Positions 1 to 64,000 of a stretch of 64,000 bases of DNA are shown piece after piece. The DNA is from Terriglobales bacterium (GTDB taxonomy: Bacteria; Acidobacteriota; Terriglobia; Terriglobales; Acidobacteriaceae). The first letter of the stretch is position 1, and every line of letters begins with the position of its first letter. The position numbers were made by a program, and so were the translations under genes. The notes beneath the pieces are model-generated. The model was not told where the DNA came from and ran no database searches. It saw nothing but the letters and a program-made list of their open reading frames with translations. The stretch covers positions 71,786 to 135,785 of the forward strand of contig DATGGT010000123.1 of NCBI GenBank assembly GCA_035308395.1, given 5' to 3'.

Positions 1-243
1 GGCGCCAGTTAGGCGAAGGCTGCGAGCCAAGGTCGTAGTTTGAACAGTCAATACCTGTACATGGGCCATCTGCTCAGGCGGGATGGTAAACAACTCGGCC
101 GTATCGGAGTTTTTCTTGGCGTTCTCATCGGCGGGTTTGGAACCGCTCTCGCAGCCGACGAGCAGCAACGCGACTGCCGTCACGACGGCCGATACCGCCA
201 TCGTCCGTTTCCCGACGCGATGACGATTGGTGGAAGCGCTCAT
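1..243 (-). CDS. Efflux RND periplasmic adaptor (membrane fusion protein), N-terminal fragment running off the window
   Basis: Own translation from ATG at 243: MSASTNRHRVGKRTMAVSAVVTAVALLLVGCESGSKPADEN... Lipoprotein signal with LVGC lipobox. Lies 35 nt downstream of the TolC-like gene (usual OMF-MFP order). Confidence 0.55.
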   Translation of the reverse strand, partial: MSASTNRHRVGKRTMAVSAVVTAVALLLVGCESGSKPADENAKKNSDTAELFTIPPEQMAHVQVLTVQTTTLARSLRLTGA

Positions 244-278
244 AGCAGTTCCCTCATACCAGTTCCCTTCTGCTGCCC

Positions 279-1610
279 TCACTGCAACTTTCTCGTTCCC
301 ACCGCTTGCTTCAGTTGCTCGACTGCGGTCATATAGGCGGCCAGCGCCTGGCGGTAGGCGAGCTGGACGGCACGATAGCTGCGCTCCGCATCCAGGAAAT
401 CTAACAGGCTATTCGCGCCGCGCTTGTAAGCATACTCACTGATGTCGCGCGAGTCTTGCGCCTGCTTCAAATAGCCGGATGTATAGAGTTGCACCACTTC
501 CTCGTTGCTACGCACTGCCTCGTATGCGTTGGACACGTCGGAGAGGACGGTATCGCTCGAAGATTGCTCCAATTCCTGCGCCTGTGTGAGGGCGTGAGTG
601 GTGCGGGCGATCTCTCCTTGACCGCGATCAAAGATGGGCAGGGCAAAATTGGCGAAGACCGAGCCGGTGTACTCCGCGGAAACGTGGGTGAAGTCGAATG
701 TGCCGGTCACGTCAACCTTGGCGTTCGCCCGGGCAAGCGCGATTTGACTCTGGGCGGCGGTGACACCTAATTCGGCAGCGCGGAAATCGGGACGTTCGCG
801 CAATGCCCGGGCGGCGAAGTCGTCCTGGTTCCCTTTCAGGGCCTCGTAGCCGAGGTCGCCGACGACGTCGTAATCGGCAGGGACGGCGTTGTAGCCAAGA
901 AATTCACGCAGCGCGACGAGGGCCTGCACTTTTGCGAGACGGGCGGAAGACACGTCGGTTTGAAACTGCAGAAGCTGCAGTTTGATTTTCAAATAGTCGC
1001 CTTCACCGATGTAGCCAGCCTTGAGTTGCGCCCCGCTGATGTCGACAGTCTGCTGGAAAGCCTTCAGATCCTCGAGAGCAAACTGCAGCGTGGATTCCGC
1101 CAACAGAACGCTGACGAATTGCTGGCCCACGTTGAAGGCCAGCGTGCGCTCGGCGTCGGCAACCTGGGCGCGGGTAACGGCGGTCGTATCCCGGGCGGCC
1201 TGCAATCGCCGCTGGCGCTTATGGCCGCGCTCGAAGAGGTATCCGAGGCCGAGGTCGAACTGTTGAATATTGTCTACGTTGTCCGCGGTGAACTGATCGG
1301 GGCTAAACATCGGAATGAACTGCCAATCCAGGCCAAGAGTCGGATTGGGGCGCAGATTTGCCGTGATTTCCTGCGCCTGATTCTGGAGGATCTGCGTTCG
1401 TGTCGCCAGGAGCGAATGGTTGTGGGCCAGCGCCAGATCGACGGCCTGATCGAGAGTGATTCGAGTTGCCGTCGGGCTGCTATTCTGCGCGGACGCTTTC
1501 TGCGCGGACACTGCCCCCGCCAACAGAAAAAGCATGACCGCCCACGCCAACCGCGCTAACCAACGACCAGCGAATTTCCCACGAGAATCCCGAGAGTACC
1601 TGGAGCGCAT
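279..1610 (-). CDS. TolC/CzcC-family outer membrane efflux protein
   Basis: ORF 279..1655. Signal peptide follows the internal Met (MRSRYS...LLAGAVSAQKASAQ), then LDQAVDLALAHNHSLLATRTQILQNQAQ and two TolC-like coiled repeats. Confidence 0.85.
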   Translation of the reverse strand: MRSRYSRDSRGKFAGRWLARLAWAVMLFLLAGAVSAQKASAQNSSPTATRITLDQAVDLALAHNHSLLATRTQILQNQAQEITANLRPNPTLGLDWQFIPMFSPDQFTADNVDNIQQFDLGLGYLFERGHKRQRRLQAARDTTAVTRAQVADAERTLAFNVGQQFVSVLLAESTLQFALEDLKAFQQTVDISGAQLKAGYIGEGDYLKIKLQLLQFQTDVSSARLAKVQALVALREFLGYNAVPADYDVVGDLGYEALKGNQDDFAARALRERPDFRAAELGVTAAQSQIALARANAKVDVTGTFDFTHVSAEYTGSVFANFALPIFDRGQGEIARTTHALTQAQELEQSSSDTVLSDVSNAYEAVRSNEEVVQLYTSGYLKQAQDSRDISEYAYKRGANSLLDFLDAERSYRAVQLAYRQALAAYMTAVEQLKQAVGTRKLQ

Positions 1611-1994
1611 AAGAGCTGAGATCAGAGTGTACTCGCGGTGGACGACAGACCCCACTTAGCACGGACCTACTTCGTTTGATCCATGATGTCCGGCCCATGC
1701 TGTCCAACCCAGGCCGGATTCCGTCTCCCGAATTCTCCTCCTCTGTCTAAGACTGCAACTCATCGATGAATGGATGTATTGTAATTCACTGTATTCACAA
1801 TCGTTTGCGGCAAAAGCCGGAAAACGATTCGGCAGTCGCCGTCTCTCTTATGAAGGGCGGCGATTCGCACGAACAGTCGTAGTTCCTCCCCAATTGGGCG
1901 TCCTCCAACGCTGAATGCCGAGCTAATTGCTGCCGCACTCCCGCAGCCTGCCTAGGGCTGGCATTCCTCACTACCTGTCGATTGGAGACGCACC

Positions 1995-2486
1995 ATGAAA
2001 ATACCGCAGTTGATCCCCTGCTTCCTGTTGCTATTGTTACCGCCGAACCTCCTCGGCCAATCGCTGAGCGGCGGTGCCGTAGTCTTCGCGCTGCCCGAAA
2101 TCAATGCCTATCAGTTCACCTTGATGTCCGGCGGATATCAGAATCAAGATCAAGAGAACGACCAGGCCCAGTTGAATGGCTTCCACTATGGGAACGGAAC
2201 GTTCCATCTTTGGAAAAACGGCGGCCCAGGCTACTGCCTCAACAGCGTAAAACCAAGTACTCCGGGCTGCCGCTTTGATGGGAACATCGGGCCGATGACC
2301 TCAACAACGCTCAGCGAGTCTTGTACGCAGATCAGCTTTCCCATCACCAACGGCGAACTGCGAATTTTGACGCCTCACGGAGTCGATGTTCACAAGGGTC
2401 TGAGCGCGACCTACTCGCAGACCTACTGCGACGTCGGCGGCAGCATGTTTATGGCAGGCGGGACGGTGGTCGTGGACCTGGATTAA
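1995..2486 (+). CDS. Secreted hypothetical protein
   Basis: 163-aa ORF with clear signal peptide MKIPQLIPCFLLLLLPPNLLGQS. Protein-like composition, no family recognised. Confidence 0.55.
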   Translation: MKIPQLIPCFLLLLLPPNLLGQSLSGGAVVFALPEINAYQFTLMSGGYQNQDQENDQAQLNGFHYGNGTFHLWKNGGPGYCLNSVKPSTPGCRFDGNIGPMTSTTLSESCTQISFPITNGELRILTPHGVDVHKGLSATYSQTYCDVGGSMFMAGGTVVVDLD

Positions 2487-2517
2487 GCGCCACGTCCTGA
2501 ACCCGTCAGCGGATCGG

Positions 2518-3408
2518 TCAGTGCCGTTCGAGCGCACCGCGGTCCCATCCGGCGAGATTTGCTCCGGCTTCATATGTGGTTTGTGCGAACTGGAGAAGCT
2601 CTGCCGGTGGCGAAGCGGCGCGCCGCACGTCGTCATAATCCAGCAGGAACTCGTGCATGGTGGTCTGATATAACGCGGCCTTCGGACCAACCGGCTGCTC
2701 ACCAAAGCCGGCCGGTTCGGGGGCCATGTAGGAGTAGAAAACGGGTCCGGGCACACCTCCGCCGCCGGGCCACCAGCCGATGCTGCTGCATTCGTGGGAA
2801 TAGGATTCGGAAGTGATCAGACCCTTTCGTGCCGGGGCGCGACGGCCGTTAAAACGAGTGCAACATAAGTCGAAACTGCCCCAGAAAAAATGGGAGGGAC
2901 TTGCCTTGCCGATAAAACGCGCGCGGAATTCCTTAAGCACCGTATCGGTGGACCGCAGGATGCGCCACAAGCGATTCGCATACTCCGGGTCGTAGGCGGC
3001 ATGGGTCTCATCCTGGTCGAAAAGAATGGGATTGGGGACTTCTTGCGGTTTGGGGTTGATATGAATGTCGATGCCAAGTTCGCGCAGCAATGCAAATAGC
3101 TCGCGATAGAAGACGGCAACGGACTTGGGTGCGAGCGCCATCGCCCGTTCAGCGGTCGATGTTTTGACCTCGATACGGTGGTTCACAAAGTCGAAATGAA
3201 CCGTGACTGTGCTGCCTTGGTAGGGCATTGGCGAGGTGGTCAAACCTCGGGTCGTGACGTAGAGAGCGACATTCCAGAAATGATTTTCGAGTGGCGTCAG
3301 GGTCAGGCGAATTTTGCCGACGATCTGTGTCCACATGTGCAGGGTACGAAAGGTCGGTTCCCATTCCGCCAGCGGTAGCGCAGGCCAGTCTTGCTGCAAG
3401 GTGTTCAT
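2518..3408 (-). CDS. DUF5996 family protein
   Basis: MNTLQQDWPALPLAEWEPTFRTLHMWTQIVGKIRLTLTPLENHFWNVALYVTTRGLTTSP matches my memory of the DUF5996 N-terminus. Start moved to the internal ATG at 3408. Confidence 0.75.
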   Translation of the reverse strand: MNTLQQDWPALPLAEWEPTFRTLHMWTQIVGKIRLTLTPLENHFWNVALYVTTRGLTTSPMPYQGSTVTVHFDFVNHRIEVKTSTAERAMALAPKSVAVFYRELFALLRELGIDIHINPKPQEVPNPILFDQDETHAAYDPEYANRLWRILRSTDTVLKEFRARFIGKASPSHFFWGSFDLCCTRFNGRRAPARKGLITSESYSHECSSIGWWPGGGGVPGPVFYSYMAPEPAGFGEQPVGPKAALYQTTMHEFLLDYDDVRRAASPPAELLQFAQTTYEAGANLAGWDRGALERH

Positions 3409-3570
3409 AGTGGTGTGCCGATCTCCTGAACTTTGTCCCAATTGTAGACCGGCTCAGAACTCGACGCTGGAACATCGCATACAACTTTTCGCAGTCCGCG
3501 GGGTTCAATAGTATGTAGGGGTGTGACTCTGGAGGAGAACTTGAAAGAAGCCCGTCTGTTCCACAAGACT

Positions 3571-4149
3571 ATGCGTTCTAAGTTAACGGCGGGAGCCGTT
3601 TTTTTGTCTTTTTTGATAGCGATGACTGTCATCGCCAACGCCCAGAATGGCGTCATGTCGCCGAATCAGGGTGAGGCGGACGGAGTGAGCGCCGGTGGAA
3701 ACTGGTTGGAATTCAGTTCGATTGACAAGATGACGGGGGCCAAACGAGTCCGGTTTCAGCTCTTGTCGAACAACTATTTCCGCGAAGATCCGGAATTTAA
3801 GCCCCGAGTGAATCTCTACTGCGATAACGGGAAGCTGAAATTTCCCGACTTCAATCCTGGAGTCAGACTGCCTCCGCCAAATCGGCCCGGCTTCTGGGGA
3901 CAGCCGCAATTGGGAGTGAGGGTTCGCGTTGACGACACGAACTACCGCAAAGGCTGGAACTGGATGCGCGGACATTTCCTCACCATGGACAAAGGCACAG
4001 TTCGCGGCATGATCGGGGCGCAGGTTTTCAACGTGCAACTCCCCACGCGAAGCGGGTCGCAAATCGCGGAGTTTTCTCCGGCCGGGTTGGATCTGGGTCG
4101 AATCAAAGCAGCCTGCGATCTGACGCCGAAAAAACCGAGCGGAGACTAA
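3571..4149 (+). CDS. Secreted hypothetical protein
   Basis: ORF 3523..4149. Internal Met gives signal peptide MRSKLTAGAVFLSFLIAMTVIANAQ. The overlapping antisense ORF is Arg-rich junk. Confidence 0.55.
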   Translation: MRSKLTAGAVFLSFLIAMTVIANAQNGVMSPNQGEADGVSAGGNWLEFSSIDKMTGAKRVRFQLLSNNYFREDPEFKPRVNLYCDNGKLKFPDFNPGVRLPPPNRPGFWGQPQLGVRVRVDDTNYRKGWNWMRGHFLTMDKGTVRGMIGAQVFNVQLPTRSGSQIAEFSPAGLDLGRIKAACDLTPKKPSGD

Positions 4150-4162
4150 ATCCACATTTGTA

Positions 4163-4191
4163 GTGGGGACGGGCCAGTCACCCGTCCCCAC
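4163..4191 (+). terminator. GC-rich hairpin downstream of the 3571..4149 gene, no U-tract
   Basis: Perfect 11-bp stem GTGGGGACGGG / CCCGTCCCCAC with 7-nt loop, 14 nt after the stop codon. Confidence 0.4.
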
Positions 4192-4204
4192 GCCGCACGC
4201 CTGC

Positions 4205-4247
4205 CTCTGCATTTTCAGCTCTGCATCCCGGCCCTGCATCCCCAGCC
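4205..4247. repeat. Three 13-14 bp CTGCAT-containing tandem units upstream of bshA
   Basis: CTGCAT recurs at 4207, 4221 and 4234. The last two units are ctgcatcccggcc / ctgcatccccagcc. Confidence 0.6.
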
Positions 4248-4311
4248 ACTTCCGTGAATCCAATGATGGTATCGTTGGGGCTCAAATCCGCCCGAAATTC
4301 GCGGGAGACGC

Positions 4312-5469
4312 ATGAAGATTGGAATCACCTGTTATCCAACCTATGGCGGCAGCGGCGTCGTCGCTACTGAACTGGGTCTGGAACTCGCCCGCCGAGGCCA
4401 CGAGATTCATTTCATTTCCTATTCGCAGCCCATTCGACTGACCGGGCCGGAACCGAATATTCACTACCACGAGGTTGAAGTCACGCGGTATCCGCTGTTT
4501 GAATACCCTCCCTACGATTTGGCGCTATCCACGCGAATGGCGGAGGTATCGCAGCTCTACGAACTTGATCTGTTGCATGTGCATTACGCGATTCCGCATT
4601 CGGTGAGCGCGATGCTGGCCAAGCAAATGCTGGCGGCTACTCCGCCGCGGCGCAATTTGCCGTTCGTCACGACGCTCCACGGAACCGATATCACCCTCGT
4701 TGGCCTTGACCGTTCTTATCTTCCAATCACGCGTTTTTCCATCGAGCAAAGCGACGGAGTGACGGCCATTTCGCAATATTTGCGTAACCGCACACTCAAC
4801 ATCTTTGATATCAAGAACCATATCGAGGTCATTCCCAACTTTGTGAATTGCGATGAATATCAGCGCAAGGCGAAGTGGCTGGAAAAGCGAAGCGAGTATG
4901 TCGCGAACGACGAACGCCTGCTGGTGCATCTGTCGAATTTCCGGCCGGTAAAACGCGTTCTGGATGTGATCGAAATTTTTGACCGCGTGCGCAAAAAGAT
5001 CCCTTCGAAACTCCTGCTGATTGGCGACGGTCCTGACCGTTCGCAGGCGGAATGGCTGGCGGTGCAAAAAGGCATCCACGAACATGTGCTGTTTCTCGGA
5101 AAGCAGGATCAGATCCGGGAAAAACTGGCGATGTCGGATGTCATGCTGATGCCGAGCGAACTGGAGTCGTTTGGGCTGGCGGCTCTCGAAGGCATGGCCT
5201 GCGAAGTTGTCCCGATCGCAACCCGTGTCGGAGGTGTGCCGGAGGTGATCGAGCACGGCGTCAGCGGATTTATGGCCGAGGTCGGAGACGTGGACATGAT
5301 GGCGCGCTTTGCCATCGATCTCCTGGGAGATGAGTCGGCCCTGCGGGCCATGGCGAAGCGGGCACGCGCCGCGGCTCAGGAGAAATATTGTTCCAGCAAG
5401 ATCATTCCGCTTTACGAAGACTTTTACCGAAAGGTACTGGAGCAGTCATCGAAGTCGAAGCCGTCATAA
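4312..5469 (+). CDS. bshA: N-acetyl-alpha-D-glucosaminyl L-malate synthase (bacillithiol glycosyltransferase)
   Basis: [37 protein letters not shown]... plus the GT4 C-terminal E-x7-E region ([33 protein letters not shown]). Confidence 0.8.
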
Positions 5470-6823
5470 GCTCTTCTGGATTAGGCAGGATGGGCAGCCG
5501 CAAACGGACCAGCGTGCCTCCGCCTTCGCGGTCTTCGATCATCATTCTGGCGGTGTCGCCATAGAGCACCTTAAGCCGCTCCGCAATATTGGCCATCCCG
5601 ATTCCCATCCCAGTGAGGCCATTGTCTTCCGCGTGATGAGCAACCTGAACTGGCTGCATTCCGACTCCGTCGTCTTCCACCTCAACCACGAGCCGCGATT
5701 TGATCACGCGGCTGCGCAGCGTGATGCTGCCACCTTCGATCTTCGGCGAGAGTCCGTGCTTGATCGAGTTTTCGACCAGCGGCTGGAGCAACATGCTCGG
5801 AACCATCGCTTCGAGGGACGCCGGATCAAGGTCTTTGATCACCTGCAGTTTGTCTTTGCCAAAACGCACAACTTCGATGTCGAGATAGTTATCGATAAAT
5901 TCAACCTCTTCGCGCAAAGGCACGAAAGAATCGGTGCTGTGCAGCAGGCGGCGGAGAATGGTCGCGAGCTTCAGGATCATCTCCCGCGCCGTGTCGGGAT
6001 CGAAACGGACGAGCGATGAAATGGAGTTCAGCGTATTGAACAAGAAATGCGGGTTGATCTGATTCTGCAACGCGGCCATGCGCGCCTGTAGGAGCAACCG
6101 TTCTTGTTCTTCGAGTTTGATTTGAATCCGAACGCTGTTGAAGATTTTCAGTTCGGTGCCGACCACCATAACCACGGTCAGGTAGATCGCGCTCTCCACC
6201 AAATACCCTTCGAGTGTGGCATTGCCGATCCCCATCCAGAGACCGGGACTCTCGAGGCTGAAGATAGAGTTCGGCCAGAAACGCCAGATTTCAGTTTGCA
6301 GAAAACGCAGGCCGACGATGGTGACAAAGAAAGCAATCTGCCAATCGAACACGCGGGGCCGAGGCAGATTGCGGCGAATCCAGCGATAGAGACTGAGATC
6401 GATGAACGGCGAGAACGACCAGATGTCTTCTTGTTCGGGAGCGAGCCGGCGCAATTGCCCGGCAATGATTCCGGCAAACACGTTCAAGGGCATGCTCGCC
6501 CACTCGCCATGGAAAGTCGCAGGCAACGAGAGTAGCGCGCCACCGACGCCTCCAGTCAAGCGGCCGCCGATCACGCCCATCAGAAGAGCGGTTTCCAGCG
6601 ACAAGTCGCCAGCTAGAAAGCTTTTGGCGTTGAATCGTATCCAGACGCCGATTGCGATCGGGATCGCCATCCAGAGCGCGAGATAGATTTTGTGCCGGGT
6701 TTCGCGCTCTTCGCGAAAGATGAGATTCTTAAATTCCTTGGAGCGCACCAGCGCGCTCGACAAGGCGGCAGCCACGCCCAGCCTGATGAGAAGATTGACG
6801 AGTATCAGCCGCGGCTCAAGCAT
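5402..6823 (-). CDS. LytS/YehU-type sensor histidine kinase (multi-TM sensor, His_kinase, HATPase)
   Basis: N-terminal polytopic region, then LQNQINPHFLFNTLNSISSLV (LytS-type H box) and HATPase motifs (LLQPLVENSIKHG, DDGVGM, GIGMANI). No LytTR regulator adjacent. Confidence 0.85.
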   Translation of the reverse strand: MLEPRLILVNLLIRLGVAAALSSALVRSKEFKNLIFREERETRHKIYLALWMAIPIAIGVWIRFNAKSFLAGDLSLETALLMGVIGGRLTGGVGGALLSLPATFHGEWASMPLNVFAGIIAGQLRRLAPEQEDIWSFSPFIDLSLYRWIRRNLPRPRVFDWQIAFFVTIVGLRFLQTEIWRFWPNSIFSLESPGLWMGIGNATLEGYLVESAIYLTVVMVVGTELKIFNSVRIQIKLEEQERLLLQARMAALQNQINPHFLFNTLNSISSLVRFDPDTAREMILKLATILRRLLHSTDSFVPLREEVEFIDNYLDIEVVRFGKDKLQVIKDLDPASLEAMVPSMLLQPLVENSIKHGLSPKIEGGSITLRSRVIKSRLVVEVEDDGVGMQPVQVAHHAEDNGLTGMGIGMANIAERLKVLYGDTARMMIEDREGGGTLVRLRLPILPNPEELMTASTSMTAPVPFGKSLRKAE

Positions 6824-6860
6824 GGAATGGATTTCTTCCCGCCGGCGGCGGGAATTGGGA

Positions 6861-8117
6861 TCAGCTTCCGATTGTATCCGCTGCCTGACGCAAAAGCGTA
6901 TTCACGTCGACCTTGATGCCCGATGGGATTCCGCCCTGCGCGAAGTCGCGCGTTCCGCCGCCGCGACCTCCAACCGAAGACAGCACCTGCTTGAGTAGCG
7001 CACCCATATCGGCAGGGTTCGGTAGAGCACCGGCAGATGCAGCAGTCTGCGCGAAGACCAATCCTGGAGGATCCACTGTGCTCGCAACAAGCGCAATCGC
7101 CGGAGTTGCGGTTCGCGTCACTTTCTGGGCAAAGAGCTTCGCAAAACCGATGTCTCGGTCGGAGAAGGTATGCATCACAACCTTGCGTCCGTTCGACAGG
7201 GCTTGCGCGTGGAGAGCCGCCAGTGCCATGGACTCGGCAAGCTGGTCTAAGGCATCTTCCCTTTGTTTGCGCAACGACTTGTTCTCGTCGATGTTCTTGC
7301 GGATTTGCTCGGGCACATCCCACAACTTGGCTGAAAAAAGCGCGGCCGCTTCGCTGAGCGACGTGTAATCACGCCTCGCCAGGCGCACCGCGCGGTCACC
7401 GCAAACGAATTCCACGCGAATTCCCTGTCGCACTTTCTCGGACTTTCGCAGGAGAATCGAGCCGATCTGACCGGTCGCTGAGACGTGGGTCCCTCCGCAC
7501 GCCGAAACATCGAAATCCTCGACTTCGACAATGCGTAACTCATCGCGCTCCGCGGACGGAGGCTTGCGCAGGCCAAGCTTCTCCGCGTCCGCCCGTGAAA
7601 CATAACGGATACGAACCGGACGATTTTCAAAAACAACCTCATTGGCCCGCTGCTCGGCTCCGATGATCTTCTCGACATTCAGCGACGGCGTGTCGAGATC
7701 AATCGAGCAGTAGTCTTCGGCCATACGAAAAGAAACGGTGTGAATCTGGTAAAGCTCGATGAAGGCTGCCGATAGAACGTGCTGCCCTGAATGCTGCTGC
7801 ATGTGTTCGCGCCGCCGGCTGGAATCGATGCTGCCGCGAACGGCCACACCAGCCACGGGCAACTTGCCCTCGACATCGAGATAATGCAACACGCGGCCAT
7901 CTTCTGCGTCGGCGACCTCGGCCACGCGCAACCTGCCCAGCCCTTCAAGAGTGAGCCATCCTGTGTCATGAACCTGCCCGCCGCTGGTTGGGTAAAACGC
8001 AGATTCGCGCAACACGACAGCCGGCCGATTCTGCTCTGGCGAGATCGGGAGCACCTCTTCGACGATCGAATCGAATTCATGCATCTTGGAATTGTCGTAA
8101 TAGAGACGCTTGGTCAT
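6861..8117 (-). CDS. alaX: Alanyl-tRNA editing protein AlaX-L (tRNA_SAD plus DHHA1)
   Basis: MTKRLYYDNSKMHEFDS..., zinc motifs HSGQHVLS and CGGTHV, C-terminal GGRGGGTRDFAQGG. Start set at the internal ATG at 8117. Confidence 0.8.
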   Translation of the reverse strand: MTKRLYYDNSKMHEFDSIVEEVLPISPEQNRPAVVLRESAFYPTSGGQVHDTGWLTLEGLGRLRVAEVADAEDGRVLHYLDVEGKLPVAGVAVRGSIDSSRRREHMQQHSGQHVLSAAFIELYQIHTVSFRMAEDYCSIDLDTPSLNVEKIIGAEQRANEVVFENRPVRIRYVSRADAEKLGLRKPPSAERDELRIVEVEDFDVSACGGTHVSATGQIGSILLRKSEKVRQGIRVEFVCGDRAVRLARRDYTSLSEAAALFSAKLWDVPEQIRKNIDENKSLRKQREDALDQLAESMALAALHAQALSNGRKVVMHTFSDRDIGFAKLFAQKVTRTATPAIALVASTVDPPGLVFAQTAASAGALPNPADMGALLKQVLSSVGGRGGGTRDFAQGGIPSGIKVDVNTLLRQAADTIGS

Positions 8118-8529
8118 GATGGGAGCAATCAATTGCGGAAAACAGGGTCGACAGACGCCGGGACTGCGACAAAAAAAGTCAGGCACCGGCGACCCACTGC
8201 ACACGAAAGAGCCCGTTACCGTTGCTTCCTTCCGGACCTGGCGGGGTTGGCGGGAAAACGTCGCGCGGAACCGATGCCTGACTCTACATATTAGCAAGGA
8301 AACTCGACGGTAGGCAGGCTAGCCGCGTAACCATTTCTATCGTAAGCTGTTACAGTCGAAGGCGCGCACCTTCCCCAGGACCAGGCGCAAAGACACAAAG
8401 ACGAATTTTGGGCTTTCGGCGAACCAGTCACTGGTAACCGCCAACCCTGCTTTTTGCATTACCGGAGTCATCCCGTAGCGGAAGCAAACTGAAAGAATTC
8501 AACGACATATCAAATATCATTGATCAGTG

Positions 8530-8553
8530 GACTGTAAACGAGACTGTAAACGA
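8530..8553 (+). repeat. Perfect 12-bp tandem duplication abutting the ATG of the GGDEF-EAL gene
   Basis: gactgtaaacga gactgtaaacga, immediately followed by ATG at 8554. Confidence 0.9.
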
Positions 8554-11500
8554 ATGTGGCGTATTTTAACCCTATTTCTCCCGCTTGCCGCGGGAGTGCT
8601 GCGCGCCCAGGAATATAGCTTCCACATTTTCGGCAACAACGACGGCCTCAACAATCTCACGATACGGCAGATCTACCAGGACCACATCGGTTTCATCTGG
8701 GTCAGCACCGAAAACGGCGTCTTCCGTTACGATGGCGACCGTTTCGAGGCGTTTGGATCGGCCCAGGGCCTTCCGTCTAACTCCAGCGCAGCATTTGGAG
8801 AAGCTCCCGACGGAACCCTTCTGGCTGGCGGCAACTTCGGGCTTTATCGACTGAACGGCAACCGCTTCGAGCAGATTCCCGTTCCTTTCAAGAAAATCAG
8901 CTGGGAACAAGGCATTCAGTCGGATGGAAAAGGACACACTTATCTCGGCACAGACGCCGGTCTGATGCAGCTTTACTCCGAACCGGGTCATGAGGGATTT
9001 TCCCTGCGCAGTTTTCCTCAGGCGGCGGCAACCTCCGGGCCGCGGGCCGACGGAATTTTAGTGGACGGCAAGACCGTCTGGTACGGGTGCGGTCAGGAAC
9101 TCTGCCGCATGGACGAGAATGGCACCCGCGTCTTCGGACGAAGCAACGGCTTGCCAGGTCGCACCTTACTCGTGATCCGGAAAGACCACGACGGAAATCT
9201 CTGGGTGCGGGCGCGAAACGGCGTGTTCGTTTTGCCCGTGGGGCAGACCAACTTTCGAAGGCCCGATGCACCGGTTCCGGGGAGCGCGATGATCGGCGTT
9301 GCCAATATCGATGCTGACGGGCGCATTATGCTGCCGTCTCCGAACGGATTGCTGATCCGGGAGGAGAATCGCTGGCGAAAGATCGACCAGTCTTCCGGTC
9401 TCAGGGGCGCGGTTTACGCTGCCTTCGAGGACAAGCAGCACATTCTGTGGATCGGGTTGGCTGGTCGGGGGCTTGCTCAGCTACGGGGATACCAGGAGTG
9501 GGAAACCTACTCGACCACGAGCGGGTTGGCCAGCGACATTGTGTACGAGATCGTCCCGCAAACCGACGGTACTGTGTGGATCGGTACTGAAGGAGGGTTG
9601 CTGCGCGGAGAGAAGTCGCGGTCCGGTATGCGATGGAGCAAAGTCGCGGGACTCGACGGCCTGCCGGTTCACAGCGTTCGGAAGGCTCAAAACGGTGACC
9701 TCTGGATCGGCACTGAGACACGCGGCGTGGCGCTGCTCCATGTAAAGACGGGAAGAGTGGAATGGGTTGGAGAGGCGCGAGGCCTTCTGGCCGATGGGGC
9801 TTACACTCTGCGTTTCGATCGGCAACAACGGCTCTGGGCAGCGACCGATGCCGGCCTGTTTGTCGCGACTCCTCCCTATCAAAGACTCTCGCGTGTTAAC
9901 GAATTGCCCTCGACGCGATTTTGGGCGGTTGCGGAAGGGTCGGACGGCACAGTCTGGGTCGGCGGCGCCAACGGGCTTTCCTCCTATGCGAACGGCCACT
10001 GGCAAACCTTCACACCCGCGGATGGCCTGAGCAATCAAGAAGTGCTTTCATTGGGGGCAGGCGCGAACGGAACGATCTGGGTTGGATACCGCTTCGGAGG
10101 CGGCATCGACCGCGTCCATATGCAATCTCGGGGTTTTGCCGTTGAGAAGGGCATCCAGAGACCCGGCACCGAAGGACTTGTCTATTTCCTGGAAACTGAC
10201 GCGTCGGGCCGCGTCTGGGCCGGCACCGAACGCGGCGTCGACGTGTGGGAAGGCTCGCATTGGAGCCATTACGACGCGAGCGATGGATTGGCCTTCAATG
10301 ACTGCAACTTAAACGCGTTCGCCGAAGAGCCCGACGGCACAGTTTGGATCGGAACCAGCGCTGGACTCTCGCGGTTTAAACCACGTCCGCGCGTTTCACC
10401 CGAGGTCCCGCTCAAAGTCGTTTTCACCAAGCTGATGATGGAAGGAGCGGATGTTTTCGGCCAGTCCAATCCAGCCTCAAGCTTCCATGCCAACTCTCTC
10501 ATCGCGCGATACTCCGCGTTGAACGTTCGCAGCGAAGCCGGGATTTTATTTCGCTACCAGCTCGACGGCGCGAGTTCGAATTGGACGGAGACTACACAGA
10601 AAGAATTGCAGTTCGCGGAACTATCGCCGGGAGCTTATCGCTTGAAAGTAGAGGCTCAGGATGACACCGGCGGGTGGAGCGGAAACAGCGCGGAGTTCGC
10701 TTTCAGAATTCTAACGCCGTGGTATTGGTCCTGGTGGTTTTTTAGCATCTGCGGGTTGACCCCGTTGCTGGTGATTGGAAGCGTTGCCCGACTGCGTATG
10801 CTCGGAGCCGAAAGGAGGGAGCGCGAACTCCAGCAGTTAAAAGTGGCGCATGATGAGATCAGGAATCTCGCGTTCTTCGATCCGCTCACCGGCCTTCCCA
10901 ATCGACGGCTCTTGCTCGACCGGTTGCGGCAAACCCTGACGGCGAGCACTCGAAGCAATCGCAAGCTGGCGCTGCTGTTCATCGATCTCGACGATTTCAA
11001 GACACTGAATGACACGCTGGGCCATCACATCGGCGATCTATTGTTGCAGGAGGTTGCACGGCGGATTACCGAATGCATCCGCGAAACCGACACCGTGGCG
11101 CGACTCGGCGGAGATGAGTTCGTAGTTCTGCTGCAATCCCTGCCTGAAGTCGCCGAGGACGCGGCGGCGCAGGCTAAGACCATCGCACAGAAGATCCTGA
11201 CCACGATCGATCAGCCTTATCTGCTTTCTGGGCGCGCATGCCGCAGCAGTTCCAGTATCGGCATTACGGTTTTTGGGGATCGACAGAGCAGCACGAATAC
11301 GAACGAAATTCTGCAACAGGCCGATATCGCCATGTATCAGGCTAAGGCTGCGGGCCGCAACACCATGCATTTCTTCGCTCCGGCCTTGCAAGCGGCGGTC
11401 AATGCCCGCGCGGCGATGGAAGAAGATCTGCGCCAGGCGATCAAGGCGAATCAATTCGTACTCTACTATCAGCCTCAAGTGGACTGCGACGCCCTGGTTG

Positions 11501-12192
11501 GCGCGGAGGCACTCATCCGTTGGCAGCATCCGAAACGCGGACTCATCAATCCCGACGGCTTCATCTCTCTGGCCGAGGAAACAGGCCTGATCCTGCCGAT
11601 GGGAGACTGGGTGCTGGAAAGCGCTTGCCGCCAGATTGCGGCGTGGGCCGCTCGAAAGGAGACGGCGCACATCAACGTCGCGGTCAACATCAGTGCCCGT
11701 CAGTTGCGCAATCCCGACTTTGTGGAAAATGTTCTGGCCACGCTGGAGCGGACTGGCGCCGGTCCGCAAAACCTCAGGCTCGAACTCACCGAGAGCATGC
11801 TGGTCGATGACGTTGAGGATGTGATCTCTAAAATGACTCGTCTCAAGTCTCACGGCTTGAGGTTTTCTCTGGACGATTTTGGCACGGGATACTCCTGCCT
11901 GGCATACCTCGGGCGCTTGCCTCTTGACCAACTGAAAATCGATCGGGAGTTCGTGCGAGACATCCTCACCGAAGGCAACGGCCTGATTGCACAGACGATT
12001 ATTTCCCTCGCCAAATCGATGGGTCTGTCAGTGATGGCCGAGGGTGTGGAAACTGAAGGACAGCGTGACTTTTTGGCCCGCCTCGGCTGCCGTGCCTATC
12101 AGGGAATACTCGTCAGCGGACCGGTGCCGTTGGAAGACTTCCAATTGCTCTTGCCGCGCTTGGCCAAGAGCGCCACCCTGAGTCAAGGCTAA
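8554..12192 (+). CDS. Periplasmic two-component-regulator-propeller/Y_Y_Y sensor, TM, GGDEF, EAL protein
   Basis: Signal peptide MWRILTLFLPLAAGVLRAQ and repeated propeller blades (G..W.GT..GL). TM WYWSWWFFSICGL. I-site RETD, GGDEF (RLGGDEFVVLL); EAL motifs EALIRW, DDFGTGYS, KIDREFV, AEGVET. Confidence 0.9.
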   Translation: MWRILTLFLPLAAGVLRAQEYSFHIFGNNDGLNNLTIRQIYQDHIGFIWVSTENGVFRYDGDRFEAFGSAQGLPSNSSAAFGEAPDGTLLAGGNFGLYRLNGNRFEQIPVPFKKISWEQGIQSDGKGHTYLGTDAGLMQLYSEPGHEGFSLRSFPQAAATSGPRADGILVDGKTVWYGCGQELCRMDENGTRVFGRSNGLPGRTLLVIRKDHDGNLWVRARNGVFVLPVGQTNFRRPDAPVPGSAMIGVANIDADGRIMLPSPNGLLIREENRWRKIDQSSGLRGAVYAAFEDKQHILWIGLAGRGLAQLRGYQEWETYSTTSGLASDIVYEIVPQTDGTVWIGTEGGLLRGEKSRSGMRWSKVAGLDGLPVHSVRKAQNGDLWIGTETRGVALLHVKTGRVEWVGEARGLLADGAYTLRFDRQQRLWAATDAGLFVATPPYQRLSRVNELPSTRFWAVAEGSDGTVWVGGANGLSSYANGHWQTFTPADGLSNQEVLSLGAGANGTIWVGYRFGGGIDRVHMQSRGFAVEKGIQRPGTEGLVYFLETDASGRVWAGTERGVDVWEGSHWSHYDASDGLAFNDCNLNAFAEEPDGTVWIGTSAGLSRFKPRPRVSPEVPLKVVFTKLMMEGADVFGQSNPASSFHANSLIARYSALNVRSEAGILFRYQLDGASSNWTETTQKELQFAELSPGAYRLKVEAQDDTGGWSGNSAEFAFRILTPWYWSWWFFSICGLTPLLVIGSVARLRMLGAERRERELQQLKVAHDEIRNLAFFDPLTGLPNRRLLLDRLRQTLTASTRSNRKLALLFIDLDDFKTLNDTLGHHIGDLLLQEVARRITECIRETDTVARLGGDEFVVLLQSLPEVAEDAAAQAKTIAQKILTTIDQPYLLSGRACRSSSSIGITVFGDRQSSTNTNEILQQADIAMYQAKAAGRNTMHFFAPALQAAVNARAAMEEDLRQAIKANQFVLYYQPQVDCDALVGAEALIRWQHPKRGLINPDGFISLAEETGLILPMGDWVLESACRQIAAWAARKETAHINVAVNISARQLRNPDFVENVLATLERTGAGPQNLRLELTESMLVDDVEDVISKMTRLKSHGLRFSLDDFGTGYSCLAYLGRLPLDQLKIDREFVRDILTEGNGLIAQTIISLAKSMGLSVMAEGVETEGQRDFLARLGCRAYQGILVSGPVPLEDFQLLLPRLAKSATLSQG

Positions 12193-12234
12193 TCGCACGG
12201 GACTTCGACCATCATCGGAGACTATCATCGAGTC

Positions 12235-12453
12235 ATGTCCGAATCGGAATGCCTCGCCTGTAAAGAGTTGAAGCTGCGCGAGTCCCGCGCTCACTCCGAG
12301 TGGACTTCCTTTCTGTACTTTAATGAGATGAAGCCTCCGCTGTCGGACCGCGCAAAACGAAGGCAGCAGCAGGAAAAGATGGAAGCGTACGAGCAGGCTC
12401 ACAAGGCTCGCCTCCTGCATACAAAGACTTGCCTGACCTGCATGACTCCGTAG
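12235..12453 (+). CDS. Small hypothetical protein with N- and C-terminal CxxC pairs
   Basis: 72 aa: MSESECLACKELK...HTKTCLTCMTP. Lies 42 nt after the GGDEF-EAL stop with no intervening hairpin. Coding status uncertain. Confidence 0.4.
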   Translation: MSESECLACKELKLRESRAHSEWTSFLYFNEMKPPLSDRAKRRQQQEKMEAYEQAHKARLLHTKTCLTCMTP

Positions 12454-12454
12454 C

Positions 12455-12488
12455 TGATTCGAAGAGTTGATTCGAAGAGTTGATTCGA
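12455..12488. repeat. 13-bp tandem repeat, about 2.6 copies
   Basis: tgattcgaagagt tgattcgaagagt tgattcga, in the convergent spacer between the small ORF and the methyltransferase. Confidence 0.9.
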
Positions 12489-12498
12489 TGCCAAATAC

Positions 12499-13191
12499 CT
12501 AGCGGACCACCAGCACCTCGCGGATGGCGTCGCGCGCGAGAAAAAACTTGATCGACGCAAAGTCGCGGAAAAGATTTTCGATGTGCCGGTTGGCAAATAC
12601 GCGCTGCAATCGCGGAGACTGTTTTTCTGACGATGGGCGTCCTGGCGGCGCAAACTTCACTTCCTGCATCTCCAGCAATTCGCTGTCAGTGACGTGGTAG
12701 CGATAACAAATCGAATCGGGGCCGGCGTCGCGGGTATGGAAAAAGGCGAGCAGCAAGCCGCCCGGTTTCATCACCGACCACAACCGATCGATGGTCGGTT
12801 TCACCAGGCTCTCTTCCATGTAGTCGGGGAGGTTCCAGCACAGGACGACGTCGAACTGAGCATTCTCATAGACCAGATTATCGGAGATAAATCTCTGGCT
12901 ATCGATAACCGAGTTCCCCTCGCTATCGCGAACCCGTAATTCCGGATCAAGCGAAGAACGCAACAGATCCTCGCTGTAATTCTTGTGCCCTCTGCCCGTA
13001 AAGAAACGGATATTACTGGCGGAAGTTGCTCCCATGTCGAGAACGCACAGCGACTCTTGCGAATTCAGCAAGCGCGAAATTTCCGCCATGCCACTGGAGC
13101 GCCGAGTCAGCTTTTGTGGAACTGCGGGGACCGCGGCTTGGTTCGAGGAGCTCCGGAAAAATTTCATTACGTTGTCAGAAACAGATGCCAT
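12499..13191 (-). CDS. Class I SAM-dependent methyltransferase
   Basis: Motif I-like VLDMGATSASN and post-I/II region DVVLCWNLPDYM...MKPGGLLLAFFH. Confidence 0.7.
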   Translation of the reverse strand: MASVSDNVMKFFRSSSNQAAVPAVPQKLTRRSSGMAEISRLLNSQESLCVLDMGATSASNIRFFTGRGHKNYSEDLLRSSLDPELRVRDSEGNSVIDSQRFISDNLVYENAQFDVVLCWNLPDYMEESLVKPTIDRLWSVMKPGGLLLAFFHTRDAGPDSICYRYHVTDSELLEMQEVKFAPPGRPSSEKQSPRLQRVFANRHIENLFRDFASIKFFLARDAIREVLVVR

Positions 13192-13257
13192 GAATGATTG
13201 CGTCCGATCATACGCTCAGCCCATGCGCTCAGCGCCACGGTCTCACGCGCTTCTAGA

Positions 13258-13623
13258 TTAGGAAGACGCGGAACCTGCGGCCTTGCCATCTTTCTGAATA
13301 TCTACCTTCCCGCGCAGGAACGCACCCTCTTCGATGGCGATGCGCTGCGTGGTCACGTCACCGTTTACAACCGCTGACTTGCGCAAGTCGACGCGATCCG
13401 AGGCGGTCACCGCACCTTCCAACTTGCCCTGAACCACGACCGCCTTAGCGCTGACATCGGCCTTCACATTTCCATTCGGTCCCACTGTCAAGCTGTGATT
13501 GCGGAGTTCAATCTTGCCTTCAACACTCCCGTCGACGTACAAATCTTCGGAACCTGATAACTCCCCCTTGATGACGACCGACTTGCCAATGTGGGCGAAC
13601 TCTCCCGTTTTCGGAGCATCCAT
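13258..13623 (-). CDS. Bactofilin-family cytoskeletal protein
   Basis: IGKSVVIKGELSGSEDLYVDGSVEGKIELRNHSLTVGPNGNVKADVSAKAVVVQGKLEGAV..., the typical bactofilin beta-helix repeat. Confidence 0.85.
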   Translation of the reverse strand: MDAPKTGEFAHIGKSVVIKGELSGSEDLYVDGSVEGKIELRNHSLTVGPNGNVKADVSAKAVVVQGKLEGAVTASDRVDLRKSAVVNGDVTTQRIAIEEGAFLRGKVDIQKDGKAAGSASS

Positions 13624-13833
13624 TGCCTGGCCTTCCTCTCCTCGCGCTCTGTTCGCCGCGAATTCACCGATTGTAAATCATTCGTCCGCTTCGGGAGCAG
13701 TTGCAAGGGGATGGGCAATTGCTGAATCTTGTTCTTCGTCAAGAACTTGCGCCCCGAAAGTGGGCGGCTTTGCCGCGTACAACCCTTGGTTTGCTACCAT
13801 GATCCAAAGAGGATGCCAGTCCCAAGTCCGATC

Positions 13834-14769
13834 ATGGCGCTCACGAATAGAACCTGCCGCGATAGCGCTGCAAGGAGCCTCGGCCACCTTGGCACTGGGA
13901 TTTTGCTGGTTTCGGCGATGTGTTTCGCCGGAGAGCAACCCAGCATCTCTGCCGATCGCGATCCGGCAGAACTGGTGCGGAGGGCAGTACAGAACGAAAT
14001 CAAGGCCTCTGACGATCAAAACAACCGGTTCCTGTTTCGCGGCGTCAAGACAACGCCTGCGGGATCGACAACCCGCATCTACGTCGAGACCAAAGAAGCA
14101 ACCGCCGGCCTGGTAATCGGATACAACGGCCAGACTCTGACGCCCGAACAACAACGAGCCGAAGAGGCTCGCGTGGAAAGGTTCATCGACAATCCCGAAG
14201 AACTGCGGAAGAAACGCACGCAGGAGCGCGAGAATGCGGAGCGCACGATGCGCATCGTCCGTGCGATGCCAGAAGCCTTCGTGTACGAATATGCGGGTGA
14301 GGAGCCGAGTTCTGAGGGCATTGGGCGTGCCGGCTCGATGCTCATCAAATTGAAGTTCCATCCCGAACCCGGTTACCAGCCTCCGTCGCGAGTCGAAGAA
14401 GTACTTACGGGCATGGAAGGCGTCGTATTGATCGATCCAACCGGTTTGCGGATCGCTAAGATTGACGGCACGCTCTTCAAGGAGGTCGGGTTTGGTTGGG
14501 GAATTCTCGGCCACCTGGATCGCGGCGGACGTTTCACGGTGCAGCAGCAGGAAGTGGGCGGCAATGTCTGGGAAATTTCAAGCATGGGCCTTCACTTCAC
14601 CGGCAAAATCCTTCTGGTGAAGACTCTCAACTTTGTCTCGACGGAAGTTTTCAGCGGATTCAAGCGCGTGCCGGCAGACCTCACTTTTGCCAAGGCCGTA
14701 GAGTTGTTGAAGAAAGAAGAAGCCGCAGAGGGCGATATCGCAGCCAATGGCAAAATCTGCCGGAAGTAA
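13834..14769 (+). CDS. Secreted hypothetical protein
   Basis: ORF 13729..14769. Internal ATG gives a signal-like LGTGILLVSAMCFAGEQ. Composition is protein-like, unlike the antisense 278-aa ORF. Confidence 0.55.
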   Translation: MALTNRTCRDSAARSLGHLGTGILLVSAMCFAGEQPSISADRDPAELVRRAVQNEIKASDDQNNRFLFRGVKTTPAGSTTRIYVETKEATAGLVIGYNGQTLTPEQQRAEEARVERFIDNPEELRKKRTQERENAERTMRIVRAMPEAFVYEYAGEEPSSEGIGRAGSMLIKLKFHPEPGYQPPSRVEEVLTGMEGVVLIDPTGLRIAKIDGTLFKEVGFGWGILGHLDRGGRFTVQQQEVGGNVWEISSMGLHFTGKILLVKTLNFVSTEVFSGFKRVPADLTFAKAVELLKKEEAAEGDIAANGKICRK

Positions 14770-14792
14770 ACGGAAGCGATGACGCGAGGGCG

Positions 14793-15911
14793 CTAACTCT
14801 TGCCAGCGCGAAAGGTTTCTTCGCGAACCGTAAATTGCTTCACCAGATCTTCACGGACCCGATAACCCGTACCGGCCGCGTCACTGACAGCGATCATGCC
14901 ATCGGCACGCACTTCAACTTCAGGCTCGACGATGTCTTCCTTCCAATAGCGTCTCGACGCCGACACGTCTCCGGGCAAACGGAAATTCTCCAGAGTCGAC
15001 AACGCGATGTTGTGCGCCCTTCCAATCCCCGACTCCAACATTCCACCGCACCATACCGGAACATCGTGCCGTTTGGCGACATCGTGAATCTTAATCGCCT
15101 CGCTGAAGCCGCCGACCCGTCCCACCTTGATGTTGATGATGCGGCAGGCCCCGATCTCAAGTGCAAAATCGGCATTGCGTGCGTTGAGGATCGATTCGTC
15201 CAGACAAATCGCGGTCTGGATCGCCTTTTGTAGGCGGCCATGAAGATAGATTTCGTCGTTCCATAACGGCTGCTCGATCATCAGCAGGTGGAAGGCGTCG
15301 AATTTGCGCAGATGCTCAACTTCGTCGAGAGTATATGCGGAATTTGCATCGACGCTGAGGACGATGTCCGCCCATCGGGAGCGGACTTTTTCCAGGATGT
15401 TCAGGTCCCATCCCGGCTTGACTTTGATCTTGATTCGACGGTAGCCGGCCGCCAATTCAGTTTCAATTTTCTCCATCAGCTGTTCGGGACTATCTTGAAT
15501 GCCGATCGAAACTCCACAGGCAATCTCGCGGCGGGAACCTCCCAGTAATTTCCAGAGCGGCTGCTGCTTCTGCCGCGCCTCAGCGTCCCACACTGCGTTT
15601 TCGAGGGCGGCCTTCGCCATGCGGTGTCCGCGAACCTGAGCGAAACGGGCGGGGCAGTCGCGTCCGGAGGGCATATCGCCACGCAGCAACATCGGGATCA
15701 GGTAGCGCCGCATGGTTGCCCACGCCGTTTCAGTCCACTCCGGACTGTAAAACGGATCTTCCCCCGCGACACACTCTCCCCATCCGCGCACACCGTCAGT
15801 TTCGACGCTAACCAGCAGGATGCTGCGGCTGTAGATCCGGCCAAAGCTCGTTTCGAAAAAATGCACGAGCGGCATTTGAATTTCACGCAACGTCACCGAT
15901 TCAATTTTCAT
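14793..15911 (-). CDS. Enolase-superfamily o-succinylbenzoate synthase / N-succinylamino acid racemase (OSBS/NSAR)
   Basis: MKIESVTLREIQMPLVHFFETSFG..., KxK motif RRIKIKVKPG, metal ligands VDANSAY / MIEQPL / LDESI, second catalytic Lys in INIKVGRVGG. Confidence 0.8.
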   Translation of the reverse strand: MKIESVTLREIQMPLVHFFETSFGRIYSRSILLVSVETDGVRGWGECVAGEDPFYSPEWTETAWATMRRYLIPMLLRGDMPSGRDCPARFAQVRGHRMAKAALENAVWDAEARQKQQPLWKLLGGSRREIACGVSIGIQDSPEQLMEKIETELAAGYRRIKIKVKPGWDLNILEKVRSRWADIVLSVDANSAYTLDEVEHLRKFDAFHLLMIEQPLWNDEIYLHGRLQKAIQTAICLDESILNARNADFALEIGACRIINIKVGRVGGFSEAIKIHDVAKRHDVPVWCGGMLESGIGRAHNIALSTLENFRLPGDVSASRRYWKEDIVEPEVEVRADGMIAVSDAAGTGYRVREDLVKQFTVREETFRAGKS

Positions 15912-16035
15912 GATTTCTTTTGTCGATCCAATTCGTGAGGTTTTGACAGCGGCATGAGCGCACGAGATCCGCCAGGTTAAGACGCCTATGTTTAGGACGC
16001 GCAAGTATAGAAGGATGCCATCAGCGAGAGCAAGC

Positions 16036-16073
16036 GAGTCTGTTGCGGCCTATCGAGTCTGTTGCAGTCTATC
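16036..16073. repeat. 19-bp tandem duplication at the GNAT stop codon
   Basis: gagtctgttgcggcctatc / gagtctgttgcagtctatc (17 of 19 identical). Confidence 0.85.
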
Positions 16074-16876
16074 TAGTACAGCAAGTCCTCGTCCCAGTCC
16101 CCGAGCAAAAACCGTCCGTTGCCTCGCTCGTCGCGCTCGTAGCCGAGAACCGATAGCCCTTCGGCGAACGCGGCGACAAATTTCGCGCGGTTAGTCTCCT
16201 GCACCGCCAGCGCTTTCGGGCGCGTCGCTTCGACCACCTTCCAGTCATAGACTTCCGCCGGGACATCAACATGCACGCGGTATTTGATCTCGGCGCGTGG
16301 ACGCTGCGCTAAAACGGACTCGACACGCTTCGATCCGAGCCACCATTCGGCCACTAGCCGGTCAGTGGGCAGGCCGCCCTGCAACGGTGACGATGTGATC
16401 CCGTACTGATTGATGTTGTATCGCCGCGCGATGGCTCCCAGCTTCTCGATGTTTAGATATGCGTTCTTAATTTCCAGGGGATCGAAGGTCCACTCCATCA
16501 GCTCAAAGCCGCGCGCCAGTGCATCTTTCCGCTGATACAGCTTCAGACGCCGCCCGAGTCCGGCATTGCGATGCTCCCCGTCTACAGCCAACATCTGCGA
16601 GTGCAGATAGCTGCGATCATTCCGAATTCCGGGAATCGCCAGCGCAAATCCCACCAAGCGACTCTTGTCGCTGGCTCCGGCGAACGCACCCACCACCTGG
16701 CCACCAATCTTCGCCGCTACGACGAACATGCGGATCGGAATCAGATCGGCGTCCGCGAACCCCCACACCTTCTTCTGCAGATCGAAGCAGGCCCGCATCT
16801 CCTCGATCGTTTCGCATTTGCGGACGTTCACTTCAGCGGTGGGACCAGCAATCGCAGCGGCTTTAGCGTCCGTCAT
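16073..16876 (-). CDS. GNAT-family acyltransferase
   Basis: Acyl-CoA motif region HRNAGLGRRLKLYQRKDALARGFELMEWTFDPL. ATG 16876 overlaps the mazG stop as ATGA. Confidence 0.65.
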   Translation of the reverse strand: MTDAKAAAIAGPTAEVNVRKCETIEEMRACFDLQKKVWGFADADLIPIRMFVVAAKIGGQVVGAFAGASDKSRLVGFALAIPGIRNDRSYLHSQMLAVDGEHRNAGLGRRLKLYQRKDALARGFELMEWTFDPLEIKNAYLNIEKLGAIARRYNINQYGITSSPLQGGLPTDRLVAEWWLGSKRVESVLAQRPRAEIKYRVHVDVPAEVYDWKVVEATRPKALAVQETNRAKFVAAFAEGLSVLGYERDERGNGRFLLGDWDEDLLY

Positions 16877-17802
16877 GCAGTTTTTTCCTGCCGTTTCGCT
16901 TCTTGCCACAAGCTTTCGAGTTCTCCCATCGACGCCTGTTGCGGCGTCTGCCCGCGGTCAGCCAATCGCTCTTCCATCCATCGAAAACGGTTTCTGAATT
17001 TGCGATTCGTTTTTCGTAATGCCGATTCGGGGTCGAGCGACAGATAGCGAGCGATGTTCACGAGCACAAAGAACATGTCCCCCACCTCGTCTTCGACTCG
17101 CTCCCGGAGTTCAGCCGGAAGGTCGCGTCTTCCTGCTCCGGCGATTTCTGTCCCGGCGGGTGGATGATTGAGATTCGGCAAGGATTTCAATTCTTCTCGT
17201 AACTCGTCCGTCTCTTCTTCGAGTTTCGCAAAAAGTCCTTCGATCTCTGGCCAGTCAAAGCCCACGCGTGCGGCACGCGAACTGAGTTTATAGGCCTCCA
17301 TCAGCGCGGGCATTTTCGATGACACGCCAGCGAGTACAGACTGCGCGTTGAGATCGACCGCTGCCGACGCTGGCCCGCTCTGACCGCCTGCATCGGCCAG
17401 TCGTTTCTTCTCTTTTTCTTTTTCTTTCTCTAGCGCCTTCAGCGCCTCCCAATTACGCAGCACTTCCGCGGACGTATCGGCTTTCACATCTCCAAACACG
17501 TGCGGATGGCGGTCCACCAGTTTGTTTGAAAGTCGATCGAGCACATCGTCGACCGAGAAGAGCCCTTCCTCGCTCGCCAACTGCGAATAAAAGAGCACCT
17601 GCAACAACAAATCGCCCAATTCTCCGGTCAACTCCGGCCAGTCGCGATTGTCAATTGCTTCGAGGACTTCATACGCTTCTTCGAGCGTGTAGGGCTTGAT
17701 GGTGTCGAAGGTTTGTTCGCGATCCCAGGGACACCCGCCCGGAGCCCGCAACCTCGCCATGATTTCTACAGCTCGCTCAAATCGTTCGCCAGTAGTGGAC
17801 AT
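16873..17802 (-). CDS. mazG: Nucleoside triphosphate pyrophosphohydrolase MazG
   Basis: RLRAPGGCPWDREQTFDTIKPYTLEEAYEVLEAI...LGDLLLQVLFYSQ plus the second MazG domain EEVGDMFFVLVNIARY. Confidence 0.85.
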   Translation of the reverse strand: MSTTGERFERAVEIMARLRAPGGCPWDREQTFDTIKPYTLEEAYEVLEAIDNRDWPELTGELGDLLLQVLFYSQLASEEGLFSVDDVLDRLSNKLVDRHPHVFGDVKADTSAEVLRNWEALKALEKEKEKEKKRLADAGGQSGPASAAVDLNAQSVLAGVSSKMPALMEAYKLSSRAARVGFDWPEIEGLFAKLEEETDELREELKSLPNLNHPPAGTEIAGAGRRDLPAELRERVEDEVGDMFFVLVNIARYLSLDPESALRKTNRKFRNRFRWMEERLADRGQTPQQASMGELESLWQEAKRQEKTA

Positions 17803-17853
17803 GAGCAATCACTCTAAATGAGGCGAACTTCCGCGGGCAATGGCGGCGGACGG

Positions 17854-17901
17854 TTGGAAAATTAGCGTGTTGGAAAACCAGCGTGTTCTAAAACTAGCGC
17901 A
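17854..17901. repeat. 16-bp tandem repeat, 3 decaying copies, overlapping the GDPD stop
   Basis: ttggaaaattagcgtg ttggaaaaccagcgtg ttctaaaactagcgca. Confidence 0.85.
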
Positions 17902-18535
17902 GCGCCTGAGCCAGCAATTCCGTTTCGTCGGAGATGATCGCGTCCGCCCCCCACTCTGCGAAGGCGCGCATCTGGTCGACGCGATTGACGGTCCAGACCA
18001 TGAACTTCTTCCCAGCCGAATGCACCGCGTCAATGAGTTCGCGATCCGCCAACTTAGAGTGCGGAATCACCCACTGAACCGGAGCATCTCGCCATGATTG
18101 AAGCTCGCTTCGTTTTTCACACAGGAAGCCTAAGGGAATCGTCGCATCCAGATCGTGGAGCACGGTGAGAACTTCGGGCAAGAAAGAAGAAACCACGTAT
18201 CGCTTTTGTGGTGGATCTTTGCGCAACTCTATGAGTATCTGCGGCTCCATCCCCGCGACCTTCAGTTCGATATCGAGAAAAGCGCGAGTGGCAAAGTGCT
18301 GTAAAACATCTTCGAGCGCAGGCAAAGCCAGGGTTTGCGCCGCCGTGCTCTCGATATTCATTCCATTGCTGGTCGGGTCGTGGCAGATGACGAGCTTTCC
18401 GTCGGCGGAGCGTCGCACGTCGAACTCGAATCCGTCGCAGCCGTGTTGCAAGCAGAGTTCGAACGAGGCCGGCGTGTTTTCAGGAGTTTCACGCGAAGAT
18501 CGCGCGCCGCGATGGCCAAGGAGGAGAGGCGTCAT
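17894..18535 (-). CDS. Glycerophosphodiester phosphodiesterase family protein
   Basis: LLGHRGARSSRETPENTPASFELCLQHGCDGFEFDVRRSADGKLVICHD (GDPD HR..EN..E.D..HD signature). Confidence 0.8.
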   Translation of the reverse strand: MTPLLLGHRGARSSRETPENTPASFELCLQHGCDGFEFDVRRSADGKLVICHDPTSNGMNIESTAAQTLALPALEDVLQHFATRAFLDIELKVAGMEPQILIELRKDPPQKRYVVSSFLPEVLTVLHDLDATIPLGFLCEKRSELQSWRDAPVQWVIPHSKLADRELIDAVHSAGKKFMVWTVNRVDQMRAFAEWGADAIISDETELLAQALR

Positions 18536-18539
18536 TAGA

Positions 18540-18614
18540 GGTTCCCAGTTCTCAGTTCCCAGTGAAAAACCTCTGACCCTTGACTGAGAACTGAGAACCA
18601 GGAACTGAGAACTG
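18540..18614. repeat. Composite inverted repeat built from GAACTGAGAAC / GTTCTCAGTTC units
   Basis: cagttctcagttcc (18545-18558) is the exact reverse complement of ggaactgagaactg (18601-18614). A second arm ctgagaactgagaacc allows alternative pairing. Confidence 0.75.
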
Positions 18615-18617
18615 CTC

Positions 18618-18944
18618 TTAGTCTAGATCGAAATCTCGAATCGGCCGTCCCGTGTCCGGAGTCTCTTTCGCCTTCTTCACGGCTTCCTGGAATTTCTTTT
18701 CCAGCAACTCCGACGCATGCTTTTGCGCTTCCATCGACTGGCGGAAGATCGAGTCGCGACGGCTGTCCTGCTCTTTCATAGCGCGTGCGGCTTCTTCCAT
18801 GTCGTTGAAGGTCTTCGGCTTGACTGGAGCCGTGTGAGCGATGATGCCGCGGATCGAGGGGTCGATCTTCAGGACCGCGCCGCAGCACGGGCAGGTTACA
18901 TCAAAATTGTTCTCGCGTTTCGCCACACCGCGATCATACCGCAA
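18618..18944 (-). CDS. Small hypothetical protein (CPCC motif, charged helical tail)
   Basis: 108 aa: ...NFDVTCPCCGAVLKIDPSIRG...KEQDSRRDSIFRQSMEAQKHASELLEKKFQEAVKKAKE. Reasonable composition, no family assigned. Confidence 0.5.
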   Translation of the reverse strand: MRYDRGVAKRENNFDVTCPCCGAVLKIDPSIRGIIAHTAPVKPKTFNDMEEAARAMKEQDSRRDSIFRQSMEAQKHASELLEKKFQEAVKKAKETPDTGRPIRDFDLD

Positions 18945-18992
18945 TCGAAGTTTCAGCGGGAATCCCGTCCGAGTTGCGACAGAGCGAGCCGC

Positions 18993-19421
18993 TCAGTGGG
19001 GCGTAATGCGGATCGGCAGGATGTGGAACTGATACAGCATCTCCCAGCCTAGAAGCACGATCGATACCAGTACGACGAGGATGGCTAGAATCTCGCCAAA
19101 ACTGAGGCCGCTTTTTTGGTCTTCGAAACGGCGAGCGCCGAGGCTCAAAATGTTGAGCGTGGCGAAGCCAAACACCAGCGCCCAGAGGATGTTGTAGACC
19201 TCTTCGCGGGTTGATCGCAGCAGGAACATTGCGGGCAAAAGGCCGACGGCCAGGGCGTGCAATGCGCGGAGCGAAGACTCTGCCGCGTGGGTCGGTCCAA
19301 GAGCGACAAGTAAGGATGAATAGTTTCGGGCAGCGGTCACGGGCCGTGGCATTCTCATGCAGGAATTCGATAGTACCCTGTTTCGCTCGCCAAAGTCAGC
19401 CGGAACGCGAGGGGAAGGCAC
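18993..19421 (-). CDS. Small hypothetical membrane protein (start uncertain)
   Basis: Two or three hydrophobic helices (ALAVGLLPAMFLL, ILWALVFGFATLNILSL, ILAILVVLVSIVLLGW). Confidence 0.4.
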   Translation of the reverse strand: MPSPRVPADFGERNRVLSNSCMRMPRPVTAARNYSSLLVALGPTHAAESSLRALHALAVGLLPAMFLLRSTREEVYNILWALVFGFATLNILSLGARRFEDQKSGLSFGEILAILVVLVSIVLLGWEMLYQFHILPIRITPH

Positions 19422-19493
19422 CTCGTTAGTTCATCCCCTCGACCATTCCGGCCGGGTTGATTTTCTTGCGGTCGTCACAGAGGATAGTACGCA

Positions 19494-20885
19494 ATGATCG
19501 TCAATTTCGCGCGGCGAGCGCATAACCACAACTGGGAACTCGACCCGGTCACCCGGTCTTTGCTTGACACTGACTTCTACAAGCTACTGATGTTGCAGTT
19601 CATCTGGAAGCATTACCCGAAAACCAAGGTGTCGTTCTCGCTATTTAACCGCACGACCTCCGTGCGCCTCGCTGACATGTTTCCGCGCGAAGAACTGATC
19701 CATCAGATGGAACACGCGCGCGAATTGCGCTTTCGGCGGTCGGAACTGGTTTGGCTCGCGGGCAATACGTTTTACGGACGCCGCGGAATCTTTGAGCCCG
19801 CATTTCTGGAATGGCTGGAAAAGGACTTCCGGTTGTCCGACTACGAACTTTCGGTTCGGGACGGTCAATTTCATCTCGCGTTCGACGGTCTTTGGACCGA
19901 GACGACCATGTGGGAACTTTATGCGCTTTCAATTCTCGACGAACTCAAGACCAGAGCTGGTCTAAAAAAGCTGCGCGAGTTCGGACTCGATATTTTGTAT
20001 GCCAGAGCCAAGACAAAGCTATGGAGCAAGATCGAGCGCTTGCGGAGCGTACCCGATTTGGCGGTTGCCGATTTCGGCACTCGCCGCCGGCATAGTTTTC
20101 TGTGGCAGGAATACGTCGTCAGCGCCATGGCGGCGAATCTCGGCAGCTCGTTCACAGGAACTTCGAACGCATTTCTCGCCCATAAGCACGATCTTGAGGC
20201 GATCGGCACCAACGCCCACGAGATCCCGATGGTGCTCGCCGCCCTCGTGCCCGACGGAGACGATGATGCCCTGAGAGCTTCGCAGTATCGTGTCCTCGAA
20301 CTCTGGCAGTCGACTTACGATGGCGCACTGCGGATCATGTTGCCGGATACGTTTGGCACGACGCAGTTTCTCGAAAACGCTCCCGAGTGGGCCGCCGATT
20401 GGACGGGTCAACGCATCGATAGCAAGAATCCCTACATCGGAGGCGACGAGTACATCGCGTGGCTCAAGGCGCGCGGACGGAATCCTGCTGAGAAGCGCAT
20501 TATTGCTTCGGACGCGCTTGACGTCGACGACATTCTTGGACTGCACGCTTATTTTGGAGGAGCGATGGCCAACGGCGTTGCCCCGGCCGACTTTCGCAAC
20601 GCAGCCGATTTCCTGGATCGCACAAAGTGGACACCGGAACGGCGGATTCGCTTCAGCGCAGGCTGGGGAACTCTGCTCACCAACGATTTCCGGAGCTGCG
20701 ATCCGGCAGGCGGCGGTGACTTTGACCCGGTCAGCCTGATCTGCAAGGTCGCGACGGTTGAAGGCAAGCCAGCGGTCAAGCTCTCCGACAACTATGCCAA
20801 GGCGCTCGGGACGCCGTCTGAAATCGAACGCTATCGGCGCGTGTTTGGGACGGCTGGAGTCAGCAACAAGCCGGTGATTGCGTGA
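19494..20885 (+). CDS. pncB: Nicotinate phosphoribosyltransferase
   Basis: LLDTDFYKLLMLQFIWKHYP..., FGTRRRHSF, AIGTNAHE. Confidence 0.9.
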   Translation: MIVNFARRAHNHNWELDPVTRSLLDTDFYKLLMLQFIWKHYPKTKVSFSLFNRTTSVRLADMFPREELIHQMEHARELRFRRSELVWLAGNTFYGRRGIFEPAFLEWLEKDFRLSDYELSVRDGQFHLAFDGLWTETTMWELYALSILDELKTRAGLKKLREFGLDILYARAKTKLWSKIERLRSVPDLAVADFGTRRRHSFLWQEYVVSAMAANLGSSFTGTSNAFLAHKHDLEAIGTNAHEIPMVLAALVPDGDDDALRASQYRVLELWQSTYDGALRIMLPDTFGTTQFLENAPEWAADWTGQRIDSKNPYIGGDEYIAWLKARGRNPAEKRIIASDALDVDDILGLHAYFGGAMANGVAPADFRNAADFLDRTKWTPERRIRFSAGWGTLLTNDFRSCDPAGGGDFDPVSLICKVATVEGKPAVKLSDNYAKALGTPSEIERYRRVFGTAGVSNKPVIA

Positions 20886-20923
20886 GCGGGGTCCAAGAGC
20901 GGAGCCTATGATTGAATCGCTCG

Positions 20924-21763
20924 ATGCCTGTCGATAAACCGTTCACGCCTGACTTTCTCTACGGCACAGCCTGGAAAGAAGATCGCACCGCGGCTCTGGT
21001 TGAGCTGGCGATTCGCGCAGGATTTCGGGCCATTGATACGGCGAATCAACGCCGCCACTATTTTGAAGAAGGCGTGGGTCAGGGACTGGCGGCCATGTAT
21101 CGCGATGGGCTCGTCACGAGGGACCAACTTTTTCTGCAAACGAAATTTACCTATCAGCGCGGCCAGGACCATCGCTTGCCTTACGATCCGGTCGCGTCAC
21201 TTTCAGTTCAAGTCGCGCAGTCGATGGCGAGTTCGCTCGAGCATCTTGGGACTGACCACGTCGACAGTTATGTGTTGCATGGACCCTCCTCGAATTACGA
21301 CTGGACCTCCGACGATGCCGAGGTTTGGGAGGCGATGCGCAAGGAACGCGATGCCGGCAGGACGCGTCTGCTGGGCGTGAGTAATGTTTCTCTAAGCCAC
21401 CTGGAGCAGATGGCGGCGGCTGGAAGTGAACTTCCAGCGTTTGTGCAGAACCGGTCCTACGCCAGGCTGGGCTGGGATCGCGAGGTCCGCATGTTCTGCA
21501 ACGAGAATGACCGAAAAATTGTTTATCAGGGATTCTCGCTTCTTACCGCAAATCGGGACGTGCTACAGCATCCTTCGATCGCTGATCTCGCCGAGGCCGC
21601 CAATGCGACACCGGCTCAGCTCATATTTGCTTTTGCGCGGGCCATTCGGATACTTCCGTTGACCGGAACTTCCAACGCCGAGCACATGAAGCAGGATTTA
21701 CAGAGTCGCGAAATCGAGCTTACGGACGAGGCCGTAGCCGCTATCGAATCCATGGCCGGTTAG
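20924..21763 (+). CDS. Aldo/keto reductase
   Basis: FLYGTAWKEDRT...GFRAIDTANQRRHYFEEGVG...TDHVDSYVLHGP. Start is either TTG 20912 or ATG 20924. Confidence 0.85.
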   Translation: MPVDKPFTPDFLYGTAWKEDRTAALVELAIRAGFRAIDTANQRRHYFEEGVGQGLAAMYRDGLVTRDQLFLQTKFTYQRGQDHRLPYDPVASLSVQVAQSMASSLEHLGTDHVDSYVLHGPSSNYDWTSDDAEVWEAMRKERDAGRTRLLGVSNVSLSHLEQMAAAGSELPAFVQNRSYARLGWDREVRMFCNENDRKIVYQGFSLLTANRDVLQHPSIADLAEAANATPAQLIFAFARAIRILPLTGTSNAEHMKQDLQSREIELTDEAVAAIESMAG

Positions 21764-21786
21764 CCTTACCTCGATTGACCCCGCGC

Positions 21787-23547
21787 TTACTTGCCTTGCG
21801 CGACCGCCTCGCGTTCACCGACCTGCTGACGCCACATCGCGTAGTACAGGCCTTTTCTGTCGAGGAGTTCCGAGTGCCGCCCATATTCGCAGATCTGGCC
21901 GCGCTCGAGAACATAGATGCGATCGGCGTGCATCACCGTGGAAAGGCGATGGGCAATCAGAATCGTGATCGCCTCTTGATTCATGGCGACTTCGCGAATT
22001 GTGCGGCTGATTTCTTCTTCGGTGAGCGAATCGAGCGAAGAAGTCGCCTCGTCGAATACCAGCAACTGCGGATGGCGCAGAAGGGCGCGCGCAATCGAGA
22101 GGCGCTGTTTTTCACCTCCTGAAACTTTCACTCCCCCTTCGCCGATGAGAGTGTCTAGCCCGCGGTCGGCGCGCGAGAGGAGGCTGTGCGCAGCGGCCTG
22201 ATTCAGAACCTCCATGCACTCTTCGTCCGTTGCCTTCGGATTTACGAAGAGGAGATTCTCGCGGATCGAACCCGAGAAAAGCTGCGTGTCTTGCGTAACA
22301 AACCCAATTTTTTCACGCAGCAGGTCCAGATCGACGCGATTGGACGGAATGCCGTTGTAAAGAATCTCTCCCGACTTCGGAGCATACAAACCGACGAGCA
22401 GCTTCACCAGAGTAGACTTCCCCGCCCCCGACGGTCCGACGAATGCGATCGTGTCTCCGCGGGCCGCACTGAATCCAATCTCGTCCAATGCCAGCATCGA
22501 CGAACTCTGATGCTGGAAACTAACCTGGTCGAACTGCAAGGTCATGAGTTCGTCGACCGGCTCCGGGTTCAGAGGCTTTGGATCGCGCGGGGTATCGAGG
22601 ATCTGCTGAAAGTTCTGCAGAGAGACTTCGGTTTCACGATAAATGTTGATGACGTTGCCTAGCTCCTGCAGTGGGGTAAAAATAAAGAACGAATAAATCA
22701 TCAGAGAGAAGAATTGCCCGATGGTGATTTCTTGTCGGAAGATTAAATACAGCATTAAGAACAAAATGCTGGTTCGCAGCGCGTTGACGGCCGTCCCCTG
22801 AATGAAACTCAGGCTGCGCAGATACTTCACCTTCTTGAGTTCGAGCTTGAGAATTTTTTCCGTGATCCCGTTCAGTCGTCCGACTTCCTGATGGGCCAAA
22901 CCCAGGCTCTTCACGAGTTCAATGTTGCGCAGCGACTCGGTCGTGGAACCAGCCAGGGCAGTGGTTTCGGCGACAATCGTCTTCTGCATTTTCTTGATGC
23001 GCTTGCTGAGGACGGAACTGATTACGCCGAGCAACGGAACCGTAATCAGAAATGCCGGCGCAATCGACCAATGCACCCGGAAGGCATAGATCATCACAAA
23101 GAAAATGCCGACGACGGAAATGAAAACGATATTGATAAGCGCGGTAATAAATCGCTCTACATCGCTGCGGACTTTTTGCAGCTTGCCCAGGGTTTCTCCG
23201 CTCCGTTGGTCTTCGAAGACCTGGTAGGGCAAATCCAGAGAATGGCGGATGCCATCCGAATACATCTTGGCTCCCAGCCGCTGCACGATGACGTTGACAA
23301 AGTAGTCCTGAAAATTCTTGGCGACCCGCGACACAAAAGCCACCCCGACCGCAGCCATCAACAACAGGCCCGCTCCGCGAATAAATTGCGCCTGCGTGTA
23401 CTGGTGATACTTTGTCGCGTAGCTGTCGATCACATGCCGAAAAATGAGAGGATCGAGGAGCGAAAAGATTTGATTGGTAGCGGCCAGAAGTAGAGCGGCC
23501 AGAAATAGTTTCCAATACTGCTTGGAATAACGGTAAAGAAGATCCAT
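21787..23547 (-). CDS. ABC exporter, fused permease/ATPase (MsbA-like type I)
   Basis: Six-TM N-domain, then Walker A GPSGAGKST, signature VSGGEKQRLSIAR, Walker B LLVFDEATSSLD. Confidence 0.9.
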   Translation of the reverse strand: MDLLYRYSKQYWKLFLAALLLAATNQIFSLLDPLIFRHVIDSYATKYHQYTQAQFIRGAGLLLMAAVGVAFVSRVAKNFQDYFVNVIVQRLGAKMYSDGIRHSLDLPYQVFEDQRSGETLGKLQKVRSDVERFITALINIVFISVVGIFFVMIYAFRVHWSIAPAFLITVPLLGVISSVLSKRIKKMQKTIVAETTALAGSTTESLRNIELVKSLGLAHQEVGRLNGITEKILKLELKKVKYLRSLSFIQGTAVNALRTSILFLMLYLIFRQEITIGQFFSLMIYSFFIFTPLQELGNVINIYRETEVSLQNFQQILDTPRDPKPLNPEPVDELMTLQFDQVSFQHQSSSMLALDEIGFSAARGDTIAFVGPSGAGKSTLVKLLVGLYAPKSGEILYNGIPSNRVDLDLLREKIGFVTQDTQLFSGSIRENLLFVNPKATDEECMEVLNQAAAHSLLSRADRGLDTLIGEGGVKVSGGEKQRLSIARALLRHPQLLVFDEATSSLDSLTEEEISRTIREVAMNQEAITILIAHRLSTVMHADRIYVLERGQICEYGRHSELLDRKGLYYAMWRQQVGEREAVAQGK

Positions 23548-23653
23548 AGGCGTCAGCGAGCGCTTACTTAGACGATTTCTTTTAGATGGCGCCGCTGACC
23601 CTCTCGATTCACGATCCGCCAGGTGGGCGGAAGGCCTCAGAGGTCAGTTTGCC

Positions 23654-24016
23654 TCAGGCTGTGCCGGTGTTGGCTAACGCCTCGACGGCTTCCCACGTGG
23701 TGCCGAAGGTCACGAAGAAATCGCTCACCTTGGTGATATCCATGATCTTTTTCACACGCGGCTTGACGCCGGTCAACACGAGGCACCGGCCGGTCTTCTG
23801 GTGCGAAACGTAGGCCGCCACCAGAGAACCCAATCCCACGGAATCGATGTAGGGCACATCCGACAAATCGAGGATCATCGTGTCGGCACACTCGTGGTGC
23901 ACTGCGCGTTCGAATTGAGGCGCGGTTTCCATTGTGATCGGTCCGCGCAGCAAGAGAATTCGCTGATCGTCCGCCACTCCTTCGTAACGTTCGACGGTTA
24001 ATTCTTGTACGGCCAT
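23654..24016 (-). CDS. STAS-domain protein (anti-sigma-factor antagonist-like)
   Basis: ILDLSDVPYIDSVGLGSLVAAYV...LVLTGVKPRVKKIMDITKV. No RsbW- or RsbU-type partner adjacent. Confidence 0.8.
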   Translation of the reverse strand: MAVQELTVERYEGVADDQRILLLRGPITMETAPQFERAVHHECADTMILDLSDVPYIDSVGLGSLVAAYVSHQKTGRCLVLTGVKPRVKKIMDITKVSDFFVTFGTTWEAVEALANTGTA

Positions 24017-24109
24017 GGCAGGGTGATTGTAGGACACTCAGCCCTCCCTGTCACCTGTTGCCAGAAACATACTTAGCCGCGGTTGCCCGGCCCATGGCCG
24101 CAATCGGCG

Positions 24110-24535
24110 CTATTGCGGCTTTTTGTCGTCGTAGATTGAGTACTGCCCGGCCGGATGCTTCAGCTTTACAGTGATCTCCAGTTCGGCTTTGTTGATCTCA
24201 TAGTCCTCTCCGAACGTCTGGAAATGCGGCATCAGCACCTGCACACGCAACGGACCGTAGGGTATTCCATCGACGCTGGTCTTGCCTTCCGCATCCGTTT
24301 TCAATTCGATTTCGCCCTTGGCCTGTTTCCCCTTGCGTTGCACGGGATGCAGAACCACCTCGGCGTTCCTCACGGGCTTGCCGTCGGAATCGCGAACCAC
24401 GACAAATCGCACACTCGACGTCGGCCCGTCGCCATCCTGAGCCATTGCCAAGCCAGCGGCAAATATAAAGACAAACACCATGGCCGCCGCAACGGCCAAT
24501 GCGAGTTTCAATTTCCCTTCCCTGGGTCGCTTCAT
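24110..24535 (-). CDS. Small secreted beta-sandwich protein (carboxypeptidase-regulatory-like), paralog A
   Basis: Signal peptide, then VRFVVVRDSDGKPVRNAEVVLHPV...ELKTDAEGKTSVDGIPYGPLRVQV. Start set at the internal ATG 24535. Confidence 0.6.
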   Translation of the reverse strand: MKRPREGKLKLALAVAAAMVFVFIFAAGLAMAQDGDGPTSSVRFVVVRDSDGKPVRNAEVVLHPVQRKGKQAKGEIELKTDAEGKTSVDGIPYGPLRVQVLMPHFQTFGEDYEINKAELEITVKLKHPAGQYSIYDDKKPQ

Positions 24536-24581
24536 TATTCCTGGCTCCGTATTTCTTGGCTCCGTCGTAACGCAATTGGTC

Positions 24582-25049
24582 TTATTGCGGGGGTTTCGGT
24601 TCCGCCGGTTTTTGGTCGGCGGGTTTTTGCTCATCAGACTTCTTCATGTCTCCGTGGTTATCGTAGATGGAGTACTGCCCGCCGGGCCGTTTCAGCTTCA
24701 CGGTGATTTGCATTTCCGCTTTGTCGATGCGGTAGTCTTCCCCAAAAGTCTGGAACCCGGGCGCCAACACCTGAATTCGCAGAGGACCGTACGGAATCCC
24801 GTCAATGTTGGTCTTCCCATCGTTATCCGTTTTCAGCTCCAGGCCTCCGCGCGCCTGATTCCCCTTTTTGGTCACGGGATGCAAGACCACGGCCGCGTTC
24901 CTCACGGGTTTGCCGTTGTAATCTCGCACAACCACGAAATACAGATTTGACATCGGCCCATCATCACTCTGAGCTGTCGCAAATCCCGCCAAGCTAAACC
25001 CGAGCACGATCGCCACGAAAATCGAGAAGCATTTCCCCATGCCGACCAT
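24582..25049 (-). CDS. Small secreted beta-sandwich protein (carboxypeptidase-regulatory-like), paralog B
   Basis: LYFVVVRDYNGKPVRNAAVVLHPV...ELKTDNDGKTNIDGIPYGPLRIQV is colinear with paralog A. Adds a K/P/E-rich tail. Confidence 0.6.
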   Translation of the reverse strand: MVGMGKCFSIFVAIVLGFSLAGFATAQSDDGPMSNLYFVVVRDYNGKPVRNAAVVLHPVTKKGNQARGGLELKTDNDGKTNIDGIPYGPLRIQVLAPGFQTFGEDYRIDKAEMQITVKLKRPGGQYSIYDNHGDMKKSDEQKPADQKPAEPKPPQ

Positions 25050-25100
25050 TCTAGAACTGAACTCGCTTGTCGAGCATATTAAAAGCTCGCGATTCAGGAA

Positions 25101-26423
25101 TCAGTCAGGAAGCGCAAAGCTGAGGGTCACGTCGGTCTGGAACTGAGCGGGACGGTCATGGAGACGATACGGCTGGTACCGCCAACTTCGAACTGCGTCA
25201 GCGGCGGCGGGAGTAAGGAGTGGATCTCCGCTGAGCGCGCGAACGGAAGCAACGGATCCGTCTTCGGCGACCTGCACTTCGAGGACTACGTTGCCGACGC
25301 GGTGCTCGGCAAGAGCTTCCGTGGGATATTGAGGCTCTGTGCGGCTCAACAACCGCGATTCGGCTTGGGACGGGGCCAGCCAAATACTTTGGAATCGGGC
25401 CATCCGGGTTGTAGAGGACGCTTCTACGATGGAATCACTTTTCGACTTGTTGGTATCCCCCTGAGCGGGGGCTGGCTTCATGCGAAAGACAACTTTCCCT
25501 TTTTCGTAGACCACCAGTTCGTCTTCGGGTGCTCGGGCTATCGCAGGTTTTGCGGTTGCCGCGCGCGTCGACTTTGCGTCGGGGGATTTGGCAGCCATCC
25601 TCGACCCAGATCCAACGCGCGTTCCGGCCGGAGTCGATTGCGCGGACTGAGCGTGAAATCCACCGGCTCGAAGCCACCCGATGCGCGAACCGATCAGGAA
25701 ACTGACGCTGATGGTGGCGAGGATGGCGAGTGCTCCAAGGGCTAATGTCCAGGCTTCGTAGGGCCTGCGAAGCGTCCGCGGAGCGCCGGGCAGCAAGCCC
25801 TCCGCCGGCAAAACCTCGGGAGAAATGACCGCTGGAACCGATTTGCGCTGACTAAGATCAGCGGCAGCGCGGCGAATGCGGACGCAGTCTTCGGCGAATC
25901 CTTCCAGCCGCTTTTGGTCCGCGTGCGAGAAGGCCGCGGGAGAACTGGAGAAGACTTCGAGCACGCCGGCGAATGGGGCGATGCGATCCTTACTTTTTTC
26001 ACCGGTATTGTTCTCGTCCACGCTTTCAAAGATAGGAACGATAAGGATGGAGCGAATACCGATGCGGCGCGACACGGCTGGATCGACGCGAGGATCGAAC
26101 TCGGTATCGACCGACAACTGGGGCTGACGCGTCTGAAGACATGCGCCCGAGAGGCCGTCGCGTGTGCTGAGAGGAACACCGAGGTCTGGAGCAAGTTCTC
26201 CGGTGGCGGCGCGGCAAACCATTTCGTCTCCTCGGGTGAGCGCGATGGCAGCGGCACTGGCACGCGTGGCTTCGGCAGCGCGAACAACAAGTTCGTTGAG
26301 AACTAAATCGAGACACAGATCAGGGGGAAATCCGGCGAGGATGTGCTGTTCAAGCAGACGACTCAACTCAAGATGCGAATCGTCAGGGCGGAACTCGGTC
26401 CTCGACATAGGTGGCGGGAACAT
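25101..26423 (-). CDS. GAF-like domain, TM, linker, TonB C-terminal domain protein
   Basis: N-terminal GAF-like region (AAAIALTRGDEMVCRAATGE...IRSILIVPIFE), TM AWTLALGALAILATISVSFLIG, C-terminal EPQYPTEALAEHRVGNVVLEVQVAEDGSVASVRAL...AVRSWRYQP. Confidence 0.7.
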   Translation of the reverse strand: MFPPPMSRTEFRPDDSHLELSRLLEQHILAGFPPDLCLDLVLNELVVRAAEATRASAAAIALTRGDEMVCRAATGELAPDLGVPLSTRDGLSGACLQTRQPQLSVDTEFDPRVDPAVSRRIGIRSILIVPIFESVDENNTGEKSKDRIAPFAGVLEVFSSSPAAFSHADQKRLEGFAEDCVRIRRAAADLSQRKSVPAVISPEVLPAEGLLPGAPRTLRRPYEAWTLALGALAILATISVSFLIGSRIGWLRAGGFHAQSAQSTPAGTRVGSGSRMAAKSPDAKSTRAATAKPAIARAPEDELVVYEKGKVVFRMKPAPAQGDTNKSKSDSIVEASSTTRMARFQSIWLAPSQAESRLLSRTEPQYPTEALAEHRVGNVVLEVQVAEDGSVASVRALSGDPLLTPAAADAVRSWRYQPYRLHDRPAQFQTDVTLSFALPD

Positions 26424-26601
26424 AGCGTGTTCCGGTGGCCAGCACGCATGCGCTTAAAAGCAGGCTCAGTGGCGAGTTTCCCCCGAAATCGAGGCGAAGT
26501 CAATCGGCCGCGTGAGCCAGGCATCCTTCGGGCACCCGCCGGACTCAGGGATAGGACCAACTCGGGAAGGCGACGCCAGTCATTATTCTCCCGCCCCGCG
26601 T

Positions 26602-29118
26602 CTACTGAGCCGTTTCGGTGAAGACGGCAGCGTTCGAAACTCCGGCGACAGTGGCGCTAATTGTGACCACACCGGGATGGGCGGGTAGCACATAGACCTG
26701 CGTCGCGATACCGGAATTGTTGGTCACGAACGGATTGTTGTTCAGGAAAGAACCACCCGCGCCGCCATCGTCAAAACTCACAGAGACGCCAGGCGTCGGA
26801 TTACCGTACTGGTCAGTTACGGCCACGGTCAGAGACTGAGGCAGTTGTGTCCCAGCGGGCGCAGACTGATTGTTTCCATTGCCGACTGTCGCAGTTGCAG
26901 GCGGCCCGGGAACAGAATTCTCCGCCAATGTCACATTCTTAAAGCCGGTGGAACTGGCGGTGACGGTGATGGCAGCGACGGTGGTAGGCAGTTGTAATGT
27001 CGTGCTCGCCAATCCGTTGGTACCCGTGACGAAGGAAGCGGGATTCGGAACCGCCCCTTTGTTTGCCACGAAGTTGACCGTGACGCCTGCAACACCGTTC
27101 TTAAGTGCGTCCTGTGCCTGGACGATAATCGGTTTGGGGAGTGTGGTACCAGCAGCCCCACTTTGCTTCGCTCCGCTGTAGTTGACAATCTTGATGGCGG
27201 CGCCGGCCGTAGCCGTGGCAGTCGTGGTAACGCTGCTGAAGCCCGTTCCCGACATCGTAAGAGTATAGGTGCCCGCTTTGTTCGGAACCGTGTAACTGGT
27301 CGAGGCGTTGCCGTTCGAGTCGGTGACGACGGAGGCTGGATTGAACACGCCACCCTTGCCGCCATCGGTGAAGGTTACGGTGGCGCCGACATCAGGCACT
27401 CCGTTGTAAGGGTTCGCCACGTTGATTTGAATGGGCGAAGGCAACCCTGTGCCCACGGTAGCCGTCTGCGTCGCGCCTCCTGTAAGCGTGACGGCGTGGA
27501 ACAGTCCATAGGCCACCAGACTCGTTTGGGTGCCGACATAAACGTGGCCGTCCGCTACGGTCTGGGTCGCGAAGTGACCGAGGGCCGTCAACTTGTCGCG
27601 CCCGCCCACCGCTTGGTTCGTGGTGTACAGCAATTTCATCGAAACCGCATCGAACGCCACGATTTCCGTGCCGCTGATCACCCACAATATTCCGTTGGTG
27701 TTGCCGTTTGCGGAAATGGACGGCGAGTGCGCGCCCGCGTACTTCCCCACCGAGATGGGAGTTCCGAGGAGTCCACCGGACAAGGGAAAGGCCAAGATCG
27801 GCGATGCATCCGGAGCGAAATAGACAGTGTTGTTCCAATAGGCAGGCGAGGCGAACAAAACGTCGTCGGTCCGGGTCGGGACCAAGGTGATTTCCTGCAA
27901 GACCAAACTGTCGGCGGGCGAAAACATGCCCATGTTATCCCGGTTCAGCACGTAGACAACGCCTTGCTTGCCGCCGACAACCAGTTCATGGGGATAAGGG
28001 CCATTCTGATCGGGGAGAACCAGAGCCCCCACAGAACTCAAATCGAGGTCGTGCGAGTTGAGATATGCAACGCTCGCTGGGGTGAAATAATCGGCGAGAG
28101 CTAACTCTGGCGTAAATTTCAGAGCGCTCATGCAGTAAGTCTGCCCGCCGTTCGGTACATCGTACCCGTGCGAGCCCGCCTCGGAAGTTTCCACGTAGAC
28201 GTATCCATCCTCGTCGGCCGCAATGCCGTTGCCTGCTTGCCAAATAGAGGTTATGCCCCAGTCGGGCGAGACATTGAAGGAAGCAAGTTGTGACAGACTG
28301 CCGGGATCGTAGGAAAGGAGCCATCCCGTGTTATCGTCGTCGCAAAAATTTGACCCGAAGCCCATGTAAAGCACACCATTCAGCAGCAACAGACCGGGGC
28401 GGTTCTTTTGGTGGAGACTGTTAAATACAGTGACGTGACCTTTGTTGCTCGTACTGGTCGCCGTAATCAGCACGGGGCTCCCGGGCTGTTCGGCGCCGGT
28501 TGTCATGTCAAGGGCGTGAAGATGGTGACGAACGGTGCCGTTGAGCTGAGTCTTGGCCACGAGATATATCGTGCCAGCCGGACCGGCCGTAGGGTCAATG
28601 ACCGGAGTTGAGACGATCCCTTCCTGAGTAAATCCGGGGCCGCTGCCACAGGGCAGATACTGGCCACTGGCCGTCGTGCCTCCCACGTTGAGCATACTGG
28701 CATACCACAGTTGGGTGCCGTTGGTGGCGTCGACGGCGTACACCGAATCGGCCTGGGTGACGACATACACCACGTTGTGGACTCCCTGCCCAGGGATGTT
28801 TACACCCGGCATGTAGAGCGGTTGCGCCATCACGATGTAGTCCACCGGAAAGGTAAAAAGCTTGCCAAAACCTGCGGAGTTCACATTCGCAGGCGTGAGG
28901 AGAGTTTCACTCGTGTTGGCACCCCTGCGGGTATTGTCCCCGCGACTCGTCAGCATGGGAGTTTGCGCAAGCGAAGAACCTACCAGAGCGAGGCACAGGA
29001 CAAACATGGACGCAGAGAGGTTCAGGAAGCGGGTCGAACCGGATTTCGCACATTCTCGAGATCGCGAAGAAACTCCGGAAATTACACTTGCGTAGGGGAG
29101 TGACAAAAAACGGCGCAT
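26602..29118 (-). CDS. Secreted PQQ-like beta-propeller protein with C-terminal tandem Ig-like (Big_1-type) domains
   Basis: Signal MFVLCLALVGSSLAQ, propeller blades (VYVVTQADSVYAVDATNGTQLW...), then repeated about 95-aa units (GAAGTTLPKPIIVQAQDALKNGVAGVTVNF.., APAGTQLPQSLTVAVTDQYGNPTPGVSVSF..). Confidence 0.75.
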   Translation of the reverse strand: MRRFLSLPYASVISGVSSRSRECAKSGSTRFLNLSASMFVLCLALVGSSLAQTPMLTSRGDNTRRGANTSETLLTPANVNSAGFGKLFTFPVDYIVMAQPLYMPGVNIPGQGVHNVVYVVTQADSVYAVDATNGTQLWYASMLNVGGTTASGQYLPCGSGPGFTQEGIVSTPVIDPTAGPAGTIYLVAKTQLNGTVRHHLHALDMTTGAEQPGSPVLITATSTSNKGHVTVFNSLHQKNRPGLLLLNGVLYMGFGSNFCDDDNTGWLLSYDPGSLSQLASFNVSPDWGITSIWQAGNGIAADEDGYVYVETSEAGSHGYDVPNGGQTYCMSALKFTPELALADYFTPASVAYLNSHDLDLSSVGALVLPDQNGPYPHELVVGGKQGVVYVLNRDNMGMFSPADSLVLQEITLVPTRTDDVLFASPAYWNNTVYFAPDASPILAFPLSGGLLGTPISVGKYAGAHSPSISANGNTNGILWVISGTEIVAFDAVSMKLLYTTNQAVGGRDKLTALGHFATQTVADGHVYVGTQTSLVAYGLFHAVTLTGGATQTATVGTGLPSPIQINVANPYNGVPDVGATVTFTDGGKGGVFNPASVVTDSNGNASTSYTVPNKAGTYTLTMSGTGFSSVTTTATATAGAAIKIVNYSGAKQSGAAGTTLPKPIIVQAQDALKNGVAGVTVNFVANKGAVPNPASFVTGTNGLASTTLQLPTTVAAITVTASSTGFKNVTLAENSVPGPPATATVGNGNNQSAPAGTQLPQSLTVAVTDQYGNPTPGVSVSFDDGGAGGSFLNNNPFVTNNSGIATQVYVLPAHPGVVTISATVAGVSNAAVFTETAQ

Positions 29119-29525
29119 CGACTGGTTCCTCCAAAACGTGCTGCCAGCAAAACAGGTTGCCAGGGTTCGCACTGAGATCAGCACTTGTAACGCCGGGGAA
29201 GGAGTGGGGCGCGAAAACAAGCGATTCATCGAACTGCAACAATCCGTTAACGTTCTTATATACCTCACGCCTTGCTACTACAATGGCTCGGACTGGCTAA
29301 GCGCAAAGTCTTGCATAATTTGCGCTCTTTGTTTCAGCGCGATTTCGAGCAATCCGCTGGCTTTGAGAGCGACTTGCGCTAGTGTGAGATTTGGATTCCC
29401 GTTCCGGTCCCAGGAATCACGACAAGAACAATCGCCGCCGGGTCTGAATATAAAAGCTGCTACAGTAAGAATCTGCACCCCGACGAGCCGGAGATGCAAA
29501 TGAAGTTTCAAGGAGAAGGCTCGCT

Positions 29526-30929
29526 ATGCGCATTGCCGTAGTCGGTTCCGGGTACGTGGGTCTGGTAACGGGTGCTTGTTTCGCCGATCTGGGACACGAC
29601 GTCGTTCTGGTTGATAACGACGAAAAAAAGCTAGCCTCACTCAGAAACGGTGAGGTTCCGATTCACGAAAACTTTCTGCCGGAGTTACTGGCGCGGCACC
29701 GCGGACAGCGCATCAAGTTTTCCGGCGATTTACAGGCAGCCACCCGGGACAGCCAGGTTGTATTCATCGCGGTGGGAACGCCGCAAACCGAAAGCGGCGA
29801 CGCAGATCTCTCATACGTGGAGTCGGTTGCGCGCGAAATTTCTGGCGGCATCGACGACCACAAAGTCGTAGTGGAGAAAAGCACTGTCCCGGTGTATACC
29901 AGCGAATGGATCCGAACGATTATCCAGCGAAACGGCGCGGATCCATCGTTGTTTGATGTCGCCTCCAATCCCGAGTTTCTTCGCGAGGGCACGGGAGTCA
30001 CGGATTTCCTTTATCCCGACCGCATCGTAGTGGGGGTCGAGAACGAGCGCGCTGCGGAAGTAATGAAGGAAGTTTACGGTCCTTTGACGAGCGGTTGGTA
30101 CTACGGCCGCGCGGACGCGATTCCGCGCCCGGAGTCAGCCAATACGCCACCTCGCCTGATTATCACTAGCAGCAAGAGCGCGGAACTGATCAAGCACGCT
30201 TCTAACGCGTTTCTGGCGATGAAGATTTCCTTCGTGAACGCGGTTGCGTCGATCTGCGAATCGGTGGGTGCGAATGTGCAGCAGGTTTGTGACGGAATCG
30301 GCACGGACTCTCGCATCGGTCCGCGATTCATGAACCCGGGCATTGGCTATGGCGGATCTTGTTTCCCGAAAGATCTGATGGCGTTCCGGGCGGTCGCGAA
30401 GGAGAACGGCTATGACTTCCGCTTGCTCGAAGAAGTGATACGCATCAACGAAGATCAGCGGCATCGCTTCCTGCGGAAAGTGCGGAGCGTGCTCTGGACC
30501 CTTCGCGGCAAGCGACTCGGAGTACTGGGACTGGCCTTCAAGGGTGGCACCGACGATATTCGTGAATCTCCGGCATTGCTCCTCGTGCAGGAACTGCTGC
30601 GGGAAGGCTGCAATATTTGTGCCTACGATCCGGCGGCGATGGAGCGGGCGAAAGAGGTTCTAAAATCGGGTGTCGAGTTTGCAGCCGATGCGTATGAAGC
30701 AGCGACCGGCGCAGACGCGCTGTTGATCCTCACCGAGTGGGAAGAATTTGCTGCGCTTGATTTGGAACGCCTCGCTGTCCTCGTGAAATATCCAATCGTC
30801 TTGGATGGGCGGAATTTGTATGATCCCGCAGTGATGGTGGAGCACGGCTTCTCTTATTACAGTGTGGGGCGTCCGGCAGCGTTAGCCAAGGAGGTACCGT
30901 TACGAGTAAGGAAAATGGAGCGCGCCTGA
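29526..30929 (+). CDS. ugd: UDP-glucose 6-dehydrogenase
   Basis: [26 protein letters not shown]..., catalytic region [25 protein letters not shown]. Confidence 0.9.
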
Positions 30930-31894
30930 AGTCTCGACGCGCGCTGGTCACCGGAGGAGCGGGATTTCTAGGATCGCATTTGTGCGATGGCCTGCTTGCC
31001 GAAGGCTACTCAGTGGTGGCCGCCGATAATCTACTTACCGGAAGGCTGGCGAACATCGAACATCTGAGGAACGAGGTTCGATTCGAGTTCATTGAGGCCG
31101 ATGTCTGTCGACCCGGCGAATGGGGCGAACTCGATTACGTTTTTCACTTTGCCAGCCCTGCCAGTCCGGTGGACTATGCCGAACACGGAATCGCAACTCT
31201 CCGCGTGGGATCATACGGAACGTTTGAAGCCCTCGAGACGGCATTGCGCTGCGGCGCGAAGTTCATGATGGCGTCGACGTCGGAGTGCTACGGCGATCCG
31301 GCAGTGCATCCGCAACCGGAGACCTACTGGGGGAATGTGAACCCGATCGGCCCCCGGTCGGTGTATGACGAGGCGAAACGGTTTTCTGAAGCCGTTACCA
31401 TGGCCTATCACCGCTATTTGAAAGTGGACACCCGCATTCTCCGCATCTTCAATACTTACGGGCCCCGCATGCAGATCAACGACGGCCGCGTGATTCCAAA
31501 TTTTATGTGGCAAGCGCTGCGGGGCGAAAACCTGACTGTGTATGGCAACGGGGGGCAGACACGCAGCTTCTGCTACGTGAGTGATGAGGTGGAGGGCATC
31601 CTGCGTCTGGCCCGATCCGCCGAACACGACCCCGTGAACATTGGCAATCCAACCGAGTTCACAATTCTCGAGTGCGCGAAGAAGGTGATTGCGACGACGG
31701 GATCGTCGAGCCAGATCAAATTCGAAGCGCTGCCACAGGATGATCCGAAGCAGCGCCGTCCTGATATTTCAAAAGCGAAGCGCCTGCTGGGATGGGAACC
31801 AAGAATCGACTTGGGGAGCGGGCTAAAACTTTCGCTGGAATATTTTCGGAGAGCCGTCGCGGAGGCTCTGGCTGACAAGGCTCAACCCGCGTAG
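30926..31894 (+). CDS. uxs: UDP-glucuronate decarboxylase (UDP-xylose synthase); proposed CTG start
   Basis: SDR fold with YDEAKR catalytic motif. The tracked ORF starts at TTG 30980, but in-frame upstream codons read [18 protein letters not shown] (Rossmann GxxGxxG), so the start must be upstream. Confidence 0.75.
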
Positions 31895-31900
31895 CTTGCG

Positions 31901-31924
31901 AACGGTACCGTTGCAAACTGCAAC
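31901..31924. terminator. Overlapping palindrome and hairpin in the convergent uxs / REC-PilZ spacer
   Basis: AACGGTACCGTT is a perfect palindrome. It overlaps the hairpin GTTGCA-aac-TGCAAC. Confidence 0.35.
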
Positions 31925-31939
31925 GACGTTCGGCGAGAA

Positions 31940-33070
31940 CTAGCGCATTTGCGCGTCGAGCGACGGACCTGCCGCCAACACCGCGAGGAGGCGCATCACC
32001 TCTTCACGCTCGACATCATCACGGAACACAAACCGCACTCCCATGCCGAATCCTGGATGCGTGGCCAGAACTTGGCCTCTGATGCGCAACTTTGTATCAG
32101 CATGTCGAACCAGAATCTCAACTCCGGCCTGCCCCGTCAGCGGAGACGGCATCTCGACATAACAGCCACCTTCGCTGATGTCAGACAATGTGCAGCGATT
32201 CGGGACGCTCGTGCCCAGGCGATAGACTTCGGCTCCAAGCTTGCACGCCATGCGCAGTTCGCCACGTCGATTGCTGGGATTGGTGACAAGCGGAGACTCT
32301 TTACCTTCGGGTATCGCGCCGCGTCGAACGTCGGACGCCACCCCCGCGGACTTGCTGGCTGGCACCTGCGCCGGCACACCTGCCGCCGGAGTGACATTAG
32401 TATTATTCTGCTGGAGCCAAGTCTGAATGAGCCGCCGTGAAGACTGGGGCACATCGACAAAGCGAATTCCCGTGCGCCCGCTTGAGTCCTGCCATGCAAC
32501 CTCACCCGACAGGCGAACCAGGGGCTGCTGGCCCGGTAGCGCAAACTCAAAATATACTTTGCATGACGAAGGCAGACGATTGGCGGTCTGGAGTGATGTT
32601 CCGCCATCGCTGAGGTCAGTCAACAGCGCGTTCACTTCCGGAGCCCCCGGATACGCAACGTTCGCCTTGGAATTAAGCGGAGTGCGGGGCGCCCGGCGGC
32701 GTTCTCGGCGCATCAGGCCGCGAGCTGCGCGCAAACTGATCCGCGTGCGCTCGGCAGAGAGCGGACGGTACAAAACGAAATTCGCACCCAAGCCAAAGAC
32801 CGGACGCGCGTTGAACTCCCCGTCGACAATCGCGATCAACATGCTGGCCCGGTTCCGTGCCGATTGTCGGAGCCGTGCCAGGAATTTCTCAGAGTCCTCG
32901 TCGGCGCGATAATCAAGAACAATCACATCAAAGCGCTGGCTCTCGAGCAACTGTAGTCCGCCGGAGACCGATGGTGTATGCTCCGCGGCCATCCCCAGTT
33001 CTGACAACACTTCCGTCAGCAGGGTCGACGACCCCTGATCCGGACACACCACGAGAGCGCGTAAGTCCAT
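31940..33070 (-). CDS. Degenerate receiver (REC) plus two PilZ domains
   Basis: REC-like N-terminus (ALVVCPDQ.., VIVLDY, LYRP). PilZ 1: RRERRRAPR..DLSDGG. PilZ 2: RRGELR..DISEGG. Both keep RxxxR and DxSxxG. Confidence 0.8.
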   Translation of the reverse strand: MDLRALVVCPDQGSSTLLTEVLSELGMAAEHTPSVSGGLQLLESQRFDVIVLDYRADEDSEKFLARLRQSARNRASMLIAIVDGEFNARPVFGLGANFVLYRPLSAERTRISLRAARGLMRRERRRAPRTPLNSKANVAYPGAPEVNALLTDLSDGGTSLQTANRLPSSCKVYFEFALPGQQPLVRLSGEVAWQDSSGRTGIRFVDVPQSSRRLIQTWLQQNNTNVTPAAGVPAQVPASKSAGVASDVRRGAIPEGKESPLVTNPSNRRGELRMACKLGAEVYRLGTSVPNRCTLSDISEGGCYVEMPSPLTGQAGVEILVRHADTKLRIRGQVLATHPGFGMGVRFVFRDDVEREEVMRLLAVLAAGPSLDAQMR

Positions 33071-33399
33071 AGTGACAACATGGTAAGAGACTATCGGCGA
33101 CGCTCACAAGTTACCTGTGTCACGCGGGAGAACCTTAACTTCAGTGTTTCAGCTCTAGTATTTCGGCAGCGCCATCGACTAGCCAGCATCGACCGACAAT
33201 CGATCGATAATTTAAGGATTGTCACGAACGCACTGAAGTAATCTTCCAATCGCCTCTTTCGTGATCTATCCAGTCGTTTCGGACGCTTCTACACTGGCCT
33301 AGCAGTGGGTCGCCGAAACCAGGCGTCCAGCACGACTGTAACTCTCCCGCATTACCTTACGAAAAGACATTGTACGAAAGGCCGGTGTACCCCGGTACT

Positions 33400-33428
33400 T
33401 TGACGCGAAGGTCGGGGGTTTCTACCAT
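33400..33428 (+). promoter_or_regulatory. Possible sigma70-type promoter for the minor-pilin operon
   Basis: TTGACG, 17-nt spacer, TACCAT. About 140 nt upstream of ATG 33567. Pattern match only. Confidence 0.25.
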
Positions 33429-33566
33429 CGTGGTAATCAGTTAGCGCCAGATCTCCGATCATTTGAGTCGCGGGAGATGCCGGACTGACAAGCGTTCTAG
33501 TTAGCAGCGAATTAGTTTTGATGGTTGTGTTCTAGAAGCGGAGAGACTCAATTGCAGCCAATACTT

Positions 33567-34247
33567 ATGAGAAGGCCGGTAAGAAATTCGCGGCAACGCA
33601 GGCATCGAGCGAGCGGCTTCAGCTTGATCGAAATGATGAGCGTGGTGGCGATTGGGATTGTCGTGACCGCAGTCTCCTTCATGACTCTGGTTCCGGTCAT
33701 GAACCAGCAACGCGTGAACAATGCATACAACATCACGCTGGCCGCGATGCGTCAGGCGCACGACAACGCAATGTCGCAACGCACATCCTACTCGGTAACG
33801 TTTTCTAACACGGTGACGCCGAACACCATCACCGTGGCACCCACACTCACCGGATTCGCGGGCGCGCAGAGTGCCGTGACTTATCAATTGCCGAACGGCG
33901 TCACATTTTACGCGGCCTCGGCTCTTTCTTCGGTCACGGCTCCAGACAGCGGTGCGGGGGCAAGCTTTGGCACTGGCACGCACGCGATCGATTTTGGCTA
34001 CACCGCGAACGGTGTAGGCACGGGCGGGCAAACGGTCGTTTACTTCTGTCCTGATGGTTCGGCGCAAGACGCCGAGGGCGGGGCAGGCAACTGCGCGGGC
34101 AGCTGGGATGACGGCGTTGTCTATATCGCACGTTCCACAGACCTGTTGAGTTCAAGGGCGATTTCGCTTTGGGGTGCTACCGGGCGAGTTCGAGGATGGC
34201 GTCTCTATAGCACCGGTGCATCAACCTATCAATGGAAACGGCAATGA
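33567..34247 (+). CDS. GspH/FimT-like minor pilin (prepilin-type N-terminal methylation domain)
   Basis: MRRPVRNSRQRRHRASG/FSLIEMMSVVAIGIVVTAV: class III signal peptide with G-1, F+1, E+5. Confidence 0.75.
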   Translation: MRRPVRNSRQRRHRASGFSLIEMMSVVAIGIVVTAVSFMTLVPVMNQQRVNNAYNITLAAMRQAHDNAMSQRTSYSVTFSNTVTPNTITVAPTLTGFAGAQSAVTYQLPNGVTFYAASALSSVTAPDSGAGASFGTGTHAIDFGYTANGVGTGGQTVVYFCPDGSAQDAEGGAGNCAGSWDDGVVYIARSTDLLSSRAISLWGATGRVRGWRLYSTGASTYQWKRQ

Positions 34248-34885
34248 AGATGAGGGCGACCGCTATGGCTGGATTACAGATCAGACGAAGTGCACTTCCT
34301 CGGGACCGAAGAACCGCGGAAGGCGGTTTTTCGCTGGTTGAAGTCTTGATCTCGATGGCTGTGCTAACGGTGGGGATGGTAAGTCTGCTCGGCGTCTTTG
34401 GGTTGGCAATGGCTGCCACAGAGACATCGCAGCAGGACATGATCGCCAAGCAACTTGCCAACGAATCGTACGAGAGTATCGTGACCGCGAGCAACTCGAC
34501 TCAGATCAACTGGGACGACATCAACAACGTGGGCTCGACGAACTGTCCGGACACCGGCGCGAGCAGTTGCGGAATCTTCCTGACGGGCACGCAGCCGATC
34601 AACAATGCGGGAGTCGACGGAATTTACGGAACGGCCGACGACGCCTCTGCTGGCGGACAAACTCTGCAGGACCCCGGGCCAGACGGAGTGTTCCTGACCG
34701 TGGACGACACATTCATCCCCTTGACTAACTACCAGCGCTCGATTGCGATCGCGCCGCTCTATGACGTGAACTCGGTCCTGATCTCGAACCTGCGCAGCGT
34801 GACGATCACAATGCAGTACACGACTCCTCAGAGCAAGCAACAGAAGACTTACATTCTGAATTCCTACATCTCAGAGTTCCAGTAA
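34244..34885 (+). CDS. PilV/GspI-like minor pilin
   Basis: ...RRTAEGG/FSLVEVLISMAVLTVGMVSLLGVF. ATG 34244 overlaps the upstream stop as ATGA. Confidence 0.7.
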   Translation: MKMRATAMAGLQIRRSALPRDRRTAEGGFSLVEVLISMAVLTVGMVSLLGVFGLAMAATETSQQDMIAKQLANESYESIVTASNSTQINWDDINNVGSTNCPDTGASSCGIFLTGTQPINNAGVDGIYGTADDASAGGQTLQDPGPDGVFLTVDDTFIPLTNYQRSIAIAPLYDVNSVLISNLRSVTITMQYTTPQSKQQKTYILNSYISEFQ

Positions 34886-34895
34886 AAAGGGAGTT

Positions 34896-36083
34896 ATGGG
34901 CGACCGCTTAAAAACACGCGAGAGTGGATTCAGCTTGCTGGAGATGATGATCTCTGTGGCTCTGGGCACGGTTGTGCTTGGCGCCGCGGTGCAGATCTAC
35001 AGCAAGGGAGTTGGGGCGACCTGGACGGTTTCGCAGCGAGCCGAGTTGCAGCAGGATTTTCGCGCCGCTTCCAACATGTTAACCAAGGATCTCAGCGAAG
35101 CCGGAGCGGGCCTGGGCAACAACGTCGCCATTGCGCTGCCGAGTGGAAGCACTCCGCGTTTCGGTTGCGACCAGACCAATACCTGCTACTTGAACGGCGT
35201 GGCGGGGACTTATCCTCTGCAGAGCGGCACACCCTATCTTTACGGGCTCATTCCGGGATACAACCTGGGACCGATTCTCAACGCCACCCAGGGAGCGACC
35301 GATACTGTCACGACGATATACACGGACAACAACTTCTATTTGAACTGTTATGCGGCAACCGTCACATCCGCGGGCGTGGTGACCTTTGCGCCAATCGTCA
35401 CGACTCCGGTGGCAACAGCTTGGCCTCCGCCGGGTTGCTTGCCGAACAGCAGCGTGACCTCGCCTCAAGCCGTAAACGATGCAGTGGTCGGGTTGACGCC
35501 CGGCGATCTGGTCCTGATGAACCTGAATAACTCCCCTATTGTGGGCGAAGTGACGGGCGCGGTCACGGCAACGGGAACCAACACTTACACCGTCCCCTTC
35601 GCCAAGGCCAGTTCTACGGTCGATCCTCTGAAGATGAACCAGACGCCCGCCGGTAGCGGCTTGAACGCTGCGCCGGTGGGTGCGACCGGGGCAAATCCTC
35701 AGCGCCTTCTGGTGATCACTTATTACATCGACAATACCGTGGCCCCGCCGCGATTAATGCGTCAGGTGAGCGGACATTCGCCGATTCCGGTCGCGGAAAA
35801 TGTGGCTTACATGAAATTCAGCTATGACCTCTTCAACGACGCCACCAGTTCGCCAGCGGTGAACTGCAGCAATCCAGGCGCCGCCACCGATGGCTGCAAT
35901 ACCGCCGGCGCGTCGTCTGGTCTTCTTCCGAACCAGATCACCAAGATCAATATTCTGAACATGGCGATGAACAGCACACTGATGGGCGCCCAGTACGGCA
36001 CAGGCACCGGTTATCAGCGAATGGATTTGCAAACGTCGGTAAGCGCCCGGAACCTGACCTACGCCAACAACTATCCCAATTAA
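34896..36083 (+). CDS. PilW/GspJ-like minor pilin (enlarged, 395 aa)
   Basis: MGDRLKTRESG/FSLLEMMISVALGTVVLGAAVQIY..RAELQQDFRAASNMLTKDLSEAG. Confidence 0.7.
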   Translation: MGDRLKTRESGFSLLEMMISVALGTVVLGAAVQIYSKGVGATWTVSQRAELQQDFRAASNMLTKDLSEAGAGLGNNVAIALPSGSTPRFGCDQTNTCYLNGVAGTYPLQSGTPYLYGLIPGYNLGPILNATQGATDTVTTIYTDNNFYLNCYAATVTSAGVVTFAPIVTTPVATAWPPPGCLPNSSVTSPQAVNDAVVGLTPGDLVLMNLNNSPIVGEVTGAVTATGTNTYTVPFAKASSTVDPLKMNQTPAGSGLNAAPVGATGANPQRLLVITYYIDNTVAPPRLMRQVSGHSPIPVAENVAYMKFSYDLFNDATSSPAVNCSNPGAATDGCNTAGASSGLLPNQITKINILNMAMNSTLMGAQYGTGTGYQRMDLQTSVSARNLTYANNYPN

Positions 36084-36162
36084 GGGTGGAGGGGTAGCAG
36101 AGGCACACAAGATCGAGATGAGGAACGATGCAATGGGGAACACGACCATGGGGAGTGACGGT

Positions 36163-39100
36163 ATGAAGAAAACCAGATTGCGCATCACCAGGCTGAACGT
36201 CAAAGGATTCACGCTGATTGCGTCCTTGCTGATGCTGTTGCTGATGTCGGGGATGGCGATCGGTCTGCTGATGATGGTCAACACCGAAGGCAAGGTGGGG
36301 GGAAGCGACCTGCAAAATAACGTCGCCTATCACGCCGCCGAAGGTGGAATCGAAAAGATGTACTCCGACCTCTCGGCGGTGTTTAATAACGCGCAAGCCC
36401 CGACTGCCGCCCAAATCTGCGCGGCGAGCGCCGCGGCCAACCAGCCAACGATGCCCGGAGTCACTTGGACCCAATATTCGATCATGCCCGGCTCGGCGCA
36501 AACTTCGACTTGCCCGACAACTCTGTCGACGACCTGGGGACAGATTACCGCCGGACCGAACCAGGGTTTGTATGCGCAGGTCATTCCCGTGAACATGCTG
36601 GCTACCGCGTCCCTTACGGGCGGACAGGAAGTCACCATGATCCGGCAGACGCAGGTCGCTTTGATTCCGGTATTCCAGTACGGAATGTTTTGCGAAAATG
36701 ATTGCTCAATCTTTCCTGGCGGCGGTATGACTTTCAATGGCCCCATCCATAGCAACGGTGATTTTTACCCGTACGTCGGATCGGGTGCCAACTTGACGTT
36801 TCAAGCTAAGGTGTCTGCGTTCGGCAACATTATTCGAACCGTGTTGCCCAATCTCAATTCTTCCAGCGCCAGAACTGGTAACGTCTATGTTCCGACTGCG
36901 AATAGCGCGACCGCTTGCAGCAATTCCAGCCCGAGCGCTGCGCCATCCACGGCAGCCGGAAACACGTGTACGAGTCTTGCCACGGTTGGTACCACCAATC
37001 CATGGGGAGACGGCAGCCTTCAGGGCGCTGGGGGTAATCCGGCGCAATCGAGCTACAGCAGTGTTTGGAACAACTATTCCAACACCACTCTGAACGACAT
37101 GATGATCAACGGGAACTATGGCAGCAAGACAACCAAAGGAACCGGAGCCAAAAAACTGTCTATGCCGTTCGTCAACGGCAGCAACTTCCCGTATGAAGTG
37201 ATTCGTCGCCCCAAGGGCACGGAGTCGGCTTCAACACTCCTGGGTCAATCGCGCGAATATAACATGGCCCAGATTCGCGTCCTGCTGAGCGACGATCCCG
37301 CGGAGTTCAAGAACGGTACCGGTGCGACGGATCCCGACAACGTCCGACTGGCAAACGTTGCGCAGAATTCGACCGTGGCAGGCCAGTGGGGTGTCACGAT
37401 ACCCTCGGGTAATTACAGCTCCGCGTTCGGGTCGCCGACATCCGGCACTTATAACCTCTATTTCGCGTCGGCTTCCAATGGAGTTCCCATTCCGAATGCC
37501 ACCGCTTCCACTTGCTCGGGCGAGCCTTGCTTGACGGCCGACGATTGGCCTTCTCCACCGGTGACGTGGACGAACGCCATGGCAACGGCCGCCGGAATTG
37601 CATGGATTAACCCACCTGTGCCAAGCACGGCGCCAATCTACTGGAATAACGGACCCAGCCCGACGGTTTATCTTTGTCCGCCAAACGTGACCTTCACCGC
37701 CTCGCCCTCGCCGGCTCTTCCTTCGAACTGTCCTGCGGGAGCCTATCCATACTATTCCCCGCCAAATCCAACTCTTCCCCTCGTTTCCGGGGCACTCACG
37801 CCCTACAATTCTGCATTCGACGATTCATGGAGCACCCTCGATGGGTGGCTGCGTGTGGAGTATCTGAACAACTCCGGCAACTGGGTTGCAGTAACCAACG
37901 AGTGGCTGCAATTGGGATTTGCGCGCGGTGTAACCGCACCCACTGCCAGCGTAGCAGGTCAGCCCGCCGGTGGAACTCCAAACCCCATCAATCCAAAGGC
38001 AATCTTGCTGCTTCAGGAACCAGCCGACCGCTCCACCAACGCCACTCTGATGGCTGAACCGGCGGCCACCGGTGCGATTTCTACCGGAACTCCGCCAAGT
38101 TGCACGGCTTGGACCTCGGCAGCACATACTATCTGCACCACTTGGGCTGCAGGCAATCCGCCCTTGCTTGTCTCCGATGCTGGAGCCGGCGGCGAGTGGG
38201 CATTCGGCATTACCCCCAGTGCTCCGGCGGCCGCGACAACTCCGCAGAGCCTCACGGAATACAACTGGTATCCAATCAACTTTTACGACTCGCGTGAAGG
38301 CGAGCCTCGCGATATCGATTGGTCAGGGACAACCCTGGGCGTAACGGACAACAGTTGCACAGCCAACGGCGTGATGAACGCGGTTGAGATCGATGTGGGC
38401 AACCTTGAGCAGTGGCTGTTAGGTAATACCGGCACAAGCGGAACGCTGGTGAACTCTTCGACCCAGAACGGGTACATCCTGTATTTCTCGGACCGTCGTG
38501 GCATGTTGCCGAGCAAAAACGCTGTCTCGTCTAACGCGGCCAACACAAAAACCGGAGACTCGGGGTTGGAAGACACCGTAAACTCCGGCAGCACTGCAGG
38601 GACCACCGACGGCGCGCTCGAGACAACCATGGCTGGCCACCCCAACTCTCCTGAGGACGACAACCAGAATGGCTTGCTCGACAACTGGGGCGCCTACAAC
38701 CTGGGAATGGGCTTCTATGGCACGGTGTCCAGCTCGACTCAAAACCTGAATACGAAAATCACAAGCACTGCCGTGCCAAATCCCTACGGCACCGTGGCGG
38801 CCAATGGAGGCGACCGAATCGCTCTTTGCGGCCGCACCGCCCGCAAGAATTGGGTCAGCGGCGCGCGACACGTTTTGAAACTGGTGGATGCGTCCCTAGG
38901 CAATGTGCCGTTGAGCAACACGCCGATCGTTTACAACGGCGTGACCTACAATGGCGGATTCACCGTAGCCTCGGAAAACCCGGTATATCTCCAGGGCGAT
39001 TACAATTCGAATGGTACCGACACCGCATGGAGCGCCACGCCGGTGGATCAGGCTGGAATGGCGGCATCTGCCGTGCTCGCCGATTCGGTTACTCTTCTTT

Positions 39101-39549
39101 CGAACGCCTGGGACGATCGAATCAGCATGGTCGGAGTTCCCGGCAACACTTCACCGACGCATCTGGGAAATCGCACTGCTGTCACGACCTCGTACAGGCT
39201 CGCGATTGCAGCCGGAAAAAACATGACCTTCGCGTCGCCCTCCTGGGCCACTGCAGGTAAAGATGACGTCGGCACCGACGGCGGCATTCACAACTTCCTT
39301 CACTTGCTGGAAAACTGGGGCGGAACCACCACAAACTACAAGGGATCAATGGCGAGCCTGTACTACTCGACCTACGCCACCGGCTTCTACAAGTGTTGCA
39401 ATGCTGTTTACAGCAACGGTACGCGTAACTTCTCTTTTGACGCGGACTTCAAGAATCCGGCCGGCTTGCCGCCCGGAACACCCATGTTCCGCGACGTGGA
39501 GAGCTTGGGCTATCGTCAGGTGTACGCGACGCGCTTAACCGGGCAATAG
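36163..39549 (+). CDS. Giant PilX/GspK-like pilus-tip protein (about 1130 aa)
   Basis: MKKTRLRITRLNVKG/FTLIASLLMLLLMSGMAIGLLMMVNTEGKVGGSDLQNNVAYHAAEGGIE: PilX_N-like, lacks Glu+5 as PilX/GspK do. GGAG lies 7 nt before ATG 36163; upstream in-frame ATGs reach back to 36118. Confidence 0.7.
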   Translation: MKKTRLRITRLNVKGFTLIASLLMLLLMSGMAIGLLMMVNTEGKVGGSDLQNNVAYHAAEGGIEKMYSDLSAVFNNAQAPTAAQICAASAAANQPTMPGVTWTQYSIMPGSAQTSTCPTTLSTTWGQITAGPNQGLYAQVIPVNMLATASLTGGQEVTMIRQTQVALIPVFQYGMFCENDCSIFPGGGMTFNGPIHSNGDFYPYVGSGANLTFQAKVSAFGNIIRTVLPNLNSSSARTGNVYVPTANSATACSNSSPSAAPSTAAGNTCTSLATVGTTNPWGDGSLQGAGGNPAQSSYSSVWNNYSNTTLNDMMINGNYGSKTTKGTGAKKLSMPFVNGSNFPYEVIRRPKGTESASTLLGQSREYNMAQIRVLLSDDPAEFKNGTGATDPDNVRLANVAQNSTVAGQWGVTIPSGNYSSAFGSPTSGTYNLYFASASNGVPIPNATASTCSGEPCLTADDWPSPPVTWTNAMATAAGIAWINPPVPSTAPIYWNNGPSPTVYLCPPNVTFTASPSPALPSNCPAGAYPYYSPPNPTLPLVSGALTPYNSAFDDSWSTLDGWLRVEYLNNSGNWVAVTNEWLQLGFARGVTAPTASVAGQPAGGTPNPINPKAILLLQEPADRSTNATLMAEPAATGAISTGTPPSCTAWTSAAHTICTTWAAGNPPLLVSDAGAGGEWAFGITPSAPAAATTPQSLTEYNWYPINFYDSREGEPRDIDWSGTTLGVTDNSCTANGVMNAVEIDVGNLEQWLLGNTGTSGTLVNSSTQNGYILYFSDRRGMLPSKNAVSSNAANTKTGDSGLEDTVNSGSTAGTTDGALETTMAGHPNSPEDDNQNGLLDNWGAYNLGMGFYGTVSSSTQNLNTKITSTAVPNPYGTVAANGGDRIALCGRTARKNWVSGARHVLKLVDASLGNVPLSNTPIVYNGVTYNGGFTVASENPVYLQGDYNSNGTDTAWSATPVDQAGMAASAVLADSVTLLSNAWDDRISMVGVPGNTSPTHLGNRTAVTTSYRLAIAAGKNMTFASPSWATAGKDDVGTDGGIHNFLHLLENWGGTTTNYKGSMASLYYSTYATGFYKCCNAVYSNGTRNFSFDADFKNPAGLPPGTPMFRDVESLGYRQVYATRLTGQ

Positions 39550-39567
39550 AAACTGGCAATAGAAAAG
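39542..39567. repeat. 13-bp tandem duplication that includes the pilX-like stop codon
   Basis: ggcaatagaaact / ggcaatagaaaag (11 of 13 identical). CAA-TAG occurs twice. Confidence 0.85.
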
Positions 39568-39593
39568 ACATAGATCGACTTGAGCAAGGTCCC

Positions 39594-39625
39594 AACCCCG
39601 ATCCGCAAGGATCGGGGTTTTTCTT
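39594..39625 (+). terminator. Rho-independent terminator of the minor-pilin operon
   Basis: AACCCCGATCC-gcaa-GGATCGGGGTT followed by TTTCTT. Confidence 0.75.
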
Positions 39626-39683
39626 GCTCGTGAAAATGTTATCCTCAACTTCTTCAGTCGCAATTTATTGAGACTTTAGGAAG

Positions 39684-40979
39684 ATGAGTACTCAACAGTT
39701 GAACCGAGCTGACAATCGTGGGGCGAGAGGCTTGTTGGTGGTTCTGACAATATTCTCGTTAGGCCTATTTCTTATCCCGGCCTTCATCATCCGGCCGTTC
39801 ACCCATCAATCGGCCATCGGATTGCGCATTGCACTCTTCGTCAAGTGGATTGCGCCGACACTCACGCTGCTCGCCTTGTTGGGAGTCCTTGCGATCGCCT
39901 GGTCGCTCTGGCAACGGTCGTCCTGGTTGTTACGCAGCGGTATCATCACTTCCCTGCTGCTGTGTCTGGCGTCGACAGTGATGGTACAGCAGAACTACTT
40001 CGAATGGATGTTCAATCCGATCAAAGCTGCGGGATTCGTCGCACCCGGCGATTCCCACCTTGACGACAAAGAAATGGTGATGACCGTGAAGATCGGGCCG
40101 GAAGCGCGTGCGTACCCGATCGTGCAGATGGCCTACCATCACATCCTCAATGACACCGTGGCCGGCGAGCCCATCGTCGTCACCTATTGAACGCTCTGTC
40201 ACACCGGTCTGGTGTGGAAGAGAACAGCGCAGGGACGGGAACTCCATTTCTATCTCGCGGGGATCAACAATCAGAATTTCCTCATGCGCGACCGCGAAAC
40301 GGGCTCGTGGTGGCAACAGATCACAGGCCGCGCCATCTCCGGCAAACTCGCCGGTACCAGCCTCGAGTCGATGCCCAACGACGAGTTAACGTTCGGACTA
40401 TGGAAAGCGGAGTTGTCGCAAGAACACGCCCTGGTTTTGGCGCCAGTTGCCGGACACGACAAAGACTACGACAAGGGATGGGAAGCAGAAACGGAGAAGT
40501 ATCCAGTGCCCCTAAGTTTTCCCGGGCAAGGATTGAAAGATCGCGACGTGATCCTGGGAGTTCAGTTGGGTGGGCAGGCTCGCGCCTTCCCGGTAACAAA
40601 GGTTCGCGGCCAGACTCCGGTCGAAGACAAGATCTCTGGAGTTCCCCTTGTGATCGTAACTGCGCCCGACGGCGTATCCATGCGCATGTTTCGCTCGCGA
40701 TGGAACGGATCCGATATCGAGCTTTATCGCGATACGGAGACCGACGGACAATCCACTGACGAGCATAAAGCCGATGGTCAAAGCCCTGCTGGTCAAAACA
40801 CTGGTGGTCAAAGCAAAGACTTACGACTGCTCGATTCGCTCGGGAACACCTGGAACTTCAGCGGGTGCGCAACTAGCGGTCCTGCAACGGGCCAGTGTCT
40901 AGAGAAAATTAATTACGTGAAGGACTATTGGTTCGACTGGAAGAACTACAACCCGAAGACGACTGTCTACAGTCATTAG
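39684..40979 (+). CDS. DUF3179-family membrane protein with in-frame TGA at codon 169: candidate selenoprotein (UxxC), otherwise a nonsense pseudogene
   Basis: ORFs 39684..40190 and 40212..40979 share a frame. Readthrough gives ...GEPIVVTY-[TGA]-TLCHTGLVWKR..NFLMRDRETGSWWQQITG..DYWFDWKNYNP, one colinear DUF3179 protein. Confidence 0.6.
40200..40216 (+). promoter_or_regulatory. SECIS-like hairpin 9 nt downstream of TGA 40188-40190
   Basis: CACACC-GGUCU-GGUGUG: perfect 6-bp stem with a GGUCU apical loop, as in E. coli fdhF SECIS (as I recall it). Confidence 0.5.
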
Positions 40980-40989
40980 GTAGTCCATC

Positions 40990-41955
40990 TCAACGCGGCT
41001 TGCGGAGATGCGGTGCCGGTTCGTTTCCCTTTTGCGCCGTGAGATCGGGCGACGGCGGCGCGTTTACAGCCAGATCAGACGACCAGCAGTCGGCGAGAAT
41101 TTTCCACGTACCCGAAGGCTGGCGCGCCAACACTACCATGTATTTTCCGCGCTCCTCGCGACGTTTTCCCATGGCGACGGGAACCAGCATTTTGCAGCGG
41201 CCTAGATCGAGAGCGATTTCTCCCATCACTTCGAGGCGGAGCGATTCCATCTCCACATCGCCCAACCCGGCTTCAAGCACGGAAACAAGAAACTCCCGGA
41301 TCGCCGGAAGACTCCGCACCGGAGGAATGCTGGACCGTATAACAGTCGCATCCGCAGCATAAAGTTCCAGCAAATCGTCGATGTGTTTTGTGTTGCAGGC
41401 ATGCGCCCAGTCTTTCACCACCTGGCGAGCACCGGCTTCTGCCCTTCCACCGGTCGAAGATCCTGTCGAACCAGAGCTCGCTGAAGCTGGAGCCCGTCCG
41501 CGCGGTGCCGTCGACCCAGCTTCGGCACGAGGCGCCACGGACACGCGTCCCTGCGCTGGGACAATGTGATGATAGTGGTGATGAATGTGATGTTGACCCG
41601 CGCCGGCCTGAAGCGGCACCGCAGCCTCGCCAGTCGGTGGGTGAGTCGCTATACCGCACCAGACGCAAAAGCGCGCGCTCGCAGGTAGCGCACCTCCGCA
41701 GGAAGAACACTCATCAACCGCATCTCCCGGATCTCCCCCATCTCGAGGCCCGGCCGATTCACCGGGGTCAGCTAGATCCGATGCCGCACCGCCCGAAATG
41801 CGGTGGATCGCCTCCACGGCCGCCGCGACCGCTTCCGCGTTCGGCTTGGGCCAGTGAAAGCTCCCAGGCAGCCGCTGGAACAATTCCTCGATCTGATTGC
41901 CCTCGACGGGCGCGTCCTCCTCCGTGCGGGGAGGGTCCGGTTTATTTGCCGCCAT
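40990..41955 (-). CDS. Zinc-ribbon, His-rich segment, SnoaL/DUF4440-like (NTF2 fold) protein
   Basis: CSSCGGALPASARFCVWCG, QHHIHHHYHHI, then VVKDWAHACNTKHIDDLLELYAADATV...GKYMVVLARQPSGTWKILADCW. Start is ATG 41955 or 41964. Confidence 0.6.
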   Translation of the reverse strand: MAANKPDPPRTEEDAPVEGNQIEELFQRLPGSFHWPKPNAEAVAAAVEAIHRISGGAASDLADPGESAGPRDGGDPGDAVDECSSCGGALPASARFCVWCGIATHPPTGEAAVPLQAGAGQHHIHHHYHHIVPAQGRVSVAPRAEAGSTAPRGRAPASASSGSTGSSTGGRAEAGARQVVKDWAHACNTKHIDDLLELYAADATVIRSSIPPVRSLPAIREFLVSVLEAGLGDVEMESLRLEVMGEIALDLGRCKMLVPVAMGKRREERGKYMVVLARQPSGTWKILADCWSSDLAVNAPPSPDLTAQKGNEPAPHLRKPR

Positions 41956-41983
41956 AGCTAACATTGTAGGAGAAAATCGCTCG

Positions 41984-42430
41984 CTAGTGGATGCTGAATC
42001 TGACCAGCGCTTCCGCGTCTGTGGGAACACCGTTGCAGAGGGCAGGGCGATAACGCCAGTAGCGCACGGCCCGCAGCACAGCGAGATCCTCATCGGCACC
42101 GCCGCTGTCGAGGACGAAGGCGCTGTGAACGCGTCCGTCGGCTCCAACAATAAAGCTGACTCGCACCTTTAAGTCATCGCTCTGCGCATGGAGAAGCGGG
42201 TCTGGAGTGAGCAAGGCCTCGGGCGGACGAACGTCTCCACATTTCGCCAGCGCGAGCGGCTCCGAAACAGGCGCAAACTCGGAAATATGCGCCGGAACGC
42301 GACCGAGTTTCTTTTCCATTTGCGCGAGCGGAGTACGCTGCGGAACCGAGGTTGAAGCAGGGAGAGCGGCTGACCATGCCACGACGCTACCGATCGCGAT
42401 CGACGACAAAATCAACGATGTCATCGTCAT
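41984..42430 (-). CDS. TonB C-terminal domain protein (short, signal-anchored)
   Basis: MTMTSLILSSIAIGSVVAWSA..., then LLTPDPLLHAQSDDLKVRVSFIVGADGRVHSAFVLDSGGADEDLAVLRAVRYWRYRPALCNG. Confidence 0.6.
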   Translation of the reverse strand: MTMTSLILSSIAIGSVVAWSAALPASTSVPQRTPLAQMEKKLGRVPAHISEFAPVSEPLALAKCGDVRPPEALLTPDPLLHAQSDDLKVRVSFIVGADGRVHSAFVLDSGGADEDLAVLRAVRYWRYRPALCNGVPTDAEALVRFSIH

Positions 42431-42763
42431 TGTCAACGTGGCGAACGAAGCCCTACGCGTTGCGATTGTTCTCGGCCAGAGACAAAGCATCGGTTTCGTC
42501 GGGGCAATCCGCGTTCCCATTTCCGGAAGACAATAACACACTTATTATCATTACGTTACCGTCCTGATTTCGTTTAGAGGATCCAGAACGGATGCAATTG
42601 GTTGCAGACGAAATGAACAAAGGGGTGACCGTACACCAAGTGAACGGAGTCGAAGTGAAGAAAAACAGGTGGGAGTTCAGAACCGCTGCCAAATGCAACC
42701 CGTCGCCGCCCCCCTGCCGCGGACCATCTCCGCGACAGGAATCGGATCGTGTGCCAACCGCCG

Positions 42764-44914
42764 TTATTGCAGGCCGTTTTGGGTAAATTTGTACGCGATG
42801 TTTGCCCGCGATGCGGTGAAATAGATACTCGCCGCCTGCGAGGCAGTACTGTAGTTGTCGACGACGATTCCGTTTGGACCGCCGTTGATCGTCGCCTTGG
42901 TGACCGTGGTGTCACTGCTGCGCGCGACGACGCAACCGTCGGTGAAACCGTTGCCCGGCGCGGTGCAGTCCTGGTTCAGACCGAAGAAGAAGAAATCGGT
43001 GCCCCCGGTTACCCCGCCAGTATCGGAGGCGTTGGTGTAGTCCGCGTTATTGAAATTCGCGGTGAATCCACTGTAGATGGGGCCAGTGCCAATCAGGCTT
43101 GTCACAATTACAACTTGGCCGTTTAGAAAACTCTCCGCCGTACCTTGCAGAGATATCTGTTGGCCGACCTTAAGATCGCTGGCGTTTGTCGTCACCGTCA
43201 GAACGTTGGTCGCGACGGATGTAGCCGTAATGGCGTCATTCGGAGACACCGTGCCGGTGTCCGCAGCATTGACGTAGTTCGCCGTAGTGAAGCTCGCCGT
43301 GAACCCCGTGAAAATGGGAGCGGTGCCCACCAGACCGGTCACGGTTACAACCTGGCCATTCAGAAAACTCTCGGCCGTACCTTGGATGGTCAACTGCTCT
43401 CCCACCGTAAGATCGGTATTGTTCGCCGTCACCGTGAGAATGTTGGACGCGACCGCGGTTGCTGTGATGACGTCGGTGGCTTCGACAAAGGGATTGTTGA
43501 ACTCGGTCAATCCCGTGCAGCGAGCGGCGGTAGACGTGACGATTTGTTGTGAGAACGAAGGGGTCGAATTCATGATTCGCCCGGCATTGAAGCCAAAGGC
43601 GTACTGCCATGGAGATTGATCGGCAGCACCCGTACCGCAAACGCGAATGACTCCTGCCGATGTGTTGTTGTAGTAGTCGTTGCTCGGGGCAGGCTCGTAA
43701 AGGCTCATTGCCGTACCGATGTGCGCACCTATGCCGATACGCGCCCTGGTCAGCAGATTCAAACTATTGGTATCGGCCTCAACCAGCACAGCGGATGTGC
43801 CATCGTCCGCGCTAGTCACGAAAGTAGTACCGTTCGTGATATCGACGATTGGGGGACTGACTACACCGGGGCTCGGCGCCCCGCCTCCCACCAAGAGTGA
43901 TGTTGAGAGAGTGCCGGTAAGGGTATTGACCTGATAGAGGTTTCCGTCCGTGCTCCCCACCAGCAGCGCGCGCCGGTCGATATCGAATACTGGAGGAGTG
44001 AGTTTTTGTGCGCCGACCTGGACTGGCCACGGTGCTCCCGCAAGTGCCGGCGTTCCGTTAAAGACACCAGTAATCTTGTAAATCAACCCCGTGTCGTCTG
44101 CCACGTAGACGACGTCGTCGCTGTAATCGATCCAGGGAGCGGATGTTGTAATCGTCGCAGTCGAAGAGATGGTTAGCGATGTCATTTCTCCGGCGGTCGG
44201 CACGACAGAAACGCTCGGGGTGCCTCCGTCCGCGGCGTTCCATGTCAGGACATGGAAAATGGATGAAGGCGTCGCGCCAGTCACGCTCTCGACAAAGCCA
44301 ATCTTCTTTCCGTCTAACGACAGGATCGGCGAAGTCAATATCTTGCCGCCGGTCACCGTGCTGATGTTATAGCCAAAAAGGGGTGATGGAGCCGTGCCGC
44401 ACAGCCCAACCGGAGCTGTGCCGGAATAGAGATTGTTGAAACCGACGAGATTGGCGTTGCCCCCTCCGACACCGGGGGCCTCGGGTGCCGACAATCCGAA
44501 CGCAGCGTAGTCATTCGTGCAATCCGGCGGAGCCGTAGGGTCCGCGAAAGAGTATTTTACGGGGAACATGTGCGCGAAAATCCTGCCCCCCAAAACGACA
44601 TTCCAATCGCGGTAGAGACTGGGTCTCGGTTTCGGCTTAATGGATACTTTCGATGGCGTCACGGAGGAATTCGAGGTGGAATTCGAAGGAGCCGGGAAGC
44701 GCTGCATCAACTGCTGGCGGATGCGCGGTTCGCGATCGGCCAGGCCGGGGTGCTTGGCTAGTGCGTCGCGGCTGAATACGAGATGGCTCTGCGACCAGTC
44801 TTGCGGAAATCCGATATGCTTCGGAGCAGTCGCTACCTGTGCGCACAAACCGGGCACGAGCGAGAAGAAGAACGCAGTCCACGCCGCAAACACACCGCAC
44901 CGCTGCCTTAGCAT
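42764..44914 (-). CDS. Large secreted beta-propeller-like protein with C-terminal 79-aa tandem repeats
   Basis: Signal MLRQRCGVFAAWTAFFFSLVPGLCAQ. Blade-like segments (VYVADDTGLIYKI, LLVGSTDGNLYQV, TFVTSADDGTSAVLV), then two colinear repeats. Confidence 0.7.
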   Translation of the reverse strand: MLRQRCGVFAAWTAFFFSLVPGLCAQVATAPKHIGFPQDWSQSHLVFSRDALAKHPGLADREPRIRQQLMQRFPAPSNSTSNSSVTPSKVSIKPKPRPSLYRDWNVVLGGRIFAHMFPVKYSFADPTAPPDCTNDYAAFGLSAPEAPGVGGGNANLVGFNNLYSGTAPVGLCGTAPSPLFGYNISTVTGGKILTSPILSLDGKKIGFVESVTGATPSSIFHVLTWNAADGGTPSVSVVPTAGEMTSLTISSTATITTSAPWIDYSDDVVYVADDTGLIYKITGVFNGTPALAGAPWPVQVGAQKLTPPVFDIDRRALLVGSTDGNLYQVNTLTGTLSTSLLVGGGAPSPGVVSPPIVDITNGTTFVTSADDGTSAVLVEADTNSLNLLTRARIGIGAHIGTAMSLYEPAPSNDYYNNTSAGVIRVCGTGAADQSPWQYAFGFNAGRIMNSTPSFSQQIVTSTAARCTGLTEFNNPFVEATDVITATAVASNILTVTANNTDLTVGEQLTIQGTAESFLNGQVVTVTGLVGTAPIFTGFTASFTTANYVNAADTGTVSPNDAITATSVATNVLTVTTNASDLKVGQQISLQGTAESFLNGQVVIVTSLIGTGPIYSGFTANFNNADYTNASDTGGVTGGTDFFFFGLNQDCTAPGNGFTDGCVVARSSDTTVTKATINGGPNGIVVDNYSTASQAASIYFTASRANIAYKFTQNGLQ
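43010..43468 (-). repeat. Intragenic tandem duplication, 2 x about 79 codons
   Basis: ITATAVASNILTVTANNTDLTVGEQLTIQGTAESFLNGQVVTVTGLVGTAPIFTGFTASF... versus ITATSVATNVLTVTTNASDLKVGQQISLQGTAESFLNGQVVIVTSLIGTGPIYSGFTANF... Confidence 0.85.
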
Positions 44915-45176
44915 CACAGCTGCCTCCGATTGCTTTGGATTCACGCCATTGTAGCCGTTTTCTCGCCTACAAGGGATAGGTGATTTTAAGCGGTGAGACC
45001 TTCTGTTGATTGCACTTTCCCCTGGAATGTTCCCCGAGGGTAACCTTCCATTTTTTCGGTGGTTCGACGTCGACAGCGGCTTGGCGCCAATCCCCTCTGA
45101 CTTCAAGTGCCGATTTCCGATTCTTAACGTCGTGTGGAACAATGAGAGGCCAGTGGAGGCTCTGCTCACATCCGCG

Positions 45177-45920
45177 ATGTTCACCCCGAATAGCCTTCAG
45201 CTCGCACTCTTATCAGCAGCCATCCTCGGATTCCGGCACGGCTTCGATTACGACCATATCGCCGCGATCACCGATATCACGAGTCTTCAGAGTGATCGCT
45301 GGGCAGGCATGCGGCTCGGCTTGCTCTACGCGCTAGGACACGCCGCGATGGTAGCGGTGCTCGGTAGTGCCGTCATCGTGTTTCAACTCTCTCTGCCCCA
45401 CGGCATCGACCGCATCGCCGAGCGCCTCGTCGGACTGACCCTGCTCGTCCTCGGCGTCTATGTGTTGGGATCCCTTTTTCGTGGCACGCAAGCCCCGCGC
45501 AGTCGCTTCCATCTGATGGCTGGCGCGGCGCGCTGGATCAACTGGAGAGTGACGAGTTATTGGCACGATCATGACGTACCGCGCCCCGCCGACAAGCCGT
45601 GGAATTACAACGCGAAGTCCGTACTCGTTATCGGCCTGGTCCACGGGCTCGGCGCGGAGACTCCCAGCCAACTGATGATCTTCTTACTCGCCGCCAATCT
45701 CGGCGGAATCGCGAAGGGCTTTCTTGGACTCCTGATTTTTATCGCCGGCCTATTGGTGATGAATACGTTGATGACTGCATCGGCCGTTGGATTGTTCGGC
45801 TTCAGCTCACGGATGCCGCGTTTCCAATTCATCGTGACTGCACTCACTGCGATCTATAGCCTCGCGGTCGGAGCTGTCTTTTTGTTCGGTTCATCCAGCC
45901 TTCTGCCCGCGTTGGGATGA
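45177..45920 (+). CDS. NicO/HoxN-like nickel/cobalt transporter family membrane protein
   Basis: GFRHGFDYDHIAAITD resembles the NiCoT signature RHA(V/F)DADHI. Polytopic, about 247 aa. Confidence 0.65.
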   Translation: MFTPNSLQLALLSAAILGFRHGFDYDHIAAITDITSLQSDRWAGMRLGLLYALGHAAMVAVLGSAVIVFQLSLPHGIDRIAERLVGLTLLVLGVYVLGSLFRGTQAPRSRFHLMAGAARWINWRVTSYWHDHDVPRPADKPWNYNAKSVLVIGLVHGLGAETPSQLMIFLLAANLGGIAKGFLGLLIFIAGLLVMNTLMTASAVGLFGFSSRMPRFQFIVTALTAIYSLAVGAVFLFGSSSLLPALG

Positions 45921-46097
45921 GTCTGAATCGCGCTGTGGCAGCGGCTTTTGTCCTCTGGTCATCATTTAATCATCGTCTTCGCCGATACGACTCCCCTTCC
46001 CGCGTATCGAAATACAAATTTTGTCTGCATAATTCCTGACAGAACTGGCGAGTTAGTAATACAATTGCGGGCTGTAGTTACCCGAGGGGGTATTTTA

Positions 46098-46340
46098 ATG
46101 ACAAACATTGCTAAGGCCATAACCCGGCTCCGCGAGGAACGCCGGGATGCACAAAACCAAGTCCAGAAACTGGGGGAAGCGATCTCGGTTCTCGAAAAGC
46201 TAACCCGAGGAAGTTCGACCGGAAGCACAGGGGCGACGCACCGCGTCAAGCGAGTTCTCTCCGCAGCTGGCCGCCGGAGAATCTCTCTGGCTCAAAAAGC
46301 ACGTTGGGCAAAGATAAGACAGGTCAAAAAAGCCGCCTAG
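46098..46340 (+). CDS. Small basic coiled-coil protein, hypothetical
   Basis: 80 aa: MTNIAKAITRLREERRDAQNQVQKLGEAISVLEKL...RRRISLAQKARWAKIRQVKKAA. Confidence 0.45.
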   Translation: MTNIAKAITRLREERRDAQNQVQKLGEAISVLEKLTRGSSTGSTGATHRVKRVLSAAGRRRISLAQKARWAKIRQVKKAA

Positions 46341-46482
46341 TCATCGGGCGGGCCGCAGGCTACGGGTCCCCTCTCAGTAGACTGCCGCCCGCCGGATCGT
46401 AACTATCTCACCTGGCTTTGCTTCTTCCTTCCGCACGAAAACCCCGGACGGTCCGCCGTAAAGACGGAGCCCAGTTATCCAT

Positions 46483-46510
46483 TGATTGTCCTTGGCTGAT
46501 TGTCCTCGGC
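46483..46510. repeat. 14-bp tandem duplication upstream of the ICMT-family gene
   Basis: tgattgtccttggc / tgattgtcctcggc (13 of 14 identical). Confidence 0.85.
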
Positions 46511-46571
46511 CGATCGCCCTCTGTGGAACCTTTTCGCGGTAGCATCGTATCCTTACTCACGGAGAAGAACG

Positions 46572-47144
46572 ATGACCGCGATGGACCTCTGTTCCGATCT
46601 TTGGTGCATTCTTGGTGTGATTTGGTTGGCTACCGCGCTCTGGACCAAGCGATCACAGGAACGCGCCAGTTTTAGCTCCCGGTTGACCTACGGCGCGCCT
46701 GTTGCTCTCTCGTTCTACGTAACGTTCGGGGGCTACACCGGCCTTAGCTGGTTACAAGGGCGTCTCTATCCCCACAACAGCACCGCAGAAACCCTGGGAG
46801 TCGTGCTCACGGCATTGGGCCTCGGGTTCGCGACATGGGCAAGGTTTTCTATCGGAGCGAACTGGAGCAGCGCTGTCAGCGTCAAGGTCGATCATCAACT
46901 GGTTCGCACTGGACCTTACGCCTGGGTGCGCCATCCGATTTACTCAGGTCTTCTATTGGGAATGGTCGGCACCGCGATCACACTCGGCAAAATCCGTGCA
47001 TGGGTCGGGCTGATCCTGCTGTGGCTGGCTTTCTGGATAAAAAGCAGAATGGAGGAACGGTTTATGCTGAAGACCTTTGGGCCAGATTACGAAGAGTACA
47101 GTCGCTCCACCGGCGCCCTCATTCCGCGCCTTCGACGTTCCTGA
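46572..47144 (+). CDS. Isoprenylcysteine carboxyl methyltransferase (ICMT/PEMT) family membrane protein
   Basis: LVRTGPYAWVRHPIYSGLLLGMVG...EERFMLKTFGPDYEEYSRSTGALIP. GGAGA lies upstream of ATG 46572. Confidence 0.8.
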   Translation: MTAMDLCSDLWCILGVIWLATALWTKRSQERASFSSRLTYGAPVALSFYVTFGGYTGLSWLQGRLYPHNSTAETLGVVLTALGLGFATWARFSIGANWSSAVSVKVDHQLVRTGPYAWVRHPIYSGLLLGMVGTAITLGKIRAWVGLILLWLAFWIKSRMEERFMLKTFGPDYEEYSRSTGALIPRLRRS

Positions 47145-47148
47145 GGGA

Positions 47149-48546
47149 TTACCCGTGTCCCCCGGTGAGTTCGCGCACGATACTTCCGACAAACGCCTTG
47201 GCATCTCCAAATAACATGAGCGTGTTATCCAGGTAGTAAAGCGGGTTATCGATGCCGGCGAAGCCCGGGCTCATGCCGCGTTTGATGACCATGACGGTGC
47301 GGGCCTTGTCGACATCGAGGATCGGCATCCCGTAGATCGGGCTCGAGGCATCGGAACGGGCCGCCGGGTTGGTGACATCGTTTGCGCCGATTACAAGCGC
47401 GACATCGGTCTGCGGGAAGTCGCCGTTGATCTCATCCATCTCAATCAGGCGATCGTAGGGAATGTCGGATTCCGCGAGAAGCACATTCATGTGACCGGGC
47501 ATGCGTCCGGCAACCGGGTGAATGGCAAAGCGGACGTCCACTCCGCGCTTGGTGAGAGCGTCGTAGAGTTCGCGAACCTTGTGCTGCGCCTGCGCAACCG
47601 CCATGCCGTACCCAGGAACGACGATGACGCGGCTGGCCGCCGTGAGCAGTGCGGCGGCTTCTTCCGGCGTCGCGCTTTTAACAGGCTTCGCTTCTTCCCC
47701 GGAGGCAGCCGCGGTCTGCACTTGACCGAAGGCCCCGAACAAGACGTTGGTGAAGGAACGATTCATCGCCTTCGACATGATGATCGAGAGAATAAGACCC
47801 GACGATCCATCGAGAGCGCCAGCGATAATCAGCAACTTACTGTCGAGAACGAAGCCCATGGCCGCGGCCGACAAGCCCGCATAGCCATTCAACAACGAGA
47901 TGACGGTCGGCATGTCGGCGCCGCCGATCGGGATAATCAAGAGCACACCGAACGCCAGCGCGATCAGCACCATGAACGGAAACAACGAGCGCGCCCCCGG
48001 ATTCATGACCAGGGAGACGGCGATCACCAGCGCGGCGCCGAGGAGCAGGAAGTTAACGAGATTTTGTCCTTTATAGGTCAACGGCCGCTGCGGGAGGATC
48101 TCCTGCAATTTCCCGGCAGCCATCAAGCTCCCGGTAATCGTCAGTCCGCCAAGAATAACCTCTAGCGACAACACCGCCATCATGAAACGTGAGATGTCAG
48201 GTGTCCGCAGATAAAATTCGGCGGAGCCCACAAGCGTGACGCAGAGCGCTCCAAAAGCGTGACTGAGCGCGGTTCGCTGCGGCACTGCTGTCATCGCCAC
48301 TCGTCCAAGCGGAACGCCGATGATGGTACCAAGCACAAGCGCAATCGCGATCAGGCGGTAGTCGACGATTCCGTGATGCAGCAGGGTGCCGCAAATCGCC
48401 AGCAACATCCCTATTTCGCCCGCCCAGATACCGTGGCGAGCCGTGGTGGGCGAACTCATCCACTTCAGCGAGAGGATGAACAACACGCTGGCAATGAGAT
48501 AGAGAATCTCAATAACGATCTGACTTCCCGCAAGTTCTGGAGTCAT
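47149..48546 (-). CDS. pntB: NAD(P) transhydrogenase subunit beta
   Basis: Polytopic N-terminus plus dIII domain (VPGYGMAVAQAQH..., HPVAGRMPGHMNVLLAE, GANDVTNPAA). Confidence 0.9.
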   Translation of the reverse strand: MTPELAGSQIVIEILYLIASVLFILSLKWMSSPTTARHGIWAGEIGMLLAICGTLLHHGIVDYRLIAIALVLGTIIGVPLGRVAMTAVPQRTALSHAFGALCVTLVGSAEFYLRTPDISRFMMAVLSLEVILGGLTITGSLMAAGKLQEILPQRPLTYKGQNLVNFLLLGAALVIAVSLVMNPGARSLFPFMVLIALAFGVLLIIPIGGADMPTVISLLNGYAGLSAAAMGFVLDSKLLIIAGALDGSSGLILSIIMSKAMNRSFTNVLFGAFGQVQTAAASGEEAKPVKSATPEEAAALLTAASRVIVVPGYGMAVAQAQHKVRELYDALTKRGVDVRFAIHPVAGRMPGHMNVLLAESDIPYDRLIEMDEINGDFPQTDVALVIGANDVTNPAARSDASSPIYGMPILDVDKARTVMVIKRGMSPGFAGIDNPLYYLDNTLMLFGDAKAFVGSIVRELTGGHG

Positions 48547-48860
48547 TATTTCGCCGCCGTTTTGGCCGCGGGGCGGCTTGATTTGAACATCTTCAACATA
48601 CGATCTGTAATCAGGAAGCCGCCGACGATGTTGCTTGTAGCGGCGACCACCGCAATGAATCCAAAGACAGCTGAGAGCGTGGTCTTATGCTCGCCGACGA
48701 GTATGATCGCGCCGACCACCGCGATCGCATCCAAAGCATTGGTCAGCGACATCAACGGAGTATGCAGCAGCGGCGAAACCCGCCGGATTACTTCAAATCC
48801 GATGAATCCAGCGAGCACAAATATAAAAAGTGCGTTGATCAGATTCGAACTGCTATTCAT
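48546..48860 (-). CDS. pntAB: NAD(P) transhydrogenase subunit alpha, membrane part 2
   Basis: 104-aa three-helix protein: FVLAGFIGFEVIRRVSPLLHTPLMSLTNA. Its stop overlaps the pntB ATG by 1 nt. Confidence 0.85.
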   Translation of the reverse strand: MNSSSNLINALFIFVLAGFIGFEVIRRVSPLLHTPLMSLTNALDAIAVVGAIILVGEHKTTLSAVFGFIAVVAATSNIVGGFLITDRMLKMFKSSRPAAKTAAK

Positions 48861-48902
48861 CTTCCCTCTTTCCTAAGTCCGATCACCCTGAAGTCTGTTC
48901 GC

Positions 48903-50075
48903 TCAGCTTTGATTGACCAGTGCCGGCAAGGCAAGGAATTCGCGGACCCGAGCCTGCACGATCTCTCCTCCGCGAGTCAGCAGAGTCTCGCGAACAATTT
49001 CGTCTTCGAGATGGAGATTCAACTTTTGATCTTTGATCAAGTGAGTCAGAAACGCGGTGATGTTGCGCGCATACATCATGCTCGAGTGATAGGGCACGCC
49101 AGACGCCAGGTTGACGGCTCCGATTATCGTCACGCCGTGCTTGACTACGGTCTTGCCGGCTTCGGTGATCTCGCAGTTCCCTCCACGCTCAGCAGCTAGA
49201 TCGACGATTACCGAGCCGTGGCTCATTCCCTTGACCATGTCTTCCGTCACAAGGACTGGCGACTTCTTTCCGGGAATCACAGCCGCCGTGATGACAACGT
49301 CGCTTTCTTGTACAGCTTTTCCGAGCAATTCGCGCTGCCGGCGGTAGAAGTCTTCGTCCTGTGCGCGAGCGTATCCGCGCGCATCCTGCGCATCTTTGGC
49401 CTCGATGGGCAGTTCGACAAAACGGGCGCCGAGGCTCTGCACTTGTTCCTTGGCTGCCGGCCTCACGTCATAGGCGGAGATCACCGAGCCAAGGCGGCGA
49501 GAGGTCGCGATGGCCTGCAGGCCGGCGACGCCGCAGCCAATCACAAACACGCGAGCGGGAGTCACGGTCCCGGCCGCGGTCGTGAGCATGGGGAAGATGC
49601 GTGGGCTGTTGTCGGCCGCCATCAACACCGCTTTATATCCGCTGGCGGTTGCCATGGAAGAAAGGGCATCCATGCTCTGCGCCCGAGTCGTGCGCGGCAT
49701 CAACTCCACCGAAAATGAGGTGACGCCGGCGGCCGCAATCTGCTCGAGAACTTCCTTCAGCCCGAAGGGTCGCAGAAAACCAACCAGCATCTGATCGCGG
49801 CGGAACAACGGCACATCCTGCCTGCCAGTGAGATCATTGGCGCCGTAGCAGAGGACTTGCACAATCACGTCGGCAGCAGCAAATACAGCAGCGCGATCAG
49901 GACTGATCTTCGCGCCCTTGTCGGCATAGAGCGAGTCGATGTAGCCCGCCTCAACTCCAGCCCCTGATTGTATGTGGACTTCGAAACCAGCTTTGGTCAG
50001 CGTCGGGACGACGGACGGCACCAACGCAACCCGCCGTTCTCCCGGGTAGATCTCTTTCGGCACACCGATGATCAA
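48903..50075 (-). CDS. pntAA: NAD(P) transhydrogenase subunit alpha part 1 (dI); TTG start
   Basis: (M)IIGVPKEIYPGERRVALVP..., Rossmann VFVIGCGVAGLQAIATSRRLG. AGGGA lies upstream of TTG 50075. Confidence 0.9.
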   Translation of the reverse strand: MIIGVPKEIYPGERRVALVPSVVPTLTKAGFEVHIQSGAGVEAGYIDSLYADKGAKISPDRAAVFAAADVIVQVLCYGANDLTGRQDVPLFRRDQMLVGFLRPFGLKEVLEQIAAAGVTSFSVELMPRTTRAQSMDALSSMATASGYKAVLMAADNSPRIFPMLTTAAGTVTPARVFVIGCGVAGLQAIATSRRLGSVISAYDVRPAAKEQVQSLGARFVELPIEAKDAQDARGYARAQDEDFYRRQRELLGKAVQESDVVITAAVIPGKKSPVLVTEDMVKGMSHGSVIVDLAAERGGNCEITEAGKTVVKHGVTIIGAVNLASGVPYHSSMMYARNITAFLTHLIKDQKLNLHLEDEIVRETLLTRGGEIVQARVREFLALPALVNQS

Positions 50076-50107
50076 GTTTCCCTGCCTTTAGGTTTCCCTG
50101 TCTTTGG
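50076..50107. repeat. 16-bp tandem duplication abutting the pntAA start (includes the SD-like CAGGGAAAC on the minus strand)
   Basis: gtttccctgcctttag / gtttccctgtctttgg (14 of 16 identical). Confidence 0.85.
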
Positions 50108-50257
50108 TGCCATTGTGTTTTTGCAGCGCGGTCAAAACTTTTTCCCATCCGGAACTGGGACGAGCGAAAGCGCAGCAGGCTTCAACGAAGCGAGGATTCT
50201 AGTTGAGCGGACGGCCACCCGTAAATAGCTTTCGATTACGTTTCAGCGACATTTGGT

Positions 50258-50917
50258 TTATAGCGCCAGCTCGAGCCGTAAACCGTGATCATCGTCACTG
50301 TGAGCGGTGATCGCAGAAGCGTCTGGCACGATCCAATCGGCGCCGGCATCTTCAAGCTCGCGTCGCTCCATGGTCGTAAGAAAGGCAATCACGCGGGCAC
50401 CGGCGGCCTTGCCAGCCCGAACACCGGCAGGGGCATCTTCGACAACAATGCATTCAGAGGCAGCAAACCCGAGTTTCGCCGCCGCTTTCACGTACGGTTC
50501 AGGATCGGGCTTCCCAATCTTGACCTCACTGGAGGTCACCATCGTTTTTGGAACGGGCAGCCCTACTGCTCGGAGCCGCACCTCGGCCAGAGCTCGCGTG
50601 CACGACGTCGCAATCGTCCATCGGCCCCCGGGCAGCCTGTCGAGCAGTCTCTGCGCACCAGGCAGCAAAATCATGCCGTCGAGGTCTTCAATCTCCCGGC
50701 GCTCTACCTCGCGATCTTCGAGATCGACATCTGCGTTCGGCAGCAGTTCGCGGATCGTGGTTCGACTCGGACGTCCGTGCGCTAGGTTCACCACAGTCTC
50801 CGGATCGAAACCATGTTCCACAGCCCATCCGTGCCAAACGCGCGCCACCGCCGGAGTCGAATCGACAAGCACACCGTCCAGGTCAAAAAGAACAGCACTG
50901 CAACGAATCGTAGTCAT
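50258..50917 (-). CDS. HAD-IA family hydrolase (beta-phosphoglucomutase-like)
   Basis: AVLFDLDGVLVDS (DxDG motif I), IATSCTR, KPDPEPY, VVEDAPAGVRAG. Confidence 0.8.
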   Translation of the reverse strand: MTTIRCSAVLFDLDGVLVDSTPAVARVWHGWAVEHGFDPETVVNLAHGRPSRTTIRELLPNADVDLEDREVERREIEDLDGMILLPGAQRLLDRLPGGRWTIATSCTRALAEVRLRAVGLPVPKTMVTSSEVKIGKPDPEPYVKAAAKLGFAASECIVVEDAPAGVRAGKAAGARVIAFLTTMERRELEDAGADWIVPDASAITAHSDDDHGLRLELAL

Positions 50918-50979
50918 AGTTTCGAATTCAGAATTCAGGCTCCAGGAGTTTCAATCAAGTGAGGCAGCGAAGCACTCCT

Positions 50980-51009
50980 AAAACGACTTAGCCCTCCGGG
51001 AGGAGGGCT
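50980..51009 (-). terminator. Hairpin plus U-run downstream of tRNA-Lys
   Basis: AGCCCTCC-(4-nt loop)-GGAGGGCT, followed on the minus strand by AAGTCGTTTT. Confidence 0.5.
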
Positions 51010-51023
51010 GTTTCGCCAAATTT

Positions 51024-51099
51024 TGGTGAGCGCGGCAGGATTCGAACCTGCGACCCACGCCTTAAAAGGGCGTTGCTCTACCACCTGAGCTACGCGCCC
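51024..51099 (-). tRNA. tRNA-Lys (anticodon UUU), CCA encoded
   Basis: GGGCGCGTAGCTCAGGTGGTAGAGCAACGCCCTTTTAAGGCGTGGGTCGCAGGTTCGAATCCTGCCGCGCTCACCA. Folded by hand: 7-bp acceptor stem, anticodon loop CTTTTAA, TTCGAAT T-loop. Confidence 0.9.
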
Positions 51100-51198
51100 C
51101 ACCTGTTTCAATCTAACACATTTTCCCCGTGAATCTGGCCCGCCGCGCCCCAGGCAAACGGTGACGAGGCTAGCGCAGAAGCGATACACTCACCACTA

Positions 51199-51933
51199 AT
51201 GACGCGTTCTTTCCAGACAACAATCCATACAACAATTGCGGTCGCGATCATTTCGATTTTGTCTTCCGTCCCACTGGCCGCGGAAAAGAAGCAGTTGCCG
51301 TCCGTTCGCTGGACTGCCGGAGCCCCGGGTTGCACCTTCGAACGAACCGACGATGGCCATGATCGCTGGACAATGACCGAGCGCGACCTGAGTGTCGCCC
51401 TCGTCGTCGATTCTCAGGAATTGGCAAAGAGCCGCCACCGCTTCTATCACCTTCTCGGCGCATATGTGAGCGCGACCTACACCGGACAAGGCAAGTTTGA
51501 ATTTCCCGCAGATGTTCGGATCGACTTCGTCCGTCATCACGACGTCCTCGAGGCCTACATCGATCCGACCGAACTCACTACCAAATTACAGAACGACGTA
51601 GATACGTTTGTCTTCGATGGCGAACGCCGAATCAAGAAGGATCCGAAAATCGCCGACGAACAAACCACACGCATGCGCGAGTACCAAAAAGCGGCAGCAG
51701 AGTTCATCGAATTCGTAACCACGCAGGGCCTCGACCCGAACACCGTCATGCTGACTCCGGGCAATCCCGAAGATCACGGCTGGGTTTTCTTCGAAACCAA
51801 GAACAAATGGATCGGCCCCTGGAAAGAACATGAAGACTTCATCATCAGCGTGTGGATGAAAGACAAAATCTGGCAGTTCCCCATTTCTCTTCCGGTCGAA
51901 GGGGATCTGATTCTGCGCAAGCCGCCGGAATAG
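51199..51933 (+). CDS. Secreted hypothetical protein
   Basis: Signal-like TIAVAIISILSSVPLAAEKK. Protein-like composition, no family recognised. Confidence 0.55.
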   Translation: MTRSFQTTIHTTIAVAIISILSSVPLAAEKKQLPSVRWTAGAPGCTFERTDDGHDRWTMTERDLSVALVVDSQELAKSRHRFYHLLGAYVSATYTGQGKFEFPADVRIDFVRHHDVLEAYIDPTELTTKLQNDVDTFVFDGERRIKKDPKIADEQTTRMREYQKAAAEFIEFVTTQGLDPNTVMLTPGNPEDHGWVFFETKNKWIGPWKEHEDFIISVWMKDKIWQFPISLPVEGDLILRKPPE

Positions 51934-52006
51934 TCATCTCCATTCACCAGCAGCCGGAGCCATTCACAAGAAACGTGTTAGAGTTTCGTGCTTGCCACTA
52001 ATCGCC

Positions 52007-52180
52007 ATGGAGAGCGCTCCAAACCCGGCCACAGAAGCCAAACAGCCTGCCGCTGCGTTCTATTGCCCGGTCTGTGCCATCGAAGTCAACGATCCGCTAA
52101 CATGCGGCGATTGCTCGGCTGTCATCTGCCGCCGTTGTGGAACGCCGCTCGAATCCTCAGATGAACTCGGCATGGGATGA
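52007..52180 (+). CDS. Small zinc-ribbon-like Cys-rich protein, translationally coupled to the permease
   Basis: MESAPNPATEAKQPAAAFYCPVCAIEVNDPLTCGDCSAVICRRCGTPLESSDELGMG. Its stop TGA overlaps the permease ATG (ATGA). Confidence 0.45.
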   Translation: MESAPNPATEAKQPAAAFYCPVCAIEVNDPLTCGDCSAVICRRCGTPLESSDELGMG

Positions 52181-52212
52181 ATCTCGAACGAACGATGAAT
52201 CCCGAACGACCA
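52177..52212 (+). repeat. 18-bp tandem duplication of the permease start region (two ATGAATC...CGAACGA units)
   Basis: atgaatctcgaacgaacg / atgaatcccgaacgacca (15 of 18 identical), encoding MNLERT-MNPERP. Confidence 0.85.
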
Positions 52213-53673
52213 ACGACCATCGACCAACGACCAGCATCCGATCAAAAGCCGAGCCTCGTCCGTGGCCTCAGTCTGCTCGATTCCGTTCTTCTGCTCGTGA
52301 GCGGAATCATCGGCTCTTCAATTTTTCTGACCGCAAAAGACATCGCCGGCCCCCTGCCTAATCCAAGTTTGTTCTTTCTCGTCTGGATTCTCGGCGGAGT
52401 CATCTCGCTCTGCGCCTGCGTCGCCTTCGCCGAACTCGGTTCCATGTTTCCCGACTCCGGCGGTCAATATATTTATCTGCGCGAAGCGTATGGCGATCTG
52501 GTCGCATTTCTCTACGGTTGGATGCTCTTCGCTGTCGCCAATGGCGGCACGATCGCGGCTCTCTCCGTCGCCTCGGCCGCGTACATGGGCAACATCTTGC
52601 CCTGGATGTCGCAGCAGCACGTGATGGCAAACATCAATCTCCCATATCCCACACTTGAGAACGGTCACCTTGCCGAAGCGGTATTTACCATCGTCTTCAC
52701 TCGTGCACACGCCGTAGGACTCTTACTCATCGCCATCCTCACCTACGTCAACGTCTTCGGATTGCGTTGGGGCGCGCTCCTGCAAAATATCTCGACCTGG
52801 ACAAAATTCACCGCGATGGCAGTCTTTGTCGTCCTTGGATTTGCTATCGGCAAAGGACACTGGTCGAACTTCACAACGCAAACCTCCGGCGGCATAACCA
52901 TGGGACTATCTCCCGGCCAGTTAATCTCCGCTCTAGGCGTAGGACTCATCGCCGTGTTTTGGGCTTATGACGGATGGGTCTACATCACCTGGGTCGCCGG
53001 CGAAGTCAAAGATCCGCGCCGCAATGTGCCGCTCGCGATGGTTTTGGGTGTGCTCGCCGTGGGCGCGATTTATCTGGCGATGAACATGGTCTATGTTTAC
53101 GCCCTGCCGCTGACCGAAGTGGCCAAGTACGAAACCATTGCTCATGCCGCCGCATCTGCTTTGTTCTCGCCCGCCGCTGCAATCTGGCTGTCGGCCATGA
53201 TTGCAATCTCCTGTTTCAGCGCGGCGGCGGCCTGCACCTTGTCTGGATCGCGGGTCTATCTAGCGATGGCACAAGACGGCGTGTTCTTCCGGCGCATGGC
53301 CGTCATCCACCCCAAGTGGCGAACTCCGGCCTTCAGTCTGATTGGCCAAGGCATCTGGGCCGCGGCGCTCACACTGAGTGGACGCTACGATCAGCTTTAC
53401 ACCTACGTCATATTCGGCATGGTGCTGTCGTACACGCTCACCGTCATCGGCTTGTTCATCCTGCGCTGGAAGCGGCCTGACGTGCCCCGTCCCTATCGCT
53501 GCACTGGATACCCATGGCTCCCAGCAATCTACGTGATCGTAGGCGTTGCCTGGACCTTGAACACAATCATCGAACGGCCAGTCGAGGCGTTCTGGGGAGC
53601 CGCAATTGTAGCGGCCGGTGTTCCGGGATATCTGTTCTGGAAACGCAAGAACGCCACAAGACTCGCTGGCTAA
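52177..53673 (+). CDS. APC-superfamily amino acid permease
   Basis: Polytopic (about 12 TM). GLSLLDSVLLLVSGIIGSSIFL..., WAYDGWVYITWVAGEVKDPRRNVP. Confidence 0.85.
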   Translation: MNLERTMNPERPTTIDQRPASDQKPSLVRGLSLLDSVLLLVSGIIGSSIFLTAKDIAGPLPNPSLFFLVWILGGVISLCACVAFAELGSMFPDSGGQYIYLREAYGDLVAFLYGWMLFAVANGGTIAALSVASAAYMGNILPWMSQQHVMANINLPYPTLENGHLAEAVFTIVFTRAHAVGLLLIAILTYVNVFGLRWGALLQNISTWTKFTAMAVFVVLGFAIGKGHWSNFTTQTSGGITMGLSPGQLISALGVGLIAVFWAYDGWVYITWVAGEVKDPRRNVPLAMVLGVLAVGAIYLAMNMVYVYALPLTEVAKYETIAHAAASALFSPAAAIWLSAMIAISCFSAAAACTLSGSRVYLAMAQDGVFFRRMAVIHPKWRTPAFSLIGQGIWAAALTLSGRYDQLYTYVIFGMVLSYTLTVIGLFILRWKRPDVPRPYRCTGYPWLPAIYVIVGVAWTLNTIIERPVEAFWGAAIVAAGVPGYLFWKRKNATRLAG

Positions 53674-53760
53674 GCGTGCTGGCTGAGATTGATCTTGCCC
53701 ATATAGCGCCTCTCTGTAATCCTAGCGGCTCACTACTAGTAGGTGATGTGACACCGACGC

Positions 53761-55245
53761 GTGAGCGACCCAGGGCCAGAAACACGACCGCAATCCGGAC
53801 TTAGCCGCGATGCGATGCCCGCCGTGGGCCTGTCCATCGCCGAAGCAGCCGACCCCAACCGCCCGAAGCGCGTCATGGGCTTCCGCGACTTGCTGCTCTT
53901 CTACGTCGTCACCGGCATCAGCCTGCGATGGATCGCCACCGCCGCCGCGGCAGGCCCGAGTTCAATCGTCATCTGGATCGGCGCGTGGCTGGCTTTCTAC
54001 ACGCCACTTGCGCTATCGGTGATCGAACTTTCGTCGCGCTATCCGAACGAAGGCGGACTCTACGTTTGGTCGAAGCGGGCCTTCGGCGACTTCTCCGGAT
54101 TCATGGCCGCCTGGACTTACTGGACCAGCAACCTGCCCTACTTCCCAGCCGTGCTCTATTTCGCCGCCAGTAACGTGCTCTTTATTCGGCAAGCGCAATG
54201 GTCGCACCTCTCCGCGAATCGCACTTTCTACATTGTCTTTGCGCTGCTCACCCTCGGCGCCGCGACGCTGCTTAACATCGTCGGTCTCGACGTGGGCAAG
54301 TGGCTGCACAACGTCGGCGCGCTCGCCATGTGGATCCCCGTGCTGATCGTCGTCGGCATGGGCCTGCTCGCCTGGCACCGCTTCGGATCGGCCACGACTT
54401 TCTCCTTGCACACACTGATGCCAAGCATGCGGCTGAACGACATCATCTTCTGGTCGGTGCTGACCTTCGCCTTTGGAGGATGCGAAACCGCATCTTTTAT
54501 GGCCGAAGAAATCAAAGATGCGCGCCGCACCATCCCACTTGCGTTGTTTACCGCTGGACTGACGGTCGCGTTCTGCTACATCATCGGAACGATCTGCGTT
54601 CTGCTCGCGTTGCCGTCCTCGCAAGTGAACGATCTGCAAGGACTGGTGCAGGCAATCGCCAAAACTTCCGATCGCGTCGGTCTGCCATGGTTCCTTCCAG
54701 TCGCGGCTCTGCTGATCGCACTCAGCAACATCGGAGCTTCCGGCGCCTATCTGGCCGCAGTCGCGAGGCTCCCATTCGTAGCTGGTATCGACCGCTATCT
54801 GCCTGCTTCCTTCGGAGCGCTCCATCCTCGCTGGGGCACGCCCTGGGTCGCGCTGCTGACGCAAGCGATCATCGGCGCGATCTTCATTTTTCTCGGACAA
54901 GCCGGCACTTCGGTCAAGGGCGCCTATGACGTGCTCGTCAGCATGGGCGTGATCACATACTTCATCCCATACTTATATTTATTCGCATCGATGTTCAAAC
55001 TACAAAGCGAACCAGCCGGAGCAGAAATAATTCGCGTCCCCGGCGGGAAACCGGTTGCTTATGCGGTGTCGATTTTAGGATTTACCACGACGCTGTTCAC
55101 CATCGCGCTCTCCGTTCTTCCGCCGCCGGATGAACCGAACAAGCCCCTCGCCGTTCTGAAGATCGTCGGCGGCTGCGGCGTGCTGGTGTTGATTGGGGTG
55201 TGGTTGTATTGGTCGGGGAAACGCAGAGCGCAACGGGACAATTAG
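53761..55245 (+). CDS. APC-superfamily amino acid permease (second, distinct)
   Basis: GFRDLLLFYVVTGISLRWIATAA..., FAFGGCETASFMAEEIKDARRTIP. Start is GTG 53761 or ATG 53815. Confidence 0.85.
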   Translation: MSDPGPETRPQSGLSRDAMPAVGLSIAEAADPNRPKRVMGFRDLLLFYVVTGISLRWIATAAAAGPSSIVIWIGAWLAFYTPLALSVIELSSRYPNEGGLYVWSKRAFGDFSGFMAAWTYWTSNLPYFPAVLYFAASNVLFIRQAQWSHLSANRTFYIVFALLTLGAATLLNIVGLDVGKWLHNVGALAMWIPVLIVVGMGLLAWHRFGSATTFSLHTLMPSMRLNDIIFWSVLTFAFGGCETASFMAEEIKDARRTIPLALFTAGLTVAFCYIIGTICVLLALPSSQVNDLQGLVQAIAKTSDRVGLPWFLPVAALLIALSNIGASGAYLAAVARLPFVAGIDRYLPASFGALHPRWGTPWVALLTQAIIGAIFIFLGQAGTSVKGAYDVLVSMGVITYFIPYLYLFASMFKLQSEPAGAEIIRVPGGKPVAYAVSILGFTTTLFTIALSVLPPPDEPNKPLAVLKIVGGCGVLVLIGVWLYWSGKRRAQRDN

Positions 55246-55253
55246 ATCTCGCG

Positions 55254-55661
55254 CTAACTCAGCGTGGAAACTGGGAAAATCGACATTTTCTTTGCAAGAA
55301 TCCACCCAGACAAGCCAAGAGACGAAGACAAGACAAATGCCGTGATCCCGTGCTCGCTCATATACTGCGGGGCTGCTCTAAGATCTTCTGCCCAAGCTGG
55401 CTGGCCGGTCATGCGCCGCAATTCCGAGATCCCGCCGCCGTTTTCTTTTAGAAACTCGTCTGCCGAAACGTCAGCCACATCGAAGATAATGTTTCCAAAC
55501 GCGTCATTCTCGAAGTGATAGCCGTGAACTCCCTCGAAAAGCACATTCGTGAACTCGGTCGCTTTTTTCTCCGCGCGATGTTCGGTGCGGAGAGTGATCG
55601 TCCGCTTCTCGCAGTGAACCTCGTAAGAGACGAGTAGGTTGTCGTGTACGGACGAGATCAT
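55254..55661 (-). CDS. Hypothetical protein, co-operonic with the GcvT-like gene
   Basis: 135 aa, 3-nt gap after the GcvT-like stop. Protein-like composition, no family recognised. Confidence 0.55.
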   Translation of the reverse strand: MISSVHDNLLVSYEVHCEKRTITLRTEHRAEKKATEFTNVLFEGVHGYHFENDAFGNIIFDVADVSADEFLKENGGGISELRRMTGQPAWAEDLRAAPQYMSEHGITAFVLSSSLGLSGWILAKKMSIFPVSTLS

Positions 55662-55664
55662 TTT

Positions 55665-56873
55665 TTAAACCGGCGTCGCCGTCTTCCTCTTCGGATTAAA
55701 GAACGGCAACGGCACCACCGTAGCCGTCGTCTGCTTCCGCTGCGCTTCAATCGTCAATTCCATTTGCAGCTTAGTCCCCGGCTTGGAATACTCGGTTCCC
55801 ACACTCGCCAGCGCAATTAACTTCTTGAGCAGCGGAGAGAACGCCGTGGTCGTCGCTTTCCCGATATGTTTGTCGCCAGAATAAACCGGCACCGCCACGC
55901 GTGAAGCCTGACTGGGCGCGGCCGGAGACAGGCCAAATTTGTCGAACTGCTCTTCCACTTCCACCCAATCCACTTCGAGCCCTACCAACTGCCGCGCTAC
56001 GCCTTGTTTGTTCTCGCGCGCCAGAGCACGCTTGCCGATGAAGTTTTCTTTTTCCAGATGAACCATCTTGCCAAAACCCAGCTCATACGGCGAACACTTC
56101 TGCGACGGGATCAGCGCCTTCTTGGAACTCGTGTAATCCACCTCGATCAGCAGCAGGCCCGCTTCGACGCGCGATACATCGAGCGCCAGCATTCCTGCGG
56201 CGTGAATGTCGAACTGCTTGCCTTTTTCCATCAGCGCGTCCCAGACTTTGAGCCCGTCACTCCCGCCATTCGAAAGGGGTATCCATATCTCGTAACCGAG
56301 GTCCCCGGTGTATCCGGTTCGTGAAATGTCAACCGGCACGCCCGCAATCGTTCCGCTCGTCTTGCGGAAATATTTCAAGTTCGCGATATCGGCATCGGCG
56401 ACCGTCTTCAAAAGTTTCGCCGATGTCGGTCCCTGCAACGCCAGGGCTGCGGTCTGCTCGGAAATATCTTCGATCTCGACGTCCATGTTCAGGCCGTTTT
56501 GCCGGAACCAGCGCAGGCTCGGATCAGCGGCCGTCCATCGATATTTATTTTCCTCGAGTCGCGTGACGGTGCCGTCGTCGATCACCTTGCCGTCTTCATC
56601 GCACCAGCACGCGTAGATCACCTGCCCCACCGCGACCTTGTCGACATCCCGCGTGATCACGCGGTTCACTAGTTTCGTCGCGTCCTTGCCCGTGATCAAA
56701 TATTTGTAGAGCGGCGAAATATCAATCAAAGCGCACGCATTGCGGATCGCGTTGTACTCGTGCTCATGATGCACTTCGTAAACGCTGACGGTGTAGTATC
56801 CCGACCACTCGCGGTAATTCAGGCTCTGGCAGAGAGCGAAGGTTCTCTCGTGAAATGCAGTTCCAATGGGCAA
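55665..56873 (-). CDS. Aminomethyltransferase-family (GcvT-like) folate-binding protein
   Basis: EYNAIRNACALIDISPLYKYLITGKDATKLVNRVITRD..., GYTGDLGYEIW, plus C-terminal barrel. Confidence 0.8.
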   Translation of the reverse strand: MPIGTAFHERTFALCQSLNYREWSGYYTVSVYEVHHEHEYNAIRNACALIDISPLYKYLITGKDATKLVNRVITRDVDKVAVGQVIYACWCDEDGKVIDDGTVTRLEENKYRWTAADPSLRWFRQNGLNMDVEIEDISEQTAALALQGPTSAKLLKTVADADIANLKYFRKTSGTIAGVPVDISRTGYTGDLGYEIWIPLSNGGSDGLKVWDALMEKGKQFDIHAAGMLALDVSRVEAGLLLIEVDYTSSKKALIPSQKCSPYELGFGKMVHLEKENFIGKRALARENKQGVARQLVGLEVDWVEVEEQFDKFGLSPAAPSQASRVAVPVYSGDKHIGKATTTAFSPLLKKLIALASVGTEYSKPGTKLQMELTIEAQRKQTTATVVPLPFFNPKRKTATPV

Positions 56874-57067
56874 GGCGTCCTCGTTTTTTCAACAATCCCT
56901 GAAGCCGGATTATATGCACCGCAAGTTACCGCAGCAAGGGCCGAATCTGATTGACCAAGGGTCAGCGATCTCACATAAGTAGAGACAACATTGGACTTTC
57001 TCGATAGAATGGCGAGTCATATTCTGCAAGTTTTTCTTGGTTAGCCTGGGTCAATTCTGGATCAATT

Positions 57068-58678
57068 ATGCCGGTTTCAAGCGGTTCGAAGAGTGGCACG
57101 AAGTACGACGTAATCGTCGTCGGAGGAGGCCACAACGGCCTCACCAACGCCGCCTATCTCGCCAAGGCGGGAAAGAAAGTGCTAGTGCTCGAACGTCGCC
57201 ACATCCTCGGCGGCGCGGCGTGCACCGAAGAAGTTTTTCCCGGCTTCAAGTTCTCGGTTTGCTCCTACGTTGTCTCCTTGCTGCGGCCGGAAATCATTCG
57301 TGACCTCGATCTTCCCCGCCACGGACTTGAGATTCTCCCCCTCGATGGCACGTTCACTCCGATGCCGAACGGCGATCACCTCTGGCGCGTAAACGATCAC
57401 GGCAAAACGCATCGCGAAATCGCGCGCCACTCGCGCGTTGACGCCGAAGCCTACGACGAATTCGGCAAAGCCATGCAGGCGATGTGCCGCTTCGTGAAGC
57501 CGATCTTGAGCATGATTCCGCCGGACCCGGCGACTTTAAATCCAAAAGAATTGATGAAGCTGCTCTTCATCGGACGCCGCTTTCAAGGCATGTCGAGCGA
57601 GGACAAATACAACCAGGTCCAGCTCATGACCATGAGCGCCATCGATTTTCTCGATCAGTGGTTCGAGACCGATGTGCTCAAGGCCACGATGTCGGCGTCG
57701 GGGATCATTGGAACATTTCTCGGCGTGCGCTCTCCGGGCACCGCGTACGTTTTGCTGCATCACTACATGGGAGAAATCGACGGCGCGTTCCGCGCCTGGG
57801 GATTTGCGCGCGGCGGCACGGGAGCAATCTCAAATGCGATTGCCGACGCGGCTCGCGAGGCCGGAGTCGAGATCCGCACCGAAGCTCCGATCGCGCAGAT
57901 CATGGTGAAAAACGGCAAGGCCATCGGCGTCGCGCTCGCGAACGGTGACGAGATTTACGCCGATGTCGTCTCTTCGAGTGTCGACCCGCGACTGACGTTT
58001 ACAAAAATGATCGAGCCCGGCCATCTGCCCGACGAGTTTATGGAGGGCGTGAAACGCTACAAATTCCGCGGATCGTCAGGCAAGGTCAATATGGCGCTCG
58101 ACGGCTTGCCGAATTTCAAATGCATGCCCGGAGTCGGCGCACACTTGCGCGGCGCTATGTCCATTTCGCCAAGCGTGGAATACATGGAAAAGGCCTACGA
58201 CGAAGCGAAGTATGGCCACTGGTCTTCGCATCCCTACATCGACATGGTGATTCCGACGCTGACGGATACGTCGCTTGCGCCGCCAGGGAAACACATTCTC
58301 TCGTGCTTCGTGCAATACGCGCCGTACAAACTCGCACCCGGCCTTGATTGGGACACGGAAAAAGAAAAGTTCGGTGACAACGTCGTCAACACCATCGCCG
58401 AATATGCGCCGAATATCAAAGACATCATTCTGCACCGTCAGGTCGTCACCCCGCTTGATCTCGAGCGCACCTGGGGACTGACGGAAGGCAATATTTTTCA
58501 GGGCGAGCTTTCGCTCGAACAATTATTCTTCCTGCGACCTGTCGCGGGATGGGCTCAATTCCGCTCGCCGATCAAGAATTTATACATGTGCGGATCGGCG
58601 ACGCATCCCGGCGGCGGCATCATGGGCGCTCCCGGACGACTCGCGGCACTCGAAATCCTGAAAGACGGAGCGGCATAA
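57068..58678 (+). CDS. NAD(P)/FAD-dependent oxidoreductase, CrtI/PYROXD2-like (paralog 1)
   Basis: YDVIVVGGGHNGLTNAAYLAKAGKKVLVLERRHILGGAA..., C-terminal LYMCGSATHPGGGIMGAPG. Confidence 0.85.
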   Translation: MPVSSGSKSGTKYDVIVVGGGHNGLTNAAYLAKAGKKVLVLERRHILGGAACTEEVFPGFKFSVCSYVVSLLRPEIIRDLDLPRHGLEILPLDGTFTPMPNGDHLWRVNDHGKTHREIARHSRVDAEAYDEFGKAMQAMCRFVKPILSMIPPDPATLNPKELMKLLFIGRRFQGMSSEDKYNQVQLMTMSAIDFLDQWFETDVLKATMSASGIIGTFLGVRSPGTAYVLLHHYMGEIDGAFRAWGFARGGTGAISNAIADAAREAGVEIRTEAPIAQIMVKNGKAIGVALANGDEIYADVVSSSVDPRLTFTKMIEPGHLPDEFMEGVKRYKFRGSSGKVNMALDGLPNFKCMPGVGAHLRGAMSISPSVEYMEKAYDEAKYGHWSSHPYIDMVIPTLTDTSLAPPGKHILSCFVQYAPYKLAPGLDWDTEKEKFGDNVVNTIAEYAPNIKDIILHRQVVTPLDLERTWGLTEGNIFQGELSLEQLFFLRPVAGWAQFRSPIKNLYMCGSATHPGGGIMGAPGRLAALEILKDGAA

Positions 58679-58681
58679 CCC

Positions 58682-60271
58682 ATGGCCGAAACTCGCGATG
58701 TCATCATCGTCGGTGGCGGACACAACGGTCTAGTCACCGCTTTCTATCTCGCCAAAGCCGGATTCAAGCCGCTTGTTCTCGAACGCCGCTCCCGGGTCGG
58801 TGGCGCTGCGATCACCGAGGAATTTCATCCCGGCTTCCGTTGCTCAACGCTCGCGCATAACGCCGGCCCGCTTCGCGCCGACGTTGTCCGCGACATGCAA
58901 CTGGAGCAGCACGGCCTCAAGCTGACCACTCCGGATGTAAATACGGTTTCGCTGCTTCCTGACGGCCGTGCGCTCGTTCTCTACTCCGACGCAAAAAAAG
59001 CTGCTCAGGAAATCGCGCAGTGGTCACAGAAAGACGCAGCTTCCTATGGCGATTTCGGCGCCGCTCTCGGCAAGATCGGCAAGGTTATCGGCGAGGCGCT
59101 CGCGCTCACTCCTCCGAATATTGACAACCCAAACAGCGGCGATCTCTGGGGGATGCTGAAGACGGGGCGGTCGATACGCAATCTAGGCAAAAAAGATTTG
59201 TATCGCGTCCTGCGCTGGGGGCCGATGGCCGCCGCCGATCTTGTCGCAGAGTTCTTCGACACCGAACCCCTGCGCGCGACCATCGCCGCACGCGGCATCT
59301 TCGGAACATTTCTCGGCCCGTGGTCAGCGGGCAGCGCACTCGTTTTGATGTTGCGCTCGGCGGCCGATCCAACTCCCGCCGGAAGCGTTCAGTTCCCTGT
59401 CGGTGGCGCTGGTGCAATCACACTAGCGATGGCCGCGGCGGCGAAACAGGCCGGCGCGGAAATCCGCACGGACGCAGACATCGCTGAGATTCGCGTGAAA
59501 GATGGCGTGGCCACTGGAGTCGTGCTGACATCGGGCGAGGAAATCTCCGCGCGGGCCGTCGTCTCGAATGCCGATCCCAAGCGGACGCTCATGCGACTCG
59601 TCGATCCCTCGCACCTGACTCCGGATTTCGTGCAGAAAATCAAGAACTATCGCTCGATGGGAACAGTCGCGAAAATCAACCTTGCGCTTTCGTCGCTGCC
59701 AGAGTTTACTGCGCTCAAAGCCAAGGGCGACGGCAATCTGCTCAAGGGCCGCATTCAGATCAGCCCTGAGATCGATTATCTGGAGCGCGCTTTTGACGAA
59801 TCGAAGTACGGCAATTTCTCGCGCAATCCCTACATCGAGATCGCGATCCCATCTCTGTCCGATCCGTCGCTCGCGCCCGCTGGACAGCATGTGATGTCGA
59901 TCTACATGCAGTACGCACCCTACAAGCTCAAAAACAGTGACTGGGAAACTGAGCGCACTGCCCTTGGCGAGACCGTGGTCAAGACCATTGCTCAGTACGC
60001 GCCGAATCTGCCGCAGTCGATCCTCCGCCACCAGATCATCACCCCCAAAGATCTCGAAACAACGTACGGTCTCACTGGCGGCCAAATCTTTCACGGCGAG
60101 TTGGCGCTCGATCAGTTTTTCACCATGCGACCACTACTCGATTGGGCCCGCTATCAAACGCCGATCGAGCGCCTCTATTTGTGCGGCAATGGCACCCATC
60201 CCGGGACCGGCCTCACCGGCGGCTCTGGCGCCAACGCGGCGCGCGAGATTGTGAAGGCCTTGAAGAAGTAA
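58682..60271 (+). CDS. NAD(P)/FAD-dependent oxidoreductase, CrtI/PYROXD2-like (paralog 2)
   Basis: RDVIIVGGGHNGLVTAFYLAKAGFKPLVLERRSRVGGAA..., LYLCGNGTHPGTGLTGGSG. Colinear with paralog 1, 3-nt gap. Confidence 0.85.
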   Translation: MAETRDVIIVGGGHNGLVTAFYLAKAGFKPLVLERRSRVGGAAITEEFHPGFRCSTLAHNAGPLRADVVRDMQLEQHGLKLTTPDVNTVSLLPDGRALVLYSDAKKAAQEIAQWSQKDAASYGDFGAALGKIGKVIGEALALTPPNIDNPNSGDLWGMLKTGRSIRNLGKKDLYRVLRWGPMAAADLVAEFFDTEPLRATIAARGIFGTFLGPWSAGSALVLMLRSAADPTPAGSVQFPVGGAGAITLAMAAAAKQAGAEIRTDADIAEIRVKDGVATGVVLTSGEEISARAVVSNADPKRTLMRLVDPSHLTPDFVQKIKNYRSMGTVAKINLALSSLPEFTALKAKGDGNLLKGRIQISPEIDYLERAFDESKYGNFSRNPYIEIAIPSLSDPSLAPAGQHVMSIYMQYAPYKLKNSDWETERTALGETVVKTIAQYAPNLPQSILRHQIITPKDLETTYGLTGGQIFHGELALDQFFTMRPLLDWARYQTPIERLYLCGNGTHPGTGLTGGSGANAAREIVKALKK

Positions 60272-60275
60272 TGCG

Positions 60276-61133
60276 ATGCACAACTCCGCCATCCTCCTCG
60301 TCTCCTGCCCTGATCGCATGGGGATTGTCGCATCGATCGCCGATTTCATCTTCAAACACAACGGCAACATCCTCTTCAATGATGAGCACGGGGACGAGGA
60401 ATCCAATCTGTTCCTCACGCGAGTTGAATTTGATATCTCCAGCTTTAGCTTTCCTTTCTCCGAATTCGATGTGCGCTTTTCCCCGCTCGCCCGCGAATTT
60501 CAGATGAGCTGGCGCGTTGCGCTCTCTGCCGAACGCCCCGGCGTCGCCATCTTTGTTTCCAAGTACGACCACTGCCTGCAAGACCTTCTCTATCGCCACC
60601 AGAACGGCGAACTCCAGTGCGAGATCCCGTTGATCATTTCTAACCATCCGGACAATCAGCGCATCGCCGATTTTTACCACGTACCTTATTTCGTGCTTCC
60701 CGTAACCAAAGAAAACAAACGCGAGGTCGAGAAGCAGCAGTTTGCCCTGGTCCGCGACCACAACTGCAGTCTCATCGTGCTGGCGCGCTACATGCAGGTT
60801 CTGTCCGGCGAGTTCATCGCGAGCTGGGGTGCTGAGCACCTGATCAATATTCACCATTCTTTCCTGCCAGCCTTCGTCGGGTCCAAGCCCTACCACCAGG
60901 CGTTTAAGCGCGGAGTCAAACTGATTGGCGCAACCGCGCACTATGTTACCCAGGTACTCGACGATGGCCCCATCATCGAGCAGGATGTCGTCCGCATCCA
61001 TCATCGCGACACGATCGACAATCTGATTCAAAAAGGCCGCGACCTGGAAAAGGTCGTTCTGTCACGCGCCGTTCGCTGGCACGTCGAAAACCGCGTTTTG
61101 CTATATGGCAACAAGACGGTAGTCTTCCAATAA
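60276..61133 (+). CDS. purU: Formyltetrahydrofolate deformylase
   Basis: ACT domain ILLVSCPDRMGIVASIADFI. INIHHSFLPAFVGSKPYHQAFKRGVKLIGATAHYVTQVLDDGPIIEQDV. Confidence 0.9.
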   Translation: MHNSAILLVSCPDRMGIVASIADFIFKHNGNILFNDEHGDEESNLFLTRVEFDISSFSFPFSEFDVRFSPLAREFQMSWRVALSAERPGVAIFVSKYDHCLQDLLYRHQNGELQCEIPLIISNHPDNQRIADFYHVPYFVLPVTKENKREVEKQQFALVRDHNCSLIVLARYMQVLSGEFIASWGAEHLINIHHSFLPAFVGSKPYHQAFKRGVKLIGATAHYVTQVLDDGPIIEQDVVRIHHRDTIDNLIQKGRDLEKVVLSRAVRWHVENRVLLYGNKTVVFQ

Positions 61134-61231
61134 CCTTGCGGCTAGCCCTGCGAAGACTCGCAATTTCTCCAGTAAATACGGGGCTTTCCCGTATCTCCCG
61201 CCGCTGTTTTGGGAAGGGGAAGAGTGCAGTC

Positions 61232-61249
61232 ACTTCCGTAACTTCCGTA
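61232..61249. repeat. Perfect 9-bp tandem duplication
   Basis: acttccgta acttccgta, in the purU / hypothetical-gene spacer. Confidence 0.9.
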
Positions 61250-61346
61250 ACCACCTAACGCATTGCTTTGCTGTTCCCTTTCGGTTTTACTAAAAGGACG
61301 GTCACCATTTTGGCATCACTACTGTGCGAACTCGAAGGAGCTGATT

Positions 61347-62828
61347 TTGGTTGAGGATCCCAAATGGGAGCTGGCACTGCTGGCGACCGTGCAGGGCTTT
61401 TACCAACGTCTGCTGAGCGAACAGCTTGGCGGCGAGTTACCTGCGCCCGCTGAACTCGCTCCTGACGTTATCAGCCACGTCGAAGACGTCCGCTCCACGC
61501 TCGATCAAATGCAGCGTTGGATACGGCTTCTCGACATGGCGATCACGCCCGCCATGCTGCGAATCGGAGTGCAATCGGACCTCGATCCCGAGGTTGCCGA
61601 GGCGCTGTTGCGATTTTTTGCGCGCCATCGCGACGATTCCGGCTCGAATCGCGACAAGACCGATCTGGTCGCAACCTTCTTATTCCGTCACCCCCGGGTC
61701 GCCGGCCAGTGGGAACAGCGCGGCTATGGTCTCGATGGCTCGATTCCGTTGTCACCGTTTGAAATCGCGCTGCTGGAAATTCTGTCCGAGTCTGACGTGC
61801 CCGTGTTGCCCGAATCTCACGTGCAATTACTGCGTGAATTCGGACCCTTGCTCGACCAGGCGAATCGCTTCCAGGACTTCAGTGCGCTGATGGATTCGGG
61901 CATTATTCCGCGTGTGCGCGATCTGAAATCGTCGCTCGGAGAATCCATCTACCATCCTGGAGTGCTGGCGACTCTGGCGCCTTACAATGCGGCGTTCGGC
62001 GATCGTTTTCACACGCTGTTTGCCGCCGCGACACAAGAGATTAAAGACTTTGCCAATCGCCTCGAAGAACTAGGCGGCAGCATCTTAAGCACAGTCGACG
62101 GCGTCGAAGTCACCGTCGAGCATGTTGCAGCTCTCAACGAGGGCGCGCTGCTGAAAGTCGACTACAGCGCAGCCCTCGAAAAATTTCGCCGCGTATCGCG
62201 CCTGAAAAGAGAACTGGAGCGCCGTCCACCGATACGACGCACCCATTCAGACTCGGCGCCGGCGGCCAACGCCTCGGCCGCTCATTCCTCCGGGAATGGA
62301 GGCACGGCGGCGGCTCCAGCGCTTGTGCCCAAATACTCGCCCGCGGCCATCACGCCACAGGCACTATCGGTTGAGGAAGCGAAGCTGCGGCGGGTGGAGG
62401 AGTCGATTCGTGTTTTCGTGCGCGTGGCCGACCCCAAGTTCCGTCAGATCGTGCCCATGCGCTTTTTCAACCTGATGCTGAGTCCCGCCGAGGTCGAAGC
62501 CTACACAGCGGATTATCTTGAACAGCCGGGGCCGCGCGCCGACGCTGCCCGCATGCTTCTCCGCATGGTCGCAGTGACCGCGCGTATCACCACTGAAATC
62601 GAAGAACTCAAGCGCACGCGAAATTCGCGTTCCGTATGGAAGCTCCACGCCGACTCCCTGGTCCTTTTGGTCGAAATGGGCGGGCGCCTGGCAGAAGCTG
62701 TCGATGCCTTCGCCATAACTATCGGCGAACAGGCCGAGTCGCAAGCCAGCAGCGAACCGCTGCGCAGTTCACTCGAAAAACTGCGGGAACGCACCGCAGA
62801 AGCTGCAAAGCTCATCGCCGCGTCGTAA
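61347..62828 (+). CDS. Hypothetical protein (about 493 aa), no recognisable domain
   Basis: ORF 61263..62828. AAGGAG lies 6 nt before in-frame TTG 61347. Two helical regions separated by an Ala/Ser/Pro-rich linker. Confidence 0.55.
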   Translation: MVEDPKWELALLATVQGFYQRLLSEQLGGELPAPAELAPDVISHVEDVRSTLDQMQRWIRLLDMAITPAMLRIGVQSDLDPEVAEALLRFFARHRDDSGSNRDKTDLVATFLFRHPRVAGQWEQRGYGLDGSIPLSPFEIALLEILSESDVPVLPESHVQLLREFGPLLDQANRFQDFSALMDSGIIPRVRDLKSSLGESIYHPGVLATLAPYNAAFGDRFHTLFAAATQEIKDFANRLEELGGSILSTVDGVEVTVEHVAALNEGALLKVDYSAALEKFRRVSRLKRELERRPPIRRTHSDSAPAANASAAHSSGNGGTAAAPALVPKYSPAAITPQALSVEEAKLRRVEESIRVFVRVADPKFRQIVPMRFFNLMLSPAEVEAYTADYLEQPGPRADAARMLLRMVAVTARITTEIEELKRTRNSRSVWKLHADSLVLLVEMGGRLAEAVDAFAITIGEQAESQASSEPLRSSLEKLRERTAEAAKLIAAS

Positions 62829-63254
62829 TCACGGAGTTCGCACTTTTTCAGCGATTTCCCGGCCCAATCTTCGAAAATCGCTAGTGTCCCACGTATAGAT
62901 TGTGGATGCCCTTGCCTTCATCGCACACGAACCGATGAGAGAGTCGTAGATAGTTCCGCCAGTGATGCCGGCGTTTGCAGCCGCTCGAATCGCCTCTCGA
63001 TACTCCCGCGCATCGAGAGATACGATATCAAGATGTTCCTCGACTGACTCGAGAAACAACAGAGCCTGATCCGCATTCAGTCGCAGCTCTCCGGGCAAAC
63101 GAGTTAACGTTGCGTATAGTTCGGCGAGGCTATGGGCGGCGCAGGAGACAGTTTTCGGGGTTGCACCAGCAAAAAGCGAATGGCTTCGTTCGTGATGTTC
63201 GTGACTCTCAATGCACGCAGCAACCAAGACCGATGTGTCGAGGAATGTTTTCAC
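62829..63254 (-). CDS. vapC: PIN-domain toxin VapC
   Basis: MKTFLDTSVLVAACIESHEHH..., later GGTIYDSLIGSCA. 4-nt overlap with the upstream antitoxin. Confidence 0.85.
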   Translation of the reverse strand: MKTFLDTSVLVAACIESHEHHERSHSLFAGATPKTVSCAAHSLAELYATLTRLPGELRLNADQALLFLESVEEHLDIVSLDAREYREAIRAAANAGITGGTIYDSLIGSCAMKARASTIYTWDTSDFRRLGREIAEKVRTP

Positions 63255-63526
63255 GGCTTACGGCCCAACACTGATTCCTCGCGGTCCCGGCGCACGCGTC
63301 GGATAGTGTCACGAACAACGGACGCCTTCAAGGGAGTTTTTGCCCGAAAAACCCACACACCTTGTTTCTTGTACATCGATCCATTGGCTCGAACCGGGCG
63401 CAGAACTACGTGGTCCTCAAACGACTCCAACTCGAGTGTTTCTCCAGGCTCCAGCTGTAACTGTTCACGGACCGGCTTGGGAAGAACCAAACGTCCCGCC
63501 CGGTCGATGCTTAGCTTGGCATTCAT
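63251..63526 (-). CDS. vapB: AbrB/SpoVT-type antitoxin VapB
   Basis: MNAKLSIDRAGRLVLPKPVREQLQLEPGETLELESFEDHVVLRP (swapped-hairpin AbrB motif). Start set at ATG 63526. Confidence 0.8.
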   Translation of the reverse strand: MNAKLSIDRAGRLVLPKPVREQLQLEPGETLELESFEDHVVLRPVRANGSMYKKQGVWVFRAKTPLKASVVRDTIRRVRRDREESVLGRKP

Positions 63527-63527
63527 A

Positions 63528-63542
63528 ATGGTATTATACCAT
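63528..63542. promoter_or_regulatory. Perfect palindrome (likely VapB operator) overlapping a TATAAT box on the minus strand
   Basis: ATGGTAT-T-ATACCAT. On the minus strand it reads ATGGTATAATACCAT and ends 1 nt before the vapB ATG. Confidence 0.4.
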
Positions 63543-63578
63543 CGATAATGCCATTTTGTTCTCCGCGAAAGCTCGCCC

Positions 63579-63616
63579 AAAAACAGTGAGGGATGGGCCG
63601 CTAATGCCCATCCCTC
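63579..63616 (-). terminator. Rho-independent terminator after the RNase G gene
   Basis: GAGGGATGGGC-(7-nt loop)-GCCCATCCCTC, followed on the minus strand by ACTGTTTTTGGG. Confidence 0.65.
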
Positions 63617-63651
63617 GCCAAGAGCCTATTCCGCGTTCCTAAACTATCTGT

Positions 63652-64000
63652 TTAGTGAATATCGAACTGCTCCTGATGCAGCGCCGGATCCGACTTCACG
63701 ATGATGGTCTTCTTGGTCAATTCCTCCATCTCGTTCAGCAGCTTCGCGTTATTTGCCTTGAGCGCTTTCGCGACTTCAGGATTCACACGCAACATCACGT
63801 CACTATGCTCCAGATGCGACGATATCTTGCGCATCTCGACATAGACCTCGTTGCAGACGGTGTTGACCGCCTTCACGAAGCCGGTAGCCTGGCAATAAGG
63901 ACACGGCGATCCGATCGTCCGCTCCAACGACTGCTTGACGCGCTTGCGCGTAATGGCCACGAGACCGAAATCATTGAACTGCAGGACCTTCGATGGCGCG
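63652..64000 (-). CDS. Rne/Rng-family ribonuclease (RNase G-like), C-terminal fragment running off the window
   Basis: Own extension of the ORF to the window edge: ...FNDFGLVAITRKRVKQSLERTIGSPCPYCQATGFVK... (Zn-link CPxCxGxG region). Confidence 0.8.
   Translation of the reverse strand, partial: APSKVLQFNDFGLVAITRKRVKQSLERTIGSPCPYCQATGFVKAVNTVCNEVYVEMRKISSHLEHSDVMLRVNPEVAKALKANNAKLLNEMEELTKKTIIVKSDPALHQEQFDIH

Follow-up and report, generated by a model that had tools for sequence, protein, structure and literature searches.

A four-gene minor-pilin operon of Acidobacteriota ending in a giant, Glu5-less protein of the probable PilX/GspK class

The window analysed in this study, a stretch of DNA of 64,000 nucleotides (64 kb) from a soil acidobacterium, carries at positions 33567–39549 four co-oriented + strand open reading frames (ORFs), here called g1 to g4, each with a prepilin-type N-terminus. 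An earlier note on this DNA had proposed four consecutive genes with class III signals, and indeed, when all six frames of the 64 kb were searched for the pattern G-[FMYL]-[ST]-[LF]-x-[EA] with a hydrophobic stretch after it, exactly four sites emerged, at the N-termini of these consecutive ORFs. The first three products have Glu at position +5: g1 (33567–34247; 226 aa; RASG|FSLIE), which is GspH/FimU-like by position, g2 (34244–34885; 213 aa; EGG|FSLVE), which is PilV/GspI-like, and the large g3 (34896–36083; 395 aa; ESG|FSLLE), which is PilW/GspJ-like by position. The last gene, g4 (36163–39549), encodes a protein with Ala at +5. The stop codon of g1 and the start codon of g2 overlap in an ATGA at 34244–34247, and the operon is ended by an intrinsic terminator on the + strand (39594–39625), a stem-loop (39594–39619) with an 11-bp stem, 7 G-C pairs and a 4-nt loop, directly followed by a T run; the coupling of the first two genes and the strong terminator were thus both recovered where the earlier note had placed them. 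No pilB/C/D/M-Q gene, gsp gene or major pilin gene was found in the 64-kb window by the Pfam scan of its ORFs and the six-frame motif scan. Directly upstream of the operon lie genes for a UDP-glucose dehydrogenase, a UDP-glucuronate decarboxylase-type epimerase and a PilZ-domain protein. This arrangement is retained in relatives at 52% identity; it is missing around distant family members, and the sugar-nucleotide and PilZ genes are therefore outside the conserved unit.

The g1, g2 and g3 proteins carry the class III signal peptide of type IV pilins (G|FS-L-[ILV]-E), and all three match Pfam N_methyl above its cut-off (22.8 bits for g1, against a cut-off of 21.2, and 28.2 bits for g3). Beyond this N-terminal signature, g1 matched the GspH model TIGR01708 weakly (1.9e-4), and Pfam GspH was matched by 4 of 23 g1 orthologues (best 0.0022). 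The g2 protein matched TIGR02523 type_IV_pilV (4.1e-11; 43.5 bits, under the 52.2 cut-off) better than GspI (3.4e-4). For g3, a match to NF007848 (prepilin peptidase-dependent protein; 1.3e-7) was obtained, and Pfam PilW was matched by 5 of its 24 orthologues (best 0.0041). The best class matches of the operon are to PilV, PilW and PilX_N rather than to GspI, GspJ and GspK. When family profiles of g1, g2 and g3 were compared with the PDB, solved pilins were matched via the generic N-terminal helix only. The putative assignment of the three proteins to the H, I and J classes is made by position, from gene order, size and weak HMM matches only; gene order and sizes fit the H-I-J-K / FimU-PilV-W-X ordering that had been suggested. 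Two other gene sets were compared with the operon. In the Verru_Chthon four-gene cassette (TIGR02596/98/99 plus protein A), proteins B, C and D were matched by g1–g3 far under the cut-offs (E 3e-4 to 0.03) and at the N-terminus only, and g4 did not match protein A at E≤1. The type II secretion pseudopilin set (GspH-I-J-K) fitted little better: GspK gave no match, GspI only that at 3.4e-4, and gsp genes were absent from the window and from the other loci examined.

The longest ORF of g4 extends from a first ATG at 36118 to the stop at 39549, and the most plausible start is the ATG at 36163, which has a GGGGAG 7 nt upstream. From this start, g4 is a 1128-aa precursor, in agreement with the giant size (~1130 aa) first reported. 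It consists of a 15-aa basic leader, MKKTRLRITRLNVKG (36163–36207), with prepilin-peptidase cleavage predicted from the sequence after Gly (VKG|FTLIA), and of a 1113-aa mature protein of 116 kDa and pI 4.8. Leaders of g4 homologues are 7–15 aa long, basic, and end in G. Not one of the 93 family members with a readable N-terminus has Glu at +5, the position being occupied by T, A, S or others, so that the loss of Glu+5 described for the fourth subunit extends to the family. Two features place g4 in the cap class: (i) a prepilin N-terminus lacking Glu+5 (KG|FTLIA) and (ii) its location as the last gene of an H-I-J-K / FimU-PilV-PilW-PilX set, for which the class matches of g1–g3 are weak. The match of g4 to Pfam PilX_N (PF14341) is under the cut-off (0.013; 15.9 bits vs 25.5), and Pfam T2SSK (PF03934) gave no match; many g4 homologues are annotated with PF14341 or named PilX in JGI or NCBI ('PilX N-terminal domain-containing'). 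The residues S/T/N/G/A/P make up 57.5% of g4. The richness in these residues described previously therefore holds as composition; g4 is not a low-complexity protein with a disordered extension, because its entire length is conserved and predicted to fold.

The organisation of g4 is described below with residues numbered in a 1138-aa frame starting at 36133. In the better AlphaFold2 (AF2) model, model 2 (pLDDT 80.7; pTM 0.87), an N-terminal helix of 60 residues is followed by four long strands, then by a large mostly-beta body and last by a strand of 13 residues. The helix (aa 26–86) and the four long strands (aa 110–179) form a predicted pilin-like domain (36208–36669) with pLDDT values of 83–95, and strands of at least 10 residues occur in the model only in this N-terminal pilin sheet and at the C-terminus. 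An N block follows (aa ~176–265; 36658–36927; IPVFQ.G.F..D....PG..M.F.GP.H.NGD.Y), common to PilX_N proteins of Thermus and cyanobacteria and to HpsA; in BLASTP, g4 matched Thermus oshimai WP_015065324 over aa 24–265 (6e-17) and Picosynechococcus WP_065715577 over aa 177–234 (2e-9). The middle (aa ~266–941; 36928–38955), of ~675 residues, is lineage-specific, conserved within Acidobacteriota and predicted to be folded, its Cys residues occurring in pairs with matching frequencies; it has no match in Pfam, NCBIfam or the PDB. It contains an EF-hand-like loop, E-D-x-N-x-N-G-x-L-D-x-[YFW]-G (aa 841–853; 38653–38691), whose positions are kept in most of 409 family members: D842 in 386, N844 in 350 (D in a further 34), N846 in 323 (D in 38), G847 in 289, D850 in 302 (E in 53) and G853 in 397.

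The C block (aa 942–1134; 38956–39534) is common to HpsA-like proteins of Cyanobacteriota and Deinococcota. With tblastn, it was found on plasmids of Thermus, Deinococcus and Picosynechococcus (3e-12 to 3e-5), and BLASTP gave 2e-15 with an 812-aa cyanobacterial homologue and 9e-11 with Thermus WP_015065324. The C block shows the highest pairwise identity in every divergence class, and the last ~100 residues of g4 are the best-conserved part of the operon. They include the extreme C-terminal strand, MFRDVESLGYRQV (aa 1118–1130; 39484–39522), a confidently predicted 13-residue beta-strand next to a near-invariant LPPGTPMFRD, which is a candidate 'C-beta' acting in cis. As conserved N and C blocks flank a variable middle, a cap pilin with an insertion describes g4 better than a PilX–adhesin fusion does. 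We compared g4 with its counterpart in the nearest genome: the last ~100 residues are encoded with 96.6% identity at the nucleotide level, and the body is at most 73% identical or unalignable. A general hypervariability of the body was rejected, since its rate of divergence over all locus pairs is close to that of g1–g3; at depth it is more conserved than g1–g3, and the sharp drop is confined to some close pairs.

The last strand may pair with the pilin sheet of g4 itself; a mean-field DCA of 398 sequences, aimed at contacts between the two, was dominated by gap and two-clade artefacts and gave no usable signal. Foldseek searches with two g4 models against the PDB, and with the better model against BFVD, gave no match at E≤0.001 and no significant likeness to GspK, PilX, ComZ or any beta-solenoid. 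The ComZ structure (6QVI) ranked first with model 1 (E 0.46) and 17th with model 2 (E 3.3). A PDB sequence search with the full-length g4 family profile gave no match even at E 10. With no Foldseek match at E≤0.001, no fold of the beta-solenoid, PilY1-propeller, VWA or tailspike type could be confirmed or named for g4.

The g4 family comprises 4299 clusters at 50% identity, and all its members with an organism name belong to Acidobacteriota; relatives are carried by at least 586 species genomes. Across the family, g4 is nearly always preceded by the same three pilin genes. The unit of three pilin genes and a giant gene is present, with gene order and sizes kept, in most of 80 related genomes (orthologues of g1, g2 and g3 in 76, 75 and 78 related loci, respectively) and is also found in distant members with unrelated surrounding genes. 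The conserved entity is thus the four-gene unit itself, as it recurs amid unrelated neighbours, and the operon looks like a standard feature of Acidobacteriota. The same four-gene layout, with N and C blocks homologous to those of g4 in the last gene, is also present in Thermus oshimai and Picosynechococcus. The lengths of homologous proteins range from about 580 to about 1200 residues, with HpsA reaching about 1500.

Pfam scans of 40 ORFs of the window (10 at E≤1 and 30 at E≤0.001) turned up no PilY1-like gene, as the earlier note had proposed. Two flanking propeller-like proteins (an 888-aa PQQ/Big_1 protein and an 806-aa protein) were considered for this role and rejected: they are without a PilY1 signature and are absent near distant operons. 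Signatures of PilY1, VWA or beta-propeller modules were likewise absent from the g4 module in Pfam, NCBIfam, PDB sequence and Foldseek searches, and the PilY1/PilC beta-propeller domain (PF05567; PDB 3HX6) gave no Pfam match in g4 at E≤1. g4 nevertheless resembles the PilX plus PilY1 (PilK plus PilC) pair of type IVa pili in its operon position and in the role of the Glu5-less subunit, and the mature protein is about the size of PilY1. Its loop, DxNxNGxxD, is close to the PilY1 calcium-site consensus Dx[DN]xDGxxD (PMC8833165), although position 5 is mostly N and not D and the motif is generic. g4 differs in being one polypeptide where type IVa pili have two, in having a class III signal whereas PilY1 has a Sec signal, and in the absence of the PilY1/PilC beta-propeller domain (Pfam, Foldseek). 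The proposal of a single polypeptide thus stands across a large family in so far as the Glu5-less subunit is joined to a very large conserved module, with the amendment that the joining is better seen as an insertion.

Taking these observations together, we consider it likely that the four genes encode the priming and tip complex of a type IV filament, with g4 as an apical cap bearing an inserted tip module and an in-cis strand. In such a complex, g1 (FimU/GspH-like) would link to the fibre as an adapter, the core pair would consist of g2 (PilV/GspI-like) and g3 (PilW/GspJ-like), and g4 would be the apical PilX/PilK/GspK-class subunit; it would cap the filament because, lacking Glu+5, nothing could be added above it. 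With no separate PilY1 docked, g4 would carry an inserted module of ~940 residues, placed after its pilin beta-sheet and ahead of its extreme C-terminus. The conserved C-terminal strand would then return and complete the pilin sheet, the kind of in-cis beta-strand addition known from GspK, CpaL and ComZ, and this strand would license binding of the g2–g3 pair. On the tip, the module may be the plug and an adhesin or sensor; disulfides and a calcium-binding loop would probably stabilise it. The filament itself would most likely be a type IVa pilus. The bulk that PilY1 contributes in trans most likely comes in cis from g4 here, and so, probably, does the C-terminal strand. More tentatively, the middle of g4 may be an undescribed fold serving as a substrate-specific adhesin or surface sensor of Acidobacteriota pili, with close strains swapping it as a cassette and the assembly interfaces, namely the N-terminal pilin domain and the C-terminal strand, staying constant. 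On this tentative reading, Acidobacteria would join cyanobacteria and Deinococcota in a large PilY1-free world where the cap pilin is the tip machine.

The earlier note had taken this architecture as not well characterised; it is in fact of a recently described kind, for which ComZ, CpaL and cyanobacterial PilX/HpsA are precedents. Among the closest known systems is HpsA (cyanobacterial PilX-EPS; NF038301), which is likewise a giant PilX-type protein accompanied by three pseudopilin or minor-pilin genes, and whose model is matched by 14 of 15 diverse g4 family members. Two short collinear stretches only are shared: aa 176–212 with profile positions 285–321 (E 0.0018) and aa 1052–1110 with 1354–1415 (6e-10). 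As the score of 40.2 bits is to be set against the 400-bit equivalog cut-off, g4 is a distant homologue of HpsA and not its orthologue. HpsA has nothing that corresponds to the ~675-residue middle, the phyla differ (Acidobacteriota vs Cyanobacteriota), and there are no hps glycosyltransferases adjacent to g4. Cyanobacterial PilX/HpsA-like proteins were proposed to substitute for PilY1 in a phylum without it (bioRxiv 10.64898/2026.02.12.705559); a beta-solenoid is reported for them, whereas Foldseek gave no significant beta-solenoid match for g4. The PilX_N proteins of Thermus and Deinococcus plasmids (e.g., WP_015065324; 631 aa) have a four-gene layout identical to that of g4 and share its N (6e-17) and C (9e-11) blocks; they are uncharacterised, about half as long, and have a middle of about 175 residues, compared to about 675.

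Two further precedents are architectural. In ComZ of Thermus (PMC6561018), a large beta-solenoid interrupts a pilin fold just ahead of its last strand. Like g4 as modelled, ComZ joins a pilin-like domain to a very large beta-rich module that precedes the last strand; both are encoded in a minor-pilin operon, and ComZ is argued to be the tip subunit beside small minor pilins. ComZ is however about half the size of g4 and binds DNA; the two have no sequence similarity, and their structural similarity is not significant. CpaL of Caulobacter has a minor-pilin domain, an adhesin middle and its own C-terminal strand, and C-beta addition in cis or in trans is a published framework (PMC13533445). In CpaL/TadG and GspK the cap subunit gives its terminal beta-strand in cis, as g4 would do; in CpaL, the tip bears the protein's middle, about 470 residues long. 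Glu+5 is missing in CpaL, GspK and g4, but CpaL and GspK belong to other filament classes (T4c and T2SS, respectively) and have no detectable homology to g4.

It is unlikely, though worth weighing, that g1–g4 form a short pseudopilus of a T2SS-like or polysaccharide-export system instead of tipping a long, retractile pilus. In such a system, g4 might bind the exported substrate or act as a plug, either periplasmic or outer. Cyanobacterial Hps proteins were reportedly first proposed as a pseudopilus of the secretion or polysaccharide-export type. The distant homology of g4 to HpsA, a named hormogonium polysaccharide protein, the matches of g1 to GspH models and the upstream UDP-glucose dehydrogenase, epimerase and PilZ genes, kept in relatives at 52% identity, are consistent with such a system. 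However, these neighbours are missing near distant family members, gspD/E/F/G/L/M genes are lacking in the vicinity, the best class matches are PilV, PilW and PilX_N, and HpsA-like proteins have been reassigned to the priming complex of a motility pilus (bioRxiv 10.64898/2026.02.12.705559). We regard as very improbable that g4 would serve a dedicated competence pilus as its DNA-binding tip receptor, in the manner of ComZ from Thermus thermophilus. Thermus and Deinococcus are naturally transformable genera, g4 homologues end four-gene pilin operons in both, the operon follows the logic of the Thermus pilA1-3/comZ region, and ComZ was the top, although non-significant, Foldseek match of the first g4 model. 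Against this, ComZ has no sequence similarity to g4 or to its Thermus plasmid homologues, PDB searches with the latter gave no link to ComZ, mature g4 is acidic, no competence genes were seen among the scanned ORFs of the window, and a literature search found no pilus or minor-pilin study in Acidobacteria. Equally improbable is a non-filament g4, in which the N-terminus would be the uncleaved anchor of a large periplasmic or surface beta-rich protein (e.g., glycan-binding or glycan-cleaving): the sub-threshold PilX_N match, the lack of a pilin-family or adhesin-family match in the body and the many short strands of the model, which fit carbohydrate-active beta-helix folds, are outweighed by the family-wide conservation of the G|F-T-L-I-x leader motif and strict absence of Glu+5, by the persistent linkage to three Glu5-bearing pilins in changing neighbourhoods, and by the absence of a detected catalytic family.

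The current picture of type IV filaments is left unchanged by g4. Few groups of soil bacteria are as abundant as the Acidobacteria. If g4 is the tip-module cap proposed here, its family would add a third phylum to an emerging rule by which the cap pilin of filaments that lack PilY1 has the plug or adhesin built in. The natural size variants of g4 could be used to test the model of beta-strand addition, and the conserved calcium-type loop and the middle swapped between two close genomes are candidate determinants of surface specificity. Elsewhere in the window, a split DUF3179 was considered as a frameshift and rejected, because the same split is conserved in a relative.

Four consecutive genes on the + strand of the window, g1 (33567-34247), g2 (34244-34885), g3 (34896-36083) and g4 (longest ORF from 36118, stop at 39549), encode proteins whose N-termini consist of a short basic leader followed by a Gly, a Phe and a hydrophobic helix. 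The first three carry G/FS-L-[ILV]-E (the slash marks the predicted prepilin peptidase cleavage site) and thus a Glu at position +5 of the mature pilin, and all three match Pfam N_methyl above the cut-off; g4 carries KG/FTLIA, with Ala at +5. Searching all six frames of the 64 kb showed the prepilin-type motif at these four sites only, so the clustering is not due to chance. The g1 stop overlaps the g2 start in an ATGA (34244-34247), and a terminator-type hairpin (11-bp G+C-rich stem) with a trailing T run occupies 39594-39625. For g4, translation most plausibly starts at the ATG at 36163, which has GGGGAG 7 nt upstream and yields a 1128-aa precursor and a mature protein of 1113 aa (116 kDa, pI 4.8) with 16 Cys and 57.5% S/T/N/G/A/P. 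The earlier note, which had described four class III N-termini with the last lacking Glu+5, ATGA coupling, a strong terminator and a ~1130-aa, S/T/N/G/A/P-rich last product, was thus accurate on the anatomy of the operon. The assignment of g1-g3 to pilin classes is weakly supported by profile matches: GspH models match g1 and four of its orthologues, type_IV_pilV matches g2 at 4e-11, more strongly than GspI, and Pfam PilW matches five g3 orthologues, the alignment of g1-g3 profiles to solved pilins being confined to the N-terminal helix.

A word-indexed search recovered more than 950 relatives of g4, many named 'Tfp pilus assembly protein PilX' by JGI; the top 120, which originate in Terriglobales metagenome-assembled genomes, share 52-70% identity over their full length (1040-1240 aa). 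When 1.84 billion representative sequences were searched with a profile, 4299 clusters passed E≤1e-3; 2877 of them passed E≤1e-10 and 859 passed E≤1e-30. The C-terminal ~420 residues are retained most widely. Relatives occur in at least 586 species-level genomes, the best 80 all being Acidobacteriota, and a search from a distant member (35% identity) returned Acidobacteriota wherever the organism was named. The Glu5-less N-terminus and the operon are family-wide properties: the N-terminus could be read as G-[FIVM]-[TA]-L-[IV]-x in 93 of the 106 long representatives, with Glu at +5 in none of the 93, and most of 80 related loci have three Glu+5 genes upstream (mature sizes ~200, ~180 and ~385 aa), with BLAST orthologues of g1 in 76, g2 in 75 and g3 in 78. 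The four-gene unit is kept in distant members with entirely different surrounding genes. No pilB/C/M-Q or gsp genes were found in the neighbourhoods examined, the window included; operons of the fimU-pilVWXY1 type usually lack these genes nearby. A reading in which g4 is an anchored protein outside any filament is unlikely, the N-terminus without Glu+5 and the linkage to three Glu+5 pilins being kept across the family. Some genomes possess two sets of the unit or two giant paralogues in tandem; two giant PilX-like genes lie close together in loci L085 (3969-12511, 817 and 836 aa) and L087 (4812-12406, 826 and 801 aa), which suggests alternative tip modules for one machine in some Acidobacteriota.

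The extension of g4 was searched for known modules. No Pfam domain (PilY1, VWA, beta-propeller or adhesin) was detected at E≤1, a PDB sequence search with the family profile gave no match, and Foldseek of the confident g4 model against PDB and BFVD returned nothing at E≤0.001. The claim that the extension lacks a PilY1, VWA, beta-propeller or described adhesin domain withstood these searches. ComZ (6QVI) ranked first in Foldseek with a weaker first model (E 0.46) and 17th with the better one (E 3.3), values that do not indicate similarity to g4. A ComZ-like DNA receptor is an unlikely reading of g4.

Relatives also exist outside the phylum. Residues 176-212 and 1052-1110 of g4 (1138-aa numbering starting at 36133) align collinearly with positions 285-321 and 1354-1415 of the NCBIfam HpsA profile. 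Of 15 diverse family members, 14 match the C-terminal stretch. With 40 bits in total, g4 scores far below the cut-off of 400 bits. The last 440 residues, used as a tblastn query against plasmids, gave seven matches, in Thermus, Deinococcus and Picosynechococcus. In the three records inspected (Thermus oshimai pTHEOS01, 2061-5636; a Picosynechococcus plasmid, 1155-6522; and a T. brockianus plasmid, where the copy adjoins an IS1634 transposase), the homologue, an HpsA-like PilX_N protein of 578-812 aa matching HpsA at 1e-14 to 7e-24, comes last, preceded by three prepilin-type genes in two of the records and by one in the other. The 631-aa protein of T. oshimai, annotated as 'pilus assembly PilX N-terminal domain-containing protein', matches g4 residues 24-265 (6e-17) and 942-1119 (9e-11), and the 812-aa cyanobacterial protein matches 177-234 (2e-9) and 942-1129 (2e-15). 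From these two-block alignments, g4 consists of a conserved N block, a lineage-specific middle and a conserved C block; the N block is predicted to comprise the helix, the pilin sheet and the first turns of the body, and the middle some 675 residues, with no Pfam or NCBIfam match. The two Thermus plasmid proteins have no sequence similarity to ComZ, which suggests that this genus has a further class of large tip pilin, unrelated to ComZ.

PilK/PilX/GspK-class subunits without Glu+5 are filament caps, whose sheet must be completed by a terminal beta-strand before the PilI-PilJ (PilV-PilW) pair binds; this strand comes in trans from PilY1/PilC, or in cis in GspK, CpaL, Thermus ComZ and Vibrio competence PilX, where sheet and strand are often separated by a large insertion (PMC13533445). 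In ComZ, a beta-solenoid interrupts the pilin fold ahead of the last strand (PMC6561018). For cyanobacteria, a phylum without PilY1, PilX proteins (an expanded HpsA-like subfamily among them) have been suggested to take the place of the PilY1 plug (bioRxiv 10.64898/2026.02.12.705559). In the AlphaFold2 model of g4 (109-sequence alignment; mean pLDDT 80.7, pTM 0.87), a helix of 60 residues precedes four long strands (110-179); there are also many short strands (3-8 residues), and the last strand, of 13 residues, spans 1118-1130. As the only other strands of at least 10 residues belong to the N-terminal sheet, pairing of the last strand with this sheet is plausible. Conservation over the entire length, together with the confident model, indicates that the S/T/N/G/A/P-rich residues form a structured body rather than a disordered tail. 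The operon is best explained as an acidobacterial version of a cap pilin with a built-in tip module: g4 would cap the filament at its tip, its ~940-residue body would act as plug and adhesin or sensor, and its conserved C-terminus would provide the licensing strand in cis. A rival of low probability, that g1-g4 form an Hps-like secretion pseudopilus, would draw on the distant homology to HpsA. The note's proposal that a single polypeptide unites the cap with a large tip module and has no PilY1 domain was right in substance; its novelty was overstated, this kind of cap pilin (HpsA/ComZ/CpaL) being already described, and g4 is a new, very large, uncharacterised acidobacterial member of it.

Seven Cys pairs have matching frequencies in the family (96/127, 187/191, 262/279, 461/466, 515/533, 742/899 and 1088/1089), a putative disulfide pattern expected of an exported protein. 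A loop, E-D-x-N-x-N-G-x-L-D-x-[YFW]-G (residues 841-853; window 38653-38691), is kept in most of 409 family members and fits an EF-hand-like pattern; the calcium motif of PilY1 is Dx[DN]xDGxxD (PMC8833165). The motif being generic, this candidate calcium-type loop is a lead, not proof.

The g4 gene was compared with that of the nearest available genome, an Acidobacteriaceae metagenome-assembled genome (L004, CAVSBD010000004.1). Nucleotide identity is 87-94% in neighbouring genes and 86% at the g4 start; within the divergent body (window 36733-39432), residues ~200-700 are not alignable and residues 701-1100 are 68-73% identical, and identity reaches 96.6% over the last 38 codons (last 117 nt). 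The pattern resembles occasional swapping (allelic replacement) of a presumably exposed body between constant assembly interfaces. Milder drops occur in a few other close genome pairs, with no general rule; with all locus pairs considered, the body does not in general evolve faster than g1-g3, and conservation peaks in the last ~100 residues whatever the divergence class. In L004, g3 and the g4 start seem interrupted by frameshifts (truncated ORF and frame change, 4660-4977 and ~5878-6132), probably long-read assembly errors and not pseudogenes.

A gene transcribed divergently from the operon (31940-33070, -) encodes a protein with a degenerate receiver domain and two PilZ domains; it is adjoined by UDP-glucose dehydrogenase (29526-30929, +) and UDP-glucuronate decarboxylase-type epimerase (30980-31894, +) genes; further upstream lies a large GGDEF-EAL protein with Reg_prop/Y_Y_Y domains (8527-12192, +). 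Relatives at 52% identity share the synteny of the PilZ and sugar-nucleotide genes, which are missing around distant operons; a connection between c-di-GMP and the pilus is possible. At some distance on either side of the operon lie genes for two large, propeller-like and probably secreted proteins, of 888 aa (26602-29268, -; weak PQQ-propeller matches and Big_1 Ig-like domains) and 806 aa (42764-45184, -; a faint beta-propeller match only, and two tandem repeats of ~75 aa at nt ~43016-43453). Neither has a PilY1 signature or was found alongside distant operons. Finally, DUF3179 is split over adjacent ORFs (39684-40190 and 40212-40979, +; profile 19-64 and 74-292). The related locus L001 has the same split (167 and 242 aa), so that a sequencing frameshift was rejected in favour of a conserved two-gene arrangement.

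Follow-up and report, generated by a model that had tools for sequence, protein, structure and literature searches.

Selenocysteine (Sec) forms of DUF3179 proteins, with a UxxC/T site, are listed in selenoprotein catalogues (PMC9312934, PMC13188914) that attribute the family to Zhang and Gladyshev 2007 (PMC1976440), and the sequence of a reference Sec form, MDJ0986319.1, is available from the supplement of PMC12013277. Sec users are known among the Acidobacteria (PMC1794560), Occallatibacter riparius being one of them (PMC12013277). Acidobacterial Cys homologues, for example those of Tunturibacter/Tunturiibacter, carry the NCBI name "DUF3179 domain-containing (seleno)protein", and no NCBIfam model matches the DUF3179 Sec protein or its Cys homologues. 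Bacterial SECIS elements have been modeled with a loop of 3 to 9 nt, an upper stem of 4 to 16 bp, a G in the first two loop positions, an MFE of -7.5 kcal/mol or below, and a UGA-to-loop spacing of 16 to 37 nt (PMC13188914).

Here, a 64-kb stretch of Terriglobales DNA (the window) was found to contain a DUF3179 gene (39684-40979) that is, with a probability of roughly 90%, single and intact, with UGA 40188-40190 recoded to selenocysteine and a membrane-anchored product (Table 1). The Sec form of DUF3179 is already known, and the gene with its predicted U169 is a member of this catalogued UxxC/T selenoprotein family. The first open reading frame (ORF, 39684..40190) starts with ATG and ends in the TGA, and the second (40212..40979) starts with GTG and shares its frame; between them lie only the TGA and seven sense codons (ACG CTC TGT CAC ACC GGT CTG). 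These coordinates bear out an earlier note on this DNA, which had placed both ORFs in one frame, a TGA and seven codons apart, had read them together as 431 codons (a TAG stop follows the 431 sense positions), and had seen neither ATG nor Shine-Dalgarno sequence for the second ORF, which begins at GTG 40212. The assignment to DUF3179 made in the same note is likewise upheld, as the merged protein matches PF11376 across the TGA over residues 123-426 (E = 6e-60; 203.6 bits, the cut-off being 27; positions 19-292 of the 292 in the profile), and each half of the split gene matches PF11376 alone. The merged product and full-length Cys homologues line up at their N-termini. Upstream, a pilin-like gene cluster ends in a terminator-like hairpin, and the DUF3179 gene therefore probably opens its own transcription unit.

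Table 1. Features of the DUF3179 locus, with positions counted from the first letter of the window
Feature	Position	Strand	Basis or remarks
Intrinsic-terminator-like hairpin and T run	39594..39619	+	11-bp stem with 7 G-C pairs, then TTTCTT
Complete DUF3179 gene, putative selenoprotein	39684..40979	+	431 sense positions, predicted Sec at 169, TAG 40977-40979
N-terminal membrane anchor, ~3 hydrophobic helices, ~residues 15-101	39726..39986	+	translation; boundaries approximate
Tyr168 codon TAT, directly 5' of UGA	40185..40187	+	TAT in 81/81 Sec-form genes
In-frame TGA, predicted selenocysteine U169, first residue of U-T-L-C	40188..40190	+	Cys-column alignment, TGA in orthologues
DUF3179 domain part 3' of the Sec codon, 262 codons	40191..40976	+	profile match, alignment
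Cys172 codon TGT, second residue of the UxxC pair	40197..40199	+	TGT 78, TGC 3
SECIS-like hairpin, 7-bp stem (U.G plus CACACC/GGUGUG), 5-nt apical loop GGUCU	40199..40217	+	folding and conservation

The public gene call splits this gene into pieces of 150 and 255 aa, both matching PF11376, and the closest ~70 matches in the protein database, all from close relatives, are C-terminal fragments, with no close relative listed at full length. Such records, along with the permitted use of GTG as a start codon, would fit a UGA that is a true stop and a locus that yields a membrane protein of 168 residues and, by re-initiation at GTG 40212, a separate soluble protein of 255 residues. We regard this arrangement as highly improbable: it would cut the Pfam domain and the one conserved CxxC site in two, its GTG lies inside a hairpin stem and lacks a Shine-Dalgarno sequence, and the relatives in the Cys clade are all single polypeptides. 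Moreover, the codons for Thr170 and Leu171, just 3' of the TGA, vary synonymously among the Sec-form genes while the amino acids are kept, which indicates that the stretch between TGA and GTG is translated in frame under protein-level selection. The DUF3179 Sec gene is routinely split by gene callers in soil Acidobacteriota.

For comparison, 80 related genomes were retrieved which, together with the source, gave 81 species-level Acidobacteriota, the relatives being metagenome-assembled genomes (MAGs) at 46-89% identity; 80 Cys-form loci of DUF3179 relatives served as a control. The column of the TGA holds Cys without exception in 14 full-length homologues and in the 80 Cys-form loci, and the TGA also aligns with the U of MDJ0986319.1. 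The alignment thus confirms the expectation that codon 169 occupies a conserved Cys column. The earlier note was right to put the TGA at the first Cys of a CxxC pair; the C-P-L-C motif that it gave is to be corrected for the nearest Cys homologues, which read V-T-Y-C-T-L-C. Among the 81 Sec-form genes, codon 169 is TGA in every case and never TGC, TGT or another stop.

Sec forms make up one clade in the tree, with identities down to 52%, and Cys forms make up the sister clade; the monophyly of the Sec clade at this divergence implies that the TGA has been retained for long. Acidobacterial Cys forms (Tunturibacter/Tunturiibacter) share the architecture, the length and, except for its first residue, the motif Y-[C/U]-T-L-C-H-T-G-L-V-W, but are only ~40-55% identical, use TGC or TGT, and place no constraint on the downstream codons. 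The published MDJ0986319.1 is only 31% identical to the acidobacterial protein. It has in common with it PF11376, the Sec column (VTF-U-PLT versus VTY-U-TLC) and two duplicated beta modules, but it has a signal-peptide-like N-terminus and UxxT followed by Gln, where the acidobacterial clade has a ~3-helix anchor and UxxC-His.

When a metagenome contig shows a lone in-frame stop, this usually points to a nonsense-mutated pseudogene, or to a sequencing error that turned TGC or TGT into TGA, and the frame is disrupted in 3 of the 80 relatives. However, the TGA is shared by 81 independent assemblies from differing studies and platforms, the protein is strongly conserved on both sides of it, the Sec clade is monophyletic down to 52% identity, and a 19-nt block 3' of the TGA is invariant at synonymous sites, as it would not be in a pseudogene. 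The ORF downstream of the TGA is open over 235-319 codons in all 81 genes, the upstream part is also open, and no further frame disruption of the kind that would mark decay was seen in 77 of the 80 orthologues; the three exceptions (L013, L024, and L026) are disrupted in their N-terminal part, reflecting either assembly errors or real decay. Mutation or error as the source of this TGA is, for practical purposes, refuted. The choice made in the earlier note, programmed Sec insertion over a nonsense pseudogene, is strongly supported by the Cys column, the TGA in 81/81 genes and the constrained hairpin, and its proposal that orthologues be inspected for TGA and a conserved hairpin at this column returned both in the 80 other genomes. 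Genome-wide reassignment of TGA to sense, as in genetic codes 4 or 25, has nothing more in its favor than the single in-frame TGA, and its probability is negligible: TGA ends 12 of the 40 long ORFs in the window and terminates 18 of the 81 DUF3179 genes themselves, and this ordinary use as a stop refutes it.

The hairpin 3' of the TGA is present as it had been described, with a CACACC arm (40200-40205) that begins 9 nt past the TGA, a GGTCT loop (40206-40210) that begins 15 nt past it, and a perfectly matched GGTGTG arm (40211-40216). Its predicted free energy is -7.7 kcal/mol, or -9.5 kcal/mol with an extra U.G pair at its base, formed by the third base of the Cys172 codon (U 40199) and G 40217; folding of the aligned sequences with alifold retained the upper hairpin. 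Taken as a single sequence, the element is only modestly unusual, as 3 of 200 shuffles of the 17-mer folded equally well (z = -2.2) and the 63-nt context gave z = -0.15. Across relatives, the 19-nt block CACACCGGTCTGGTGTGGA (40200-40218) is identical in 81/81 Sec-form sequences, synonymous positions included. The sole variable stem position is the basal pair 40199/40217 (position 12/30), where, among 70 distinct sequences, 67 have U.G, 3 have C-G and none is unpaired, so that pairing is preserved. No compensatory double changes in the stem were found among the 81 Sec-form genes; with the stem essentially invariant, pairing is backed by this one one-sided change only.

Codon usage offers a second view of the same constraint. 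Among 120 conserved degenerate codon columns, with a mean entropy of 1.17 bits, a single codon is used in just six, namely Tyr168 (TAT) and five hairpin codons that are fixed in 81/81 genes (His CAC, Thr ACC, Gly GGT, Leu CTG, and Val GTG). The GGT that is fixed at Gly175 is rare elsewhere, occurring in 1-7 of 81 genes at the remaining Gly columns listed. The 80 Cys-form genes encode the peptide CTLCH(T/A)GLVW with all hairpin-equivalent codons freely variable, and the Thr-to-Ala change in this peptide occurs in Cys forms only, never in Sec forms. That the five hairpin codons are fixed in Sec genes and variable in Cys genes indicates that the hairpin is under selection as RNA, over and above its coding role, and, judged by sequence comparison, the evidence for this candidate element is far beyond chance. 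Tyr168 is encoded in the Cys forms by TAT (26) or TAC (44), and the fixed TAT before the UGA of the Sec forms may be a context signal for recoding.

The hairpin agrees with the published bacterial SECIS criteria in its 5-nt loop, 6-7 bp stem, G at the first loop positions, and MFE; its UGA-to-loop spacing of 15 nt, against 16-37 nt in the model, varies with how the bases are counted and falls short of that range by no more than 1 nt. It resembles the SECIS of Escherichia coli fdhF in being a short hairpin within the coding sequence directly 3' of the UGA, and in its apical GGUCU, which falls in the identical GGU CUG codon phase. The loop likeness that the earlier note had drawn is therefore real, and its spacing of 15 nt here versus 18 nt in fdhF agrees with the E. 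coli sequence (TGA, 18 nt, then GGTCT). In the fdhF SECIS, a G followed by a U forms the SelB-binding loop positions, and both are present here. The two elements differ in that fdhF has a bulged U, where the DUF3179 stem is a perfect 6-7 bp helix; as 17-mers they fold at -4.2 and -7.7 kcal/mol, respectively. The DUF3179 hairpin also lacks a conserved lower stem, and the host proteins are unrelated. An extended SECIS with a lower stem (CUCU/AGAG), seen in the window, was rejected because it is not conserved in relatives and is dropped by alifold. Rfam gave no family match around the hairpin, only a chance match to a snoRNA (E = 4.8). A scan for further selenoprotein genes with a GGUC loop after an in-frame TGA returned six weak candidates in 2 Mb of acidobacterial DNA, all chance-like.

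In the proposed mechanism, SelB carrying Sec-tRNA(Sec) would bind the hairpin 12 nt downstream, with its 7-bp stem and GGUCU loop, while the ribosome is at the UGA, and would deliver Sec in competition with release factor 2, giving a U-T-L-C site where the paralogous Cys clade has C-T-L-C. Both SelB binding and selenium insertion at U169 are inferred from sequence. Searches by tblastn with E. coli SelA, SelB, and SelD (NC_000913.3) covered the 64-kb window and 10-kb flanks of the 80 orthologues and found no selA, selB, or selD there, and ARAGORN and Rfam found no tRNA-Sec in the window or the 80 flanked loci. This result leaves some room for a UGA that is recoded with the help of the hairpin and SelB but read as Cys or another residue by a tRNA(Sec)-like suppressor (an allo-tRNA or a selC* tRNA(Cys)). 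Allo-tRNAs resembling tRNA(Sec) have been described in Acidobacteria as possible nonsense suppressors, and selC* tRNA(Cys) in other phyla as possible UGA readers (PMC5389517). We nevertheless hold insertion of another residue to be very unlikely: no allo-tRNA was found around any locus, the curated catalogue entry for the family takes this column to be Sec, and a UGA with a constrained hairpin would bring no evident gain for Cys over the TGC/TGT of the sister clade.

The N-terminal transmembrane helices noticed earlier number about three, with a topology that is predicted; a conserved IRPFxxQ motif sits between helices 1 and 2, and the AlphaFold model of a Cys homologue (P0085) has helices at 2-38, 47-78, and 84-103. 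The DUF3179 domain is probably extracytoplasmic, and U169 is most likely located, according to the model, in the first of two duplicated beta-rich modules. A second Cys pair (C395 and C405) is nearly invariant, and the C-terminal part carries a KDYWFDW motif. A thioredoxin-fold CxxC oxidoreductase was rejected: the model places the motif between a pair of beta strands and not at a helix N-terminus, and no thioredoxin fold was present among the Foldseek matches listed or in Pfam. Despite this non-thioredoxin fold, the site may work like a UxxC redox pair, in which the selenol of U169 would most likely be the attacking residue; a role as metal ligand is less likely.

The metal-binding alternative would make the Sec a metal or Fe-S ligand, together with His152/His153, Cys172, and His173, in a Rieske-like beta module on the outer membrane face. 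Rieske [2Fe-2S] proteins (AioB and PetC3) were indeed the best Foldseek PDB matches to the Cys-homologue model, over ~80-128 residues and with probabilities up to 1.0, but the E-values were only 0.03-0.3 and the TM-scores on the target 0.4-0.6. The His-His ... Cys-x-x-Cys-His arrangement is loosely similar to the CxH ... CxxH ligands of Rieske proteins without being the Rieske pattern. With this HH ... CxxCH motif, the weak fold similarity and no Pfam Rieske match at E <= 10, the protein was not assigned to the Rieske domain, and these matches serve as no more than a lead. In the published Sec form, Thr and Gln take the places of the second Cys and the His, which speaks against a metal cluster being obligatory, and we consider a metal site unlikely. 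If true, it would be a new extracytoplasmic selenium-metal site, widespread in peat and soil Acidobacteriota.

A sequence search of solved structures gave no match, and the viral library of the fold search gave one, to an uncharacterised giant-virus protein. Sec-form genes adjoin the type IV pilin-like cluster and a SnoaL-like gene; at the Cys-form loci, no neighbor gene is common to more than 18 of the 80. No conserved functional partner gene emerged from the Sec-form and Cys-form neighborhoods, and we read the pilin-like/SnoaL-like neighborhood as synteny, not as a functional link.

The DUF3179 Sec gene reveals no new kind of system, nor what DUF3179 does. Its use is in part practical, as a repair rule of TAT-TGA, 9 nt, and then CACACCGGTCTGGTGTG would mend the gene in at least 81 species-level Acidobacteriota genomes. 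The hairpin, frozen across 81 genomes with protein identity down to 52% and set one codon nearer the UGA than in fdhF, provides together with the fixed preceding codon clean natural data on UGA context and on what SelB recognizes. This Terriglobia clade appears to be selenium-dependent, and the DUF3179 Sec gene would thereby mark the Sec trait in its members, which are represented mostly by MAGs of uncultured bacteria, many of peat or soil origin.

Two ORFs in one frame make up the DUF3179 gene, as the earlier note had described, with the upstream ORF stopping at a TGA and the seven sense codons ACG CTC TGT CAC ACC GGT CTG lying between this stop and the second listed ORF (see table). Read-through of the TGA yields a product of 431 residues. 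With Cys put in at the TGA, the merged product matched the Pfam DUF3179 profile (PF11376; E 6e-60) over residues 123-426, so that the domain spans the TGA and the read-through product is the DUF3179 protein that had been proposed. The second piece was said to lack a ribosome-binding site, and there is indeed no Shine-Dalgarno sequence before its GTG at 40212, which lies within the 3' arm of the hairpin stem. The source contig is k141_2001287 (142 kb, ENA ERZ27279685).

Features of the window around the DUF3179 gene and elsewhere
Feature	Coordinates	Strand	Remarks
Bacterial small SRP RNA	8180-8277	-	65 bits
PilZ/receiver-like gene	31940-33070	-
Pilin-like cluster	33522-39549		N-terminal methylation motifs (type IV pilin-like) in three genes, then a 1143-aa protein without Pfam match
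Terminator-like hairpin	39594-39619		Between DUF3179 gene and upstream cluster
DUF3179 gene	39684-40979	+
Upstream ORF	39684-40190	+	Ends at the TGA
DUF3179 domain	40029-40976	+	Residues ~118-430
TAT codon (Tyr168)	40185-40187	+
In-frame TGA (codon 169)	40188-40190	+
Hairpin	40200-40216	+	CACACC / GGUCU / GGUGUG
Second ORF	40212-40979	+	Same frame as upstream ORF
SnoaL-like/DUF4440 gene	40990-42150	-	Downstream, convergent; C-terminal domain, long low-complexity N-terminal part
TonB_C-domain gene	41984-42541	-	Small; after SnoaL-like gene
NAD(P) transhydrogenase genes	47149-50075	-	PntB beta subunit, AlaDh/PNT alpha subunit
tRNA-Lys(UUU)	51024-51099	-

In the protein database, some 70 close relatives were found at 60-100% identity, every one a C-terminal fragment of ~240-255 aa cut at the same place by gene callers; full-length homologues appeared only at ~40% identity. 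Scanning one genome per species gave 80 orthologue loci (46-89% identity), nearly all in Acidobacteriota MAGs (Terriglobales, Acidobacteriaceae, Candidatus Sulfotelmatobacter). The stretch ...VTY-TGA-TLCHTGLVW... was common to these and the window gene (81/81), and the 19-nt block CACACCGGTCTGGTGTGGA was unchanged in all of them, which answers the orthologue check suggested earlier (80/80 with TGA and the conserved hairpin). Three Sec-form loci (L047, L050, L080) belong to MAGs that carry labels from outside Acidobacteriota (Candidatus Binatus, Deferrimicrobiaceae, and Verrucomicrobiia); mis-binning could explain this, as could a horizontal transfer in which the Sec-form gene moved with its SECIS.

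At the TGA column, Cys is invariant among 14 full-length homologues and 80/80 Cys-form loci, which places the TGA, as predicted, on the first Cys of a CxxC pair; the motif reads U-T-L-C and is followed by an invariant His. The C-P-L-C motif given in the earlier note did not hold, the nearest relatives carrying C-T-L-C.

Across 120 conserved degenerate codon columns (mean codon entropy, 1.17 bits), six used a single codon in all 81 sequences: Tyr168 (TAT), directly 5' of the UGA, and, within the hairpin, His173 (CAC), Thr174 (ACC), Gly175 (GGT), Leu176 (CTG), and Val177 (GTG). GGT was rare at the other Gly columns listed. The control set consisted of 80 Cys-form relatives from metagenomes with the same peptide, CTLCH(T/A)GLVW. 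Among the 70 with CTLCH[T/S]G, His was encoded by CAC (32) or CAT (38), Thr by four codons, Gly by GGG (35), GGA (21), GGC (9), or GGT (5), Leu by CTG, TTG, CTT, and CTC, Val by all four codons, and the Tyr before Cys by TAT (26) or TAC (44); Thr was changed to Ala in the 10 further Cys-form loci and in no Sec form. Since the same peptide is written with variable codons in the Cys forms, the constraint on the hairpin acts on the RNA and is tied to the TGA. Other Tyr columns had mixed codons, unlike the one preceding the TGA, and this fixed TAT suggests that recoding may have a context requirement at the preceding codon.

The perfect hairpin reported earlier was present, and a U.G pair (40199/40217) lengthens its stem to 7 bp. 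The 17-nt hairpin had a free energy of -7.7 kcal/mol (z = -2.2; 3/200 shuffles equally stable), and folding of the wider context was not unusual. On the window sequence alone the hairpin exceeds chance only modestly; the comparative evidence settles the question. The RNAalifold consensus retained the 7-bp stem and GGUCU loop only, with no conservation of the lower stem in relatives, and the sole variable stem position (U.G to C-G in 3/70 distinct sequences) kept its pairing. The fetched E. coli fdhF sequence (TGA CAC GGC CCA TCG GTT GCA GGT CTG CAC C) agreed with the loop match described earlier, GGTCT starting 18 nt after the TGA there versus 15 nt here and being in the phase GGT CTG in both. 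Relative to the published bacterial SECIS model, the apical loop has 5 nt (model, 3-9), the upper stem 6-7 bp (4-16), the first two loop positions GG (G required), and the free energy is -7.7 or -9.5 kcal/mol (≤ -7.5); the UGA-to-loop spacing, 15 nt by our own count, is borderline (16-37).

Other explanations of the TGA fared poorly. Were TGA reassigned throughout the genome, it would not act as the terminal stop, as it does for 12/40 long window ORFs and for 18/81 of the DUF3179 genes. A pseudogene or sequencing error does not fit the same TGA in 81 independent assemblies, nor a monophyletic Sec clade with pairwise identities down to 52% and open frames on both sides, and the earlier preference for Sec insertion over nonsense decay is upheld. 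Frame disruptions were found in the N-terminal part of three of the 80 orthologues (two in-frame stops resembling a compensated frameshift in L013, one frame change each in L024 and L026), and L003 had no ATG, GTG, or TTG at the expected start; these are probably MAG assembly errors, with occasional real decay the alternative. As for two separate genes, codons 170-171, between TGA and GTG, change synonymously with Thr-Leu kept, and the stretch is therefore translated in the DUF3179 frame.

Searches of the window and of the 80 orthologues' 10-kb flanks found no selA, selB, selD, or tRNA-Sec. Acidobacteria include Sec users, with three selenoprotein families reported in 2006 (PMC1794560), three known selenoprotein genes in Occallatibacter riparius (PMC12013277), and Sec-type hydrogenases (PMC13582414). 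Because tRNA(Sec)-like allo-tRNAs, which are possible stop-codon suppressors, also occur in Acidobacteria (PMC5389517), we assign a small probability to insertion of a residue other than Sec.

Gene neighborhoods of the Sec-form and Cys-form loci indicated no functional partner. Synteny between the pilin-like cluster and the DUF3179 gene was seen in 36-64 of 80 related genomes, and the SnoaL-like gene adjoined the DUF3179 gene in 56/80 loci. The same tRNA-Lys lay ~8-10 kb downstream of it in five relatives (L005, L017, L019, L024, L026). An ORF overlapping the SRP RNA (6861-8297, minus strand) may be over-extended. In 15/80 Cys-form loci (L085-L164), an AhpD/CMD-like ORF bearing the motif C-Y-F-C occurred within 3 kb of the DUF3179 gene; AhpD-like proteins are a known selenoprotein family, Occallatibacter included (PMC12013277 supplement).

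In the AlphaFold model of P0085, a Cys homologue (pLDDT 88.7), the N-terminus forms three helices and there are two beta-rich modules. The DUF3179 domain is thus internally duplicated, as BLAST also shows: residues 284-430 of the window protein align with module one of a different member of the family. U/CxxC occurs in the first module only, between two strands, and the second has a nearly invariant Cys pair of its own (C395, C405). Among PDB folds, the model was matched best by Rieske [2Fe-2S] domains (arsenite oxidase AioB, PetC3, b6f Rieske), but only at E 0.03-0.3; the window protein had no Rieske match in Pfam, and sequence searches matched no solved structure. In a viral library, the model matched one uncharacterised Indivirus protein (E 8e-8). 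The catalogued Sec-DUF3179 reference MDJ0986319.1 (...AVTF-U-PLTQTG...; supplement of PMC12013277) aligned with the window protein Sec on Sec (31% identity, E 1e-32). It has a signal-peptide-like N-terminus, whereas the window clade has an anchor of ~3 helices, and it carries Thr and Gln in place of the clade's second Cys and His. From these features we infer that the domain is extracytoplasmic and that the first Cys/Sec serves in redox catalysis, as in sites of the CxxC/CxxT type, and is not an obligatory ligand for a metal.

We put the probability that the window gene encodes a selenoprotein at about 0.9. Two catalogues (2022, PMC9312934; 2026, PMC13188914) include DUF3179 among the selenoprotein families, giving its motif as UxxC/T and both crediting Zhang & Gladyshev 2007, and NCBI applies the name 'DUF3179 domain-containing (seleno)protein' to Cys homologues from Acidobacteria; no model in the NCBIfam library used matches these or the window protein. 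Given these entries and the aligned reference, the kind is already known, and the gene joins a known family; it does not represent a novel type of system. The new element is a modest one, namely a Sec clade of Acidobacteria that is large and monophyletic and has a ~3-helix N-terminal anchor and UxxC-His motif. Among close database hits this clade is seen only as fragments, and its SECIS is unusually frozen. The main value lies in annotation repair and in a natural SECIS data set.
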